Below are positions 1 to 64,000 of a stretch of 64,000 nt of DNA, one piece after another; positions within the stretch are counted from its first letter, which is position 1; each line of letters begins with the position of its first letter. The translations under genes and the position numbers were made by a program. A model generated the notes under the pieces. That model was not told where the DNA came from. It saw only the letters and a list, made by a program, of their open reading frames with translations, and made no database searches. This stretch comes from Macrostomum lignano (Eukaryota): positions 186,001 through 250,000 of the forward strand of contig NIVC01000362.1 in the NCBI GenBank assembly GCA_002269645.1. Direction: 5' to 3'.

Positions 1-1340
1 CGTACCTTCATTTTTAAATTAAATGCTGCACGCCGAAATTGAATGGGAAATCTGGATGCAGAGCAGTTTTTGTCCATAGACATGCAGAATGAACGCCGTT
101 ACTATGGTATGAAATAGAATATCCATGCAATTGGCGAAATTGAATGCTGCTTGACGAATTGGAATGACCGTTGAAGTATTGCAAAAACTAAATATAGGAT
201 TCAATACTTGGTTTTTCTTGCTTAAATGTGTATGGCACTCGTGCGCTTCGCTGGCACTCGGTCACAAAGGTCATGGTACAATACTTGGTTTTAAGTGCTT
301 AAATGTCTAGGTTGCCAATAGAAACGGCCGGGTGATTCCCAAGGTTGCGCATGTATGACAGGATATATATTTCTCGTGCATTAAATGACTCCAGCCAATA
401 CGCGATCACGAGCCATTTAAGCACGCTTTTAGCGTTTAATGCACGCTTTTACACATTTATATCGTGTTACAATATACTCGTAGAATGATGAAATTGAATG
501 TCAGCTTGCCAAAATAGAATGTGAGTTTTGTTGAAATTGAATGAAAAAAGATGTAATTAAAAATATTGTTTTGTCATGCTACATGTATGTGGAACAGTGA
601 ACATCCGAAACGGAACGGCGCATAGACAGACCAAGCGTTTGAATTAAACTCGTGAAAGTAAGCTATAGACAACTCAATTTCTCATGCTGGAACGATGTGC
701 CAAAATAGAAGGAACGATTTGAGTTTTTATTTGCAGAAATTATATAAACAGGTGATGAGGACGCACTTTTTTCCAAACCCCGCGCTAGCACATGGGCTCT
801 AAACTTACTAGCCTACTAACAGTGAGCGATGGGCATTTTTATCCTTTTTCTGCGAATTGTCATAGAATCTATACTAGATATAATGTTTGGTTATACTAGT
901 AGTCATAATAACATAGGCGCTGCTTTTGGGTCATAAATCATCGCTTTCGAAGCTGGTCTGACAGCCACCTGCGCCTCACTCAGTGTTGAGGCGGGCGCCA
1001 GATGGTCTGAGAGGATGCGGGCGGTAGCTTTTTTCTCATCATTTTGACAGGCCATCAAGATTTATGAGGTCAGAGCCTATTGTTCGTGTTCACTCAAGCG
1101 TGTGACAGCTTTGACAGCTATGCGTTTTACCCCTAAAAGTACGTTGGGATTAGCGATTAGCGATTTCTCTTCATTATCTTCACTTTCTATTTAATAAGAG
1201 CTTTCTAATGTATATTTGTTCATTAATTTTTGTCAATCCTACGCGATAAGTCATAAATCATTTTGTTGCGATTTTGATTGATTTATGGCCACACCTGTCA
1301 TCTTTTTACGATCCTGTGGGAACTGATAGGATCTCCCGGT

Positions 1341-1471
1341 CACGTGATTCTGGGTGGCAACAAGTTCAGCCAATCAGAAAATTCGGCGCTCATTTTAACA
1401 AATCGGCTCAGCCAATCAGAATCGACATGTTCCATTATAACAAACTGCGGTCCAGTTGGCGGCTATTTAAA
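1341..1471 (+). promoter_or_regulatory. Pol II promoter-like cluster (E-box, two CCAAT boxes, TATA-like), possibly from a decayed retroelement LTR
   Basis: CACGTG at 1341-1346; CAGCCAATCAGAA twice (CCAAT at 1370 and 1412); CTATTTAAA at 1463-1471. No recognisable downstream gene. Confidence 0.3.
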
Positions 1472-4071
1472 CCGGTGTTTTTGGCCCGCTCGGACTCCAA
1501 CTTGCTCGGGCCCAGCACGCAACTTCTGGTTCCCGGAGCGCGACCGCCGTTTCTTGATCCCCGGATTGCGACTTCCCCCCATCATCATCAAGGACGAATT
1601 CCCCGGTCATCAGCAGCGAACATCAAACGAAGAGCATCACCTGCTAGCTATCTGCGAAGACTGTGACAGCATCATCCCGGGTCTACAGCTACAGAGCATC
1701 AAGCCGATTCGGTCACTGTGGATTACCTGGTCTCCGGCTGTTGAGTTTCTGATTGGTTGGGTGAGAGGCTACCTGGACTTGCTTGATTGAGTGATCCCTT
1801 ATCTGTCCCCTGTTTCAGTAGCTGGATTAGGCGCACACTTTTGCTCTTTTTGTTCAGTAGTGCTGTAATCGAGGCAGAAGTCATTCAATAATACTGCTAG
1901 TAGTCTGAAACTCCAATTCAATCTGAAGTGTGAAGTGATCTAAGGAGCAGGTTAAATCTAATAGTTATTCTCATCGGTTTTATTTCTTTGTTCGCCGATG
2001 GCTCAGGTGAGTAGCTAAGCTAGTAGGCGCCGGTCACAGTGGACCAATGGCAAGGCAGTTCTCAGTCGATCAATCTATCAAATCAGTTAGCGAAACTGCC
2101 AGTAGTGCAGAATCGGCGCCAGAGATGTACTTTGTGCACTCTAGGTTAGCCAAGCGGCTCGGGTAATGAATCATGCGATCTCTGATGTTCGAGTTAGTCT
2201 ATCATCAGCGCTATGAGAGTCTAGTTGGCGCGTTGAAGGCTGAAAGTCCAATTCCTCGTGTTTAGCAATGTAATAGTACATGTAGCTACCCCATAGTCTC
2301 GCCACTGCAAGAATACCCTGGACAAGTCCCCTCTATACCTGCATGGCCAATGCGATCTATAGTCCCAGCAGTGTCCCTTATCATCGGCTATGACTTCGAG
2401 ATTGACAGCAAAAAGACACTAGTTGGCAGGTAAGTGCAAAGCCCCTTCTAGTCGGAAGCCCGATTTCGAGAGTCCCGGTTTGGTGAGCCAGGGCGCACGG
2501 GCTGGTGGCAGCGAGTTGGTTAATCTGCGGATTAGCTAATTTCTACCTTCAAAATTCTCCCTGCTTGTCTCTCGCTGTCCCTCTCTTAGCTATAGGACCT
2601 AGACTGCTCGCCACACGATCAAGCTACCATGGGGCTGACCATCTGACAGGAGTGGGGGGCCAGGTCTCTAATTGATTTATTTCTGGGACCTGAGGCCCGA
2701 AGGCTTCCCCACAAGGGGGCCGAAAGGCCGAAACCCATCACAGGCATTATGGAAGCAAGGGGGGTCGCCTCACTTTTAACCAATTGCACAGATCCTTTGC
2801 AGATGCTTTTCTTTCAGACTGCTTACTCCTCTTCTTCTATCTATTAAAAATATGCTCCAGCGTCTAGGATCGGTGAGATGTCAGTCGAATTGCAAGCGGC
2901 TTTCGAAATCGGAAGCCTGCAAATAGGACTCTCTTGACAGTCTTTGGTAGAATGCCAATGTCATCGGATATTGATTGAACACTTTTTTGGATAAAAATAG
3001 CAGCCTTTGATTTTCGGTGACGTTATAGCCAGACTTTATGAAAAAATAGTCGAAGACTTATGCACTTGGGCTTAAATTTTCCGTAACATACTGATTGATA
3101 TTGAGTATTAAAATAATGAAAAATGAACAAGGATTACGCGATAAAATGTAGAGAAAATAATTTCCCACTGAGGTTTCATGTCTCTTACCTTCCGCTAATA
3201 AGAAAAAGCCAATGAGGTGGATGCTTTCGCAGGGTTTCAAGGAAATTCAGATTACACATGCACAACCATTGTCGCGACTTTCTTAGTCATTTCTTCAGTT
3301 CACCTTCACCTTGTCTCTGTTAATTACTCTGTTTTCTTAGTTTTAACTTAGTTTAAAACTTTTGCACTTTTTTTATATTTTATAATTGCCAAAGGCCTCC
3401 CTAAACAGCCTTTCTTTTCTTCTTTGCCGTCTTTCGCCTTCTCTCTCCATCTCTCTTCTTGTTTATATCAGAAAAGTGTTTTAATATTTTTGCCTTTTGA
3501 TTCTTGATGACGTAAGGTCCTGACGTTATTAAAAAAATATTAAAAGATTAATCGAAGCACTCAAGGCTATATGATCGCTAGCATAGAAAAATTGATAATC
3601 TAAACAATTGGTTGCAGCGTATCGGTTCTGTGTGCTCCTAAAAACGTTGACGCATTATCGTTATCGGCAGTCCACGGTGCAAGGCGGCGACGATATGCTA
3701 TCAGTCTCGTACAGACATTTGCGGCGCCATTACAGCTTAAATCGATTAACCGTGAGCAAAATAAAGTAAGTGCCTTGTTGTACCTCTGAAAACTCAAATA
3801 GTTCCTTCTATTCTGACTCATCGTTCCATAATGCATGACAAATCGAGTCGTCTATATGGCATAATAATTATCGAGTTACGTAATTTTAACGCTATTCAAC
3901 ATATGAATATTCAACATTCCACATTCGTAGCAACAACGTCAAAAGATGACAAGTCGATCCTACTAGCATTTACTCTCGATTGAAAACTGATCTGTTTGTT
4001 TATGACTCAAAGTGCGCAACGTTATAACACTAGAGCTAGAGCTCTAGACTAAAATAATGAGCGTACATATA

Positions 4072-4479
4072 CACTCAGAAATTTGCAGTCAGAACTGCCA
4101 CCCTACCGAGGGAGGCGAATTCTCTCTCACCTCAATCGCAAGTAATGTAACTTGCGCCGCGGCTGGGGGAGAGTGAATGCGAGAGAGGCGACTTCTATCT
4201 GTAAGTGCTAGCTGCAGCTGGGCACTATGCGATGACCGTCTCGGTCACCAGACATGAACCCGATCGAACATATCTGGGATATCTTACGAGCTAAAGCGTG
4301 GAACTCAGCGCGAAAATCTCTCGCAAAATGTCTTAAAGCTACGCCAGGCCATCGCTGACGCAGCGTCTTCGGCAGGATTTTCTGCGGCGCCTGGTTATGC
4401 GGATACCAGCCCGGTGTCAAATGAAGGGTCCGTAGGACGTTGCTAGACTCGTACGGGTCCTATTGAACCTTAGTCAGTG
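4072..4479 (+). mobile_element. Internally deleted Tc1/mariner remnant carrying the transposase C-terminus
   Basis: 4227-4290 translates as MR*PSRSPDMNPIEHIWDILR, i.e. the Tc1 WPxxSPDLNPIEHxW motif with W mutated to stop; frameshifted QNVLKLRQAIA and QDFLRRLV follow. Possible ends are TA|CACTCAG (4070-4078) and CAGTG|TA (4475-4481), but they do not form a matching TIR pair. Confidence 0.7.
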
Positions 4480-5504
4480 TAATAAAAATAGTTTGAGCAA
4501 GCAACTTTAAATCACTCCTGGAGCGCTGCTTTCGGTTACCTGCAAGTTTAAATGCATCAAATCAATGTACTTATCCCGGTCCTTATCTGGTCCGTTTTGG
4601 TCTTGCATCCCAAATGTGGAAAATGTCATGGAAATGCCTCAAATGTCTTCAGTAGTCATGATTTTGGTTAGTTTGAGGTCAAAAAGTGTATATTCAATAT
4701 TTAAGGACTTTTTACGAGCGTATTACTGCGGGCCGGTCCGTCAACAGTCCTCCAATATCTGATGAATTCGGATTGGAAAATCTCAGCATATATCTAAATC
4801 TGTACATACTACTTCGCCTTTTACTTAGTAGCCTATTCAACATTTAAATAGATCCCTGCATTCTTATTGTGTCCGTAGTATACAGCATACAATATGCTGG
4901 CTTTGCTAATCATGGTCTTGCTTATGTAATGCGCGGTATTTGGAATTGGCAGTGTAAAAAATCAACGAAGGCCCCACGGGGCAGTGATGGCTATATTTAT
5001 GCAAGTCAACGATTTACATAGAGAGAGCGAACGTACATTACAATTATTCAGCAAAATATTTGTCAATACGATACCAGTTCAATGACTGCCAATAAGGCAA
5101 GGAATAAAACCATTACACTTTAAAGACCCAAGACTAAACCGGCTATCGGTTCGAATAAATAGGTCGTGCACAAAATTGCCTAAATGAATTGAATTAATCA
5201 AAATGATTACTTCATGCTGCCTTTTGGCTCATGTACTTAAATCGCGCTGGTAGCTAGAGTGGGTGGGAAAATTTTTCTATTTTATTTGCCACGTCTCGAC
5301 TTAAAAGCTGTAAATTCTACTGTAAGTAGTGAACAAGCGATCAATAAATCTTCGGTTGAAGTAAAAAATTTGTTACAAAAAGGGCTTGCCAATAATTATT
5401 CTTTATTAGTATTATTATAGTTATTATTATGCCATTTATATCCTTTGGACTGTAGCCGATAGCCGTATTGAATTTTATTGTAATAGGCAATCTTTGGAAC
5501 TGAA

Positions 5505-5750
5505 TTCCATTGTTCAGCTGCGATGTCTTCAAGAGATTAAATAATGATTTTATTGGGTCTTGCCGCTGCCTAGAAAATCTGACGAAATACATTTTATAAT
5601 CTTTGGAAGCCTTGTTCACTTGTTGATGCCAAAAAAAGCTAGAACACATTATCCAGCTGACTGCAGAGTTGCTGCGATGTGTTCAAGTGATTCCATAATG
5701 ATTTTATTGGGTCTGGCGGCTGCCTAGAAAATCTGACGAAATACATTTCA
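5505..5750. repeat. Local direct duplication of about 85 bp
   Basis: gctgcgatgt(c/g)ttcaag...ataatgattttattgggtct...gctgcctagaaaatctgacgaaatacattt occurs at about 5517-5597 and 5671-5749. Confidence 0.8.
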
Positions 5751-6719
5751 AAAAATCTTGTATTGTGTCTGCTGTTCTGTAAACGCATTCCCGGGGGTGT
5801 TACACTCGGTATTGGGAGCTGGACAATCTGGACGTTTTCATATCAGCGCCGCTCTCAAATGTTTTGTGAAGATTAGAAAACGCGTAATTTGTCAATACTA
5901 GCGCAAATGTGCCGGCTTACAAGCCGAGACGCGTATATTTATCAAGGACTACTCAAGTAAGAAGGATTGGAAACCTCGAGGAAGGTTTTTCGAAAAAAAT
6001 GCATTACGGAGATTGGAAATTTTAATTTTTAGTATTATGGATTCTTATTGCATTCGATAGGAGGCAGACCCAATGTTAATCTTTTGATATGTTATACCTC
6101 TCTTATAGCTCTATTGATATTCATAAAGCTTTTCGTTCAGAAAATTTAGGATTCTCTGTAATGTTTTTTTCTACGTAGTACAATTGCACATGTCCTTTGC
6201 CTAAAAACATTTCAAAGGGCACAGCTCGGCTCATTGGTTTTATGAATTTATTTTGTCATTCTTGAGCAGTCCTTGATATTTATCTTACACGCTTCAATTT
6301 GCGAAAACCGGTCCTTAACGTACACCCGCAACAGTTGCGTACACTGTGTCCTATCACTTTCTCTTCTCGTTGACAGTTTTGTATAAAATAAAATTGATCC
6401 AGAAATTGCTGCGTTGTTCTTATTGCAATTAAGCTGGCTGCTAATCTGCTGAGAAAAGTACGTTCACCGATTGCCCTTTTCTGCATTCACTATCCCGCTT
6501 AGCCACGCCGCTAAGAATTACTAAAACAATGAGAAAATATTTTATCGAGCGATTCTGCAGTTTAGTCTTGTAAGTGAGTACGCTCGTATGGTAAGATATT
6601 CGTCATTTTTAGTGCTAAATACGCAAGTAAATAACTCGAAACTTCTTATTAAAAGTGTGCATACAGGTACGGTATTGTATCGGGATTTAAAATAAAAAAG
6701 TCCGGATTTGGAAGTTGCA

Positions 6720-6965
6720 TTAGCTAAAAGTCTGCTTTAGCTAAAAGCAATCATATTCGATAATACTTACCAACGATTCTATTGCAATATAAAATTACTC
6801 CAGAAAAGAATCAAAGGTTCTCCTTCACTTGCGTAGAATTTCTCTTTTTGCGACGGGTTTCTGCTTGCATGGTCCTGTGTACGAGCGTATTATATACCTG
6901 GGTTAAAAATGGAAGTTCCCTTTTGTGAACGCAAGTACTTTTTAGATGATAGCTATACTGTACAT
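6720..6965. repeat. Dispersed repeat, diverged copy 1 (partner at about 19050-19310)
   Basis: Collinear shared blocks tcatattcgata.t.cttaccaacg, ttctctttttg.ga, ttaaaaatggaagttc.ctttt.tgaac.caagta.tttt, gatgatagctat. Confidence 0.6.
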
Positions 6966-9678
6966 GTATACAGAGCTTAGAACTTTCCCTGAATAGGAAG
7001 CATAAAAGAGGCAAAGCCAAAGAGTGGTAAGGCGAGACCATGGAGTAAAATATGAGTGGAATAAAGGATGAGGCAGCTAAGACAATAGAGTCCCACAAAC
7101 AAGTACAAGTGGAAGCCCACAGTGAATGCAACAGCGCACGACAAACCTACAGCAGCCACCTCAGTTTCAGATAGCCCGGAGAATATTATTCAAGTAAGAG
7201 CCCGACACGGAGGCAGCCCCTGGGGGGGGGGGAGCGGGCACACCCAAGACCGATGGCCACCCCCGAGGAGCGTAGCAACCGAGGGATGACCTGCCTGCAC
7301 AAGAAGACAGCAAAAGAACTCAGGACTGGTTTCCCCAAACACTCAACTCTACCAGAGTAAAACTGATGAGTCTAACCGCCTCACCCTTGCCCTTGTGGCA
7401 ACACGCGTGTTCAGTGGCGTCGCCATGGATTTTATGGTAGGGGGAGGGGGTAAAGCCAAGTATTACTCAACATGACGAAGTTCCTACACTATTTTGGGAA
7501 TCGGTGATGTTAGAACTCTTTTTGGCGCCGCAGGCGCTCATTTTCGCTTCACAGGCACGAGATTTTGGCGCCTAAAGCAAAATTATTGATTTCCATAACG
7601 GATCAGAAGGCGTGGTGGAGAGGACAAAAGCATTGACATGCCCACACAGCCCCCTACAGACCCGAACAGTCTAACGAACCTCTGCTATCGACTACTCACA
7701 AACTCGAATCCTTAATTTTTTATTTCATCCTCCCTTATCAAATGCTCGCTTGCTTTAATGTGACTTCCCCTCTGTTTTATCTCCTCTTAGAATTTCAGAG
7801 GTTAGAGTTTTATCCTCTTTTGGAAAGATGTAGGCATACACTCTTCTCAGCTCCGTCCCACATTGTCGATGACTCACCCTCTCGCCTAAACTTATTGTTT
7901 ATTTACCAAGTCTTGTCATCCCCACCCCCAATATGAACTAATAAATAAATATTGATTAAAGAGCAATACAGCGACCACCTTTTCTCGGCACGCAAACGTA
8001 GGCTTCACACTTACTCGTAGGTCGATCGAAAATTTCAGCACGTGCTCAACTCACCTCGACCTCTGCTTTTTTCGGTTTTCTTGACAGAGCGACCCTGCGT
8101 GCAAATGGTCCATTCTGGTAGCAGGTAAATAAGAGGTAAACTGCTAAATCATGCAGTCGAGTGCGGATGCTCACGTCCGAAAGACACACGCTCAACCTCA
8201 AACATCCGGGTTCGTGGATATCCGTCGATTGGTGAGAAAAGCTTGGTAATAAAAGCCACCCCACTTTTTAGATCCACACAAACTCACAAATTAATTGGCT
8301 TCTACGAGCTCGTAATATCGTCTCCCTGTTCATCATCCGAGATTATGTCAATTTCGGTAGCAAGCAATTCCGGCTAGCTGTCGCTTACGTTCGGGCTCCA
8401 TTCTGTTGTGTTTAATAATGAGCACAATGAGCTCGAAAAGGTATGGAAGTAAAATCGATTCTAGGGCGCCAAAAGACTACCCTTGCTTTATGTTTTTCCT
8501 GCACTGGACTAGCTCTGCAAAGGGGAATTGGACCTCTTGAAAGGAAACAGGTAAAAGAAGCGTAGTGCGCAGATGTTCGTTATACCCTACTGCTGTGACT
8601 AACAGTAAGCTGCAAAGAGTTTTATTCGCAGCGAACACAGGATTACCAGCAATGCGACGATTTGTTAAACGGCCTTTTAAAGGTCACCACACAAAATTCT
8701 CAAACACAACACATTCCGTTTCATTGGAAACACTCTGGCGAAACGTATTGTAAGTTTAACTGGATTTAAGTACGCTAAAAAACCCCAAATTACAGCCGAT
8801 TTTCCATATCCGATATTGTAGCAAATCGGGTAGCAATTCCTAAGAAAAAAGATGTCAAATATGGTCAAAAGCACTTTTATCTGCCATTGATCTCGTATAT
8901 AGTTGCTAGTACGAGCTAAAATACGCACTTTTAGAAATTCGAATTTATTAAATTTTGCTTAACAAATCGTGGTAATACGAGTATCGTAACGCTTAGTAGA
9001 AAAAAGCTTCGAAATAAAAAAATGGCATAAGATGCAAATAAGCTGCTTTCAGTAATATGAATTTGCATGCAAGGATACAGGGAATTACTATAGTGATAAG
9101 TAATCGTTCTGGCGTTTCTGAAATTAAAATGTTGGATTCATTGTGTAAAACAGAAAGGTACTACATGTGCAATACTAATAGAAATTCAAAGTTTTTCCTT
9201 AAAAAATCTGGAGAATTTCTCAGCAGGGGGTCCTTTGTGGCTGTGAATGAGGCGGACTTGCGGCTTCAATTACTAAGAGCAGTGTGAGATGAACATGTAC
9301 TAGCTATAGTTTAGATTGCTCAGGGCGAAGGGACGCGTAAGCAGGGTGTTGCAACCTTCCTGCTGCCATTCTGTGCCATGACCCGCTACTTCCCTCTACT
9401 GCCCGCACACACGAACCCGCAGCACGCACACACAGGCGGGCTTGGCTCGGGGGAGAGGCTATTAGCTTACCCAAACTTCCTTATGCTTTGCCACCCAGGG
9501 AGAAGGCTTAGCAAGCCATAAATGAAATGATTGTGAAAGTGCGAAAAATGAGGAGTTTAGTAATCGTTAATAATTAGGCCCTTAGACGAAATAATCAGGC
9601 AATTAGGCGGCTTCACTATTGAGTAAAATACAGCAAAGATACGGTAACACAAATTTATACAGGAACTTACCGGCAGCT

Positions 9679-9779
<101 letters not shown>

Positions 9780-10153
9780 TGGAGTGACCGCGGGCGGCTG
9801 TAGACTGCGGACAGGCAGATAGTGAAGCGGCGATGCGCTGAAGCGACGAGGCGCTGATGAAGCTCAGGTGATGCTGAGGATGCTGGGCGGTATTGGACCG
9901 CGGGCCGGCAAAGGTTCGTCTTATAGACGAGTAAGGGTCAAATCGGCGTCTGTCGGCAAGTCCAAAGATAGGACAAGAAATCCCGGAGGTCGAAGGTCAG
10001 GACGAAGCCAGGACAGGACAGGAAAGAAAAAGAACACCTGCTGATTCTCACGCCGAAAATCAAAGGCGAAACTCACTTCCTTAAATCCGCCTCATCCTTA
10101 AATCCTCCTCAAATCCGCCGCCCCAAGGTCGTTTCCATGACTCCCTCTCTCTG

Positions 10154-10188
10154 ATTGGCCGCTGGGAAGATGACGTCAGAATGAGTCA
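10154..10188. promoter_or_regulatory. Cluster of inverted CCAAT, CRE and AP-1 sites
   Basis: ATTGG 10154-10158, TGACGTCA 10171-10178, TGAGTCA 10182-10188, inside an unexplained 9.85-10.9 kb purine-rich segment. Confidence 0.25.
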
Positions 10189-11005
10189 TGATGAGAAATA
10201 TGAGAACGGCATAGCAACATGAGAAATGGGAGAATTGCGCAATCCGGAGGAGGGTTGATGGGAAAATGAGCACAGCGGGGGTCGAAGAAGTGTTGCGCAA
10301 GCGAACATTGAGAACAATGGGATCCAGATCGAGAACAAAAGAAATGGAAATCGGGGATAATTGGGGAGAATCGAGAACAATAGAAAAGCAAACATTGAGA
10401 AAAAGTTGCTAATTGGGTACGAAAAGGAGAACAAAAGAATCAGAAACGAAAACAATTATAGAGGCGGAGGAGGGGTGGGTATCACATGACAAATCCCGGG
10501 AAGAGAACAATAGCATGAGAAAGGTTGCGCAAGAGGAGGGTGATGAGTCATGGGGGGGAGGGAGGGGTCGGGAGTCTTGCGTCACCATTTGGAATCCTAA
10601 AGGGAGACGGGGTGATGATGAGCACAAACAATACTCTAAGTAGGCACGGGATGAGGAGGGACAGCGCAAGAAAAACGGGCGAAAACATGATAAAAAAGAT
10701 CAGAATGGAATGAGAAACATGAGCAATACATGACAAATGGTGTGGGGCGCATGAGAAATGGGGAGGCGGGCGAGGTGCGAAAAAGGGCACCAGAAAGGCA
10801 AGTGTGGCTGAGTGGGAGACGGAACAGAAACAGCAGAGGGCGCAACAGAGCGGAGTCAGTTGGCCTTGTCCGGGACCCGACCCAGTCTCTACAACTCTGC
10901 CCAGCGGGTCAAAGGGGATCTGGGATATTTTGAAAATTTCCCCACACGATCCCGCGACCAAAACGTGGTGAAAATACTTTTGAAATAGCTTTGACAATAC
11001 AAAAG

Positions 11006-12895
11006 TTAACTTATAACGCAACCAGAATCAGACTGAGGATTCAGGTTGGACGCCCGTCGTGACTGCCATGCAAACCTAGTATAATCGGTTCTATCCTCCA
11101 CTCGTGCATCGATAGCTTTTGTCAGCTCAGTCAACTTGGAGGAATCTTCCGGAGCCAACCGCTTGGACCGAAGCTTGTCTCTAATGAACTGATCCAAGTT
11201 GACGTCCTGGTGCAGGCCTTTCAAGCACCTGTGCGCTTTCACGAGTTCGTAGGCCGTTTTCTGCAAAGCCATCTTTGCGTCCATTCCAAGGTGATACTTG
11301 AGACGCCTCACAGCACCGCGCTGGTTCGGATTTTCTCCATACTTCTTGCTCACTTTGTCAATGGGAACAAATTCGTAGTGTTCAACCTCTCTCTGTTCGG
11401 TGCTGGTGTTCCGGTGAAGCCTCCAGTGGCAGTCGCACTCTTTACAGTATCCATCATTGTTCATGACACAACAACCTGCTTTATCTTCGTTGTTCGGTAC
11501 GCTACAATTTTCATGGCACGTACTTCGACACCTGATGCACCAAGTGATGCAGGACCGATCATCCCGACTTCTTTCTTCGATTCTGGTGCGCTTAATTCTA
11601 AAGTCGCTCTGTCCTGGGCACATTTGCTCTTGGAGCTGCTTGTTCGAGTCGTGTATGCTGAACAGGTCCTCTATTTCCTTTGCCAATCTTTCTGCTTTCA
11701 TCTCAAGTTCTTCAGCGCTTGTAGCGTCAATACCCTGTCGAAGCTTTGCACTTAAATCGCAGAGGTCGGTAGTTTGGCGACCAAACATGTTCAAAGAGGT
11801 GTCCATGCTGGTGTAGGTGAAGACGCTGTCTAAACTGCCGGCGTGATGAGCTTCAGCAAACTCATCCGAAGTGCGATGATTCACAAAACTTTGTTGCATC
11901 CGCTGCATGTACTCGCTCACATGAGTGTCCAGCTCTCTCTTGTAGCCATGCAGTGTCTCTCCGATTGAAATTTTTAACTCTGTCTCCCGACTAATCTTGT
12001 CCAAAAGGTCCTCGGACTGTTCAAGACCGGCCTTCAACGCTTGAAGGTACTGGCAGGCATCTTCCAGATGCTGCGTTTTTGTCATTGGGACTGAAGCTGG
12101 AACCGACGGGCAAAAGTAGCGCAATGGAGTGAGATGAATTTCCATTGCTTTATTCGCATCCCTCGAATCTAAAGATTTAAAATACTCTAAAACATCTGGT
12201 GGCTCTCTCATTGTCTTCCTTGGCTGCTTGAAGTCCGTGTGACACTCGATCTGATAGCTGCCAGAACTTGAAGAGCGTTTAGGCAAGTCAAATTTAGCGA
12301 ATGATCTGGCAGACTGCCCAGCATCTCTGATCCACTGTTCCACCTTCCAATCTACCAGTTCATGACAGTCAGATGTTGCTTGCTCAAAGAAGCTGGACGC
12401 ATTGGACCAGCCTTTGCAGACAATGAACGCCTTGCCTCCGTACCGGATTCCTGTCACAACGTGCGTTGCACCAGTGCTTAGCAACTTCTTCTCATTGTCT
12501 ACAGGCTCGTTGCAGCACTGAACCTCCTCAAACGCACTCTTCACGTCGTACTGCAAAGTGACGCTTCCACTGGTCTCGGTGGAGCTTGCCTCGGTGACGT
12601 ATTTTGCTGATCCTGTCATTGACTTCTCGCCGAGTTTCCACCAGGCCAATTTGAACTCAATGCAAAATCTCAGCTGGGCGTTCAGCCCCAGCTGTTCCGC
12701 TCGGCGCTTCGAGCTGTACTCGTAGTCCAGAGAAAACCTCACGCTGGGCGCATCATCCAGCCGAGTCGTCATTCGCCGAATTCGATCTGTGGGCCAGGCC
12801 GACTGTGCAATGATCCGGTGCTGTCGGATGTCATACAGCTGTCCGAGCTGAAAGGCCCGGCCCAGAGACGGGATGCACTCCGGTTGAGTCTGCAT
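11006..12895 (-). CDS. Stonustoxin/neoverrucotoxin-like MACPF/CDC-domain protein with C-terminal Cys-rich module and CaaX box (629 aa, intronless)
   Basis: N-terminus SLGRAFQLGQLYDIR matches the SNTX hallmark ALGRPFxLGMLYD; ATHVVTGIRYGGKAF matches ATHVVTxIxYGAxA. C-terminal CIRCRSTCHENC...DKAGCCVMNNDGYCKECDCHWRLHRN. Ends in CVIS-stop. Acceptor catttcAG at 12921, 26 nt upstream of the ATG. Confidence 0.85.
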   Translation of the reverse strand: MQTQPECIPSLGRAFQLGQLYDIRQHRIIAQSAWPTDRIRRMTTRLDDAPSVRFSLDYEYSSKRRAEQLGLNAQLRFCIEFKLAWWKLGEKSMTGSAKYVTEASSTETSGSVTLQYDVKSAFEEVQCCNEPVDNEKKLLSTGATHVVTGIRYGGKAFIVCKGWSNASSFFEQATSDCHELVDWKVEQWIRDAGQSARSFAKFDLPKRSSSSGSYQIECHTDFKQPRKTMREPPDVLEYFKSLDSRDANKAMEIHLTPLRYFCPSVPASVPMTKTQHLEDACQYLQALKAGLEQSEDLLDKISRETELKISIGETLHGYKRELDTHVSEYMQRMQQSFVNHRTSDEFAEAHHAGSLDSVFTYTSMDTSLNMFGRQTTDLCDLSAKLRQGIDATSAEELEMKAERLAKEIEDLFSIHDSNKQLQEQMCPGQSDFRIKRTRIEERSRDDRSCITWCIRCRSTCHENCSVPNNEDKAGCCVMNNDGYCKECDCHWRLHRNTSTEQREVEHYEFVPIDKVSKKYGENPNQRGAVRRLKYHLGMDAKMALQKTAYELVKAHRCLKGLHQDVNLDQFIRDKLRSKRLAPEDSSKLTELTKAIDARVEDRTDYTRFAWQSRRASNLNPQSDSGCVIS

Positions 12896-13907
12896 GTCGA
12901 AGTCGTTCGTCAGAATTGAACTGAAATGTTTGGCAAATAACTGTTAGTGCGAGAAAAGGGTTTGCATCTTTTGAAAATGTAATTTTATAAAGTAATAGGA
13001 ATAAATCCTTTTTAAAGTTCTACCGCTTAACATGCCCACTAGCGATTTCTCCAGGAAGGGTCCATGTTGTGTCGTAGTTAAGGGAACTAAATATGTTTTA
13101 TACAAAGGAGATGCTACGTAGCTATTCTTCTAATATGATTCTTTGCGCACTAGCCAATCAAAAAATAAAAGAAGAAAACAAAGTTTTGTTTAACAATCGG
13201 TATTTTTATTAATATACTTACTGAGAGCAAATATTTAATTGCTACGAATCTGGATTACATGCTTAAAGGTTAGTGACAGTGAAAAAATGTGCCTGCTAAA
13301 AAACTAAACCCTCATCACACACAGCTATAGTTAATATAAATTGGAGTATACTGTTTATTAAAAGAAGAAACTTCATGTTTTTTGCTTTTTTACTTTTTTA
13401 AAGTTAAAATTTAATTAGAACGCATGCAATTTACTGAATAAGAAACACGCGAGTAAGTAGAGCAAGAAGGATCTGAATAATTAGTAAAAAGCACAGGTAC
13501 TAAAAAATCTATGGTGAAAATAAAAATAAAAATCACTTATTCATAGGTGCGAAATAAAATAAACTTTATTGATTTAACAACTCAATCATGTTCTGGGTTA
13601 TTAGCGTAAATGTATATTAGCAGTAGTAGAATATGTGTACTAACCGCGGCCTATTCTGCTCAACTTGCTGTCGCGAAAAATAAATGTTGTAAAAAATCCA
13701 CGGCAAGTCAAGTAGCTATAGCTAGTTGAAAATTTAACAAGCTGTAAACACTTGATATAAAAATTTGTGAATGTGAAAATTCCAAGGCAAAAAATCTACG
13801 TCTCGACTCTACAGTTTCGTCAATTAGAAATAGCAAAATTTCGCCAGTTCACGTTTTCACAATCGAATATTGTCGATACTCACAAACAAGGGTGCCGTCA
13901 ATCTAAT

Positions 13908-15362
13908 TCAGGAATCCGATGAGAGGTTCCGGAAGGTCACCTGCACTCCGGATGCGTCAGAATCAGGAACCTCGGATTGCTCAACAGCTACTAGAGGTTG
14001 CACCAATTTGAGCTTTTGATTCCCTGGCGTGGGGCAATATTCTACTAACTTTTTGTAAAATTTCTTCTCGAGCTGTTTGTTGTTCCAGAGTTTCAATTCA
14101 ACTTGGTGCTCGAACTTTTGCAGTTCAAACAATTTCATCGGGCAAGACAGGCAGTACATCTTTTGGTTTGGTTCTGTCATGCTCCTCATGATGAATTCGG
14201 CTCTCTGGGCCTGGCTTTTAATTATCTGGGCGCCAGCCTCTCGGAACTTATTGGAAATCACAACCAGAACGTCACCGGTATCGGCGACTGCGGTGGCCCA
14301 TTCCTGTAGGTGAGCGTACTTTTTTCCGGCATCGAAAAGGTCCGTTTTCAACCCGATTTTGCTCGCTTGATTGGCAGGCTCAGCCGTGTGATCTAGAACA
14401 GCTTCCCTCACAGCATCATCAAGGGAAGACTTGAATGATTCGAGCTCCCGAACTTCCGCTTCCAGCTTCTTCACCACGTGAGTCCACGCTGTCGGTCTCA
14501 GCTTGTAAATAATTTCCTCCAGAGTAGTCAGAGCTTCTTTCAGCACTTCGTAGCAGCGAACAGTTTTGCAGATGCACGTGGGCGGTAGTGGCAGGGGCGC
14601 TGGTGGAGTGTCTTCAACCAGCAGTGACAGAGGAAGCAGGTTGACCGTCAGTGGCGATCTAGCTTCAGCAGCTTGGATTGTTTGAATGCACTTCATGGCT
14701 TCAATGAAGTTGGTCGGTGGGCTGGCCAGGTGGAAGTCTCCCTTGTAGGCAACTCGGATCTTCTGCACGACTTTCGTTTCCTCCGACGTCATGTCAAGCG
14801 AGGCAGCTCCAGAGATGCTGACCAACGATGCAAACTTGCCAATCTGAGCTTTTAGACCGCCTCCGGTTTTGTCGCTCGTTGCGGAGTCTTCTTTGTCCCG
14901 CTCGAAAAAGAACAGAGCGGCTCCGCCATACTGAATTCCCATTACTACGTGAGTCGCATCTTTGTAGCTCGCTGAGCTCTTCAGCTTCCAATCTGGTGGG
15001 ACAACAAGTTCCCAATACTTTCCTTGAACTTGCAGTCGATATATGGCGCTCTCCGTCTCTTTCTTCTCTTTTAAGGTAGTCTGGTAGTTCCCGGAGCCGC
15101 TAGCGGACACCAGTCCCGATAGAATTGACAGCGACAGGTTTCCGGTCACTTTTGTGCTCAGGTTTTTGCTGTTCGCTGACGTTTCTGTTACAATATCGGT
15201 CTCCATGCTGATGTTCTTAGTTTCGGTCAGCATAGTCTGCATCTGCTCAGCGGTGAATAACTTGATTCCGGGGATAATTTGGCTGGTCCTGCTGTTGTAC
15301 AGCGCACCAAGGGTGAATGGATGGCCCACCGCAGGAATGGTGAGAGAGCTCGATGTTGTCAT
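13908..15362 (-). CDS. Stonustoxin subunit-like protein (MACPF/CDC + helical + probable thioredoxin-like domain, no PRY-SPRY; 484 aa from Met at 15362, intronless)
   Basis: LTIPAVGHPFTLGALYNSRTSQIIPG, LSILSGLVSASGSGNY, ATHVVMGIQYGGAALFFF, KVVQKIRVAYKGDFHLASPPTNFIEA are SNTX-family motifs. The acceptor aatttcAG at 15388 favours the Met at 15362 over the ORF-track start at 15449. Confidence 0.88.
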   Translation of the reverse strand: MTTSSSLTIPAVGHPFTLGALYNSRTSQIIPGIKLFTAEQMQTMLTETKNISMETDIVTETSANSKNLSTKVTGNLSLSILSGLVSASGSGNYQTTLKEKKETESAIYRLQVQGKYWELVVPPDWKLKSSASYKDATHVVMGIQYGGAALFFFERDKEDSATSDKTGGGLKAQIGKFASLVSISGAASLDMTSEETKVVQKIRVAYKGDFHLASPPTNFIEAMKCIQTIQAAEARSPLTVNLLPLSLLVEDTPPAPLPLPPTCICKTVRCYEVLKEALTTLEEIIYKLRPTAWTHVVKKLEAEVRELESFKSSLDDAVREAVLDHTAEPANQASKIGLKTDLFDAGKKYAHLQEWATAVADTGDVLVVISNKFREAGAQIIKSQAQRAEFIMRSMTEPNQKMYCLSCPMKLFELQKFEHQVELKLWNNKQLEKKFYKKLVEYCPTPGNQKLKLVQPLVAVEQSEVPDSDASGVQVTFRNLSSDS

Positions 15363-15921
15363 CTTTGTTTCCAAACCGATTTGTAAGCTGAAATTGTTTA
15401 AATATTGTTTTTGTCTTTGAAAAATACAACTTTGAGTTTTTCTAGCCATGAAAGTTACATCGTCGCGCAGCTGATGTGCAAAGTGAAGTGTGTGATATGT
15501 ACAAGTCGTGTGTTAACGCAGAATTGACGCTAAAATTCAACAGACAAAATTGTCTTCATTTGTTGGCAGGTTTAAATGAGTCTACAGTTGAGTTACAATC
15601 TATTGAGGTAGGATGTGTATATTTTGACTATAGTACTCGTAGTAGCTAACTTAGCGTTTAATTTCCCAACCAATCATAGAATTTCCTGTTCAAAATTGTT
15701 TAAATATCTAATTTTGTTTGAATTTTTGTATGTTTGAATCTTGCCTTTTTGTTTGAATGCGTCCCCCATTTTCCCCAAAATTTAGTATAAAAGGAGGCGA
15801 GTTGGCCAAAATAAAAATTGACCTGGTGTTACCTGATTAACTATCGAGAACTCTTAGTAAGCAAACTTGAAGTTTTTGGCTAAGACTTATCTCGCTATTT
15901 CTTTCATAAAAAGGAAAACCA

Positions 15922-16030
15922 GAGGTCGTGGAGACCCTAGACCAGGATTCTAGATAGGGCAGTCAGAGGTCGTGGAGACCCGGAACTAGGTATCTGGAAT
16001 AGGGAAATTTGAGGTCGTAAAGACCCAGAA
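15922..16030. repeat. Three degenerate about 45-bp direct repeats upstream of the SNTX-like pair
   Basis: agaggtcgtggagaccc twice, plus gaggtcgtaaagaccc. Confidence 0.6.
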
Positions 16031-16429
16031 TAGAGGTTAAAGGTGGGGATCCGAGGTCATTAGGCACTAGGAGATTAGATATTAGGGACGTAGGTTAGTT
16101 GCCACTGGACACCCTTGATCCTCGGAAAACGCTAGGCTTTCGGACTGAATTAAGGAATTAGACAGTGTCTTACCACTCGGGCACTACACGCTATCACAAG
16201 GTTTCTAGGAAGCCGTGTGAAATTAGAAGTTTCTAGGAAAGAGTAATAGAATAGGGCTGCCAACGCTACTCAAAGTAGATATATTAGTGACAATTTATAG
16301 GATAGAGAAATTAGAACTAAAGAACTGCAGCAAATTGGTGAGATAACTTCAGTAGGAACCATAAGGGCTAGCACACTATACACTCAGCAACATTTAAAAC
16401 GCAACACTCTAACTAGAAGAAAAATCAAC

Positions 16430-16965
16430 TCACTCAGAAGAGTCAAAGCGCATAGTCTATGGTTCAAATCGAGCTTCAGAAACGCGTGTAGCTTCCTCTC
16501 GCAAGTAACAGGGCGATGACTATGGACTGTTTTCAGATAGAGTGATCCAGCTGAGAGAATGGTTCAACAGATGACAGACGCGGAAAGATGGCGAGCAGTC
16601 GGAATGTTGGAAGCAGGTTGTACTCTTCGAACAGTTGCGAACCACTTCGGGAGGTCGCCTTCAACAGTTTTACGTCTGCTACAGAAGAGCAGAGCCACTG
16701 GAAGCGTGGTTCACGCGAGAAAAGGTACGGTGCTTCACCAACTTCGCAGTACAACAGCTGTTGTTCGAAGAGTACAACCTGCTTCCAACATTCCGACTGC
16801 TCGCCATCTTTCCGCGTCTGTCATCTGTTGAACCATTCTCTCAGCTGGATCACTCTATCTGAAAACAGTCCATAGTCATCGCCCTGTTACTTGCGAGAGG
16901 AAGCTACACGCGTTTCTGAAGCTCGATTTGAACCATAGACTATGCGCTTTGACTCTTCTGAGTGA
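16430..16965 (+). mobile_element. Tc1/mariner-derived foldback element with 204-bp perfect inverted arms and a 128-bp spacer
   Basis: 16430-16633 is the exact reverse complement of 16762-16965 (checked by eye). ORF 16559-16831 MTDAERWRAVGMLEAGCTLRTVANHFGRSPSTVLRLLQKSRATGSV is a Tc1 transposase N-terminal HTH. Confidence 0.9.
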
Positions 16966-19049
16966 ATGATTCTTGCATGGAAAATCAGCCGACAATGTTC
17001 AGACCAAGGACAACTTGATATCAAGTTATCAAGTTGTCCTTGGTTCAGACTAGCTCGCGCATATTTTGTCAATGGTTCAAGTCTAACTCCACACCCCAGC
17101 TCCACCCTTGTCTACTTTAGCCACACATGTTTGATCAAATAAGAATGGGAATCAAGCACTTTGACTTGTCAGCGTGCTAGATTCCTCCATTTTCTCTAAA
17201 AAAGTTTCCAACTACCTACCAAAATGGGAATTTTACCGCCCAATTTTCTAGATCGTCAAGAATCATGATTGAAAAAATTCAAACTCGTAGAAAGGATCTG
17301 AGTGAAAGTGTACGTAGCTTTGTGTTAACGATGCATTTTGAGGCATAGACAAACCGATCAGTTTAATCGCGAGCATAGATCCTCTATTATTATATTATAT
17401 TTTTATATAAGATCTATGATCCCGAGTAAATGAAAGGATTTATTTATCATCATCTTTTTTGCACTGAATTTGGAATGTTCAATAAGCAAAATGATATTTT
17501 TTTTAAAATTTATCACAATTATGGTATACACTCAGCAACATTTAAAACGCAACACTCTAACTAGAAGAAAAATCAACTCATTCTTATTTGATCCAGCGTG
17601 CAAGAATGCTTTGGAAGTCGCCATATGCGTGCAGAAATGCAAGTGTCTATGGTAAAAGCACCTTGAATTTACATGTGCACTCCGTGCAGGAATGTCAATC
17701 GTGCAAGAATGTAATGCTCAATGTTTCTATATTTAGCATTGCCCGTCTGATAAGATAAATCTCAAGGCACGAGTGAACGTGAAGGAATCCCATTGTCGGA
17801 TTATTCATCGTGCAGGAATGCACAAAACCGTGCAGGAATGCATTTCTGCGTCTAACGCTTTTTCAGTGAGATTTTACCATAGACATCCATTTCTGCACGC
17901 AAAAGAGTACAAGAATTCCATTTCTGCATGGAAAATGAGCCGACAATGTCGATCTTCATCCTGTCTCGTAAGAGGGTCGAGCTGCTGCTCAGTGACAAAC
18001 TCTCTCGCTACGACCCCTGGTTCGATTCCGTGCGCAAATACTTTTACATGTATTGGGCTTTTGCACGAAACTATTGTGGGATTAATTGGGGTTGCCGTGT
18101 GATGCCTTGCGTTTCGCCAGGTTTCCCACAACCCTCCTGCAAATATTAATGATACATGTATTTCTATCTTATCTCTGTAGTGTATTTTTGTCGAAGTTGT
18201 AGAGGATAATATATACGAGTATGGTCTAAACTATCTGTACATAAGTTATTGAACTAATAATTAGGAGATTTTTAGTCAATCTACTTTTCCGGAAACTAAA
18301 TGGCGAAATTCTCCATGGATTCGGAATAACAGAACTGATTTGTATGATCTTAGTCTTGTAACCCACGCTTTGAAATTTTTAGCTCGCAACACACTGGGAA
18401 CGCAGTTGTGTCATAACGACGACGTTATTCAACTAGAAGCCCAGTAACATTCCAAAACAACGAGGCAAAACATTGTCGAAGTTACGACAAAGCCCGCGCG
18501 TTCCCATTAGAAAATGACATCAGTTTCTCAGATTTGTTGCAAAATATAAGTGTCCCGGCCTAATTCCCACGTCTCCGATGTTGCCTGACTCGGCTAATAA
18601 GTATACCAACTATATACATGTAAAATAAACGGGAACTACGTCTACATAAAATATTCCCAATACTTCTGCTCAAACAAACACCTTGGCGCATGATGTATTA
18701 AAATTAGCCCCAGCGTTTTCATGGTCAGCTGAATTAGATTGACGCTAAAAATCTTTTGACTTAGAAATAAGCAAGTATTTTATGTTTGATAGAACTTTTA
18801 TTGATTCAATGTTTCAATGTTTCAATGTTAATTAATAAACAACTTAAAGCTTCTCAATAAAAATGTGTACACTTGTGCACAGTCTGCATGGTATTGAAAC
18901 AAAATCGACCTCAGGGTGAAAATTTCCGGATTTGCAAGTGCATGTAGCGTCTGTCTGTTTTTAGCTGTCCATGAGTATTCTAACATCAACTTAGAATAAG
19001 TAGCAGGATAAATAAGCCATGAAAATATTCTAGAAATTATCAAACACGA

Positions 19050-19310
19050 TCGCTTAGCAGTAGAAAAAGTCATTCATATTCGATAGTGCTTACCAACGCT
19101 TCACGTGAATTATATATAAAAATTATTCCATCGATAAATCACACGTTTTCTTTAATAGGTATAGAATTGAAGTTCTCTTTTTGTGAGGCGTTTCTCATGC
19201 TTGCTCCCGTGCATATATATAAGCACAGAGAAAACTGTTTTAAAAATGGAAGTTCTCTTTTCTGAACTCAAGTATTTTTGATGATAGCTATGTGCTACTG
19301 TACGAACTCC
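19050..19310. repeat. Dispersed repeat, diverged copy 2 (partner at about 6720-6965)
   Basis: Collinear similarity to copy 1. Confidence 0.6.
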
Positions 19311-19624
19311 GAGTATATCAACAAGTGGTAAACAAAAATGAGCGCAAAGAAACGGCTGCACGGTGCCAAATGTACATCTTCACCGTTGCTAAGCAAAACG
19401 CTGTTTTGTTTTTTTTACTGCCTGCGTACACTGTAATTTGCCAAGCAGGTGAATAAGTGTCACTCAGTCAGAATAAATTGACAGTTATACTGCCTAATGC
19501 TCTGCGAAACAATTCACAGCACTACGCTTTTGTTTGTTCTCAAAAGCAGATAATTGCTGTCTATTCTTACCCCAGCTATTCTTCTCTTAATAAATGCAGG
19601 CTATAGTTATAGTAACGCTCGTAC

Positions 19625-19715
<91 letters not shown>

Positions 19716-19722
19716 CATTATT
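19625..19722. repeat. (TAT)n microsatellite, probable 3' tail of the adjacent LINE
   Basis: Abuts the 3' end of the minus-strand RT fragment and reads (AAT)n on the element's sense strand. Confidence 0.9.
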
Positions 19723-20880
19723 CAGCAGATGCTGGCACAGGGGCCGGTCAGTGAAGCACCGCTTGTGGAAAACAGCTAAGTCGAGCTAGCTTTAGCTGCA
19801 GACTGAGGGCTAAGGCCCAGAGCCTGCAAGTCAGTGAGAATTCAGTGTCAGTCAGGGTGGTGCAGCAAGCCTGGCCCGGGCGGAGTCTCCCACAAGCCGG
19901 GCTGAGAAGCAGGTCGGCGAGCGGGGCCCGGTGCCCCGTGTGTGGGCACGCAGGCAGTGGCCGACCAACATCTGGCGTCGCCTCTGCAGAGTGCGACCGA
20001 GGGGGGCGGGGTACGCGGGTGCGGGGGGGGGACTCAGGAGCGACGTCAGTGAGCTGAGCTTTTCTGCTCAACGAATTATTATTACCAGCTCGGCGTTGCT
20101 CACGCGCTCGGGGAACCGGATGCCCAGGGCATTGTGGAAGAGGTGGCGATGGCAGGCCTCCAAGCTCGCCTCTGCACGAGTGGCAGTCATGGGAACAGCC
20201 TCCAGCTCGTAGGTCAGCAACGTCTCAACTGCCGAGCGGAAGAGGGCGACGTTCAGGCTGCAGTTGAAGATGGATCGTGGAGAAGGTCGGAGGCCCGCCA
20301 TGCCATCCAGCTGCTTGCGGTTGTTGACAATGGCATCCGGGTCAGTGACCAGGACGCCCATTGAACTGGTTGCACGGGACGATAGTGTTGCCATCTGGCA
20401 GAAGCAGCGGAGGATCGAGCTGGCAATGCCAACAACATGCAGCACCTCTGTCTTGCCGTAGTTGATGTGTGTGCGTCAGCCGATTTACCACCCTCTGCGC
20501 AGCTTCGGGGCTGCAGCAGGCTAGGTCAGCGCCAGGTCGTCGGCGTAGGCGAGGCAGGTCGATCAGCTTGACACAGCTAGAAAGCGCGGGAGCTACGGCG
20601 AGGCACCACTTCATAGATGTCTTCGTCGCGCAGAGCCAGCCGCATGACGCAGTCGATATGGATGACAAATGGAAACGGGGGATAATGTGTCGCCTTGCAG
20701 GACCCTGGAGGTAGTGGCAAATTCAGATGTATAGGGCCGTGCAGTGTGGTCAGTCTGGACTAAAAGCCTTGGGCGAGCTGTAGAGGTCCATGCATGATCG
20801 CCTGGACCAGCAGCTGAGGAACTCCATGCTGCTGCAGGAGCCACGCAATGGCCGCCCGGCTGACGGAGTCAAAGCATTGC
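19723..20880 (-). mobile_element. 5'-truncated, frameshifted non-LTR retrotransposon (RTE-like) reverse transcriptase remnant
   Basis: Minus-strand pieces FDSVSRAAIAWLLQQHGVP, VLQGDTLSP, LAYADDL (YADD at 20536-20547), LFRSAVETLLTYELE, LFHNALGIRFPERVSNAEL. Confidence 0.88.
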
Positions 20881-21475
20881 AAGAATCTGCAAAAAATTAG
20901 CTTCGTACTGTACTCGTACTTCAGTGCAGCAAACTCAAGTTAGTCCAATTTTTGAAGCACTTTAAAATTCTTTTTGTAGCACATGCTGTACTTCCACTTG
21001 AACTGTATATGGAGTAACAGCCAGCTTTTATACAAAGCGGCATCAGCATTATCTTGGTGTCGCTACAAAACTTTCAACTAACAGCTCAAACTCTGAAGAC
21101 TCGTTCGCAGCCTTTACTGCCAAATAATTACCAACCAAGGACTACCATGCTAGGCCAGGGATTTTTTCGCGAGGAGGGCCAAGGGCCGCATTGTGGAAGA
21201 GCCATAGCTAGTGTTTGTCATCTCCTACGGTGGGCAAACTCCGACCCGAGGGCCACATGAGGCCTTTGAAACTTCTCTCCTCTCCTCTCTCTTCTCTCTC
21301 CTCTCTCTTTCTCTCTTCCCTCTCCTCCCAGCCCCACGCCATTACTAATTAAGTATAATACGAGTCGCATGTTAATACTTATTTATCCTTGGTACCAACC
21401 TTACCCACCTAATAAAATTCACTTGATTCTACACGTCAGTTAAATTATAGAATTTCCGGAATAATAACAGTCACA

Positions 21476-21741
21476 ATTACACCTGTCCTAATGGGCAGAT
21501 GTGCAACCGTCAGCTCAGCCTCAGCTATTGCGCGGCGCATCTGAAGGCTGCGTACCGGCTGGGACTGGAGGGTCACCACACACACCCTCAATTACCCCAG
21601 CTAATGCTGGCACCCATTTTACAGCTCTGGGTGAACTGAAGCAATGCAGAGAGTTAAGTGTCTTGCTCAAGGACACAAATATTGTTTTGAGTGGATCGGA
21701 ATCGAACCCCCGACCTTTTCAAGTCGTGAGTCCGACGCTCT
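21476..21741 (-). mobile_element. tRNA-derived CORE/MIR-like SINE, copy 1
   Basis: Minus strand has a tRNA-like head with B box GGTTCGATTCC. The central block cccattttacag...aactgaagca...gagagttaagtgtcttgctcaaggacac resembles the MIR/CORE consensus. Highly similar copy at 61917-62208. Confidence 0.8.
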
Positions 21742-24445
21742 AGATCTATAACCACTATTAATCTAAAACCCCTTGTAAGCATAGAATTTCCTGAAATGCA
21801 TGTAAGAATATTAAGCTTGAAACTCATTTTTTACGTTTTTTACATTTTCAGACGCATTTTTCATTGAAGCATCTATTAGGGTCCGCTTTTTGGTTCAGCT
21901 CGAATCTCAACCAAGGTAATAAATTCATTTAAGGCCGATCGCAGGTGAATGAACTTGCCATAATTATTGCTCTACATCTCCATCGAATGAAAGCGAAGTG
22001 TTCGCTTTTACTGCCCTTTGTGCCCTCCCCGACATGTACCTCTGTGTGCCCTCCTCCATACCTCGATCTGTTTGCCCTCGGCCCCCATACAGCTGTGCCA
22101 GCTCCGCCATACCGATCGTGCTCTCCCGACCATAGTGTACCTTTGTGCCTTCGCCATATATTCCCGTTAGCCGTCCCGGCTTTTGTCCCGGCTTTTAAAT
22201 TGCAATATAATTTTCTCGGTCAAGCAAAAATAAATGTACGTGTGACTACTTCGAGAGGGGTCTCCTTGGTATGAAAAGAGGTTTTAGACAATCCCACAGT
22301 GCAGTTTGCTGCAGGTTAATCAGTACATTTTAATATGATGGCTGCAGCAATGACCGCAATTTTATGGCTGTTGTAAATTAATTGAAATCTTTCACTAGTA
22401 AACTACACATGTACAAAATGCAGATGATGTACGAGTACATGTACAGGATGTGTTTAGGCAATACAATTACAGCTTCCACAGTCGCTAGGCGTTGGTTAAA
22501 TCATGAACAAAACGATCGATCTTTTAGCGCCTTGCATACGATACAGCTATAACAATACGTATGTGCACGTGTGCATATAAAGCGCCGCTCTCTGGTAGGA
22601 GAGATTTTGTCGCACTGAAGGAGAAGAACTTGCTCTTTCTGGAGTTCTTTGACCAACCTTGACTTCTAATAGATGAATCTCCATCGTAGTTGAGCTGAGA
22701 GCTTTATCTCAATTAATGCCAGCAGCTGCCTGCCTCCCAAATCCCGGATATGTTCCGAAACCCATTTCTTTACATGTGACATGTACATAACGTAGGTCAA
22801 TTTTTATTAATTTTGTCACAGAAAATGAAAAAATACGACTGTTGAATCACATTAGTTTTTCTTATTTTCGCAATCATAGGAGGACTCGATTGCCGCCTGA
22901 AACTTGCATTTTATCAACATCATGTTTCGTTATTACAGCCGTAGTTCAAATATTCTTAGATTAAAACAAATGGTATTCAAAAACTGAAAATGAAGCGGAA
23001 ACACTACGTTAATTGATCACTGAAAATATACAGACATCGCTAACTGTTTCGTATAAAGCAAGGAGCAGGAAATGTAATAATAATATTTAAAAAATTTCTG
23101 TATCACGCGATCTTCGTGATTCAAGTGTTACTGGTGGTGTGATTGATATTGATTGAACTGAATGAATTGTTGGCTGTATACATTCATTGTTTGGTGGCTT
23201 TGTCGATAGAATTTGTGTTGGGCCTTTAGGCCTATTCATAAAAAATCTATCCAGATCCAGACTGACAAGACAATTCAATTCCTAAGCCTAATGCTAATAG
23301 AGCCATTTAGAAGAAGAGCCTTGCCTTGGCTAACAAGTTCAAAGATCTTAGGCATAGACAGGTACATTTTACTGTATTTTAGGAGTTAGCCCTTAAGCCC
23401 AAGGGCACTAATTGCATAAACAGACCCAAACCAAGATTCTAATTTAGCCCCAAATTAATGTGACCACTGATCATACCTAAAATTGAGCTTATGCCACTAG
23501 ATAGCTTAAAAGTGTCTTGTTAAACAAGTAGGTCCAGGTGTAAAGCCTTCCTTTTTTAAATTCTGATGATCAAAGATAAAATAAACCTATAGGCTATATA
23601 GATTTCATACCTGAAACTTAATAATAACAAGCTTTTATTTATTTTTTATTTAGTATCTAGGGCTATCAGTAATGACAGGCTCTTTGAGGCTTACCTTGTT
23701 TTTTTAAAGAACTAATTTGGAAATTTAAATATCTTACATTTGATACTATTTACACTTAGCTAGTTAACTAGCTATTAACACTAGCCATGCTTAAAGATAT
23801 AATGCCATGGCCATTTCTATAATCTAAAAACTTATAGAAATGGTAGCCGTGTCCCTAATAATGACTAGGCCTATACTTATAGACATAGGCTATGTCATTA
23901 ATACTGAATGAGTTCACACTTAGACAGAGAATGGCCATGTTGCTAATATAGATTCTATTTGACACTGAAGATGGTGACAGTCTATTGCCAAAACTTAAAG
24001 CAATGATACCATTTATGCTTACATGGCAGACCTGCCTATAAGCTCTAACAGTAATAAACATGGCTACTATTTCTATAAGTACTCAGACACTATTATCAAT
24101 TGATGCTAAAGACAAAGACAATTTGCAATACAGTTTTACAAAGTTAGGCCTAATATTAATAATTAATATCAAATCAATATCAAAAGCTTTAATTATTTTG
24201 TATTTTAAAGTATATTCTTAATATCATAAATATGCAAAATGGCAGTTACTGAAATGTATAGAAGCCTAGGGTAGGGCCTAGTATCATTTTAATAGTTGCC
24301 CATGATTTTATATGCAAGTTAAAGTAATGCAATAAACTGAACAATTTGGCAGAAAACATAAGAGACAAGTCAAACCCTTGTTTAATGATTTATAATTCTG
24401 TTTTTTCATGTGCAACTCAAATCCTGGTTTCTAAGTCAAATCACA

Positions 24446-27086
24446 ATGTTGTCATCAAGCAAAGCAGATGCAGAGACTTGGGATGCCAAATCTCTCTGCC
24501 TCTTGATGCTGGCTGTTGCAGTTCTTATCCCTGCAGCACCCCCATTTCTATTGCTATGGTTCATTATTCGCCTGGTGTCAATCTTTATGCCATTTAAATT
24601 GTACAATTACCTCGATGAGAAGTTGTACTCATCTTATCAATGGACTGTATTGTTTTTTTATGAGTATCTGGCTCAGACTAAGGTAACTACTATCCATTGT
24701 AGTTGGGCCTTATTGTTGCATTGAACTGTCAAATATCACTGTACTATAAAGTTTATTATTTTTTCCCACAGATAATTCTTTATGGCGACAGCATTGATGA
24801 TTTGTTCAAGAAGAAGGAGCGAGTACTGTACTTTTCTAATCATCAGTCTTCAGGTATGTTAATATTTGTTTATGATATAATGCTTTATGCATAGTATTCT
24901 TTGTGTTGTCTGTCTGCCTACCTAACACTGTCATTGATAGATAAGATTTTCTACATTAAAATGTTTGCACTTTGTTCTAAGAAAACTTTGAACTTCAACT
25001 CGAACTTAAAACAATTTAATCATTTTTTCTGAATTCCAAAAGGCAAAGTTTACTGTTCAAACTTGACTAATTTTGCTAGATTCAGCTTAAGTTCAGACAT
25101 TGAATAAAGTTCTCAATTATAATTCACTCATTGTTTCAGTCGACTGGATCATCACGGACATGCTGATTGCTCGCCAGGGTGGCATTGGGCGGTCGCGCTA
25201 TCTGCTTAAAAACGAATTAAAGTACATACCGTACTATGGCTACTATTTCTATCAGGTGAGAACACTATCTTCCAATTCTATCGTTTTCATACAAGCTAAA
25301 TGCATTGAACTTTTGTGAGTTGCTGTTAAGGCTACGAGCCTCCCAGATCCGCAGTTGCTAGACCAGCCTCAGATCCTCGGTTGCTGGGCCAGCCTCCCAG
25401 ATCCCCAGTTGCTAGGCCAGCCTCCCAGATCCCCAGTTGCTAGGCCAGCTTCCCAGATCCTCCGTTCCTGGGCCAGCCTCCCAGATCCCCAGTTGCTAGG
25501 CCAGCCTCCCAGATCCCCAGTTGCTAGGCCAGCCTCCCAGATGCCCAGTTGCTAGGCCAGCCTCCCAGATCCCCAGTTGCTGGGCCAGCCTCTCAGATCC
25601 CCAGTTGCTAGGCCAGCCTCATTCCCCATACAGCCCGCTGCCCCCATTCCAATTCGCAGCACGGGTGCATATTCGTCAATCGCAGCGAATTCAAAGCCGA
25701 TCAAGCTGTCCGCTCGCTGATATCGCTCGAAGCCAACAACACCAATTCCTGGGTGATCATCTTTCCGGAGGGCACCCGGATTAACTATGATAAACCGGCG
25801 GTGATTAAAAAGTCTCAGGAATTTGCCACCAGCCACGGGCTGCAGCCGCTGCGCTACCACCTGACTCCGCGTGTTAAAGGCACCTACCTGACTCTCAACA
25901 CTCTGGCTAACTATTTTGACGCAGTGTATGACATCACCATCGCTTATGAGGGCTTCACCGGTGGTAAAAATGTGCCACAGCTGTTCTCCTGGTTTAAACG
26001 GCGTCGCACGCTGCATATTCATCTGCGTAGACTGCCTATGGATCTGGTGCCCAGGCGAAATCAGGAGGAGGTGGCCAGCTGGCTGCATGGAGTCTTCGCT
26101 GAGAAAGACAGGTTGGTTTCATTTCATTCCCTGTGTCTCATCTCCCCGATCCCTGTGTCTCATCTCCCCATTCCCTGTGTCTCATCTCCCCATTCCCTGT
26201 GTCTCATCTCCCCATTCCCTGTGTCTCATCTCCCCGATCCCTGTGTCTCATCTCCCCGATCCCTGTGTCTCATCTCCCCATTCCTTGTGTCTCATCTCCC
26301 CATTCCCTGGTCTCTCATCTCCCCATTCCCTGTGTCTCATCTCCCCGATCCCTGTGTCTCATCTCCCCATTCCCTGGTCTCTCATCTCCCCATTCCCTGT
26401 GTCTCATCTCCCCATTCCCTGGTCTCTCATCTCCCCATTCCCTGGTCTCTCATTTCCCCATTCCCTGTGTCTCATCTCCCCATTCCCTGTGTCTCATCTC
26501 CCCATTCCCTGTGTCTCATCTCCCCATTCCCTGGTCTCTCATCTCCCCATTCCCTGGTCTCTCATCTCCCCATTCCCTGTGTCTCATCTCCCCATTCCCT
26601 GTGTCCCATCTCCCCATTCCCTGTGTCTCATCTCCCCATTCCCTGGTCTCTCATCTCCCCATTCCCTGTGTCTCATCTCCCCATTCCCTGGTCTCTCATC
26701 TCCCCATTCCCTGTATCTCTCATCTCCCCATTCCCTGGTCTCTCATCTCCCCATTCCCTGTGTCTCATCTCCCCATTCCCTGGTCTCTCATCTCCCCATT
26801 CCCTGTATCTCTCATCTCCCCATTCTGTCTCATCCCCTAGTCAGTCCAGACTAACAGTCAGCCCCGCTCCCTGTGCAGAATGATGTCCGAATTCAACGAA
26901 ACCGGCCGCTTTGCCGGTCCGTCCAAAGTGTCGCGATTGCCGCTGAGCCGCCTTCTACCCGCCACGGCGTTCATTTTGGCTCTGATTGGCAATTTTTGGC
27001 TGGCCGATTTCGGCTTAAGAATGTACCTAGGCACCATGCTGCTGGGCGGGATAGTGTCCATTGTCTACGCTATGTTTGTTATCTAA
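24446..27086 (+). CDS. AGPAT5: 1-acyl-sn-glycerol-3-phosphate acyltransferase epsilon (LPAAT5), 5 exons, 364 aa
   Basis: Exons 24446-24682, 24772-24853, 25140-25255, 25660-26111, 26879-27086; all GT-AG, phases compatible, 1095 nt in total. Motifs NHQSSVD (HX4D), RYLLKNELKYIPYYG, IIFPEGTR, LTPRVKGT, FDAVYDITIAY, WLHGVFAEKDR match AGPAT5. Confidence 0.95.
25338..25620. repeat. 28-bp minisatellite in AGPAT5 intron 3
   Basis: Unit gccagcctcccagatccccagttgctag, about 10 copies. Confidence 0.95.
26125..26830. repeat. 22-23-bp pyrimidine-rich minisatellite filling AGPAT5 intron 4
   Basis: Unit ccctgtgtctcatctccccatt, about 31 copies. Confidence 0.97.
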
Positions 27087-27589
27087 CTGATTCGGGAATG
27101 GACTTAGGCAGGATGAGAGTAGAATTTAATGCGATTTAGGAAAGTTAGATTAAAGAGAATTTATAGGGAAACTAGAGGTCTTGTTGAAATGATGCACACA
27201 CATCAACATCAATAAGTTACACTCTGTATGTCTATCTTTTTTTCGCGAATAATCCATGTCTACGAACAAAACGTATTACAATACAATATTGATTGCTTGA
27301 TCTACCTTATCTAGTTTCTTATTTATAGTTTAACAAAGTGTAATTGATTTTAGTACCAAAGTATAGCCTCTAAACTAATAAATTAAAAATATCATTTTGT
27401 AATTTAAAACCCTCGAATTTCTCCCTCAGCTTCTTTCTTCATTGTTTTTTAGTAGTTTTGTTTCAAGTTAGATTTTTCCTCAGAAACAAAAATTATTGGT
27501 TTTTCAATCAGTATCTATTTTCCTTAATAAAACGCGTTGCTGTTTTGTCTACGACTTCATCTAGGAACTGCTATGTCGAATTTAGATTG

Positions 27590-27732
27590 TTGACCAGTAG
27601 GCTGATACACATGTTGGCTACTATAAGTAGACTGATTCAGATATTGCTTACTATAAGTAGGCTTATTCAGGTATTTTCTACTATGAGTAGGCTGATTAAG
27701 GTATCGTCTACTATAAGTAGGCTGATTCAGAT
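27590..27732. repeat. About 33-bp degenerate tandem repeat, roughly 4 copies
   Basis: ctactataagtaggctgattcag-type units. Confidence 0.75.
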
Positions 27733-29590
27733 AAGCAAAATGTGAAATTCCAAATAGTTCCGTCTACTTCCAAGTCTTAGTTGTGTTTTTTTGTGTCGCC
27801 CAGATTTTTGCCCTCCTTACTAAGCTATCCGTTATAACCGAAAGTTAAATTTCGTTCGGCACACATCGAACTTCTCTAGTGGTATTTTTTAATTTGTTTG
27901 TTTTCTGGTTAGTTGTCTTTTTTCAATTTGATTTAACGAGCGCTCGTCAAGTTCCCTCACTCAGTGGTCGTCAAAAATAAAAAACACTACTGCTTTCTCT
28001 AAAGCTGTTTAATCTGCTTGGTTTCCTCCACTTTTGGGGAATCATGTGTTTTTATACTGTTTTGTTTTTTGATATTTTTATAGTTTTCACCAATTGCTTC
28101 CGCTTTTAACTATAAAAATGTCGTTTATGGCCGCGAATCCGTACTACTTGTAGTAGAAAGCAGGTGACTCGCGGGTTTTTCCTTTAATTAACCTCACTTT
28201 AATTTTACAATAATTAAAATTAAAATATATATTTTTCAATTATTTTAAGTCTCACAGGAAGTGCAAACAATAGCAATTAAGTCGTGACTTTAAAGTATTT
28301 AATTTCTATCTTAGAAATAAATAAGCCCTGATTTGTTTCATATTCTGTGTTTGACTATATCTCGAATATTTTGTTTCGTCCTACCTTGCTTTTAGTTGAA
28401 TTCTATTATTATTAGTCATAATATCAAGCATCTAAGTTTGACTTCTAAGAATTGTAAATTTTATTTGTTTTTCATATCAGCTTCAACTTGTTTATTTGCG
28501 CTACTTTCTACTTGCCATCAGTAGAGTAGCTTGAATTTATAGTTTTAAATTTACTTGACTTTGTTTGTAATTTTCTGGTTTATTCATAACAAATTTGTAT
28601 AAAATATGCTGTATTATATAATTATACCATTTGCTAAATTTTCTTGCTGTTTAGTCATTTTTGTAAGGTCTACTTTTTTCAATTAAAAAATAATCGCTTT
28701 TTTTAGCGTGTGCTACTATATATAAAGAATTACTTTGCAGTCAGCTAAGCCTATATCAAACAATATATCAGATAATTGAGTAGCTATCCTCCTAAATTTC
28801 TCATTAATGTGCTGCTGGCTTGCAATCAATTGGTTTAAAAACTATTAGCAGTGGGGAAATACAAAAAGTATCAATAATTAATAAATTTTTACTTTGATTT
28901 AATTGATAGAATTATTTACTGTCTTTTTCCAAAGCTGGAATATTTGATTTTATAATTGGATTCTTTCATTTTGTTAATTTTTAGATGCAAACAACAACAA
29001 AGCAACGAGAAGTCATATTAAATTACTGACACCAATCACGATACCATAAAACATAAGCTCAAACGCACACTGTACCAATTTTATTTTAAATATAATAAAT
29101 CAGTTTGGCATGAAAATGACTAACAAAATAATTCTTGTTTTTAAATTCAAATAAATTATCTGTTTGGTAAAATTATGTCAACATTTTGACAAACGCAAAA
29201 ATATGGCAAATTAGTTATTTTTGCAGCTGCATTTTTAATGCTGTTTGTGAGAGGCCAGGCCAATAGAGTCAATAATTTACGAAACAGGTCGAGGAAGGCA
29301 GAAAGTCATGGAATTGAAAGCAGAAATGATGATATATAAATGTATAGTTATCACATCAAACCTTGCAAAACAGAATTAATTAAATAATTAACTGAAATCA
29401 AAATTAATTGCAAATAATGCAAATAAACAGACAGACAGACAAACCTACTGCAAGTAAGTAGAGTGTAAAGTGTATGCTTCCTTTTTTCTGTTTTACAACA
29501 ACAAAATAATAATTAAAGAAACAGATACGGCAGGTAAATCCGATAAATTAATTAATAATAAACTAAACTAAATAAACTAAAATATAAAAT

Positions 29591-32558
29591 TCAGACATCG
29601 AATATGCCTCTCCTGATGGCCACACTGGTTGTGTCAGGTCCGTTTCTAAGCGCGTCGGCAGCCGCCACCAGAGATTTCGTGTCGCCTACGCTGGCCGCTC
29701 TGTGCATCTGTAGGCGCTGCTGGCCAGATGCGCCGCTATAAACATTGCTATTAGGAGTTGGGAAGTGCGCAAATGTAGGCGGAAACGTGGGTAGCGGTAC
29801 CGTCATGTAGTACGAGGTTGATCCCGTCTGAAAAGATTAATTAAATAATCATTTATTCTAAACAAGAGTAATTATGAACCTAACATCGCTATTAAGTCAC
29901 TCCAAATCGAAATTAAAATTCACTCTACACTCTAAACCCTCGATAATGAGTCACTCTAAACCATCGATAATGAGTCACTCTAAACCATCGATAATGAGTC
30001 ACTCTAAACCATCGATAATGAGTCACTCTAAACCCTCGATAATGAGTCACTCTAAACCCTCGATAATGAGTCACTTTAAACCATCGATAATGAGTCACTC
30101 TAAACCCTCGATAATGAGTCACTCCAAACCCTCGATAATGAGTCACTCTAAACCCTCGATAATGAGTCACTTTAAACCCAGATAATGAGTCACTCTAAAC
30201 TCTCGATAATGAGTCACTTTAAACCCAGATAATGAGTCACTCTAAACTCTCGATAATGAGTCACTCTAAACCATCGATAATGAGTCACTCTAAACCATCG
30301 ATAATGAGTCACTCTAAACCATCGATAATGAGTCACTCTAAACCCTCGATAATGAGTCACTCTAAACCACCGATAATGAGTCACTCTAAACCCTCGATAA
30401 TGAGTCACTCTAAACCCTCGATAATGAGTCACTCTAAACCCTCGATAATGAGTCACTCTAAACCATCGATAATGAGTCACTCTAAACTCTCGATAATGAG
30501 TCACTCTAAACCCTCGATAATGAGTCACTCTAAACCATCGATAATGAGTCACTTTAAACCCAGATAATGAGTCACTCTAAACCCTCGATAATGAGTCACT
30601 CTAAACCCTCGATAATGAGTCACTCTAAACCATCGATAATGAGTCACTCTAAACCATCGATAATGAGTCACTCTAAACTCTCGATAATGAGTCACTCTAA
30701 ACCCTCGATAATGAGTCACTCTAAACCATCGATAATGAGTCACTCTAAACCATCGATAATGAGTCACTCTAAACCATCGATAATGAGTCACTCTAAACCA
30801 TCGATAATGAGTCACTCTAAACCATCGATAATGAGTCACTATAAACCATCGATAATGAGTCACTATAAACCATCGATAATGAGTCACTCTAAACCATCGA
30901 TAATGAGTCACTCTAAACCCTCGATAATGAGTCACTCTAAACCACCGATAATGAGTCACTCTAAACCCTCGATAATGAGTCACTCTAAACCCTCGATAAT
31001 GAGTCACTCTAAACCCTCGATAATGAGTCACTCTAAACTATCGATAATGAGTCACTCTAAACCCTCGATAATGAGTCACTCTAAACCCTCGATAATGGGT
31101 CACTCTAAACCATCGATAATGAGTCACTCTAAACCATCGATAATGAGTCACTCTAAACCCTCGATAATAAGTCACTCTAAACCATCGATAATGAGTCACT
31201 CTAAACCCAGATAATGAGTCACTCTAAACCATCGATAATGAGTCACTTTAAACCCAGATAATGAGTCACTTTAAACCCAGATAATGAGTCACTTTAAACC
31301 CAGATAATGAGTCACTTTAAACCCAGATAATGAATCACTTTAAACCCAGATAATGAGTCACTTTAAACCCAGATAATGAGTCACTTTAAACCCAGATAAT
31401 GAGTCACTCTAAACCCTCGATAATGAGTCACTTTAAACCCAGATAATGAGTCACTCTAGACCCTTGATAATCACTAAACCCTCGATAATAAAGCCTAATA
31501 AACGGTATCCATAAGCCTTACCTGAGCCTGACTGGCAGGTAATTCATCATCCAGCAGAGTGCCTCCGGCTGCAGCATCCTCATCTGTTAAATAAGCATCC
31601 GGCCTTGCTCGCAGCATTCTCACAGCAATTTCGCATTCGGTTTTGCATCGTTCCCGATCGATTTTGAGCCGTTCGACAGTCTGCTCAGCCTCGGCCAGTT
31701 TAGTCTCTGAGCTGGCTAATTTATCTAGCAGAGTTCGCTGCTCGGCATCGAACTTGCCGGCTAAGTCTAACAGTTTCTCTTCTAGGCCGGCGTTTACTCG
31801 GCTAAGCCGTTTGTGCGACTCCAATAGGCGGTCGTAGCGATCGCGCAGTCTGGCCAGATCCTCGGTCTGGCGCTCCGAGTCGGAGCGGCGCGAGTCTCGC
31901 TCGCTGGCCAAGTCAGACTCTAGACGGCTAAGGCACTGGCGTTGATCGCGTAGTCGGCGTTGCAGCTCTTCGATTTGATGGTGATAGTCCAGGCTGGGGT
32001 TGGGGGAGGGCGGTTCAAGCTTGAATTATATAATTAAATCATAATTTACCAACTGATAAGAGACTGGCGGCTGGCGAAATTAGATAAGGAATTGACAATT
32101 GCAAGACAAAAAATGGGTAGCGGACTACGATTAAAGTGAAATAGCGGCTTTATAAAAGATCAAAGGAACCTAAATTCGGTATTTAATACGATTCAAACTG
32201 AATGGCGGCATCATGAAAGATCAAAAGAACTGAACGGCGGCATCATGAAAGATCAAAGGAACTGAATGGCGGCATCATGAAATATCAAAAGAACTGAATG
32301 GCGGCATCATGAAAAATCAAAAGAACTGAACGGCGGCATCATGAAAGATCAAAGGAACTGAATGGCGGCATCATGAAATATCAAAAGAACTGAATGGCGG
32401 CATCATGAAAAATCAAAAGAACTGAATGGCGGCATCATGAAAGATCAAAAATAAAAATAATAATTTGTGAATAAAACTCACTTATGACTACTGGAACAAT
32501 TGTGACACACACAGCCGCATTCGTAGCACTTTCCGGTAGATGTTCTGCCAGCAGACAT
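29591..32558 (-). CDS. TJAP1 (PILT)/BEGAIN-family coiled-coil protein, about 261-268 aa
   Basis: Exons 32558-32482 (MSAGRTSTGKCYECGCVCHNC), optional 21-nt 32070-32050, 31993-31522, 29827-29591; phases compatible. EDLARLRDRYDRLLESHKRLSRVNAGLEEKL...RERCKTECEIAVRML aligns by eye with TJAP1 EELDKFKDKFRRLQNSYTASQRTNQELEDKL...NERYRLDCNLAVQLL. Confidence 0.75.
29925..31490. repeat. 24-bp minisatellite in the last intron of the TJAP1-like gene
   Basis: Unit gataatgagtcactctaaaccatc, about 65 copies. Confidence 0.98.
32196..32450. repeat. 31-bp minisatellite in intron 1 of the TJAP1-like gene
   Basis: Unit aaagaactgaatggcggcatcatgaaagatc, about 8 copies. Confidence 0.95.
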
Positions 32559-33594
32559 TGCTTTAGCAATTGCTTAGCGGAGGTTCAGTTGTCTGAAGTG
32601 ACGAAATATGCATTAATAATTTTAATACAAGACAAACGGTGTGCAGTTTAAGTGTAATACAGCTTTGAAGACAAAAAAACATTAAGAAACACTGCCAAGT
32701 ATGTTTGCCATAAGGATAAAGTTTTAAAGTTATGAAATATATTTAATTTTTTTCAAACTCTAGGGAAAAGTTTATTTACAAGGTGGACAAAAGGACTTAA
32801 ATGGCGCCTAATACAGCAAGCGCTAAAGGAGGCTATTCTAATAAAAATTAAATTATCTACGTGAATTAATATTGATTATATTATTGCACTGATCTGCAAG
32901 ATTTATCAGTAGATTTTGCTGCTATAAAAATTTAAAAAATGTTTGTGTAAAAATGGGTTTCGGCAGTCACTTTCCGGATGCGCAAAACGAGCGAGGAAAA
33001 GGCCTAGCGCTAATTGTTTATTGTTTTGTTGCATTCAAAAAGTGAAACTAATTTATAAAGTAGATTTTAAAAGATAAATTCCGATAAAATATGTACAAGC
33101 ATTAGTAAAAATATTAATTATTCAGGATTATATGATTATATAAATATTGTAGCAGCCTGGCGTGCAGGATTAGAAATCTATCAATTATTAATATATACAT
33201 GATAAGTTTAGAAAAATAGTGCAGGTCACATGGAGACAATTAGGCTATATACTCGTATAGGCAAAATATTAATAAATATTTCAATACATAGTGAATTTAT
33301 TCAATATTTAATCTTTAATTTTTAGTCTTTTGTGCAAGACTCGCGCCTTGCACAAAAGCTAAGGAACAGGACAAAAAGCCTTAACAAGCTAAATAAAGCT
33401 ACTATGAAGGATAGGATTAAAAATATTAACTTCTCCGTAATAGAAAACATCTGAGAATAATATAGCATGAGCAGAAGCAACTAATAAATATATTGGTGCC
33501 AAAACCAGAAACAAGAATTGAGAATAGCCCATAAATCTGTTGAACATTGCGCAAACAAAAATGAACTAGATCAACGGAATCGGGTCTGTCAGTT

Positions 33595-34912
33595 CTAGTG
33601 TCTGCCAGTGTCTGTCTGCCAGTGTCTGTCTGTCTGTCAATGTCTGTTTGCCAGTGTCTGTCTGTCTGTCAATGTCTGTTTGCCATTGTCTGTCTGCCAG
33701 TGTCTGTCTGTCTGTCAATGTCTGTCTGCTAGTGTCTGTCTGCCAGTGTCTGTCTGTCTGTCTGTCTGCCAGTGTCTGTCTGTCAATGTCTGTCTGCTAG
33801 TGTCTGTCTGCCAGTGTCTGTCTGTCAATGTCTGTCTGCTAGTGTCTGTCTGCCAGTGTCTGTCTGTCTGTCTGTCTGTCTGCCAGTGTCTGTCTGTCAA
33901 TGTCTGTCTGCTAGTGTCTGTCTGCCAGTGTCTGTCTGTCAATGTCTGTCTGCCAGTGTCTGTCTGCCAGTGTCTGTCTGCCAGTGTCTGTCTGCCAGTG
34001 TCTGTCTGCCAGTGTCTGTCTGTCAGTGTCTGTCTGCCAGTGTCTGTCTGCCAGTGTCTGTCTGCCAGTGTCTGTCTGTCAATGTCTGTCTGCCAGTGTC
34101 TGTCTGCCAGTGTCTGTCTGTCAATGTCTGTCTGTCAGTGTCTGTCTGTCAGTGTCTGTCTGCCAGTGTCTGTCTGTCAATGTCTGTCTGCCAGTGTCTG
34201 TCTGCCAGTGTCTGTTTGTCAATGTCTGTCTGCCAGTGTCTGTCTGTCAATGTCTGTCTGCTAGTGTCTGTCTGCCAGTGTCTGTCTGTCAATGTCTGTC
34301 TGCTAGTGTCTGTCTGCCAGTGTCTGTCTGTCAATGTCTGTCTGCCAGTGTCTGTCTGCCAGTGTCTGTCTGTCAATGTCTGTCTGCCAGTGTCTGTCTG
34401 CCAGTGTCTGTCTGTCAATGTCTGTCTGCCAGTGTCTGTCTGTCAATGTCTGTTTGCCAGTGTCTGTCTGTCTGCCATTGTCTGTCTGCCAGTGTCTGTT
34501 TGTCAATGTCTGTCTGCCAGTGTCTGTCTGTCAATGTCTGTCTGCCAGTGTCTGTCTGTCAATGTCTGTCTGCTAGTGTCTGTCTGCCAGTGTCTGTCTG
34601 CCAGTGTCTGTCTGTCAATGTCTGTTTGCCAGTGTCTGTCTGTCTGCCATTGTCTGTCTGCCAGTGTCTGTTTGTCAATGTCTGTCTGCTAGTGTCTGTC
34701 TGCCAGTGTCTGTCTGCCAGTGTCTGTCTGTCAATGTCTGTTTGCCAGTGTCTGTCTGTCTGCCATTGTCTGTCTGCCAGTGTCTGTTTGTCAATGTCTG
34801 TCTGCCAGTGTCTGTCTGTCAATGTCTGTCTGCCAGTGTCTGTCTGTCAATGTCTGTCTGCCAGTGTCTGTCTGCCAGTGTCTGTCTGTCAATGTCTGTC
34901 TGCCAGTGTCTG
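33595..34912. repeat. CTGT-based compound micro/minisatellite (14-bp tgccagtgtctgtc and variants)
   Basis: Directly visible; lies between SHOC2 and the TJAP1-like gene. Confidence 0.97.
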
Positions 34913-35504
34913 TCCTATCGACTTGTCCAATATGTAACAAAGTGTAATGGTTTATTATAACCAGCTTCTAAAGAATTGATGCAATTGATTAAAAAACAGT
35001 GTTTAAAGTTTAGCATACAGGTATAAGCATAGCTTAATTAATAAACTGCATGCATAAAGTTCTGAGCAATTTCTTACGCTATGATTATAATCTTAATTTC
35101 ACGACACAAGTCAAATACGACAGAGTCATCTTAAAGCGATTGCACATTTAAAATAAAAATTTTATAGTGTAAATCGGCAAAAAATTGTCAAACAAAAGCC
35201 TGCAATAAACTACTAAATATAAGTAATGTAGTTAGTGTATGACCGGTAAACAAAAATTAAATAGTTTAACAAATTTTCAAGGCCGGTGCCAATTTCTTGG
35301 TTACGGTAGATTTTCCGATTTTTTAAATAGTCATTTTTGCAAAAAATCGCTAAGTTTCTTTACTTGCTACTGATAGTAAGCAAGATGAAGTAGAGTATTA
35401 TTTTTTAGAATCTACAAAAACGGAATAAATGTTATGAATTGAAACAAAGCATAAATATTGTCGTAGAAGCTGTTCTCAAAAGACAGCTTAGCTCAAATAG
35501 ATTG

Positions 35505-41786
<6,282 letters not shown>

Positions 41787-41877
41787 TGCTGAGCTACTAA
41801 GACGCAAACCCTTGTGTTCGGCTGGTTTGATATAGAAACTGAAATATGAAGGAGTGTGTGGATAAGGGGAGGGTTAG

Positions 41878-42350
41878 ACGGGACTAGGGAAGCATTCTAG
41901 GAAACGGGACTAGGAAAGCATTCTAGGAAACGGGACTAGGGAAGCATTCTAGGAAACGGGACTAGGAAAGCATTCTTAAAAACGAGACTAGGGAAGAATT
42001 ATTGGAAACGGGACTAGGGAAGCATTCTTAGAAACGGAACTAGGGAAGAATTATTGGAAACGGGACTAGGGAAGCATTCTTAGAAACGGGACTAGGGAAG
42101 AATTCTTGGAAACGGGACTAGGGAAGCATTCTTAGAAACAGGACTAGGGAAGAATTCTTGGAAACGGGACTAGGAAAGAATTCTTAGAAATGGGACTAGG
42201 AAAGAATCATTGGAAACGGGACTAGGGAAGCATTCTTAGAAATGGGACTAGGGAAGCATTCTTAGAAATAGGACTAGGGAAGCATTCTTGGAAACGGGGC
42301 TAGAAAAGAATTCTTGGAAACGGGAGTAGGGAGGGATTCTAAATGGGACT
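41878..42350. repeat. 26-bp minisatellite
   Basis: Unit ctagggaagcattcttagaaacggga. Confidence 0.95.
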
Positions 42351-42409
42351 AGGGAAGGATCGCAAAGGAAGCAAGGAATGACTCGAGGGGTGCTAAGATG
42401 GATTCGAAT

Positions 42410-43110
42410 GAGGTATTGGGGTAGATTCATAAAGTATTGGGGTAGATTCATAGGGTATTGGTGTGGATTCATAGGGTATTGGGGTAGATTCATAGGGTAT
42501 TGGTGTGGATTCATAGGGTATTGGGGTAGATTTATAGGGTATTGGTGTGGATTCATAGGGTATTGGGGTAGATTCATAGGGTATTGGGGTAGATTCATAA
42601 AGTATTGGGGTAGATTTATAGGGTATTGGTGTGGATTCATAGGGTATTGGGGTAGATTTATAGGGTATTGGTGTGGATTCATAGGGTATTGGTGTGGATT
42701 CATAGGGTATTGGTGTAGATTCATAGGGTATTGGGGTAGATTCATAGGGTATTGGGGTAGATTCATAGGGTATTGGTGTGGATTCATAGGGTATTGGTGT
42801 GGATTCATAGGGTATTGGTGTAGATTCATAGGGTATTGGGGTAGATTCATAGGGTATTGGTGTGGATTCATAGGGTAGATTTATAGGGTATTGGTGTGGA
42901 TTCATAGGGTATTGGGGTAGGTGTGGATTCATAGGGTATTGGGGTAGATTCATAAGGTATTGAGGTAGATTCATAGGAAAGAATTCCTATTCCTAATTCA
43001 TAGGGTAGATTCATAGGGTATTGGTGTGGATTCATGGGGTATTGGGGTAGACTCCTACTAGGGTATTGGGGTATATTCATAGGGTATTGGTGTGGATTCA
43101 TATGGTATTG
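42410..43110. repeat. 21-bp minisatellite
   Basis: Unit gattcatagggtattggggta / gattcatagggtattggtgtg. Confidence 0.96.
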
Positions 43111-43409
43111 GGTTAATTTAATGGTTTATTCAATTAAAAGTGAAACGCAAGGTTAAAGATCAGTGGCAGTGTGAGAAAGCAGTCAATATAGTTTATTTGT
43201 AATTCTGTTAAGCTACAATATTACTTTATACTATTTTGTGCCTAGTAAAAACAGTTGCTGGAATATTAGCTATCAGCCATTAACTCAGCAGAGCGCCGTA
43301 CTGAGTAAAAAGTATATAAAATTGTACTTTATTGAGGTTGTCAATCGTTTATATAATCACTATAGATCGGAAATTGTGTATATATATTCAATCTACGCTA
43401 ATATATCTT

Positions 43410-44725
43410 AGATCTATATCTAGCTAAACAGTATGAATAGATCTAGCTGTAGATCAAGATTTAGCTAAACAGTATGAATAGATCTAGCTGTAGATCAAGA
43501 TTTAGCTAAACAGTATGAATAGATCTAGCTGTATATCCAGATCTAGCTAAACAGTATGAATAGATCTAGCTGTATATCCAGATCTAGCTAAACAGTATGA
43601 ATAGATCTAGCTGTAGATCCAGATCAAGCTAAACAGTATGAATAGATCTAGCTGTAGATCCAGATCTAGCTAAACAGTATGAATAGATCTAGCTGTATAT
43701 CCAGATCTAGCTAAACAGTATGAATAGATCTAGCTGTAGATCCAGATCTAGCTAAACAGTATGAATAGATCTAGCTGTAGATCCAGATCTAGCTAAACAG
43801 TATGAATAGATCTAGCTGTAGATCCAGATCAAGCTAAACAGTATGAATAGATCTAGCTGTAGATCCAGATCTAGCTAAACAGTATGAATAGATCTAGCTG
43901 TAGATCCAGATCAAGCTAAACAGTATGAATAGATCTAGCTGTAGATCCAGATCTAGCTAAACAGTATGAATAGATCTAGCTGTAGATCCAGATCAAGCTA
44001 AACAGTATGAATAGATCTAGCTGTAGATCCAGATCTAGCTAAACAGTATGAATAGATCTAGCTGTAGATCCAGATCTAGCTAAACAGTATGAATAGATCT
44101 AGCTGTAGATCCAGATCTAGCTAAACAGTATGAATAGATCTAGCTGTAGATCCAGATCTAGCTAAACAGTATGAATAGATCTAGCTGTAGATCCAGATCT
44201 AGCTAAACAGTATGAATAGATCTAGCTGCAGATCCAGATCTAGCTAATCCGTAGTCACAGATCTAGCAGCAGACCCAGATCTAGCTAGTCCGTAGTCATA
44301 GATCTAGCTGCAGATCCAGATCTAGCTAATCCGTAGTCACAGATCTAGCTGCAGACCCAGATCTAGATAGTCCGTAGTCACAGATCTAGCTGCAGATCCA
44401 GATCTAGCTAATCCGTAGTCACAGATCTAGCTGCAGACCCAGATCTAGCTAATCCGTAGTCACAGATCTAGCTGCAGACCCAGATCTAGCTAATCCGTAG
44501 TCACAGATCTAGCTGCAGACCCAGATCTAGCTAGTCCGTAGTCACAGATCTAGCTGCAGACCCAGATCTAGCTAATCCGTAGTCACAGATCTAGCTGCAG
44601 ATCCAGATCTAGCTAATCCGTAGTCACAGATCTAGCTGCAGATCCAGATCTAGCTAATCCGTAGTCACAGATCTAGCTGCAGACCCAGATCTAGCTAGTC
44701 CGTAGTCACAGATCTAGCTGCAGAT
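43410..44725. repeat. 41-bp palindrome-rich minisatellite with two sequential unit variants
   Basis: ctagctaaacagtatgaatagatctagctgtagatccagat up to about 44225, then ctagctaatccgtagtcacagatctagctgcagacccagat. Confidence 0.97.
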
Positions 44726-45474
44726 CTAAGTTAAACAGTATCTCCAATCGCAGCCACAAAGTCGTCCATTCAAAGCTAGATAAGCTTTATTACAATGTAT
44801 TTTCACATTAACAGCAATGCGATGTGTTTCATGTAAAAAGTAAACAATGTTTAAACGTATCTTGTCAGGAAACAATAAATCATATATATATACGTTTCTT
44901 GATATGATAAGATCATAACACTAGCAGGGAGCTGCAGACAGAAGGAATTCTAAGAACTGTAAACAAGATAGAAACACATAGGCAGAACGACATAAATGAT
45001 CAGTTCGTTTTATAACTAACTAAAAGTTACACTTTAAAAGACTTAAACTCGTGCATAAAAATGCAGTGCAATAGAAAAGAAGGGGTCATTGTGCGCTGTT
45101 TAACAATAACAATCTGCATTTTCTTAAGAAATATTTCATAAAAAATATCAAAAAGCAGAACTACAACATTAGTAGTAAAGCGCAATTTCTGTTGACTAAC
45201 CTTGTGCATAACGATAACAACAACAAAAATATCAATAAAAACACGACTAGAATGTACAGACAAAAAAGTCTAGATGAAATATTAAAATTTATCACAACGA
45301 AATAATAATAGAAAGGTAATTATTATGCATTAATTATTTTAATTTAAAGCAATAAAAACACATACAAAGCTTTTATAGTAGAGACTACTACTTGTACAAT
45401 AGTAGTACTTAGTGTAAACGTTAACATTTTTTAAGAGAAGAAAAATGAACCCAACAGAACACAATTAGACCCGA

Positions 45475-48400
45475 TCAGCCTTGATTAGCATAGTGCGCGT
45501 ACAGAACCCCAGGATTCTGCTGCTGCTGGTGATACAGTTGCTGCTGTTGCTGCTGCTGTTGAAGCTGCTGGCTAGGCAGAGTTCGGTACATACTGCCGCT
45601 AGTGCCGCTACCATTCACACCGTGACCATTATTAGTTCTGCCCAGTGTTGCAAACTGCTGTTGTTGCTGCTGCTGCAAAAGAAGCAACTGCTGCTGCTGC
45701 TGTTGCGGATTTAGTGGAGTCCGCTCCATCAGCAGCTCATCCTGTTCGCCGTATCCGTCAATATCTGGCGGCGGCAGTGGCGGCTTCTCGTTCGGCAAGA
45801 TCAGCGGCTTACTGGGAGCAGAGGGGCGCTCCTCCAGCTCCTCGGCGAATATGATTGGCACGTGTTTGCTGGTTAAACTGAAGTCGCCGCCGTGGCGAGA
45901 CAGGCTGGCATTGTGATACTGTTGCTGCTGCTGCTGCTGCGGGACCTGCTGCTGTTGATAAGACACGTGTCTGCTTCTCTGCTGCTGCTGACCGCCTCTG
46001 CCATTTGCTGGTTTCCTTTTATACAGACAGCAGGCCACTAGCAGAGCTACTAGCAGAGCCAGCAGCACCAGACCGCAGGCGGGAGCAACTGTAATTAACA
46101 ATACATTGGAATCTCCCATTGAAGCTGTGTCGATATCGCTGCTACTGCCCGCTGCATTGTTGTTAATGACGCCACTGTCGCTGCCTCCTCCGCCAGGATA
46201 AGCTGGATAATCCGGCACAATGGTATTAATAGGATGATGACTTTGCATATAATTATCGTACAGTCGGAATAGATCTCCATAATTATAGCTGCTGCAATTG
46301 CCTTCCAATAGGAACTCCAGGGTGTGCATTCCAATGGCATTGGAGATTAGCATTCCCGCCAGCTTCTCTGACGCTACGCGGCGGAGTATGACTAATTGAT
46401 CCACCGGACAGAATATGCGGTACCTGAGGGGCGAGTGCAAATTAATAAGTTTACTTATATCGTATAATTATCATATAGTTAGCGTTGAGAATAACGTTCT
46501 TTTAAGTTGCAAGACAAAAAAACATCTGGAGATAAGAGGGGATTAAAAAACCTGGAGATGAGGCGATTAAAAAACCTGGAGATGAGGGAATTAAACACAC
46601 CTGGAAATAAGAGGGGATTAAAGACACCAGGAGATAAGAGGGGATTAAAAACACATGGAGATAAGAGGGGATTATAAGCAGCAGGAGATAAAAGGGGATT
46701 AAAACACCTGGAGATAAGAGGGGATTATAAGCAGCAGGAGATAAGAGAGGATTAAAAACACCCGGGGATATGAGGGGATTATAAGCAGCAGGAGATAAGA
46801 GGGGATTAAAAACTCCTAGAGATAAGAGGATTTTAAAAACACCTGGAGATAAGAGGGGATTAAAACACCTGGAGATAAGAGGGGATTAAAAACACCTGGA
46901 CATAAGAGGGGATTAAAAACACCTGGAGATAAGAGATGATTAAAAACACCTGGAGATAAGAGATGATTAAAAACACCTGGAGATAAGAGATGATTAAAAA
47001 CACCTGGAGATAAGAGATGATTAAAAACACCTGGAGATAAGAGGGGATTAAAAACACCTGGAGATAAGAGATGATTAAAAACACCTGGAGATAAGAGATG
47101 ATTAAAAACACCTGGAGATAAGAGATGATTAAAAACACCTGGAGATAAGAGGGGATTAAAAACACCTGGAGATAAGAGGGGATTAAAAACACCTGGAGAT
47201 AAGAGGGGATTAAAAACTCCTGGAGATGAGGGGATTAAAAACACCTGGAGATAAGAGATGATTAAAAACACCTGGAGATAAGAGGGGATTAAAAACACCT
47301 GGAGATAAGAGATGATTAAAAACACCTGGAGATAAGAGGGGATTAAAAACACCTGGAGATAAGAGGGGATTAAAAACACCTGGAGATAAGAGGGGATTAA
47401 AAACTCCTGGAGATGAGGGGATTAAAAACACCTAGAGATAAGAGATGATTAAAAACACCTGGAGATAAGAGGGGATTAAAAACACCTGGAGATAAGAGGG
47501 GATTAAAAACACCTGGAGATAAGAGGGGATTAAAAACACCTGGTGATAAGAGGGGATTAAAAACACCTGGAGATAAGAGATGATTAAAAACACCTGGAGA
47601 TAAGAGATGATTAAAAACACCTGGAGATAAGAGGGGATTAAAAACACCTGGAGATAAGAGATGATTAAAAACACCTGGAGATAAGAGGGGATTAAAAACT
47701 TCTGGAGATGAGGGGATTAAAAACACCTGGAGATAAGAGGGGATTAAAAACACCTGGAGATAAGAGGGGATTAAAAACTTCTGGAGATGAGGGGATTAAA
47801 AACACCAGGAGATAAGAGGGGATTAAAAACACCAGGAGATAAGATGAATAACTAGAAATTGCATCTTTTAGCTTACAAATATCAGATAATTAAAACACCT
47901 GAGGATATAAAGGTGGAACATCGGTTAAATCTACGTTTGTAAAGAATCTAGCCAAACAATGCGAACAATGCAGTGGAAACAACGCACTTTCCAAATCCAT
48001 CAATAACGGCGCCGTCGCTGTCGTAACCAACCACGGTCCAATCAACCGTGAAATTCACAACACTACCAGGCACTTTTAACTGGTGCTGCAGATCGTCAGG
48101 CGGCAAGCGCATGTAGACTTTATTTCCGGACAGCGCGGCCGACACTAAGTCGTTTAGTTGTCGAAAAAATCGATATTGACTATTCGAATCTGCAACCCGA
48201 TAGCGGTCAACAGCGATACGCATTCGAACTCGATGGAAACGGAACGGGCCCCACTGAGGCTGCTCGACAACTACAGAGAGGTTGAATCGAACTGGCGGAG
48301 CGTTTGGCGACACGGTGCTGCGGACCAGCACTACGAACTGCTTGGGACCGACATCGGCGTCGAATGGAATGCCCTGAAAGGCGGCGATTTTTTAAAGTGC

Positions 48401-51400
48401 ACAGAATTTATTTACTTTAAAAGTACATCTTGGGCTAAAAGTACAAACTTTATAAAAGAAGTACGATGCAGGTAACACAGGTAAAAATATCTCAAGGACA
48501 CAAATAGTTCCGAGTGAGTTCAAGTCGAGAGTCCGACGCCCCAACCACTAGGCTGCAACCCTGGCCATTAAATATGTAAATACAACGATCTAAAAGTACA
48601 TTCTAAAGAAGCCTAGAATCCAAGTATGTAAAAAGCAATACAAACCTCAAAGCCGCGAATAGTGGCATTCCAAGCGATAAACCTATTAGCATTGCTACAG
48701 ACTTCACCGTCATCGCTAGCGTGGGTGCACAATTGCAACGGCAATACTCGCAGATTGTTGCCATAGGAATCGTTAACGCAGCCTAATCGTTTAATTGGAC
48801 GACTAAAGCCGCTACCAGCGCTAGTGGAAAATGGCAACAAGCAATACACTCCGTGCTCTTTAGTAGTGACGTAGTTCACCCGCAGTCCGGACCGGCTGCT
48901 ACTAGGAGCAAAGGTTGGCGGCCAAACGGGCTGAGGCGGCAGCATTGGGTCAGGCGTGGTGACCCTGTTCTGTCCGGTATCGGGACACGCTCCGGCCGAT
49001 GCCAGATAGTAGCGCATCGGGAATTCGTACTTGCTAGACGTGCAAGTGCCTAACGGCATGTCAATGAGCTGTATCGGTGTCAGATGGGGCGCCAGAGCGG
49101 CCGCAAAGTCTGGCCAAGGCTGGCCGTCGGCTTTGCTGTCTTTGCAATAGCGAAACATTTTCTTGGCCTCTTCAATGATTGACAGGCGAGGACAATAGTT
49201 GATGCCGTAGTTGATAATGCAGCCGAATACTAGTACCATACTGCGCGATCGGCTATCGGTGCGGTTCATCCATTTCAAATGAATGCCGGTTTCTGGCAGC
49301 AATCTACTACTACTGATAGTAATACCGACAACATTTTTTGTTTTAGTGGACAAAAATTTGCCAATTTTTTCAATAATACTGTAGAGAGGCGCTGTTTCGG
49401 TTTCCAGTTTGCGAAGATAATCTAGTTGAGATTCGACGTGCAGTCTGTACTCATGATTGACCTGCGATTTGTTAGAGTGCCGGATTATTTAGTTTGTCAT
49501 TAATGCATTTGGCCGCTTTAATGCGATTCTATAACAGGGATTTTTATTAGTGCCTAAATTGGATCTGGGATGTCAAACTGGGATTTGAGGGGGCGCCTAA
49601 ATGGGATTTGAGGGGCGCCTAAATGGGATTTGAGGGGCGCCTAAATGGGATTTGAGGGGCGCCTAAATGGGATTTGAGGAGCGCCTAAATGGGATTTGAG
49701 GAGCGCCTAAATGGGATTTGAGGGGCGCCTAAATGGGATTTGAGGGGCACCTAAATGGGATTTGAGGGGTGCCTAAATGGGATTTGAGGAGCGCCTAAAT
49801 GGGATTTGAGGAGCGCCTAAATGGGATTTGAGGAGCGCCTAAATGGGATTTGAGGAGCGCCTAAATGGGATTTGAGGGGCGCCTAAATGGGATTTGAGGG
49901 GCGCCTAAATGGGATTTGAGGGGTGCAAAAAAGGGATTTGAAAGGCGCAAAAAAGGAATTTGAGGGGGCGCCAAAATGTGTTTTAGGGACGCCAAAATGT
50001 GTTTTTAGGGACGCCAAAATGTGTTTTTAGGGACGCCAAAATGGGATTTGAGAGGCGCCAATATGGGATTTAAAGGGGCGCCAAAATGGAATTTCAGGAG
50101 GCACCGAAATGAGATTTGAAATGGCGCAAAAATGGGATTTAAAGAGGCGCCTAAATGAGATTTGAGGAGGCGCCGAAATGGGATTTAAAGAGGTGCCAAA
50201 AAGGGATTTAAAGAGGTGCCAAAATGGGAATTAGGAGATGTCAAAATTTAAAACGCAAAAAGGGACTTAAGAGAGACGTCAACATCAACTACGATAATAA
50301 TAATTTAGAACGGGCTATAAAACACAAAATTTGCTACCAGTAGTCGCAGTTGACTAACCTTATTCTGGTGAGCATAATCTTCTGTCCTAGATTCGGTCAC
50401 TTTATAGCCAACGGTTAGTACGGCAGTTTTATTATACTTGCTAGTAGCCAACAGATAGACAGGCGTAGGCAGAGCTGTCAGCTGCTGTTTTCGCCAGGCC
50501 AGACCGTACACTCGACTAGTTGTCGCGTTGAATTGCAACGGCGACTGCGGCGAAAAACTAACGCAACGATTTCTAATCGGACTGACGCAGATTCTGATAT
50601 CGTGAGCCAACGCGTGAGCGAAATAATCTGCCGGATCGATTAGCCGATTGTAGCGAAGGCCTAGAATGAGGCGGAACAGCTTCTTGTCGGCCTCGATGGA
50701 GAGTAGCCGCTGGGGCGGTTTAGGCTCCGGCACCCGGATGGTAAACCCAATGTAGGCCTGCTTGCCTCCGCTGTCCCTCACGTGCAGGCTGCACTTGTGC
50801 TGTGAACCGATGTCTTTGGCGGCTGGGTTGGGTGCGGGAGGTGTGACAGACTGTTGTTTTGCTCATATGGCAGTTAGATTGCAATGGTATATAGCCAATG
50901 CTTGTAGACACTGCTAGATCTATAGTAGCTAGATTTACAGTAGCTAGATCTGCAGTAGCTAGATCTATAGTAGCTAGATCTACAGTAGCTAGATTTATAG
51001 TAGCTAGATCTACAGTAGCTAGATCTATCGTAGCTAGACCCGCAGTAGCTAGATCTATAGTAGCTAGACCCGCAGTAGCTAGATCTATAGTAGCTAGACC
51101 CACAGTAGCTAGATCTGCAGTAGCTAGATCTATAGTAGCTAGACCCGCAGTAGCTAGATCTATAGTAGCTAGACCCACAGTAGCTAGATCTGCAGTAGCT
51201 AGATCTACAGTAGCTAGATCTACAGTAGCTAGATCTATAGTAGCTACATCTACAGTAGCTAGATCTACAGTAGCTAGATCTATAGTAGCTAGACCCGCAG
51301 TAGCTAGATCTATAGTAGCTAGACCCACAGTAGCTAGATCTATAGTAGCTAGATCTACAGTAGCTAGATCTGCAGTAGCTAGATTTATAGTAGCTAGATC

Positions 51401-54400
51401 TACAGTAGCTAGATCTGCAGTAGCTAGATCTACAGTAGCTAGATTTATAGTAGCTAGATCTGCAGTAGCTAGATCTGCAGTAGCTAGATCTACAGTAGCT
51501 AGATCTATAGTAGCTAGATCTGCAGTAGCTAGATCTACAGTAGCTAGATCTGCAGTAGCTGGATCTATAGTAGCTAGACCCGCAGATGCTAGATCTATAG
51601 TAGCTAGATCTACAGTAGCTAGATCTATAGTAGCTAAACCCACAGTAGCTAGATCTACAGTAGCTAGATTTACAGTAGCTAGATCTGCAGTAGCTAGATC
51701 TACAGTAGCTAGATCTATAGTAGCTAAACCCACAGTAGCTAGATCTACAGTAGCTAGATCTATAGTAGCTACATCTACAGTAGCTAGATCTATAGTAGCT
51801 ACATCTACAGTAGCTAGATCTACAGTAGCTAGATCTATAGTAGCTAGATCTGCAGTAGCTAGATCTACAGTAGCTAGATCTGCAGTAGCTGGATCTATAG
51901 TAGCTAGACCCGCAGATGCTAGATCTATAGTAGCTAGATCTACAGTAGCTAGATCTATAGTAGCTAAACCCACAGTAGCTAGATCTACAGTAGCTAGATT
52001 TACAGTAGCTAGATCTGCAGTAGCTAGATCTACAGTAGCTAGATCTATAGTAGCTAAACCCACAGTAGCTAGATCTACAGTAGCTAGATCTATAGTAGCT
52101 ACATCTACAGTAGCTAGATCTATAGTAGCTACATCTACAGTAGCTAGATCTACAGTAGCTAGATCTATAGTAGCTACATCTACAGTAGCTAGATCTATAG
52201 AAGCTAGATCTGCAGTAGGGAGATCTGTATTACCTAGATCAACAACAAACAATAAAGTCCCAACTCACTCGGATGGCCCTCAAGAACCATCTCCTCTGGA
52301 ATATACCGACCAAACACGCCCAACGCATTGGCGTGACCGCAACCGGTAACCGAAGTTGTCAACTCCGCCAACAAAGAGTCCTGCCTAGCGTTCGGCATGA
52401 GAACAATTCTAGTCAGGACACCAACTGGGAAACTATAAGGCTGCGAGCTTAACTGAACCAGCTGTTGAATTCCCTGCTCAGTTGTGGTTGTCGGCGCTGG
52501 AGTTGTCGAAGTCGTAGTAGGAGTCGATCGGACGGTCGGGAGTTCGATTCTACGCGTAGGAACCGGCGGCTGTGGCGGCGGCCTAGTCGGCATAGGGGGA
52601 GAAGCGAAACCGGACGACTCGGACACGGAAGAGGGCACCGCGGCGGAGTCAGACAGGAACGATCTGCCAGAGTACAGATTTGCATTGCGGCGCAACCGAG
52701 GTGACCCTCTGCCGGTGTAGCCGCCGCCGACGCCTCCATCGACAGCAGATGTCGAAGCGTCAACATCGACAATAAGATCGGCCACATACCAGAGCAGCAC
52801 AGGCTCGGGCGTCAGTTCCCCAGTGATTGCTAATCTCTCTAACCGTTCCAACGCTTTCAAATGTCTGGCATCGATGGAGCCGCAGCCGACTTGCCAGCTG
52901 ACTCGGGCGGCTTGAACGCTTCGACGAATGTTGGCGTTGCCGGGTCCGGATGCCAGGAGGTACTGGCGCGGCTGCTGCTGCCGCCTCTGCGAGTTGGGAA
53001 CGTCTGGATACACCTCCAGGGTGGAGATTTTCACCTGAAATCAATGGGGAGAGAGGATGTAGGGGGCCATTATTCAAGGGAAGTAGGGGATGTAGGAGTC
53101 GATTTTGAATAGGTGGGATGACGGAGGCGCTTTTAAGGAAGTAGAGATGTAGGAGGCGATTTTGGGGAAGTAGGGATGTAGGAGGCGATTTTGGAGAAGT
53201 AGGGATGTAGGAGGCGATTTTAGGGAAGTAGGGATGTAGGAGGCGATTTTGGGGAAGTAGGGATGTAGGAGGCGATTTTGGGGAAGTAGGGATGTAGAAG
53301 GCGATTTTGGGGAAGTAGGGATGTAGGAGGCGATTTTGGGGAAGTAGGGATGTCGGAGGCGATTTTGGGGAAGTAGGGATGTAGGAGGCGATTTTGGGGA
53401 AGTAGGGATGTAGGAGGCGATTTTGGGGAAGTAGGGATGTAGGAGGCGAGGCGATTTTGGGGAAGTAGGGATGTAGGAGGCGATTTTGGGGATGTAGGGA
53501 TGCAGGAGGCGATTTTGGGGATGTAGGGATGCAGGAGGCGATTTTGGGGAAGTAGGGATGTAGGAGGCGATTTTGGGGAAGTAGGGATGTAGGAGGCGAT
53601 TTTGGGGAAGTAGGGATGTAAGGAGGCGATTTTAGGGAAGTAGGGATGTAGGAGGCGATTTTGGGGAAGTAGGGATGTGTCATGTAGGAGGCGATTTTGG
53701 GAAAGTAGGGATGTAGGAGGCGATTTTGGGGATGTAGGGATGTAGGAGGCGATTTTAGGGAAGTAGGGATGTAAGGAGGCGATTTTAGGGAAGTAGGGAT
53801 GTAGGAGGCGATTTTGGGGAAGTAGGGATGTGTCATGTAGGAGGCGATTTTGGGAAAGTAGGGATGTAGGAGGCGATTTTGGGGAAGTAGGGATGTAGGA
53901 GGCGATTTTGGGGAAGTAGGGATGCAGGAGGCGATTTTGGGGAAGTAGGGATGTCGGAGGCGATTTTGGGGAAGTAGGGATGTAGGAGGCGATTTTGGGG
54001 AAGTAGGGATGTCGGAGGCGATTTTAGGGAAGTAGGGATGTAGGAGGCGATTTTGGGGAAGTAGGGATGTAGGAGGCGATTTTGGGGATGTAGGGATGTA
54101 GGAGGCGATTTTAGGGAAGTAGGGATGTAAGGAGGCGATTTTAGGGAAGTAGGGATGTAGGAGGCGATTTTGGGGAAGTAGGGATGTGTCATGTAGGAGG
54201 CGATTTTGGGAAAGTAGGGATGTAGGAGGCGATTTTGGGGATGTAGGGATGTAGGAGGCGATTTTAGGGAAGTAGGGATGTAAGGAGGCGATTTTAGGGA
54301 AGTAGGGATGTAGGAGGCGATTTTGGGGAAGTAGGGATGTGTCATGTAGGAGGCGATTTTGGGAAAGTAGGGATGTAGGAGGCGATTTTGGGGAAGTAGG

Positions 54401-57178
54401 GATGTAGAAGGCGATTTTGGGGAAGTAGGGATGCAGGAGGCGATTTTGGGGAAGTAGGGATGTCGGAGGCGATTTTGGGGAAGTAGGGATGTAGGAGGCG
54501 ATTTTGGGGAAGTAGGGATGTAGGAGGCGATTTTGGGGAAGTAGGGATGTCGGAAGCGATTTTGGGGAAGTAGGGATGTAGGAGGCGATTTTGGGGAAGT
54601 AGGGATGTAGGAGGCGATTTTGGGGAAGTAGGGATGTAGGAGGCGATTTTGGGGAAGTAGGGATGTAGGAGGCGATTTTGGGGGAGTAGGAGAGGATGGA
54701 TACAAGAGGCGATTATTCAGCAAAAAGTAAAGCATTTGAAATGAATTGGCAGTCTGAAAAGTAGAAGAAAAACCAGCGAGCTTCAGAAATAGAAATCCAT
54801 CATTATCGAAAACAAAAAACTTATTTAAATAAAAAAAAAATCCTGAGAAAAAAATTTACCATTTTTTAACCAAAAAAATTAACCAAAAAATCAACTCAAT
54901 CTCAATCACTTTTTGAATTTTTCGTCAAACCTCGCGCTTTCTTTTTCAACGAGTAAGGAGAAAAAATTGCAGTAGCCAATTTAAAAAGTAGGGGGCCAAA
55001 AACCAAATAGGCTCCATCCAGACTTGTCTCTGGGGGGATTCGAGGACGAAATCGGATTGCCCATTTTAATTAGCGTCAATTTCTATTCCCAAGCAATCCC
55101 GGGCAGACAATTTATGCTAATTTATTCTCCCAGTTGTAAGCTTTCTAGTTTGGGATTGAGTAGTACACAAGAAATAAGGTGGTCGCATAGAAATTAGACA
55201 GATTACTCGATTTTGGCATTTGATTCGTGCTTTTTCACTCTTGGTTTTTCGATTCTATACGCTACATTTATCTGCTAATATCGACCTACAAGAACTTATA
55301 TCTATCTGCTGGAGTTCACATCTATCTGCATCTATCTGCTGGAGCTCACATCTATCTGCTGGAGCTCACATCTATCTGCTGGAGCTCACATCTATCTGCT
55401 GGAGCTCACATCTATCTGCTGGAGCTCACATCCATCTGCTGGAGCTCACATCTATCTGCTAGAGTTCACATCTATCTGCTGGAGCTCACATCTATCTGCT
55501 GGAGCTCACATCTATCTGATGGAGCTCACATCTATCTGCTGGAGTTCACATCTATCTGCTGGAGCTCACATCTATCTGCTAGAGTTCACATCTATCTGCT
55601 GGAGCTCACATCTATATACAGTTTTATGAAAGCTACATGAATTAGAGCTTAAAGCCAACACATTAATTAGAACTCAAAAATCCAACACAGCTTCCATAAG
55701 CTGCATTAATTAGAACTCAGAAAGCCAACACAGCTTCCATAAGCTACATCAATTAGAACTCAAAAATCCAACACAGCTTCCATAAGCTGCATTAATTAGA
55801 ACTCAGAAAGCCAACACAGCTTCCATAAGCTACATCAATTAGAACTCAAAGCCAACACAGCTTCCACAAGCTGCATCAATTAGAACTCAAAAAGCCAACA
55901 CAGCTTCCATAAGCTACATCAATTAGAACTCAAAAAGCCAACACAGCTTCCATAAGCTACATCAATTAGAACTCAAAAAGCCAACACAGCTTCCATAAGC
56001 TACATCAATTAGAACTCAAAAAGCCAACACAGCTTCCATAAGCTGCATCAATTAGAACTCAAAAAGCCAACACAGCTTCCACAAGCTACATCAATTAGAA
56101 CTCAAAAAGCCAACACAGCTTCCATAAGCTACATCAATTAGAACTCAAAAAGCCAACACAGCTTCCATAAGCTACATCAATTAGAACTCAAAAAGCCAAC
56201 ACAGCTTCCATAAGCTGCATCAATTAGTACTCAAAAAGCCAACACAGCTTCCATAAGCTACATCAATTAGAACTCAAAAAGCCAACACAGCTTCCATAAG
56301 CTACATCAATTAGAACTCAAAAAGCCAACACAGCTTCCATAAGCTGCATCAATTAGTACTCAAAAAGCCAACACAGCTTCCATAAGCTGCATCAATTAGA
56401 ACTCAAAAAGCCAACACAGCTTCCACAAGCTACATCAATTAGAACTCAAAAAGCCAACACAGCTTCCATAAGCTGCATCAATTAGTACTCAAAAAGCCAA
56501 CACAGCTTCCATAAGCTACATCAATTAGAACTCAAAAAGCCAACACAGCTTCCATAAGCTACATCAATTAGAACTCAAAAAGCCAACACAGCTTCCATAA
56601 GCTGCATCAATTAGTACTCAAAAAGCCAACACAGCTTCCATAAGCTGCATCAATTAGAACTCAAAAAGCCAACACAGCTTCCACAAGCTACATCAATTAG
56701 AACTCAAAGCCAAAAACTAACCAACCAGACGCACCTGCAATTTCGCTGACAGATTTCGCAGCAGAGAGGCCAGCCGCTGAGGTCCCGCAGTCTCCGGGTC
56801 AACATCAACAAGCACGGCGGCCACTGTAGGCGGACGCCTTGAGCAGCTGGCGTTGCTGCCAAACGCCGAACCAGACGATCTGGGCAGGACTTCAACAGAG
56901 ACGCCTCCGCCCAGGTGCACATCCTTATCGCCGCTGTTCCTATCAAGCGGAACTCCTTCAATTAAGCCAGAGTCCCCATTGCGATGCAGCCAAGATGGAA
57001 GCTGTTGGGCCGACAATTCGCCAGATTTGGCTGACGCTAATCTGGCAATAAAAATTCTGCCAACCCGTGCCCGATAGCGAGGCGCTGACGTCGCGTTGCC
57101 ATGGAGACACAGGGCGGAACTGACAACGATGCAAATAATTATCAGGGCGTAGCAACGAATTTTGGCGATTATTAACAT
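45475..57178 (-). CDS. DAG1: Dystroglycan (invertebrate type, duplicated Ig-SEA module), 6 coding exons, 1274 aa
   Basis: Exons 57178-56735, 53034-52269, 50822-50359, 49461-48646, 48373-47988, 46423-45475; GT-AG, in frame, 3825 nt. Signal peptide; CADG motif LPSWLHRNGDSGLIEGVP; furin site RLRR; short P/T mucin stretch; TM TVAPACGLVLLALLVALLVACCLYKRK; beta-DG motif KHVPIIFAEELEE..SKPLILPNEKPPLPPP. Confidence 0.92.
46520..47845 (-). repeat. 27-bp minisatellite filling dystroglycan intron 5
   Basis: Sense unit GTGTTTTTAATCCCCTCTTATCTCCAG, roughly 45-49 copies. Confidence 0.97.
48491..48554 (-). mobile_element. Truncated SINE head fragment (same family as 21476 and 61917)
   Basis: ctcaaggacacaaat...ttcaagtcgagagtccgacgccccaaccac, in dystroglycan intron 4. 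Confidence 0.65.
49575..50270. repeat. 22-bp minisatellite in dystroglycan intron 3
   Basis: Unit aaatgggatttgaggggcgcct, degenerating rightwards. Confidence 0.95.
50915..52225. repeat. 15-bp palindrome-rich minisatellite filling dystroglycan intron 2
   Basis: Unit tagctagatctacag, about 85 copies. Confidence 0.98.
53055..54700. repeat. 29-bp G-rich minisatellite in dystroglycan intron 1
   Basis: Unit ggaggcgattttggggaagtagggatgta. Confidence 0.98.
55305..55615. repeat. 20-bp minisatellite in dystroglycan intron 1
   Basis: Unit ggagctcacatctatctgct. Confidence 0.96.
55630..56712. repeat. 43-bp minisatellite in dystroglycan intron 1
   Basis: Unit aagctacatcaattagaactcaaaaagccaacacagcttccat, about 25 copies. 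Confidence 0.97.
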
Positions 57179-57994
57179 CACAAAATGGGGTGGTTGAGCT
57201 GAAAATCAAAGGGTAAATCGATTTATTAATTAGCGGCAATGAAATTGATTACACAACATATCGGCTATCCAAAACTAATACTAAACTGATATTTGTAACT
57301 AATAAAATTCCGACTCAAGGGAAAATCACAAGCCGTTTCCCCAAGGGGAAAAAGGGCGAAAGTTAAAGCAGCTCCCCCTCCTCCCGAGCTAATTAAAGCT
57401 AAAAGCAGTGCCAGGTAAAATGACCAACACAAAGCAGTCTGGCACGCACTGGACTGCATATATTATAGAAAGATAAAAAGAAACCCAAGCTAACTAGACA
57501 TAATCTACTGGGCTAAGCTTTCCAATTTCTAAGCTTTGATCTGCATTCCCATTCCCGCTTCAATTCTCCTGATCAAAAGAACCCAGCTAGGCCTTGCGAA
57601 TTGTATTTTCGGCTTTGAATGCCGCTGAGCCTTACTGTAGATGCTGACTGTAACAGCCGCATATTCGAGGCTTATTCCAAGCGGAAAATAATTTTCCGTG
57701 TTTGCCTGCAACTATATAAAAGACAGCTAAGACAAAATCAAAGCCAAAAAATAGATGCAAGCATCAATCGATAGAAATCATGACTGTCACAGATGGGTAT
57801 ACAATATTACAAGGCAGATTTTTTTGCTTCTCAATATTGTTATTTGCAAAAGCATGTTATCCTCCTAGTCATCCCTCTGCGTGTGCCAGACCGTTCCTTA
57901 GATTGCCCCTACCTCTCTGCTTTTGCTTCTCCCTCTCTGCTTTTGCTTCTCCCTCTCTGCTTTTGCTTCTCCCTCTCTTCTGCATCTTTCCGTC

Positions 57995-58625
57995 TTTTCT
58001 TCTACATCTCTCCCACTCTTCTACACCTCTCCCACTCTTCTACACCTCTCCCACTCTTCTTCTACACCTATCCCACTCTTCTTCTACACCTCTCCCACTT
58101 TTCTACACCTCTCCCACTCTTCTTCTACACCTCTCCCACTCTTCTTCTACACCTATCCCACTCTTCTTCTACACCTCTCCCACTCTTCTTCTACACCTCT
58201 CCCACTCTTCTTCTACACCTCTCCCACTTCTCTTCTACACCTATCCCACTCTTCTACACCTCTCCCACTCTTCTTCTACACCTCTCCCACTCTTCTACAC
58301 CTCTCCCACTCTTCTTCTACACCTCTCCCACTCTTCTTCTACACCTATCCCACTCTTCTTCTACACCTCTCCCACTCTTCTTCTACACCTCTCCCACTCT
58401 TCTACACATCTCCCACTCTTCTACACCTATCCCACTCTTCTTCTACACCTCTCCCACTCTTCTTCTACACCTCTCCCACTCTTCTTCTACACCTCTCCCA
58501 CTCTTCTACACCTCTCCCACTCTTCTTCTACACCTCTCCCACTCTTCTTCTACACCTCTCCCAGTCTTCTACACCTCTCCCACTCTTCTACACCTCTCCC
58601 ACTGTTCTGCTACATCTCTCCCTCT
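57995..58625. repeat. 19/22-bp CT-rich minisatellite
   Basis: Unit ctacacctctcccactctt(ctt). Confidence 0.96.
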
Positions 58626-59209
58626 CTTCTACATATCTTCCTTTCTCTTTACCTCTCTGCCGTGCCTCGTATATATGTTTGGCATCCCATTTCCGTTAGA
58701 TACATTCACAAGAGCCAATTTAATTCGTACAATTCCACGCTAACTCTGTCTAATATAGCCGTACACATTGTGAGGAACAAACGCGAACAGGGATTATTTT
58801 ATGACACCCGAGTGAGCAATGGAATGAATGACTGTGTGTTACAGCGTCAATAAGCCAGCAGAATGGGATGCGGGAACAGGACTTAGCAAGAGAGCAGAAC
58901 CAGCACTAACCATGTAAAATAGTCTCATATAGCTTATTAGGCTGCTCCATCTGCGTCGGTCGGACACAGACAGAGACAGGGGAGAGCGGAGAGCCGAAAC
59001 ACAGCAATAAATAATAATAAGCTGGGCCGGCCCAGCTGCCAATGAGAGAAAAAGTCGCTTTTTATGCCATCCTAGGATTGTGAGCCATGGACGCCCAGCA
59101 AGTTCTGCACTGGACTGGATTACAGAGGACGCGTGTTGGAATTCAAAACCTTAACAAAATTAGAATATCAGAAATTTCTCAAACACGAAAATTCACAAGT
59201 CCGAAACTT

Positions 59210-61345
59210 TACAAGCCTGAAACTTCCTCACAACTCAGAAACTTCACAAACCCGAAACTTCACAAACCCGAGACTTCACAAACCCGAGACTTCACAAACC
59301 CGAGACTTCCCAAACCCGAAACTTTCCAAACCCGAGACTTCCCAAACCCGAAACTTTCCGAACCCGAGACTTTCCAAACCCGAAACCTTCCAAATCCGAG
59401 ACTTTCCAAACCCGAAACCTTCCAAACCCGAAACCTTCCAAATCCGAGACTTTCCAAACCCGAAACCTTCCAAACCCGAAACCTTCCAAATCCGAGACTT
59501 CCCAAACCCGAAACTTTCCGAACCCGAGACTTTCCAAACCCGAAACCTTCCAAATCCGAGACTTCCCAAACCCGAAACTTTCCGAACCCGAGACTTTCCA
59601 AACCCGAAACCTTCCAAATCCGAGACTTTCCAAACCCGAAACCTTCCAAACCCGAAACCTTCCAAATCCGAGACTTTCCAAACCCGAAACCTTCCAAACC
59701 CGAAACCTTCCAAATCCGAGACTTCCCAAACCCGAAACTTTCCGAACCCGAGACTTTCCAAACCCGAAACCTTCCAAATCCGAGACTTTCCAAACCCGAA
59801 ACCTTCCAAACCCGAAACCTTCCAAACCCGAAACCTTCCAAACCCGAAACCTTCCAAATCCGAGACTTCCCAAACCCGAAACTTTCCGAACCCGAAACCT
59901 TCCAAATCCGAGACTTTCCAAACCCGAAACCTTCCAAACCCGAAACCTTCCAAATCCGAGACTTCCCAAACCCGAAACTTTCCGAACCCGAGACTTTCCA
60001 AACCCGAAACCTTCCAAATCCGAGACTTCCCAAACCCGAAACTTTCCGAACCCGAGACTTTCCAAACCCGAAACCTTCCAAATCCGAGACTTCCCAAACC
60101 CGAAACTTTCCAAACCCGAGACTTTCCAAACCCGAAACTTTCCGAACCCAAGACTTTCCAAACCCGAAACCTTCCGAACCCGAGACTTTCCAAACCCGAA
60201 ACTTTCCGAACCCGAGACTTTCCAAACCCGAAACCTTCCGAACCCGAGACTTTCCAAACCCGAAACCTTCCAAATCCGAGACTTCCCAAACCCGAAACTT
60301 TCCGAACCCGAGACTTTCCAAACCCGAAACCTTCCAAATCCGAGACTTCCCAAACCCGAAACTTTCCGAACCCGAGACTTTCCAAACCCGAAACTTTCCG
60401 AACCCGAGACTTTCCAAACCCGAAACCTTCCGAACCCGAGACTTTCCAAACCCGAAACCTTCCGAACCCGAGACTTTCCAAACCCGAAACCTTCCAAATC
60501 CGAGACTTTCCAAACCCGAAACCTTCCAAATCCGAGACTTCCCAAACCCGAAAACTTCTAAGCCTGAGACTTCCCAAACCCGAAACCTTCTAAGCCTGAG
60601 ACTTCCCAAACCCGAAACCTTCCAAATTCGAGACTTCCCAAACCCGAAACCTTCCAAATTCGAGACTTCCCAAACCCGAAACTTTCTGAACACGAGACTT
60701 CCTAAACCCGAAACTTCACAAACCCGAGACTTCACAAACCCGAGACTTCACAAACCCGAGACTTCACAAACCCGAGACTTCCCAAACCCGAGACTTCACA
60801 AACCCGAGACTTCCCAAACCCGAGACTTCACAAACCCGAGACTTCCCAAACCCGAGACTTCCCAAACCCGAGACTTCACAAACCCGAAACTTCACAAACC
60901 CGAGACTTCACAAACCCGAGACTTCACAAACCCGAAACTTCACAGACCCGAGACTTCACAAACCCGAGACTTCTAAACCCGAGACTTCACAAACCCGAGA
61001 CTTTACAAACCCGAGACTTCACAAACCCGAAACTTCACAAACCCGAGACTTCACAAACCCGAGACTTCCCAAACCCGAAACTTCACAAACCCGAGACTTC
61101 ACAAACCCGAGACTTCCCAAACCCGAAACTTCACAAACCCGAGACTTCACAAACCCGAGACTTCCCAAACCCGAAACTTCACAAACCCGAAACTTCACAA
61201 ACCCGAGACTTCCCAAACCCGAAACTTCACAAACCCGAAACTTCACAAACCCGAGACTTCACAAACCCGAGACTTCACAAACCCGAAACTTTCCGAACCC
61301 GAAACTTCACAAACCCGAAACTTTCCGAACCCGAAACTTCACAAG
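59210..61345. repeat. 16-bp minisatellite, about 130 copies
   Basis: Units ccgagacttcacaaac / ccgaaaccttccaaac. Confidence 0.98.
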
Positions 61346-61916
61346 CCAGAAACACAAATATAAAAACGCAATGTTCACTTTTAGTTGTGAAAATTTGTAT
61401 AAAGAAAGAAAATTTTTCGCATTTTTCCACGCCAGCAGCTTCTAGTCCAGTGGGGAATTGTCAGGAGTCCCTGGCTCTGAGCAGAAAGAGGGGAGAGCAG
61501 AGAGTTGGGAGATGTTTCCGATAACGCAGAGGCAGGAAGAGAGGGGAAAGTAAGAGGAGGCCAGTCCGCGCACACATATTAAAGCTCCCATCCCCAGAGG
61601 AATGAGCTGCCGGTGTCAAGACCATTAACAATTCGCCTATAGACAGACCCAAAGCCAAAAGTTTTCCCACTACAATCTGATCCAGCGACTTTATAAACGC
61701 AAAGGAACATAACTGAACTTATAAACATTCTAGTTGCAAACTAAGCTAGCTCAGAGGTGCCTACAAAAACATTGATTACGTAATAATAAATAACAAGCAA
61801 CAAGGAAAGCAGAGTAAAACTGCAAAATCATTGAACATGCTGAGCATGGGTTTTATAAACCGACGATCTGTAAACATTTGACAGACAATTTGCTAATGGA
61901 ATAATAATAATAATTG

Positions 61917-62208
61917 ATTACACCTGCCCCAATTGGGCCAGATGTACAACCGACAGCTCAGCCGCAGCTATTGCGCGGCGCATCTGAAGGCTGCGTACGG
62001 CTGTTCAGTCCAAGGACTGGGGGGGGGGGGGGGGGTGTCACCACACACACCCTCAATTACCCCAGCTAATGCTGGCACCCATTTTACATCTGGGTGAACT
62101 GAAGCAATTCAGAGAGTTAACTGTCTTGCTCAAGGACACAAATCGTTCCGAGTGGGATCGGGAATCGAACCCCCGACCTTCAAGTCGTGAGTCCGACGCT
62201 CTAACCAC
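61917..62208 (-). mobile_element. tRNA-derived CORE/MIR-like SINE, copy 2
   Basis: Minus strand reads GTGGTTAGAGCG (A box)...GGTTCGATTCC (B box), then the CORE-like block and an (ATT)n tail; carries an internal G-run expansion at about 62018-62035. Confidence 0.82.
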
Positions 62209-63004
62209 CTTTTCCGTTTTTTTCTAGCAGTAAAAGATTTGCCCAGCCAGTCAAACTTATGCCTAGTCATCTTTTTAAATCAATTATTCGACAAAGACAA
62301 CATCTTCCAACTGACGTAAACTTGCCGACAAACATTCTCTAAAAGTGCTTTCTAAGAAACAAAGTCCCCCGTCCTTCTACTACCTTAAGTCGTCCTTGAT
62401 GGAAATTGTTCCACATACTTGTACTAACACATATCGCATTGATTTCTCTAGGTTCTGGGTACTCGTACTTTGGTAAGGCAGTTGGTAGTTCTACCGATAT
62501 GTAGAAGTACACAAAACACATTAGTACAGCGTCGATTCCTGAATATTGTACAATTTAATACATTGCTCAAGCAAACACCATATACACTAATGTATAATCA
62601 GATATTGATATTATGAAACTCTGTGAGATATATACACAGCCCTACAATCTAATTACTAAATAATAAAGGCTGGGCTGGGGACAGACAGCCACTTATTCTT
62701 ATAATGAATAAGATTACACACAATATGTATGTACAATAAATCATTCATGACAAAAATTCAACGCCGGCTTCAAACTAAAAAAAATATGAATTGTCATAAA
62801 TTATAACCGTAGCCCAGGAAAACCTTCGACCGGATTATCTTGAAATTGCAATGCCGACTCAGGCCTCAAGGAACTGAAAATTGATATAGGAATTCGATAG
62901 GAATATGTCATGCATATGTTTCGGGTAAAAAGTTCAAAAATCGATTTTATGGCTCAGTGAGCAGTGTTGCTATTGTAGGTTTCACTCAAAACTCAAATGC
63001 TCGA

Positions 63005-63600
63005 AACCTCACTAAGCTTGAAGGTTCACTAAGCTTGCAACTTCACTAAGCTCGAAGCTTCACACTAAGCTCGAAGCTTCACTAAACTTGCAAGTTCACT
63101 AAGCTCGAAGCTTCACTAAGCTCAAAACTTCACTAAACTCTAAGCTTCACTAATTTTGAAACCTCATTAATTTCGAAATTTCACTAAGCTCGAAGCTTCA
63201 CTAAGCTCGAAGCTTCACTAAACTTGCAACTTCACTAAGCTTGAAACTTCACTAATCCCGAAACTTCAGTGAGCTTGAAACTTCACTAAACTCTAAGCTT
63301 CACTGATTTTGAAACCTCACTAATTTTGAAATTTCACTAAGCTCCAAACCTCACTAATTTCGAAATTTCACTAAGCTCCAAACCTCACTAATTTCGAAAT
63401 TTCACTAAGCTCCAAACCTCACTAATTTCGAAATTTCACTAAGCTCCAAACCTCACTAATTTCGAAATTTCACTAAGCTCGAAACTTCACTAATCTCGAA
63501 AATTCACTAATCTTGAAACTTCACTCAGCTCAAAACTTCACTAAGCTCGAAGCTTCACTGAGCTTGACAGTTCACAAACTCTAAACTTCTCAAGCTTAAA
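63005..63600. repeat. 17-bp degenerate minisatellite
   Basis: Unit cactaagctcgaagctt / cactaatttcgaaattt. Confidence 0.92.
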
Positions 63601-64000
63601 AAACTTTCGCTAACCCTTTGCCAAAGTATTCCCAGACAGCCACTAACAAGCGTACCAACTTGCCGCTTCCTACTCTAGACTCGCCCAATGTGGAAGCTGT
63701 CTTGTTTCCAATAAAGAAGGCTACCCATTGCACCTCTCTCTCCTTTCCTCACTGAGCTTCTTCTCCAGCTTCCCAGTGGGAAATTTGAGACGCTTAAATA
63801 GAGGAGAGAGAGAGCTAACCTATATTGCGTAATAACACTAGAAAACTAACTGAATGCATTAAATATATGAGCATATATACTGCATATATACAGGCTGAAC
63901 TCAACACACATGCAGCTGCTGTTTGATGGAGTTTTGATGGCGTGACAAGCATTTTCCTTCCCTTAAATATTCTCTGCTTGCTAATCAATTATATATACGC

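Follow-up and report, generated by a model that had tools for sequence, protein, structure and literature searches.

A tandem pair of short stonustoxin-like MACPF/CDC genes in Macrostomum lignano, candidates for an intracellular two-component pore-former

Stonustoxins and the locus

The closest described relatives of the genes analyzed here are stonustoxin (SNTX) of Synanceia horrida (PDB 4WVM) and the other scorpaeniform SNTX-type toxins, in which a MACPF/CDC-like domain starts at the very N-terminus with the motif GRPFxLGxLYD, bears ATHVVxGIxYG further on, and gives way to a helical bundle. The active toxin is made up of SNTX alpha and beta, two paralogs encoded in a cluster, and the SNTX genes of the stonefish cluster are divided into three exons (PMC10566576). 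Scorpaeniform SNTX-type toxins have no signal peptide (PMC6114736), truncated or clustered SNTX-like copies are known in fish (PMC10566576), and SNTX-like genes have already been reported in nemerteans and Glycera (PMC4986456). Hence two features that a sequence-only reading of this DNA had singled out, the absent signal peptide and the occurrence in a non-fish invertebrate, are not peculiar to the genes described here. A functional analogy is offered by two-component MACPF/CDC pore-formers (complement C5b-8/C9, pleurotolysin A/B, and the short and long CDCLs of Bacteroidota; PMC11169675), where a membrane-bound component nucleates a second MACPF/CDC component that is unable to target membranes alone. 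A similar division of labor may exist here, although these systems have only the superfamily fold in common with our proteins and act from outside the target membrane.

The window, which is the whole 64,000-nt stretch of M. lignano DNA that was analyzed, contains two intact single-exon SNTX-like ORFs, both on the minus strand, as are all features given below. ORF2 (13908–15362; 484 aa plus stop) is the upstream gene of the pair and encodes a short SNTX-like protein. ORF1 (11006–12895; 629 aa plus stop) encodes another, with a Cys/His module and a CaaX end. The intergenic spacer from the ORF2 stop to the ORF1 ATG (12896–13907) is 1,012 bp, in agreement with the first description of the pair as same-strand genes about 1 kb apart. 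The single-exon coding regions differ from the three-exon genes of the stonefish cluster. A putative acceptor site, tttcag, was read in the sequence at 15388–15393, 26 nt before the ORF2 ATG, and again at 12921–12926, 28 nt before that of ORF1; as it precedes both ATGs, there may be a 5'UTR intron or trans-splicing. At a second M. lignano locus (L001), the transcript-based model of P0004 begins right after the same tttcag. ORF2 can also be read from 15449 as a 513-aa protein, but the added upstream stretch is not conserved at L001, while the ATG at 15362 is; we therefore take 15362 as the real start. The surroundings did not fit the earlier picture of a TE-rich zone devoid of conserved genes. 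Intra-window repeats make up only 4–10% of the flanking DNA within 1–25 kb, and two genes, one LRR and one dystroglycan-like, are located at 40–46 kb. Within 1–25 kb there was no coding-looking ORF of at least 110 aa besides ORF1, ORF2, and ORFs overlapping them.

SNTX identity of the two proteins

ORF1 carries the motifs GRAFQLGQLY and GATHVVTGIRYGG and ORF2 the motifs GHPFTLGALY and DATHVVMGIQYGG, all read directly, and these correspond to the columns of highest conservation in the SNTX family. In phmmer searches against PDB, SNTX-beta was matched by ORF2 with E=1.9e-32 and by ORF1 with E=3e-13, so that homology to SNTX is far above chance. The earlier reading had made a MACPF/CDC fold a point to be checked, and both predicted folds have 4wvm_B as their top Foldseek match (ORF2: E=3.5e-19, TMq 0.61, alignment 452 columns; ORF1: E=4.1e-14). 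The AF2 models have a pLDDT of 80 (pTM 0.75) for ORF2 and 74 for ORF1. Identity to stonustoxin over the structural alignment is nevertheless 17–20%, and the Pfam MACPF_SNTX model scored below its gathering cut-off for each protein.

The two proteins had been called otherwise very divergent, and they are: identity is 28% over 180 aa (E=6e-9), in comparison to about 50% for SNTX alpha and beta. A neighbor-joining tree, which has no bootstrap support, joins ORF2 to the long forms described below and gives ORF1 a long branch; by this placement the two do not form a matched alpha/beta pair of recent duplication. It was also correctly noted that both proteins are without a signal peptide and a PRY-SPRY domain: the conserved domain starts at residue 8–9, and Pfam finds no PRY/SPRY in either. 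Neither has a TM helix (maximum Kyte-Doolittle 19-residue mean 0.77 and 1.04). Stonustoxin differs from both in having thioredoxin-like and PRYSPRY domains, and from ORF1 in having neither a Cys/His module nor a CaaX box. Overall, identity and architecture taken jointly leave us with little doubt that ORF1 and ORF2 are genuine SNTX-branch MACPF/CDC proteins and old paralogs.

Short forms of a GTPase fusion family

The architecture of ORF1 is best understood by comparison with a family of fusion proteins. Full-length members of about 1,200 aa consist, in order, of MACPF_SNTX, helical, thioredoxin-like, FN3, and AIG1/septin-like GTPase domains and a Cys/His module, which normally sits after the GTPase. 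Such long forms are found across animals, in M. lignano (three members, e.g., BOX15_Mlig029040g1 and Mlig032689g1), fish (e.g., Gouania willdenowi LOC114479060), and mussel, and both ends of the architecture, MACPF/helical and Cys/His module, occur in 64 of the top 150 relatives.

ORF1, which is 91% identical to M. lignano BOX15_Mlig004669g4, shares with this family its N-terminal MACPF/CDC-like domain (aa 1–262, 12110–12895; AF2 model and Foldseek), its helical domain (aa 274–390, 11726–12076; AF2 helices, with a marginal HMM match at aa 278–336), and the C-terminal Cys/His module and following helices. Collinearity with the long forms (P0006, P0012, P0005) extends through the helical domain to about aa 370 and resumes at aa 431, but the thioredoxin-like/FN3/GTPase core of ~550 aa is missing, and there is no P-loop. 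Among the 63 relatives with both domains, the distance from N-terminus to zinc motif is shortest in ORF1 (445 aa; median 1,001). The Cys/His module (aa 440–500, 11396–11578) has ten ligands (C453, C456, C460, H461, C464, C475, C484, C487, C489, and H494) that are invariant or nearly so in about 120 relatives and all kept in ORF1. It is modeled with a pLDDT of 91–97 and is probably zinc-binding; we found neither a Pfam model nor a PDB sequence relative for it. The C-terminal helical region that follows (aa 512–616, 11048–11362) retains a degenerate version of the family segment LxEIALKPNPL..EYIDxLI. ORF1 ends in CVIS (11009–11020), a CaaX box and predicted farnesylation signal. CaaX-like C-termini are present in 12 of 152 relatives, canonical ones are absent from the M. 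lignano long forms, and the L001 paralog of ORF1 terminates in CTIS even though a 53-codon indel lies directly upstream. The sequence comparison thus places ORF1 as a short form, in which MACPF and helical domains run straight into the Cys/His module that elsewhere follows the GTPase, and which has gained a CaaX box at its C-terminus.

ORF2 is also a short form. Its MACPF/CDC-like domain (aa 1–250, 14613–15362) is closest to those of the M. lignano long forms and is modeled, with pLDDT mostly 85–97, as a bent beta-sheet with two helical clusters. Next is a four-helix bundle (aa 261–375, 14238–14582; helices at 261–288, 294–323, 329–344, and 348–375) that, as modeled, is equivalent to the SNTX helical/FAT domain; the family helical-domain HMM matches it marginally (aa 270–320). 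Nothing of the long form is kept beyond the bundle, where an orphan tail (aa 376–484, 13911–14237) begins. A thioredoxin-like domain had been proposed for one partner. ORF2 does not supply it: the family thioredoxin-domain HMM has no match in ORF2, and past residue 376 AF2 predicts just helices and a low-confidence tail (pLDDT <50 from residue 411) with no beta-strands. No relatives of the tail were found by sequence.

With long-form domains missing from both proteins, an ORF2 tail that has neither relatives nor a confident fold, and Pfam scores under cut-off, the ORFs could be functionless, decaying remnants of long forms that are open by chance. Comparison with L001, where the pair recurs with order and orientation unchanged, makes this very improbable. 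Nucleotide similarity between the loci is restricted to the two coding regions (91–93% identical), the spacer being almost wholly unalignable, and dN/dS against the paralog is 0.34 for ORF1 (p=1e-7) and 0.42 for ORF2 (p=2e-5). These values, together with conservation of only the coding regions, indicate that both genes are under purifying selection, although the constraint is only moderate. Each segment tested, the ORF1 C-terminus and the ORF2 tail (0.37, p about 1e-3) among them, had a dN/dS significantly <1. The ten ligands and the CaaX box are intact, and the paralog has a transcript-based gene model, which likewise argue against decay.

A possible intracellular pore-former

The earlier proposal of a Cys-rich module and a membrane anchor in the same partner held for the module and probably holds for the anchor, although not as a TM segment: judging by its C-terminal residues, the anchor of ORF1 is probably the CaaX farnesylation box. 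Prenylation is a cytosolic modification, and guanylate-binding proteins are CaaX-prenylated cytosolic immune effectors. In these, as in ORF1, a C-terminal CaaX occurs on a protein related to immune-type GTPase families, which suggests lipid anchoring at the cytosolic face; the likeness is limited to predicted membrane attachment, as ORF1 has no GTPase domain and no sequence homology to them. A cytosolic, membrane-tethered ORF1 is therefore a reasonable inference from the predicted anchor. This bears on whether the proteins are instead defensive or predatory toxins, released by gland-cell lysis or non-classical secretion and hitting foreign cells from outside. We regard release as unlikely given the conserved CaaX box, the company that the ORF1 module otherwise keeps with cytosolic-type AIG1/septin-like GTPases, and the lack in both proteins of the venom-toxin PRYSPRY domain, even though SNTX-type venom toxins are also without signal peptides (PMC6114736) and SNTX-like transcripts of nemerteans and Glycera have been interpreted as toxins (PMC4986456, PMC4202326).

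ORF1 and ORF2 look like intracellular pore-formers. Because neither has a signal peptide, both would be made in the cytosol. ORF1 would be farnesylated at CVIS and so brought to the cytosolic face of membranes, with its zinc module as a regulatory or recognition element. ORF2, in which Pfam and the AF2 model reveal no recognizable membrane-targeting domain, would be recruited through contacts between MACPF domains and between helical domains, of the kind seen in the SNTX alpha/beta dimer. In a mixed oligomer TMH1 and TMH2 would then unfurl into a beta-barrel pore. Candidate segments lie at aa ~58–108 and ~164–213 in ORF1, where the beta hydrophobic moment of AQLRFCIEFKL in TMH1 exceeds the protein mean by 3 SD, and at aa ~59–102 and ~157–202 in ORF2, both with beta-amphipathic stretches. 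The role may be cell-autonomous defense, or regulated lysis of the cell or a compartment. An A/B partnership is plausible, with the clustered SNTX alpha and beta as a precedent (PMC10566576). In favor of the mechanism we count the retained beta-amphipathic segments and the occurrence of the pair at both loci while long forms are solitary (no SNTX-like neighbor within 10 kb of the M. lignano long-form genes). The mechanism as a whole, partnership included, is put forward tentatively, at somewhat less than an even chance.

The earlier reading had proposed a check for the same pairing at other loci, and it does recur, at L001; the two loci are duplicates within one genome, however, and represent one independent observation of adjacency. 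ORF1 and ORF2 may accordingly be independent paralogs left adjacent by an old tandem duplication, each working by itself, whether as a homo-oligomer or in some role other than lysis. Their divergence and separation in the tree are consistent with this, as are the fish SNTX-like clusters, in which variable, truncated domain sets are common and most members are not regarded as subunits of a toxin (PMC10566576). The L001 copy of ORF2 has a frameshifting 1-bp deletion in an A-run, which reflects an assembly error or else points to a dispensable partner. We consider independence doubtful but worth taking seriously, since it leaves ORF2 without a targeting domain and does not account for similar constraint on both genes or for short forms being paired where long forms are not.

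Pore formation is thus predicted for both proteins from the cytosolic side, with ORF1 as the putative anchored partner. Its Cys/His module appears to have been inherited from a widespread, little-studied family in which a toxin domain is fused to a GTPase.

The SNTX-like gene pair and its second copy

Two intact, single-exon coding sequences related to stonustoxin (SNTX), the alpha/beta toxin of stonefish, are located on the minus strand of the window. The upstream gene, ORF2, extends from 15362 to 13908 (484 aa), and the downstream gene, ORF1, follows after 1,012 bp, from 12895 to 11006 (629 aa), in agreement with the arrangement of two uninterrupted genes about 1 kb apart on one strand that had been proposed from the sequence. 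Overlapping frames aside, the window has no other long ORFs in its first 25 kb. Both proteins were found to contain the two signature motifs of the family, GRPFxLGxLYD at the N-terminus and ATHVVxGIxYG in a core strand, present as GRAFQLGQLY and GATHVVTGIRYGG in ORF1 and as GHPFTLGALY and DATHVVMGIQYGG in ORF2, all of which correspond to invariant or near-invariant columns of family alignments. Neither protein has a signal peptide, as had been noted earlier, with the conserved domain beginning at residue 8–9 and no hydrophobic N-terminal segment. An exact-sequence look-up of the two proteins in a public gene collection showed that neither was on record.

ORF1 shares 91% identity with BOX15_Mlig004669g4 of M. 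lignano, a gene on contig NIVC01004600.1 (locus L001). A homolog of ORF2 (L001 7455–8893; 82–90% protein identity) is present directly upstream of that gene, in the same order and orientation as in the window. The paired architecture thus occurs at another locus, one that is a within-genome duplicate and hence represents a single independent adjacency. Nucleotide similarity between the loci is limited to the two coding regions (93.5% and 91.5%), and the DNA between and around the genes can hardly be aligned at all. Comparison of the copies by the Nei-Gojobori method revealed dN/dS values of 0.34 for ORF1 (dS 0.14, one-sided Fisher p = 1e-7) and 0.42 for ORF2 (dS 0.14, p = 2e-5), with constraint in every sub-region tested, including the tail of ORF2 and the C-terminal third of ORF1. 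The ORF2 homolog at L001 is unannotated in GCA_002269645.1, and one of its A-runs has lost 1 bp. The sequence 3' of this deletion is still under constraint (dN/dS 0.37), so that the deletion either arose very recently or is an error of the assembly; a homopolymer error in long reads and a real frameshift appear equally likely.

The start of ORF2 was placed at the ATG at 15362. A longer, 513-aa reading from the ATG at 15449 was dropped, as a 5-bp indel disrupts the extension in the L001 paralog. Similarity between the two loci starts just a few bases ahead of the ATG at 15362 and, together with the indel, this led us to take the 484-aa protein as real. The sequence tttcag precedes both ATGs (at −28 nt in ORF1 and −26 nt in ORF2), and a transcript-derived "partial" gene model at L001 begins exactly 3' of the same tttcag. 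These features point to coding regions that are intronless and to mRNAs whose 5' ends are probably spliced or trans-spliced. The long-form gene Mlig032689g1 (L003 10001–13636, contig NIVC01000573.1), which encodes 1,211 aa, is also one uninterrupted ORF, so intronless coding seems to be family-wide in M. lignano and not a property of the short pair alone.

The DNA around the pair has several other features. About 1 kb upstream of ORF2 is a near-perfect inverted repeat (16420–16633/16762–16974; arms of 214 bp with 98.6% identity, separated by 128 bp), possibly a MITE-like element or a hairpin. Long microsatellites, (AG)47 at 9683–9776 and (TTA)33 at 19625–19722, flank the pair. A dispersed repeat of ~200–300 bp (83–87% identity) was observed at 21458–21742 and 61898–62203 and at L001 (9266–9466), where it sits between the two SNTX-like genes. 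About 48% of the span from 25001 to 64000 consists of intra-window repeats, especially 50720–54735 and 57780–60976. This span has long ORFs overlapping in several frames on both strands, compositional Pfam matches (GLTT repeat, HC2, extensin-like) and strong GC skew, and it looks like low-complexity, coding-like repeat arrays. The surroundings had been described as devoid of conserved genes, which was not borne out, as the window contains a leucine-rich repeat ORF at 40208–41320 on the minus strand (LRR_8, E = 6e-28) and an ORF with a dystroglycan match at 45475–46440, also on the minus strand (DAG1, E = 4.5e-13).

Predicted fold and domain make-up

Stonustoxin was the sole significant match for both proteins when they were searched directly against the PDB with phmmer. 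ORF2 matched SNTX-beta at E = 1.9e-32 (4wvm_B, aa 4–300) and SNTX-alpha at 2.3e-32, and ORF1 matched SNTX-beta at E = 3e-13 (4wvm_B, aa 8–349) and SNTX-alpha at 8.4e-8. The Pfam family PF24674 (MACPF_SNTX) gave 22.6 bits for ORF1, against a gathering cut-off of 27, and was not reported for ORF2. Several undoubted long-form relatives score just 29–36 bits with this model, and the shortfall probably reflects the divergence of ORF1 and ORF2 and a limit of the detection tool, and not absence of the domain.

AlphaFold2 models were built on alignments of 51–52 relatives. The ORF2 model (pLDDT 80, pTM 0.75) has a confident MACPF/CDC-like domain at aa 1–250 followed by a four-helix bundle at aa 261–375, and the ORF1 model (pLDDT 74, pTM 0.59) has a MACPF-like domain, a helical domain (aa 274–390) and a very confident small domain near aa 450–500. 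Each model shows a bent central β-sheet with the helical clusters TMH1 and TMH2 at its sides, which is the arrangement of the MACPF/CDC fold. In Foldseek searches of the PDB, 4wvm_B was first for both ORF2 (E = 3.5e-19, TMq 0.61, 452 columns) and ORF1 (E = 4.1e-14); SNTX-beta and SNTX-alpha led both lists, followed by TgPLP1, MPEG-1, perforin, C8/C9 and the cholesterol-dependent cytolysins. The fold that had been expected is thus predicted for both proteins, and their identification as SNTX-branch MACPF/CDC proteins is correct. The TMH1 and TMH2 regions contain β-amphipathic stretches, up to 3 SD over the mean of each protein, which are compatible with, and no proof of, a possibly retained capacity to form hairpins.

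A canonical SNTX toxin has the order MACPF-FAT-THX-PRYSPRY. ORF1 and ORF2 share the MACPF domain and the FAT-like helical domain after it, which is predicted in both models with marginal sequence HMM matches only, but they have neither THX nor PRYSPRY. The absence of PRY/SPRY, already recognized from the sequence, was seen with Pfam at E ≤ 1 in the whole ORFs and at E ≤ 10 in the isolated C-terminal regions. The thioredoxin-like domain that had been assigned to ORF2 was not found there, neither by Pfam (PF18078) nor by an HMM built from 39 thioredoxin-like domains of the family. ORF2 can be aligned only as far as the end of the helical domain, and the model gives its final 74 residues no β-strands and a pLDDT <50. 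In ORF1, the family thioredoxin HMM returned noise only and PF18078 had no match; a match to EAD9 (E = 0.06–0.13) was also counted as noise. With regard to an AIG1/septin-like GTPase, no P-loop motif (G-x4-GK[ST]) and no Pfam match were found in either protein.

Long forms, the Cys/His module and the CaaX box

An exhaustive representative search with ORF1 recovered 604 proteins at E ≤ 1e-3, and both ends of ORF1 were matched by 64 of the 150 top relatives. (In a word-indexed homolog search with a profile that contained long forms, FN3-rich proteins, sidekick and myosin-binding protein C among them, dominated the output, which was of no use.) The long forms are animal proteins of ~1,150–1,300 aa with the Pfam order MACPF_SNTX, Stonustoxin_helical, Thioredoxin_11, fn3 and an AIG1/septin-type GTPase, and then a C-terminal region that has no Pfam assignment. 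They include Mlig029040g1, Mlig032689g1 and Mlig008863g2 of M. lignano and proteins of the fish Gouania willdenowi and the mussel Mytilus edulis. The C-terminal region also occurs after stand-alone AIG1/septin-like GTPases and after GTPases with other N-terminal domains, e.g., B-box. Among the relatives, WP_321486095.1 ("GTPase", uncultured Draconibacterium sp.) clusters at 90% with an SNTX-GTPase protein of animal type (relatives P0044/P0189, P0017), and is therefore probably a eukaryotic contaminant in a bacterial bin; for an Acipenser family entry, the source itself gives the flag UNVERIFIED_CONTAM.

The core of the C-terminal region is a module of ten invariant or near-invariant residues, C-x2-C-x3-C-H-x2-C-x10-C-x8-C-x2-C-x-C-x4-H. 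All ten of these Cys/His ligands are kept in ORF1, in a region modelled at pLDDT 91–97, and the module resembles a zinc-binding domain. No Pfam family covers it, and a profile search of the PDB gave no solved relative at sequence level. Echoes of C1-type zinc fingers were sub-significant (E about 0.2 and 0.03), and we do not claim that identity. Collinearity of ORF1 with the long forms extends over the helical domain as far as ~aa 370 and resumes at aa 431, so that ~60 aa occupy the place of ~550 aa. The distance from its N-terminus to the zinc motif, 445 aa, is the shortest among 63 two-domain relatives (median 1,001). Compared with the long family, ORF1 shares the Cys/His module and lacks the GTPase, whereas ORF2 has neither.

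ORF1 ends in CVIS and its L001 paralog in CTIS, with Cys at −4, an aliphatic residue at a2 and the final S that, like M, A or Q, is suited to farnesyltransferase; both are canonical CaaX boxes for that enzyme. The window copy lacks 53 codons found in the paralog, and this indel lies directly upstream of an NPQSD segment and the four-residue end, which have been kept. CaaX-like ends were observed in 12 of 152 relatives (e.g., CVIQ, CVIM, CIIV and CNIL), and the long forms of M. lignano have no canonical ones. A transmembrane helix in ORF1 was ruled out (maximum Kyte-Doolittle 19-residue mean 0.77), and none was found in ORF2. Of the proposal that one partner supplies a Cys-rich module and a membrane anchor and the other a thioredoxin-like domain, the first half stands for ORF1, with the predicted anchor being a CaaX box and not a transmembrane helix, and the second half does not stand for ORF2. 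Prenylation is a cytosolic process and, with the signal peptide absent, the most economical reading is that ORF1 would be an intracellular, membrane-tethered protein.

A two-component pore-former?

Whether ORF1 and ORF2 act together can be approached from several sides. ORF2 has no recognizable targeting domain and ORF1 has a predicted anchor; the short forms occur as a pair at each of the two loci, and neither of the two long-form genes inspected has another SNTX-like gene less than 10 kb away; and the constraint on ORF1 and ORF2 is similar. There is also the precedent of SNTX alpha and beta, clustered paralogs that jointly form the toxin (PMC10566576). Based on these points, a partnership of the two proteins is possible, at somewhat less than an even chance. 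Close behind it is the alternative that they are paralogs that act independently. Against the partnership, L001 duplicates the window pair, leaving their adjacency seen once independently, one of the ORF2 copies carries a frameshift as assembled, and the two proteins share just 28% identity, a divergence that the sequence-only reading had described. A neighbour-joining tree without bootstrap, which is weak evidence, also placed ORF2 among the long forms and ORF1 on a long branch.

We consider the finding made from the sequence to be real and the mechanism proposed with it to be plausible. If the partnership holds, ORF1, anchored by its farnesyl group and bearing the zinc module, would sit at the cytosolic face of a membrane, recruit soluble ORF2 to perforate the membrane from inside; the long fusions would be GTP-regulated, cytosolic pore-forming immune effectors, and the pair a GTPase-independent offshoot of them. 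This full scheme we regard as unlikely. Such a two-component pore, if true, would be the counterpart in the perforin superfamily of executioners of the gasdermin/MLKL type.

SNTX-like genes are known from nemerteans and Glycera (PMC4986456, PMC4202326), and many clustered, domain-truncated sntx-like genes are present in fish genomes (PMC10566576). It follows that neither the occurrence of such genes in a flatworm nor their tandem order or truncation is new as such. Scorpaeniform SNTX-type toxins also generally have no signal peptide (PMC6114736). Our literature searches (Macrostomum with stonustoxin, MACPF with AIG1, and Mlig004669) returned no description of the ORF1 and ORF2 genes, of the long MACPF-GTPase fusion architecture, of the Cys/His module, or of a GTPase-less, CaaX-ended short form like ORF1.

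A pore-forming domain without a signal peptide, with a conserved prenylation signal and in a large animal family that has an immune-type (AIG1/septin-like) GTPase and a zinc-type module, points to pore-formers that would act from the cytosolic side. To our knowledge, MACPF/CDC proteins have nearly always been studied as secreted or lumenal weapons, and we know of no demonstration in this superfamily of pore formation from the cytosolic side. Not covered by any Pfam model and lacking a relative of solved structure, the Cys/His module merits definition as a family. Transgenesis and RNAi are feasible in M. lignano, and ORF1 and ORF2 represent a minimal and convenient experimental entry to the function of the SNTX branch outside venom.

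Follow-up and report, generated by a model that had tools for sequence, protein, structure and literature searches.

A short stonustoxin-like gene of Macrostomum lignano that combines a MACPF/CDC domain, a Cys8His2 module and a CaaX box

The window analysed here, a stretch of 64,000 nucleotides from the flatworm Macrostomum lignano taken at its full length, contains a real and selectively maintained single-exon gene for a short stonustoxin-like (SNTX-like) protein (Table 1). The protein consists of four parts, namely a MACPF/CDC domain of the SNTX type with part of a helical domain, a linker, a Cys8His2 module that is enclosed by helices, and a disordered tail that carries a CaaX box. The explanation that we consider best for the whole is that a GTPase was lost with a deletion of about 530 residues, and that the remaining protein is a farnesyl-tethered MACPF pore-former of the cytosol. 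We propose this tentatively, as its probability falls somewhat short of an even chance.

Table 1. Features of the short SNTX-like gene and its tandem neighbour, in positions of the window
Feature	Positions	Strand	Basis or remark
Short SNTX-like protein, complete single-exon CDS	11006..12895	minus	629 aa; TAA stop 11006-11008; ORF listing
MACPF/CDC-like pore-forming domain, stonustoxin type, aa 1-265	12101..12895	minus	phmmer, Foldseek, AF2
Helical region, start of stonustoxin helical (FAT-like) domain, aa 266-350	11846..12100	minus	SNTX-beta alignment, model
Low-confidence linker, aa 351-391	11723..11845	minus	site of thioredoxin-like, fn3 and GTPase in canonical relatives
Long helix before Cys module, aa 392-430	11606..11722	minus	homologous to post-GTPase helix of canonical members
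Beta-rich Cys8His2 module, aa 431-511	11363..11605	minus	invariant columns of alignments A2/A3, AF2 model
Helical region after Cys module, aa 512-600	11096..11362	minus	homologous to family C-terminal helices
Disordered, fast-evolving tail, aa 601-625	11021..11095	minus	pLDDT <50; 46-codon deletion vs paralogues
CaaX box CVIS, predicted farnesylation signal, aa 626-629	11009..11020	minus	read from sequence
Second SNTX-like MACPF gene, ORF 513 aa	13908..15449	minus	probable start at internal Met near aa 30

The gene and its duplicate locus

The open reading frame begins with an ATG and encodes a C-terminus that reads ...SDSGCVIS, after which the TAA stop follows directly. As this frame is continuous in the raw genomic DNA, no splicing by a gene model is involved. 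A preliminary description of this DNA had placed the feature at positions 11006-11700; that interval encodes only residues 399-629, the C-terminal third of the gene. In sequence alignments the homology of the protein is uninterrupted by frame breaks from residue 8 to about residue 597. A translation that continues past the CVIS stop was considered and rejected, as the tblastn extension crosses the stop codon and contains no conserved residues. The 700 nt that follow the stop contain no AATAAA signal, and a scan for bacterial-type promoters and terminators, which is not relevant to a eukaryote, returned counts at the level of shuffled sequence. The exact protein was absent from the public gene collection when it was looked up on the public contigs. 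BOX15_Mlig gene models derive from RNA-seq (PMC5730564), and the transcript support is indirect, coming from an annotated paralogue with a single-exon CDS that terminates at a CTIS stop. With a maximum Kyte-Doolittle hydropathy of 0.77 over 19 residues and an N-terminus that is not hydrophobic, the protein is predicted to have neither a signal peptide nor a transmembrane segment and hence to be cytosolic.

A syntenic duplicate locus (L001) has the same architecture, and its copy of the gene, 93.5% identical, is annotated as a single exon. Both tandem genes of that locus are 91-94% identical to those of the window, and the intergenic DNA is only about 70% identical or cannot be aligned. Compared with the duplicate copy, the window gene has an overall dN/dS of 0.345, and the values of the individual regions lie at 0.31-0.36, indicating that the gene is maintained by purifying selection. 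These data bear on the possibility that a canonical gene, truncated and without function, is decaying here as a relic, or that the architecture is an artefact of assembly or gene modelling, for which the large missing internal segment, the high divergence from all relatives and the repeat-rich, redundant genome might speak. This is very improbable and already largely refuted by intact reading frames of the same architecture at several independent loci and contigs, by the low dN/dS, by a conservation of the coding DNA far above that of its flanks, and by the retention of all ten invariant ligand residues of the Cys module.

The pore-forming domain, the Cys8His2 module and the missing segment

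The SNTX-like identity that had been proposed for the protein is confirmed by two kinds of search. With phmmer, the 629-residue protein matches stonustoxin beta (4wvm_B) with E=3e-13 across residues 8-349 and the alpha chain (4wvm_A) with E=8e-8, and Foldseek likewise ranks 4wvm_B first (E=9e-13), ahead of TgPLP1, CDCs, MPEG1 and perforin. The AF2 model, for which an alignment of 58 sequences was used, has a pLDDT mostly above 90 in residues 1-265, and together with the Foldseek matches it displays the MACPF/CDC fold, i.e. a bent central beta-sheet with two flanking helical clusters. This domain contains an N-terminal LGRxFxLGxLYD motif and ATHVVTGIRYGG, and it retains the YGG/ATHVV core. The Pfam family PF24674 (MACPF_SNTX) covers residues 7-170 with 22.6 bits and E=6.9e-5, which is under its gathering cut-off of 27 bits, and the alternating hydrophobic pattern is clear in the first predicted pore hairpin only. 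The alignment with SNTX-beta extends to residue 349, which faces residue 338 of that chain, and the model places helices at 274-301 and 305-342; the Pfam family Stonustoxin_helical was not matched anywhere in the protein. Neither the thioredoxin-like PF18078 nor PRYSPRY was matched at E<=1, and the position of this C-terminal part of stonustoxin is occupied by the Cys module.

In the module, the motif CxxCxxTCHxxC...DKxGCxxMxxxGYCxxCxCxWxxHxN, as described before, was found in a single exact match at residues 453-496 (window 11408..11539). Residues that are invariant in the family and present here are C453, C456, C460, H461, C464, K472, C475, G482, C484, C487, C489 and H494, so that according to the alignments A2 and A3 every one of the ten invariant Cys/His positions is kept. 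The helical flanks noted earlier are also seen in the model, in which helices at 394-424 and within 512-600 (528-560, 567-576 and 582-599) surround a beta-rich core that has a pLDDT above 90 (90-97). The region after the core aligns to P0003, P0009 and P0026 in both tblastn and blastp.

An exhaustive search of representatives with the C-terminal part resulted in 604 matches at E<=1e-3, and the E values of the module homology span 1e-12 to 1e-24; with P0002, for example, residues 367-546 align to residues 978-1159 with E=1.4e-24. As hundreds of proteins match and all Cys/His positions are kept, this is not a chance similarity. The module is very divergent, at a distance of about 0.8 from all relatives. 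Word-indexed searches found far less, namely a 91% identical paralogue as the sole match of the full protein and seven proteins with the module alignment. A census with the full-length family alignment A3 was discarded, as it was swamped by fn3-repeat proteins such as sidekick-2. The module has no catalogued family: Pfam families cover it neither in the window protein nor in any of the 28 members of the module alignment, which were all scanned, and Foldseek with the C-terminal model gave nothing below E=0.05 against the PDB and BFVD. A module profile searched against PDB sequences matched the HA2 stalk of haemagglutinin, Rad50 and dynein with E values of about 3e-3, matches of coiled-coil type that were judged compositional, and weak matches to mitofusin HR2, Fzo and EAD9 (E 0.05-0.1) were dismissed as coiled-coil noise. 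From the pattern of its ligands, the module is presumed to bind zinc.

The module is shared with a large animal family of canonical architecture, in which MACPF_SNTX, Stonustoxin_helical, Thioredoxin_11, fn3 and an AIG1/septin-like GTPase precede the Cys8His2 module. It is represented in fish, turtle, sea urchin, mussel and flatworm, for example by Gouania willdenowi XP_028328301 and M. lignano PAA60539.1 and PAA80612.1, and no paper that describes this SNTX-GTPase-Cys module family was found in the literature. The earlier statement that the Cys block normally follows such a GTPase could be substantiated, with a P-loop lying 200-360 residues upstream in 75 of the 86 informative proteins. The window protein, as had also been stated, lacks a Walker A motif: its 629 residues contain no GxxxxGK[ST], no [GA]xxxxGK[ST] and not even a GK[ST], and P-loop or GTPase families of Pfam were not matched even at E<=1. 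About 40 linker residues (350-391, pLDDT <50) are left where the GTPase would be.

The preliminary description had proposed a deletion of the GTPase. The GTPase is indeed absent, but the missing segment is larger, amounting to about 530 residues that also include the thioredoxin-like domain and fn3. The alignment to the canonical P0003 of the same species is instructive in this respect, as residues 8-333 correspond to 5-314 and residues 450-597 to 959-1093, and nothing else aligns. Tblastn with canonical members detected no coding DNA for the thioredoxin-like domain, fn3 or the GTPase in the 64-kb window and identified only the two SNTX-like genes, so that a split gene with a nearby GTPase exon was rejected. 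Canonical GTPase-bearing paralogues (P0003, P0009) occur in M. lignano, and a neighbour-joining tree calculated from the module groups the window protein with P0001 as sister to the canonical P0009, on long branches. Because of these paralogues and this sister grouping, it is the parsimonious reading that a canonical SNTX-THX-fn3-GTPase-Cys ancestor lost its internal residues to give the short form.

The architecture had been regarded as not previously recognised, but it is not unique. Databases already list predicted GTPase-less SNTX proteins with the Cys module from the sea turtle Chelonia mydas (XP_043394780), the sea urchin Diadema setosum (XP_072163209) and the cichlid Pundamilia (UniProt A0A3B4FRS8), none of which possesses a CaaX box; the M. 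lignano paralogues are deposited under the name hypothetical protein.

The CaaX tail and the tandem neighbour

The terminal CVIS directly before the stop codon, which was noted at the outset, can be read from the sequence. In CaaX boxes, an S, M, Q, A or C at the last position directs farnesylation. The box is conserved in all four known copies, as CVIS in the window and as CTIS in the annotated g1, g2 and g4, and it stays in frame despite a 46-codon in-frame deletion immediately upstream, by which the window copy differs from its paralogues (pairwise alignment with P0001). Among 149 family representatives, 11 possess a Cys at position -4, whereas the neighbouring positions show about 2 (p=2e-5), and 7 strict CaaX boxes were observed where 0.37 were expected. 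Such boxes also occur on canonical GTPase-bearing members, e.g. as CVIM or CVIQ, and the majority of the family has none. The pLDDT is below 50 across residues 601-629, and as the tail is predicted to be disordered, the box should be accessible. A second membrane signal is not seen near the box, as the tail ...SRRASNLNPQSDSGCVIS contains neither a basic cluster or polybasic stretch nor an additional Cys. The parallel drawn before with guanylate-binding proteins is supported by human GBP1, which is farnesylated on CTIS, a box identical to that of the flatworm paralogues, and for which it was noted that a lone farnesyl confers only weak membrane binding (PMC2903825).

Taken together, the predicted cytosolic location and the box suggest a pore-former that is tethered to the cytosolic face of a membrane. 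Alternatively, the CaaX box might be unused, and the protein could be a soluble SNTX-like cytolysin of gland or epidermal cells that is freed by rupture or unconventional secretion, its Cys module merely stabilising or oligomerising the protein. The nearest characterised relative is a venom cytolysin, a signal peptide is likewise absent in fish stonustoxins, and both the missing second membrane-targeting signal and the many family members without a box would fit this view. We nevertheless regard it as quite unlikely, as the box persists in each of the copies at the end of a fast-evolving, indel-bearing tail, as the family as a whole is enriched in CaaX boxes, by about 5-20-fold, and as the GTPase of the canonical relatives is an intracellular kind of machinery.

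The second SNTX-like gene in tandem matches 4wvm_A and 4wvm_B with phmmer E values of about 2e-32 and the 629-residue protein with a BLASTP E value of 6e-9, and it encodes neither a Cys module nor a CaaX box. It is possibly a partner subunit. The tandem arrangement is retained in the duplicate locus, but the reading frame of the neighbour is interrupted there, which argues against an obligate pair. In this context it must be considered that the short protein may be a regulatory or decoy subunit that forms no pores alone, but uses its MACPF interface or the shared Cys/helical module to join the tandem neighbour or canonical SNTX-GTPase paralogues in an assembly, either recruiting them to prenyl-marked membranes or inhibiting them. 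Stonustoxin works as a heterodimer of two paralogous chains (4wvm A and B), the canonical M. lignano paralogues share the same module, the pair is conserved in both loci, and GTPase-less forms appear to arise repeatedly beside GTPase-bearing relatives. This role is unlikely in our opinion; the MACPF domain is under purifying selection equal to that on the rest of the protein and has kept its YGG/ATHVV core, and the interrupted frame of the neighbour argues against an obligate assembly with that protein.

Proposed mechanism and comparison with known systems

In the farnesyl-tethered mechanism that we prefer, synthesis of the protein would take place in the cytosol, and a farnesyl group on Cys626 would provide a weak and reversible affinity for the cytosolic membrane face. 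The Cys/His module may bind zinc and serve in assembly or recognition from the tip of a helical stalk, and the MACPF domain would oligomerise and perforate a membrane that is accessible from the cytosol, for example the cell's own membrane or that of an organelle or a pathogen-containing vacuole. A heteromer is conceivable, either with the tandem neighbour in the manner of stonustoxin alpha and beta or with the canonical GTPase-bearing paralogues. As the GTPase is lost, there would be no nucleotide switch, and the short form might be constitutive or a partner-dependent subunit.

As a rule, pore-formers of the MACPF/CDC type are secreted or lumenal. A cytosolic MACPF protein with a lipid anchor, if true, would represent a new deployment of perforin-like domains that may be compared with gasdermins or GBP coats, and in the literature searched no MACPF protein was reported as a farnesylated pore-former that works from the cytosolic membrane side. 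The analysis also reveals a large cross-phylum family that unites a stonustoxin-type pore domain, a GIMAP/septin-like GTPase and an uncatalogued Cys/His domain. It is a possible, yet on the whole doubtful, extension that the members of this SNTX-GTPase-Cys family are perforin-like executioners of a class not recognised before, cytosolic and sometimes prenyl-anchored, in cell-autonomous immunity or cell death of animals, that the module is a new zinc-binding fold controlling their assembly, and that the Macrostomum short form is a natural "switchless" version, a MACPF pore-former that bears a farnesyl and works on membranes from their cytosolic side. As M. lignano is tractable by transgenesis, the short single-exon gene offers a convenient way of dissecting what pore domain, Cys module and CaaX box each contribute in the absence of the GTPase.

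With stonustoxin and neoverrucotoxin of scorpaeniform fish (4wvm), the protein shares the MACPF/CDC-like domain together with the first part of the helical domain, the absence of a signal peptide and the occurrence of tandem paralogous genes. It differs from stonustoxin in lacking the thioredoxin-like and PRYSPRY parts and in carrying the Cys8His2 module and the CaaX box, and whereas stonustoxin is a fish venom, there is no evidence for a venom role of the flatworm protein. The canonical SNTX-GTPase-Cys family is homologous at both ends of the protein and shares the invariant residues of the module and, in some members, a CaaX box, but the window protein is highly divergent and shorter by the thioredoxin-like domain, fn3 and the GTPase. 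The predictions from Chelonia ("stonustoxin subunit alpha"), Diadema and Pundamilia resemble it in combining an SNTX N-terminus with the Cys module without a P-loop. In contrast to it, they retain the thioredoxin-like domain and, except for Pundamilia, also fn3; as their nearest relatives bear the GTPase, each of them seems to reflect either a separate loss or exon skipping in the gene model.

Human GBP1 is a dynamin-like immune GTPase that is farnesylated; it has the C-terminal CaaX box in common with the window protein and suggests the idea of a lipid-anchored, cytosolic, membrane-attacking defence protein. This is an analogy only, as GBP1 is neither homologous nor a MACPF pore-former, and the window protein lacks a GTPase and a polybasic patch in its tail. 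Perforin-2/MPEG1, finally, is a MACPF pore-former with a C-terminal membrane anchor, as predicted here, but it travels the secretory pathway and has a transmembrane helix as its anchor, on the lumenal side, whereas a prenyl anchor on the cytosolic side is predicted for the flatworm protein.

The short SNTX gene and its pore-forming domain

The protein encoded by the short SNTX (stonustoxin-like) gene is of the cytosolic type: an SNTX-type MACPF/CDC domain is combined with a Cys8His2 module, which is conserved and sits on a helical stalk, and with a CaaX box that is likewise conserved, there is no signal peptide, and the gene is under purifying selection. The ORF of 629 codons is uninterrupted, starts with ATG and ends in ...SDSGCVIS-TAA; the interval 11006-11700 named in the preliminary description comprises only the C-terminal 231 residues. 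The details read there from the sequence, namely the ORF, the Cys block, the missing Walker A motif and the CVIS stop, were all borne out by the ORF listing, a motif scan and Pfam. The Cys pattern has a single match at aa 453-496, and neither Walker A, loose variants of it or a bare GK[ST] nor, even at E<=1, a Pfam P-loop family was detected within the whole 629-aa protein. The window is DNA of the free-living flatworm Macrostomum lignano or of a species very near to it, and the closest match of the protein is PAA47042.1 ("hypothetical protein BOX15_Mlig004669g4", 91% identity).

The suggested SNTX-like identity was confirmed at the levels of sequence and fold. In phmmer searches against PDB sequences, aa 8-349 match stonustoxin beta (chain 4wvm_B) at E=3e-13, and a shorter stretch, aa 8-161, matches stonustoxin alpha at E=8e-8. 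The AlphaFold2 model, which was computed from an alignment of 58 sequences (mean pLDDT 78.8, most of aa 1-345 >90), has 4wvm_B (E=9e-13, 405 aligned columns) and the alpha chain 4wvm_A as top Foldseek matches, followed by the MACPF/CDC pore-formers TgPLP1, Bacteroides MACPF, pneumolysin/perfringolysin, MPEG1, perforin and C8. As the Pfam MACPF_SNTX score of 22.6 bits is under the cut-off of 27, the protein is a divergent member. Two helical clusters are putative pore hairpins after refolding, the first with a clearly alternating stretch, NAQLRFCIEFKL, and the second with weaker alternation. No hydrophobic N-terminus or transmembrane-like segment was found in the protein (maximal 19-residue hydropathy 0.77).

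Further features are collected in the table. Directly downstream of the stop codon lies CT-rich low-complexity DNA, and neither AATAAA nor ATTAAA occurs within 700 nt. Dense minisatellite arrays take up a large share of the window's right half; they yield long spurious ORFs in several frames, one of them coincidentally also of 629 aa, and low-complexity Pfam matches (GLTT, HC2, VD10_N). The leucine-rich-repeat (LRR) region is genuine, and its ORF, which crosses microsatellites in its N-terminal part, probably represents one exon of an LRR gene; the dystroglycan-like and Acyltransf_C fragments are probably exons of multi-exon genes.

Coordinates of features in the window and at the duplicate locus L001 (contig NIVC01004600.1)
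Feature	Position	Strand	Remarks
Short SNTX gene	11006..12895	-	
Cys pattern	11408..11539		
46-codon in-frame indel	11021..11095	-	L001 about 11864..12040
CT-rich DNA	10100..10900		
(GA)n-type microsatellite	9700..9800	+	translates as RERERE... run
Second SNTX-like MACPF gene	13908..15449	-	513-aa ORF; L001 7449..8965, interrupted ORF 7455..8465 (336 aa)
Minisatellite arrays	25300..63600		periods 14-45 bp, <=136 copies; e.g. 29928-31471, 36165-38752, 53078-54690, 59171-61353
Spurious 629-aa ORF	59087..60976	+	
Leucine-rich-repeat region in ORF	40208..41320	-	LRR_8 E=6e-28, aa 181-339
(GACA)n/(TAGA)n microsatellites	40825-41291		
Dystroglycan-like fragment in larger ORF	45475..46440	-	PF05454 E=4.5e-13, aa 189-244
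Acyltransf_C fragment in larger ORF	25753..26883	+	PF16076 E=1.7e-9, aa 85-125

The canonical family and the missing internal block

An exhaustive HMMER search over 1.84 billion representatives gave 604 proteins at E<=1e-3. Most strong matches have 1150-1300 aa and are similar to the query in two places, with query aa 8-160 aligned to their N-terminus and query aa 430-560 to roughly residues 970-1160. According to Pfam, they consist of MACPF_SNTX, Stonustoxin_helical, Thioredoxin_11, fn3 and an AIG1/Septin/MMR_HSR1-type GTPase, followed by an unannotated C-terminal region. The preliminary description had stated that a GTPase usually precedes the Cys block, and this is correct: a P-loop lies 200-360 aa upstream in 75 of the 86 proteins with sufficient upstream sequence, and the spacing from Walker A to the Cys block is constant (290-305 aa). 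The family extends over several phyla and is found in teleosts, bichir, gar, sea turtles, one sea urchin, Mytilus, Macrostomum and many metagenomic eukaryotic contigs.

The module follows the pattern C-x2-C-x3-CH-x2-C-x10-C-x8-C-x2-C-x(1-3)-C-x4-H, with ten invariant ligand-type residues and an invariant K and G, all of which the window protein retains in the family alignments. The model, which is highly confident here (pLDDT 90-97), shows it as a beta-rich knob flanked by long helices. No Pfam model was found for it, and no structural neighbor in the PDB (best E=0.46) or BFVD. Weak matches (E about 3e-3) between influenza haemagglutinin HA2 stalk sequences and the segment of the module profile that comprises the helix and CxxCxxTC (family alignment A2 against PDB sequences) were judged to reflect coiled-coil composition and a short Cys motif, not homology.

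Canonical GTPase-bearing members also exist in M. lignano, namely P0003 (PAA60539.1, 1163 aa) and P0009 (PAA80612.1, 1211 aa). As aa 8-333 of the window protein align to P0003 residues 5-314 and aa 450-597 to 959-1093, about 645 residues of P0003 stand against 116 in the window protein. Of the GTPase deletion postulated earlier, the absence of the GTPase stands, but the missing block also takes in the thioredoxin-like region and fn3. No stray GTPase exon was detected in the whole window, where tblastn of canonical members matches just the two SNTX-like genes. In a neighbor-joining tree computed from the module region, P0009 of M. lignano comes out as sister of the window protein plus its paralogue, on long branches, and the other GTPase-less proteins (turtle P0049, P0007, urchin P0035, cichlid P0045) are each nearest to a GTPase-bearing protein. 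Given this placement, loss of the internal block from a canonical ancestor-type protein in Macrostomum is the parsimonious reading of the sequences, and comparable losses seem to have occurred several times in the family. Among the other GTPase-less proteins, some may stem from gene predictions that skipped exons; the Macrostomum short form is no such artefact, because its ORF is continuous in genomic DNA.

Duplicate copies and the CaaX box

That the gene is a decaying relic, or an artefact, is largely excluded by its duplicates. At the syntenic locus L001, the short SNTX gene is 93.5% and the neighbor gene 91.5% identical, whereas the DNA between the genes aligns at about 70% identity or not at all, and the Nei-Gojobori dN/dS between the two copies of the short gene (0.345 overall, 0.31-0.36 by region) indicates moderate purifying selection. 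Two additional annotated copies, g1 and g2, also end in a CaaX box. The M. lignano annotation was made from genome-guided RNA-seq assemblies (PMC5730564), and the paralogue's gene model has one exon ending at its own CaaX stop, which is indirect evidence against splicing beyond the stop. The exact protein of the window copy is not on record in the public gene collection.

The last four residues are CVIS in the window copy and CTIS in the annotated copies g1, g2 and g4, so that the box is conserved in paralogues, a point at which the preliminary description had regarded itself as refutable. No other part of the protein evolves as fast as the tail (dS 0.71 against L001, several times the value for the rest of the gene), and the frame and the box are kept despite the 46-codon indel adjacent upstream; the paralogues carry a Gly/Ala/Ser/Pro-rich insert (LPERPTTPPTFGAVGADSTGSG...) before the box, which the window copy lacks. 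For the final 29 residues, the AlphaFold2 model predicts disorder. As farnesyltransferase is near-universal in eukaryotes, its presence in M. lignano is assumed. Human GBP1 receives its farnesyl group at exactly the box CTIS (PMC2903825), farnesylation also takes place on H-Ras, which ends in CVLS, and on yeast Ras2, which ends in CIIS (PMC10541624), and CVIS obeys the same rule as a predicted signal. The tail of the window protein contains neither a polybasic patch nor a second Cys, so a lone farnesyl would bind membranes only weakly. A rival view is that the box is unused and the protein a soluble or holocrine cytolysin.

Of 149 representatives of the family, 11 have Cys at position -4, as against 0-4 for every other position from -1 to -15 (p=2e-5), and 7 strict CaaX boxes were observed vs 0.37 expected; the box thus recurs non-randomly in the family and is not peculiar to the flatworm gene. 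Holders include the canonical GTPase-bearing P0013 (CVIQ) and P0022 (CVIM), a protein with GTPase and module (CLIF) and SNTX-only proteins (CNIL). The CaaX-like relatives (P0013, P0022, P0029, P0135, P0066, P0089, P0126) show the termini CVIQ, CVIM, CIIV, CLIF, CNIL (twice) and CSIG, with CSIG in another M. lignano member (PAA54514.1) and CNIL in Mytilus edulis CAG2256745.1. CNIL is presumably the geranylgeranylation box of human GBP2.

Predicted action and comparison with known systems

We think that the window protein would be farnesylated and sample the cytosolic membrane face, that the Cys/His module may bind zinc and serve in assembly or target recognition, and that the MACPF domain could oligomerize into a pore. 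Without a GTPase, the short form might be a constitutive or partner-dependent subunit; as alternative, it could be a decoy or adaptor for the canonical paralogues.

Together with its tandem neighbor, the protein recalls the two-chain heterodimer of stonustoxin. This second SNTX-like gene, which probably starts at a Met near aa 30, is better conserved (E about 2e-32 to both stonustoxin chains) and has neither the Cys module nor a CaaX box. The pair is kept at L001, but the neighbor ORF is interrupted there, which makes an obligate pair doubtful. The SNTX cytolysins are related to the window protein and, judged from sequence, comparable in predicted action, but their thioredoxin-like and PRYSPRY domains are both absent from it. 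By descent, it belongs to the SNTX-GTPase-Cys family, yet it lacks the G domain that is the central feature of that family. The more interesting by-product is this broader, apparently undescribed family with its uncatalogued Cys/His domain; a literature search gave no report of a fusion of MACPF with AIG1/GTPase, of prenylation of any MACPF protein or of Macrostomum SNTX-like genes. With human GBP1 the resemblance is by analogy only, via the farnesyl box. The preliminary description did not recognize the architecture as a described one, but GTPase-less SNTX proteins with the module are already predicted in RefSeq and UniProt; these keep the thioredoxin-like domain and mostly fn3 and lack the CaaX box, whereas the minimal MACPF-helical-module-CaaX form is confined to Macrostomum among the 150 representatives examined.
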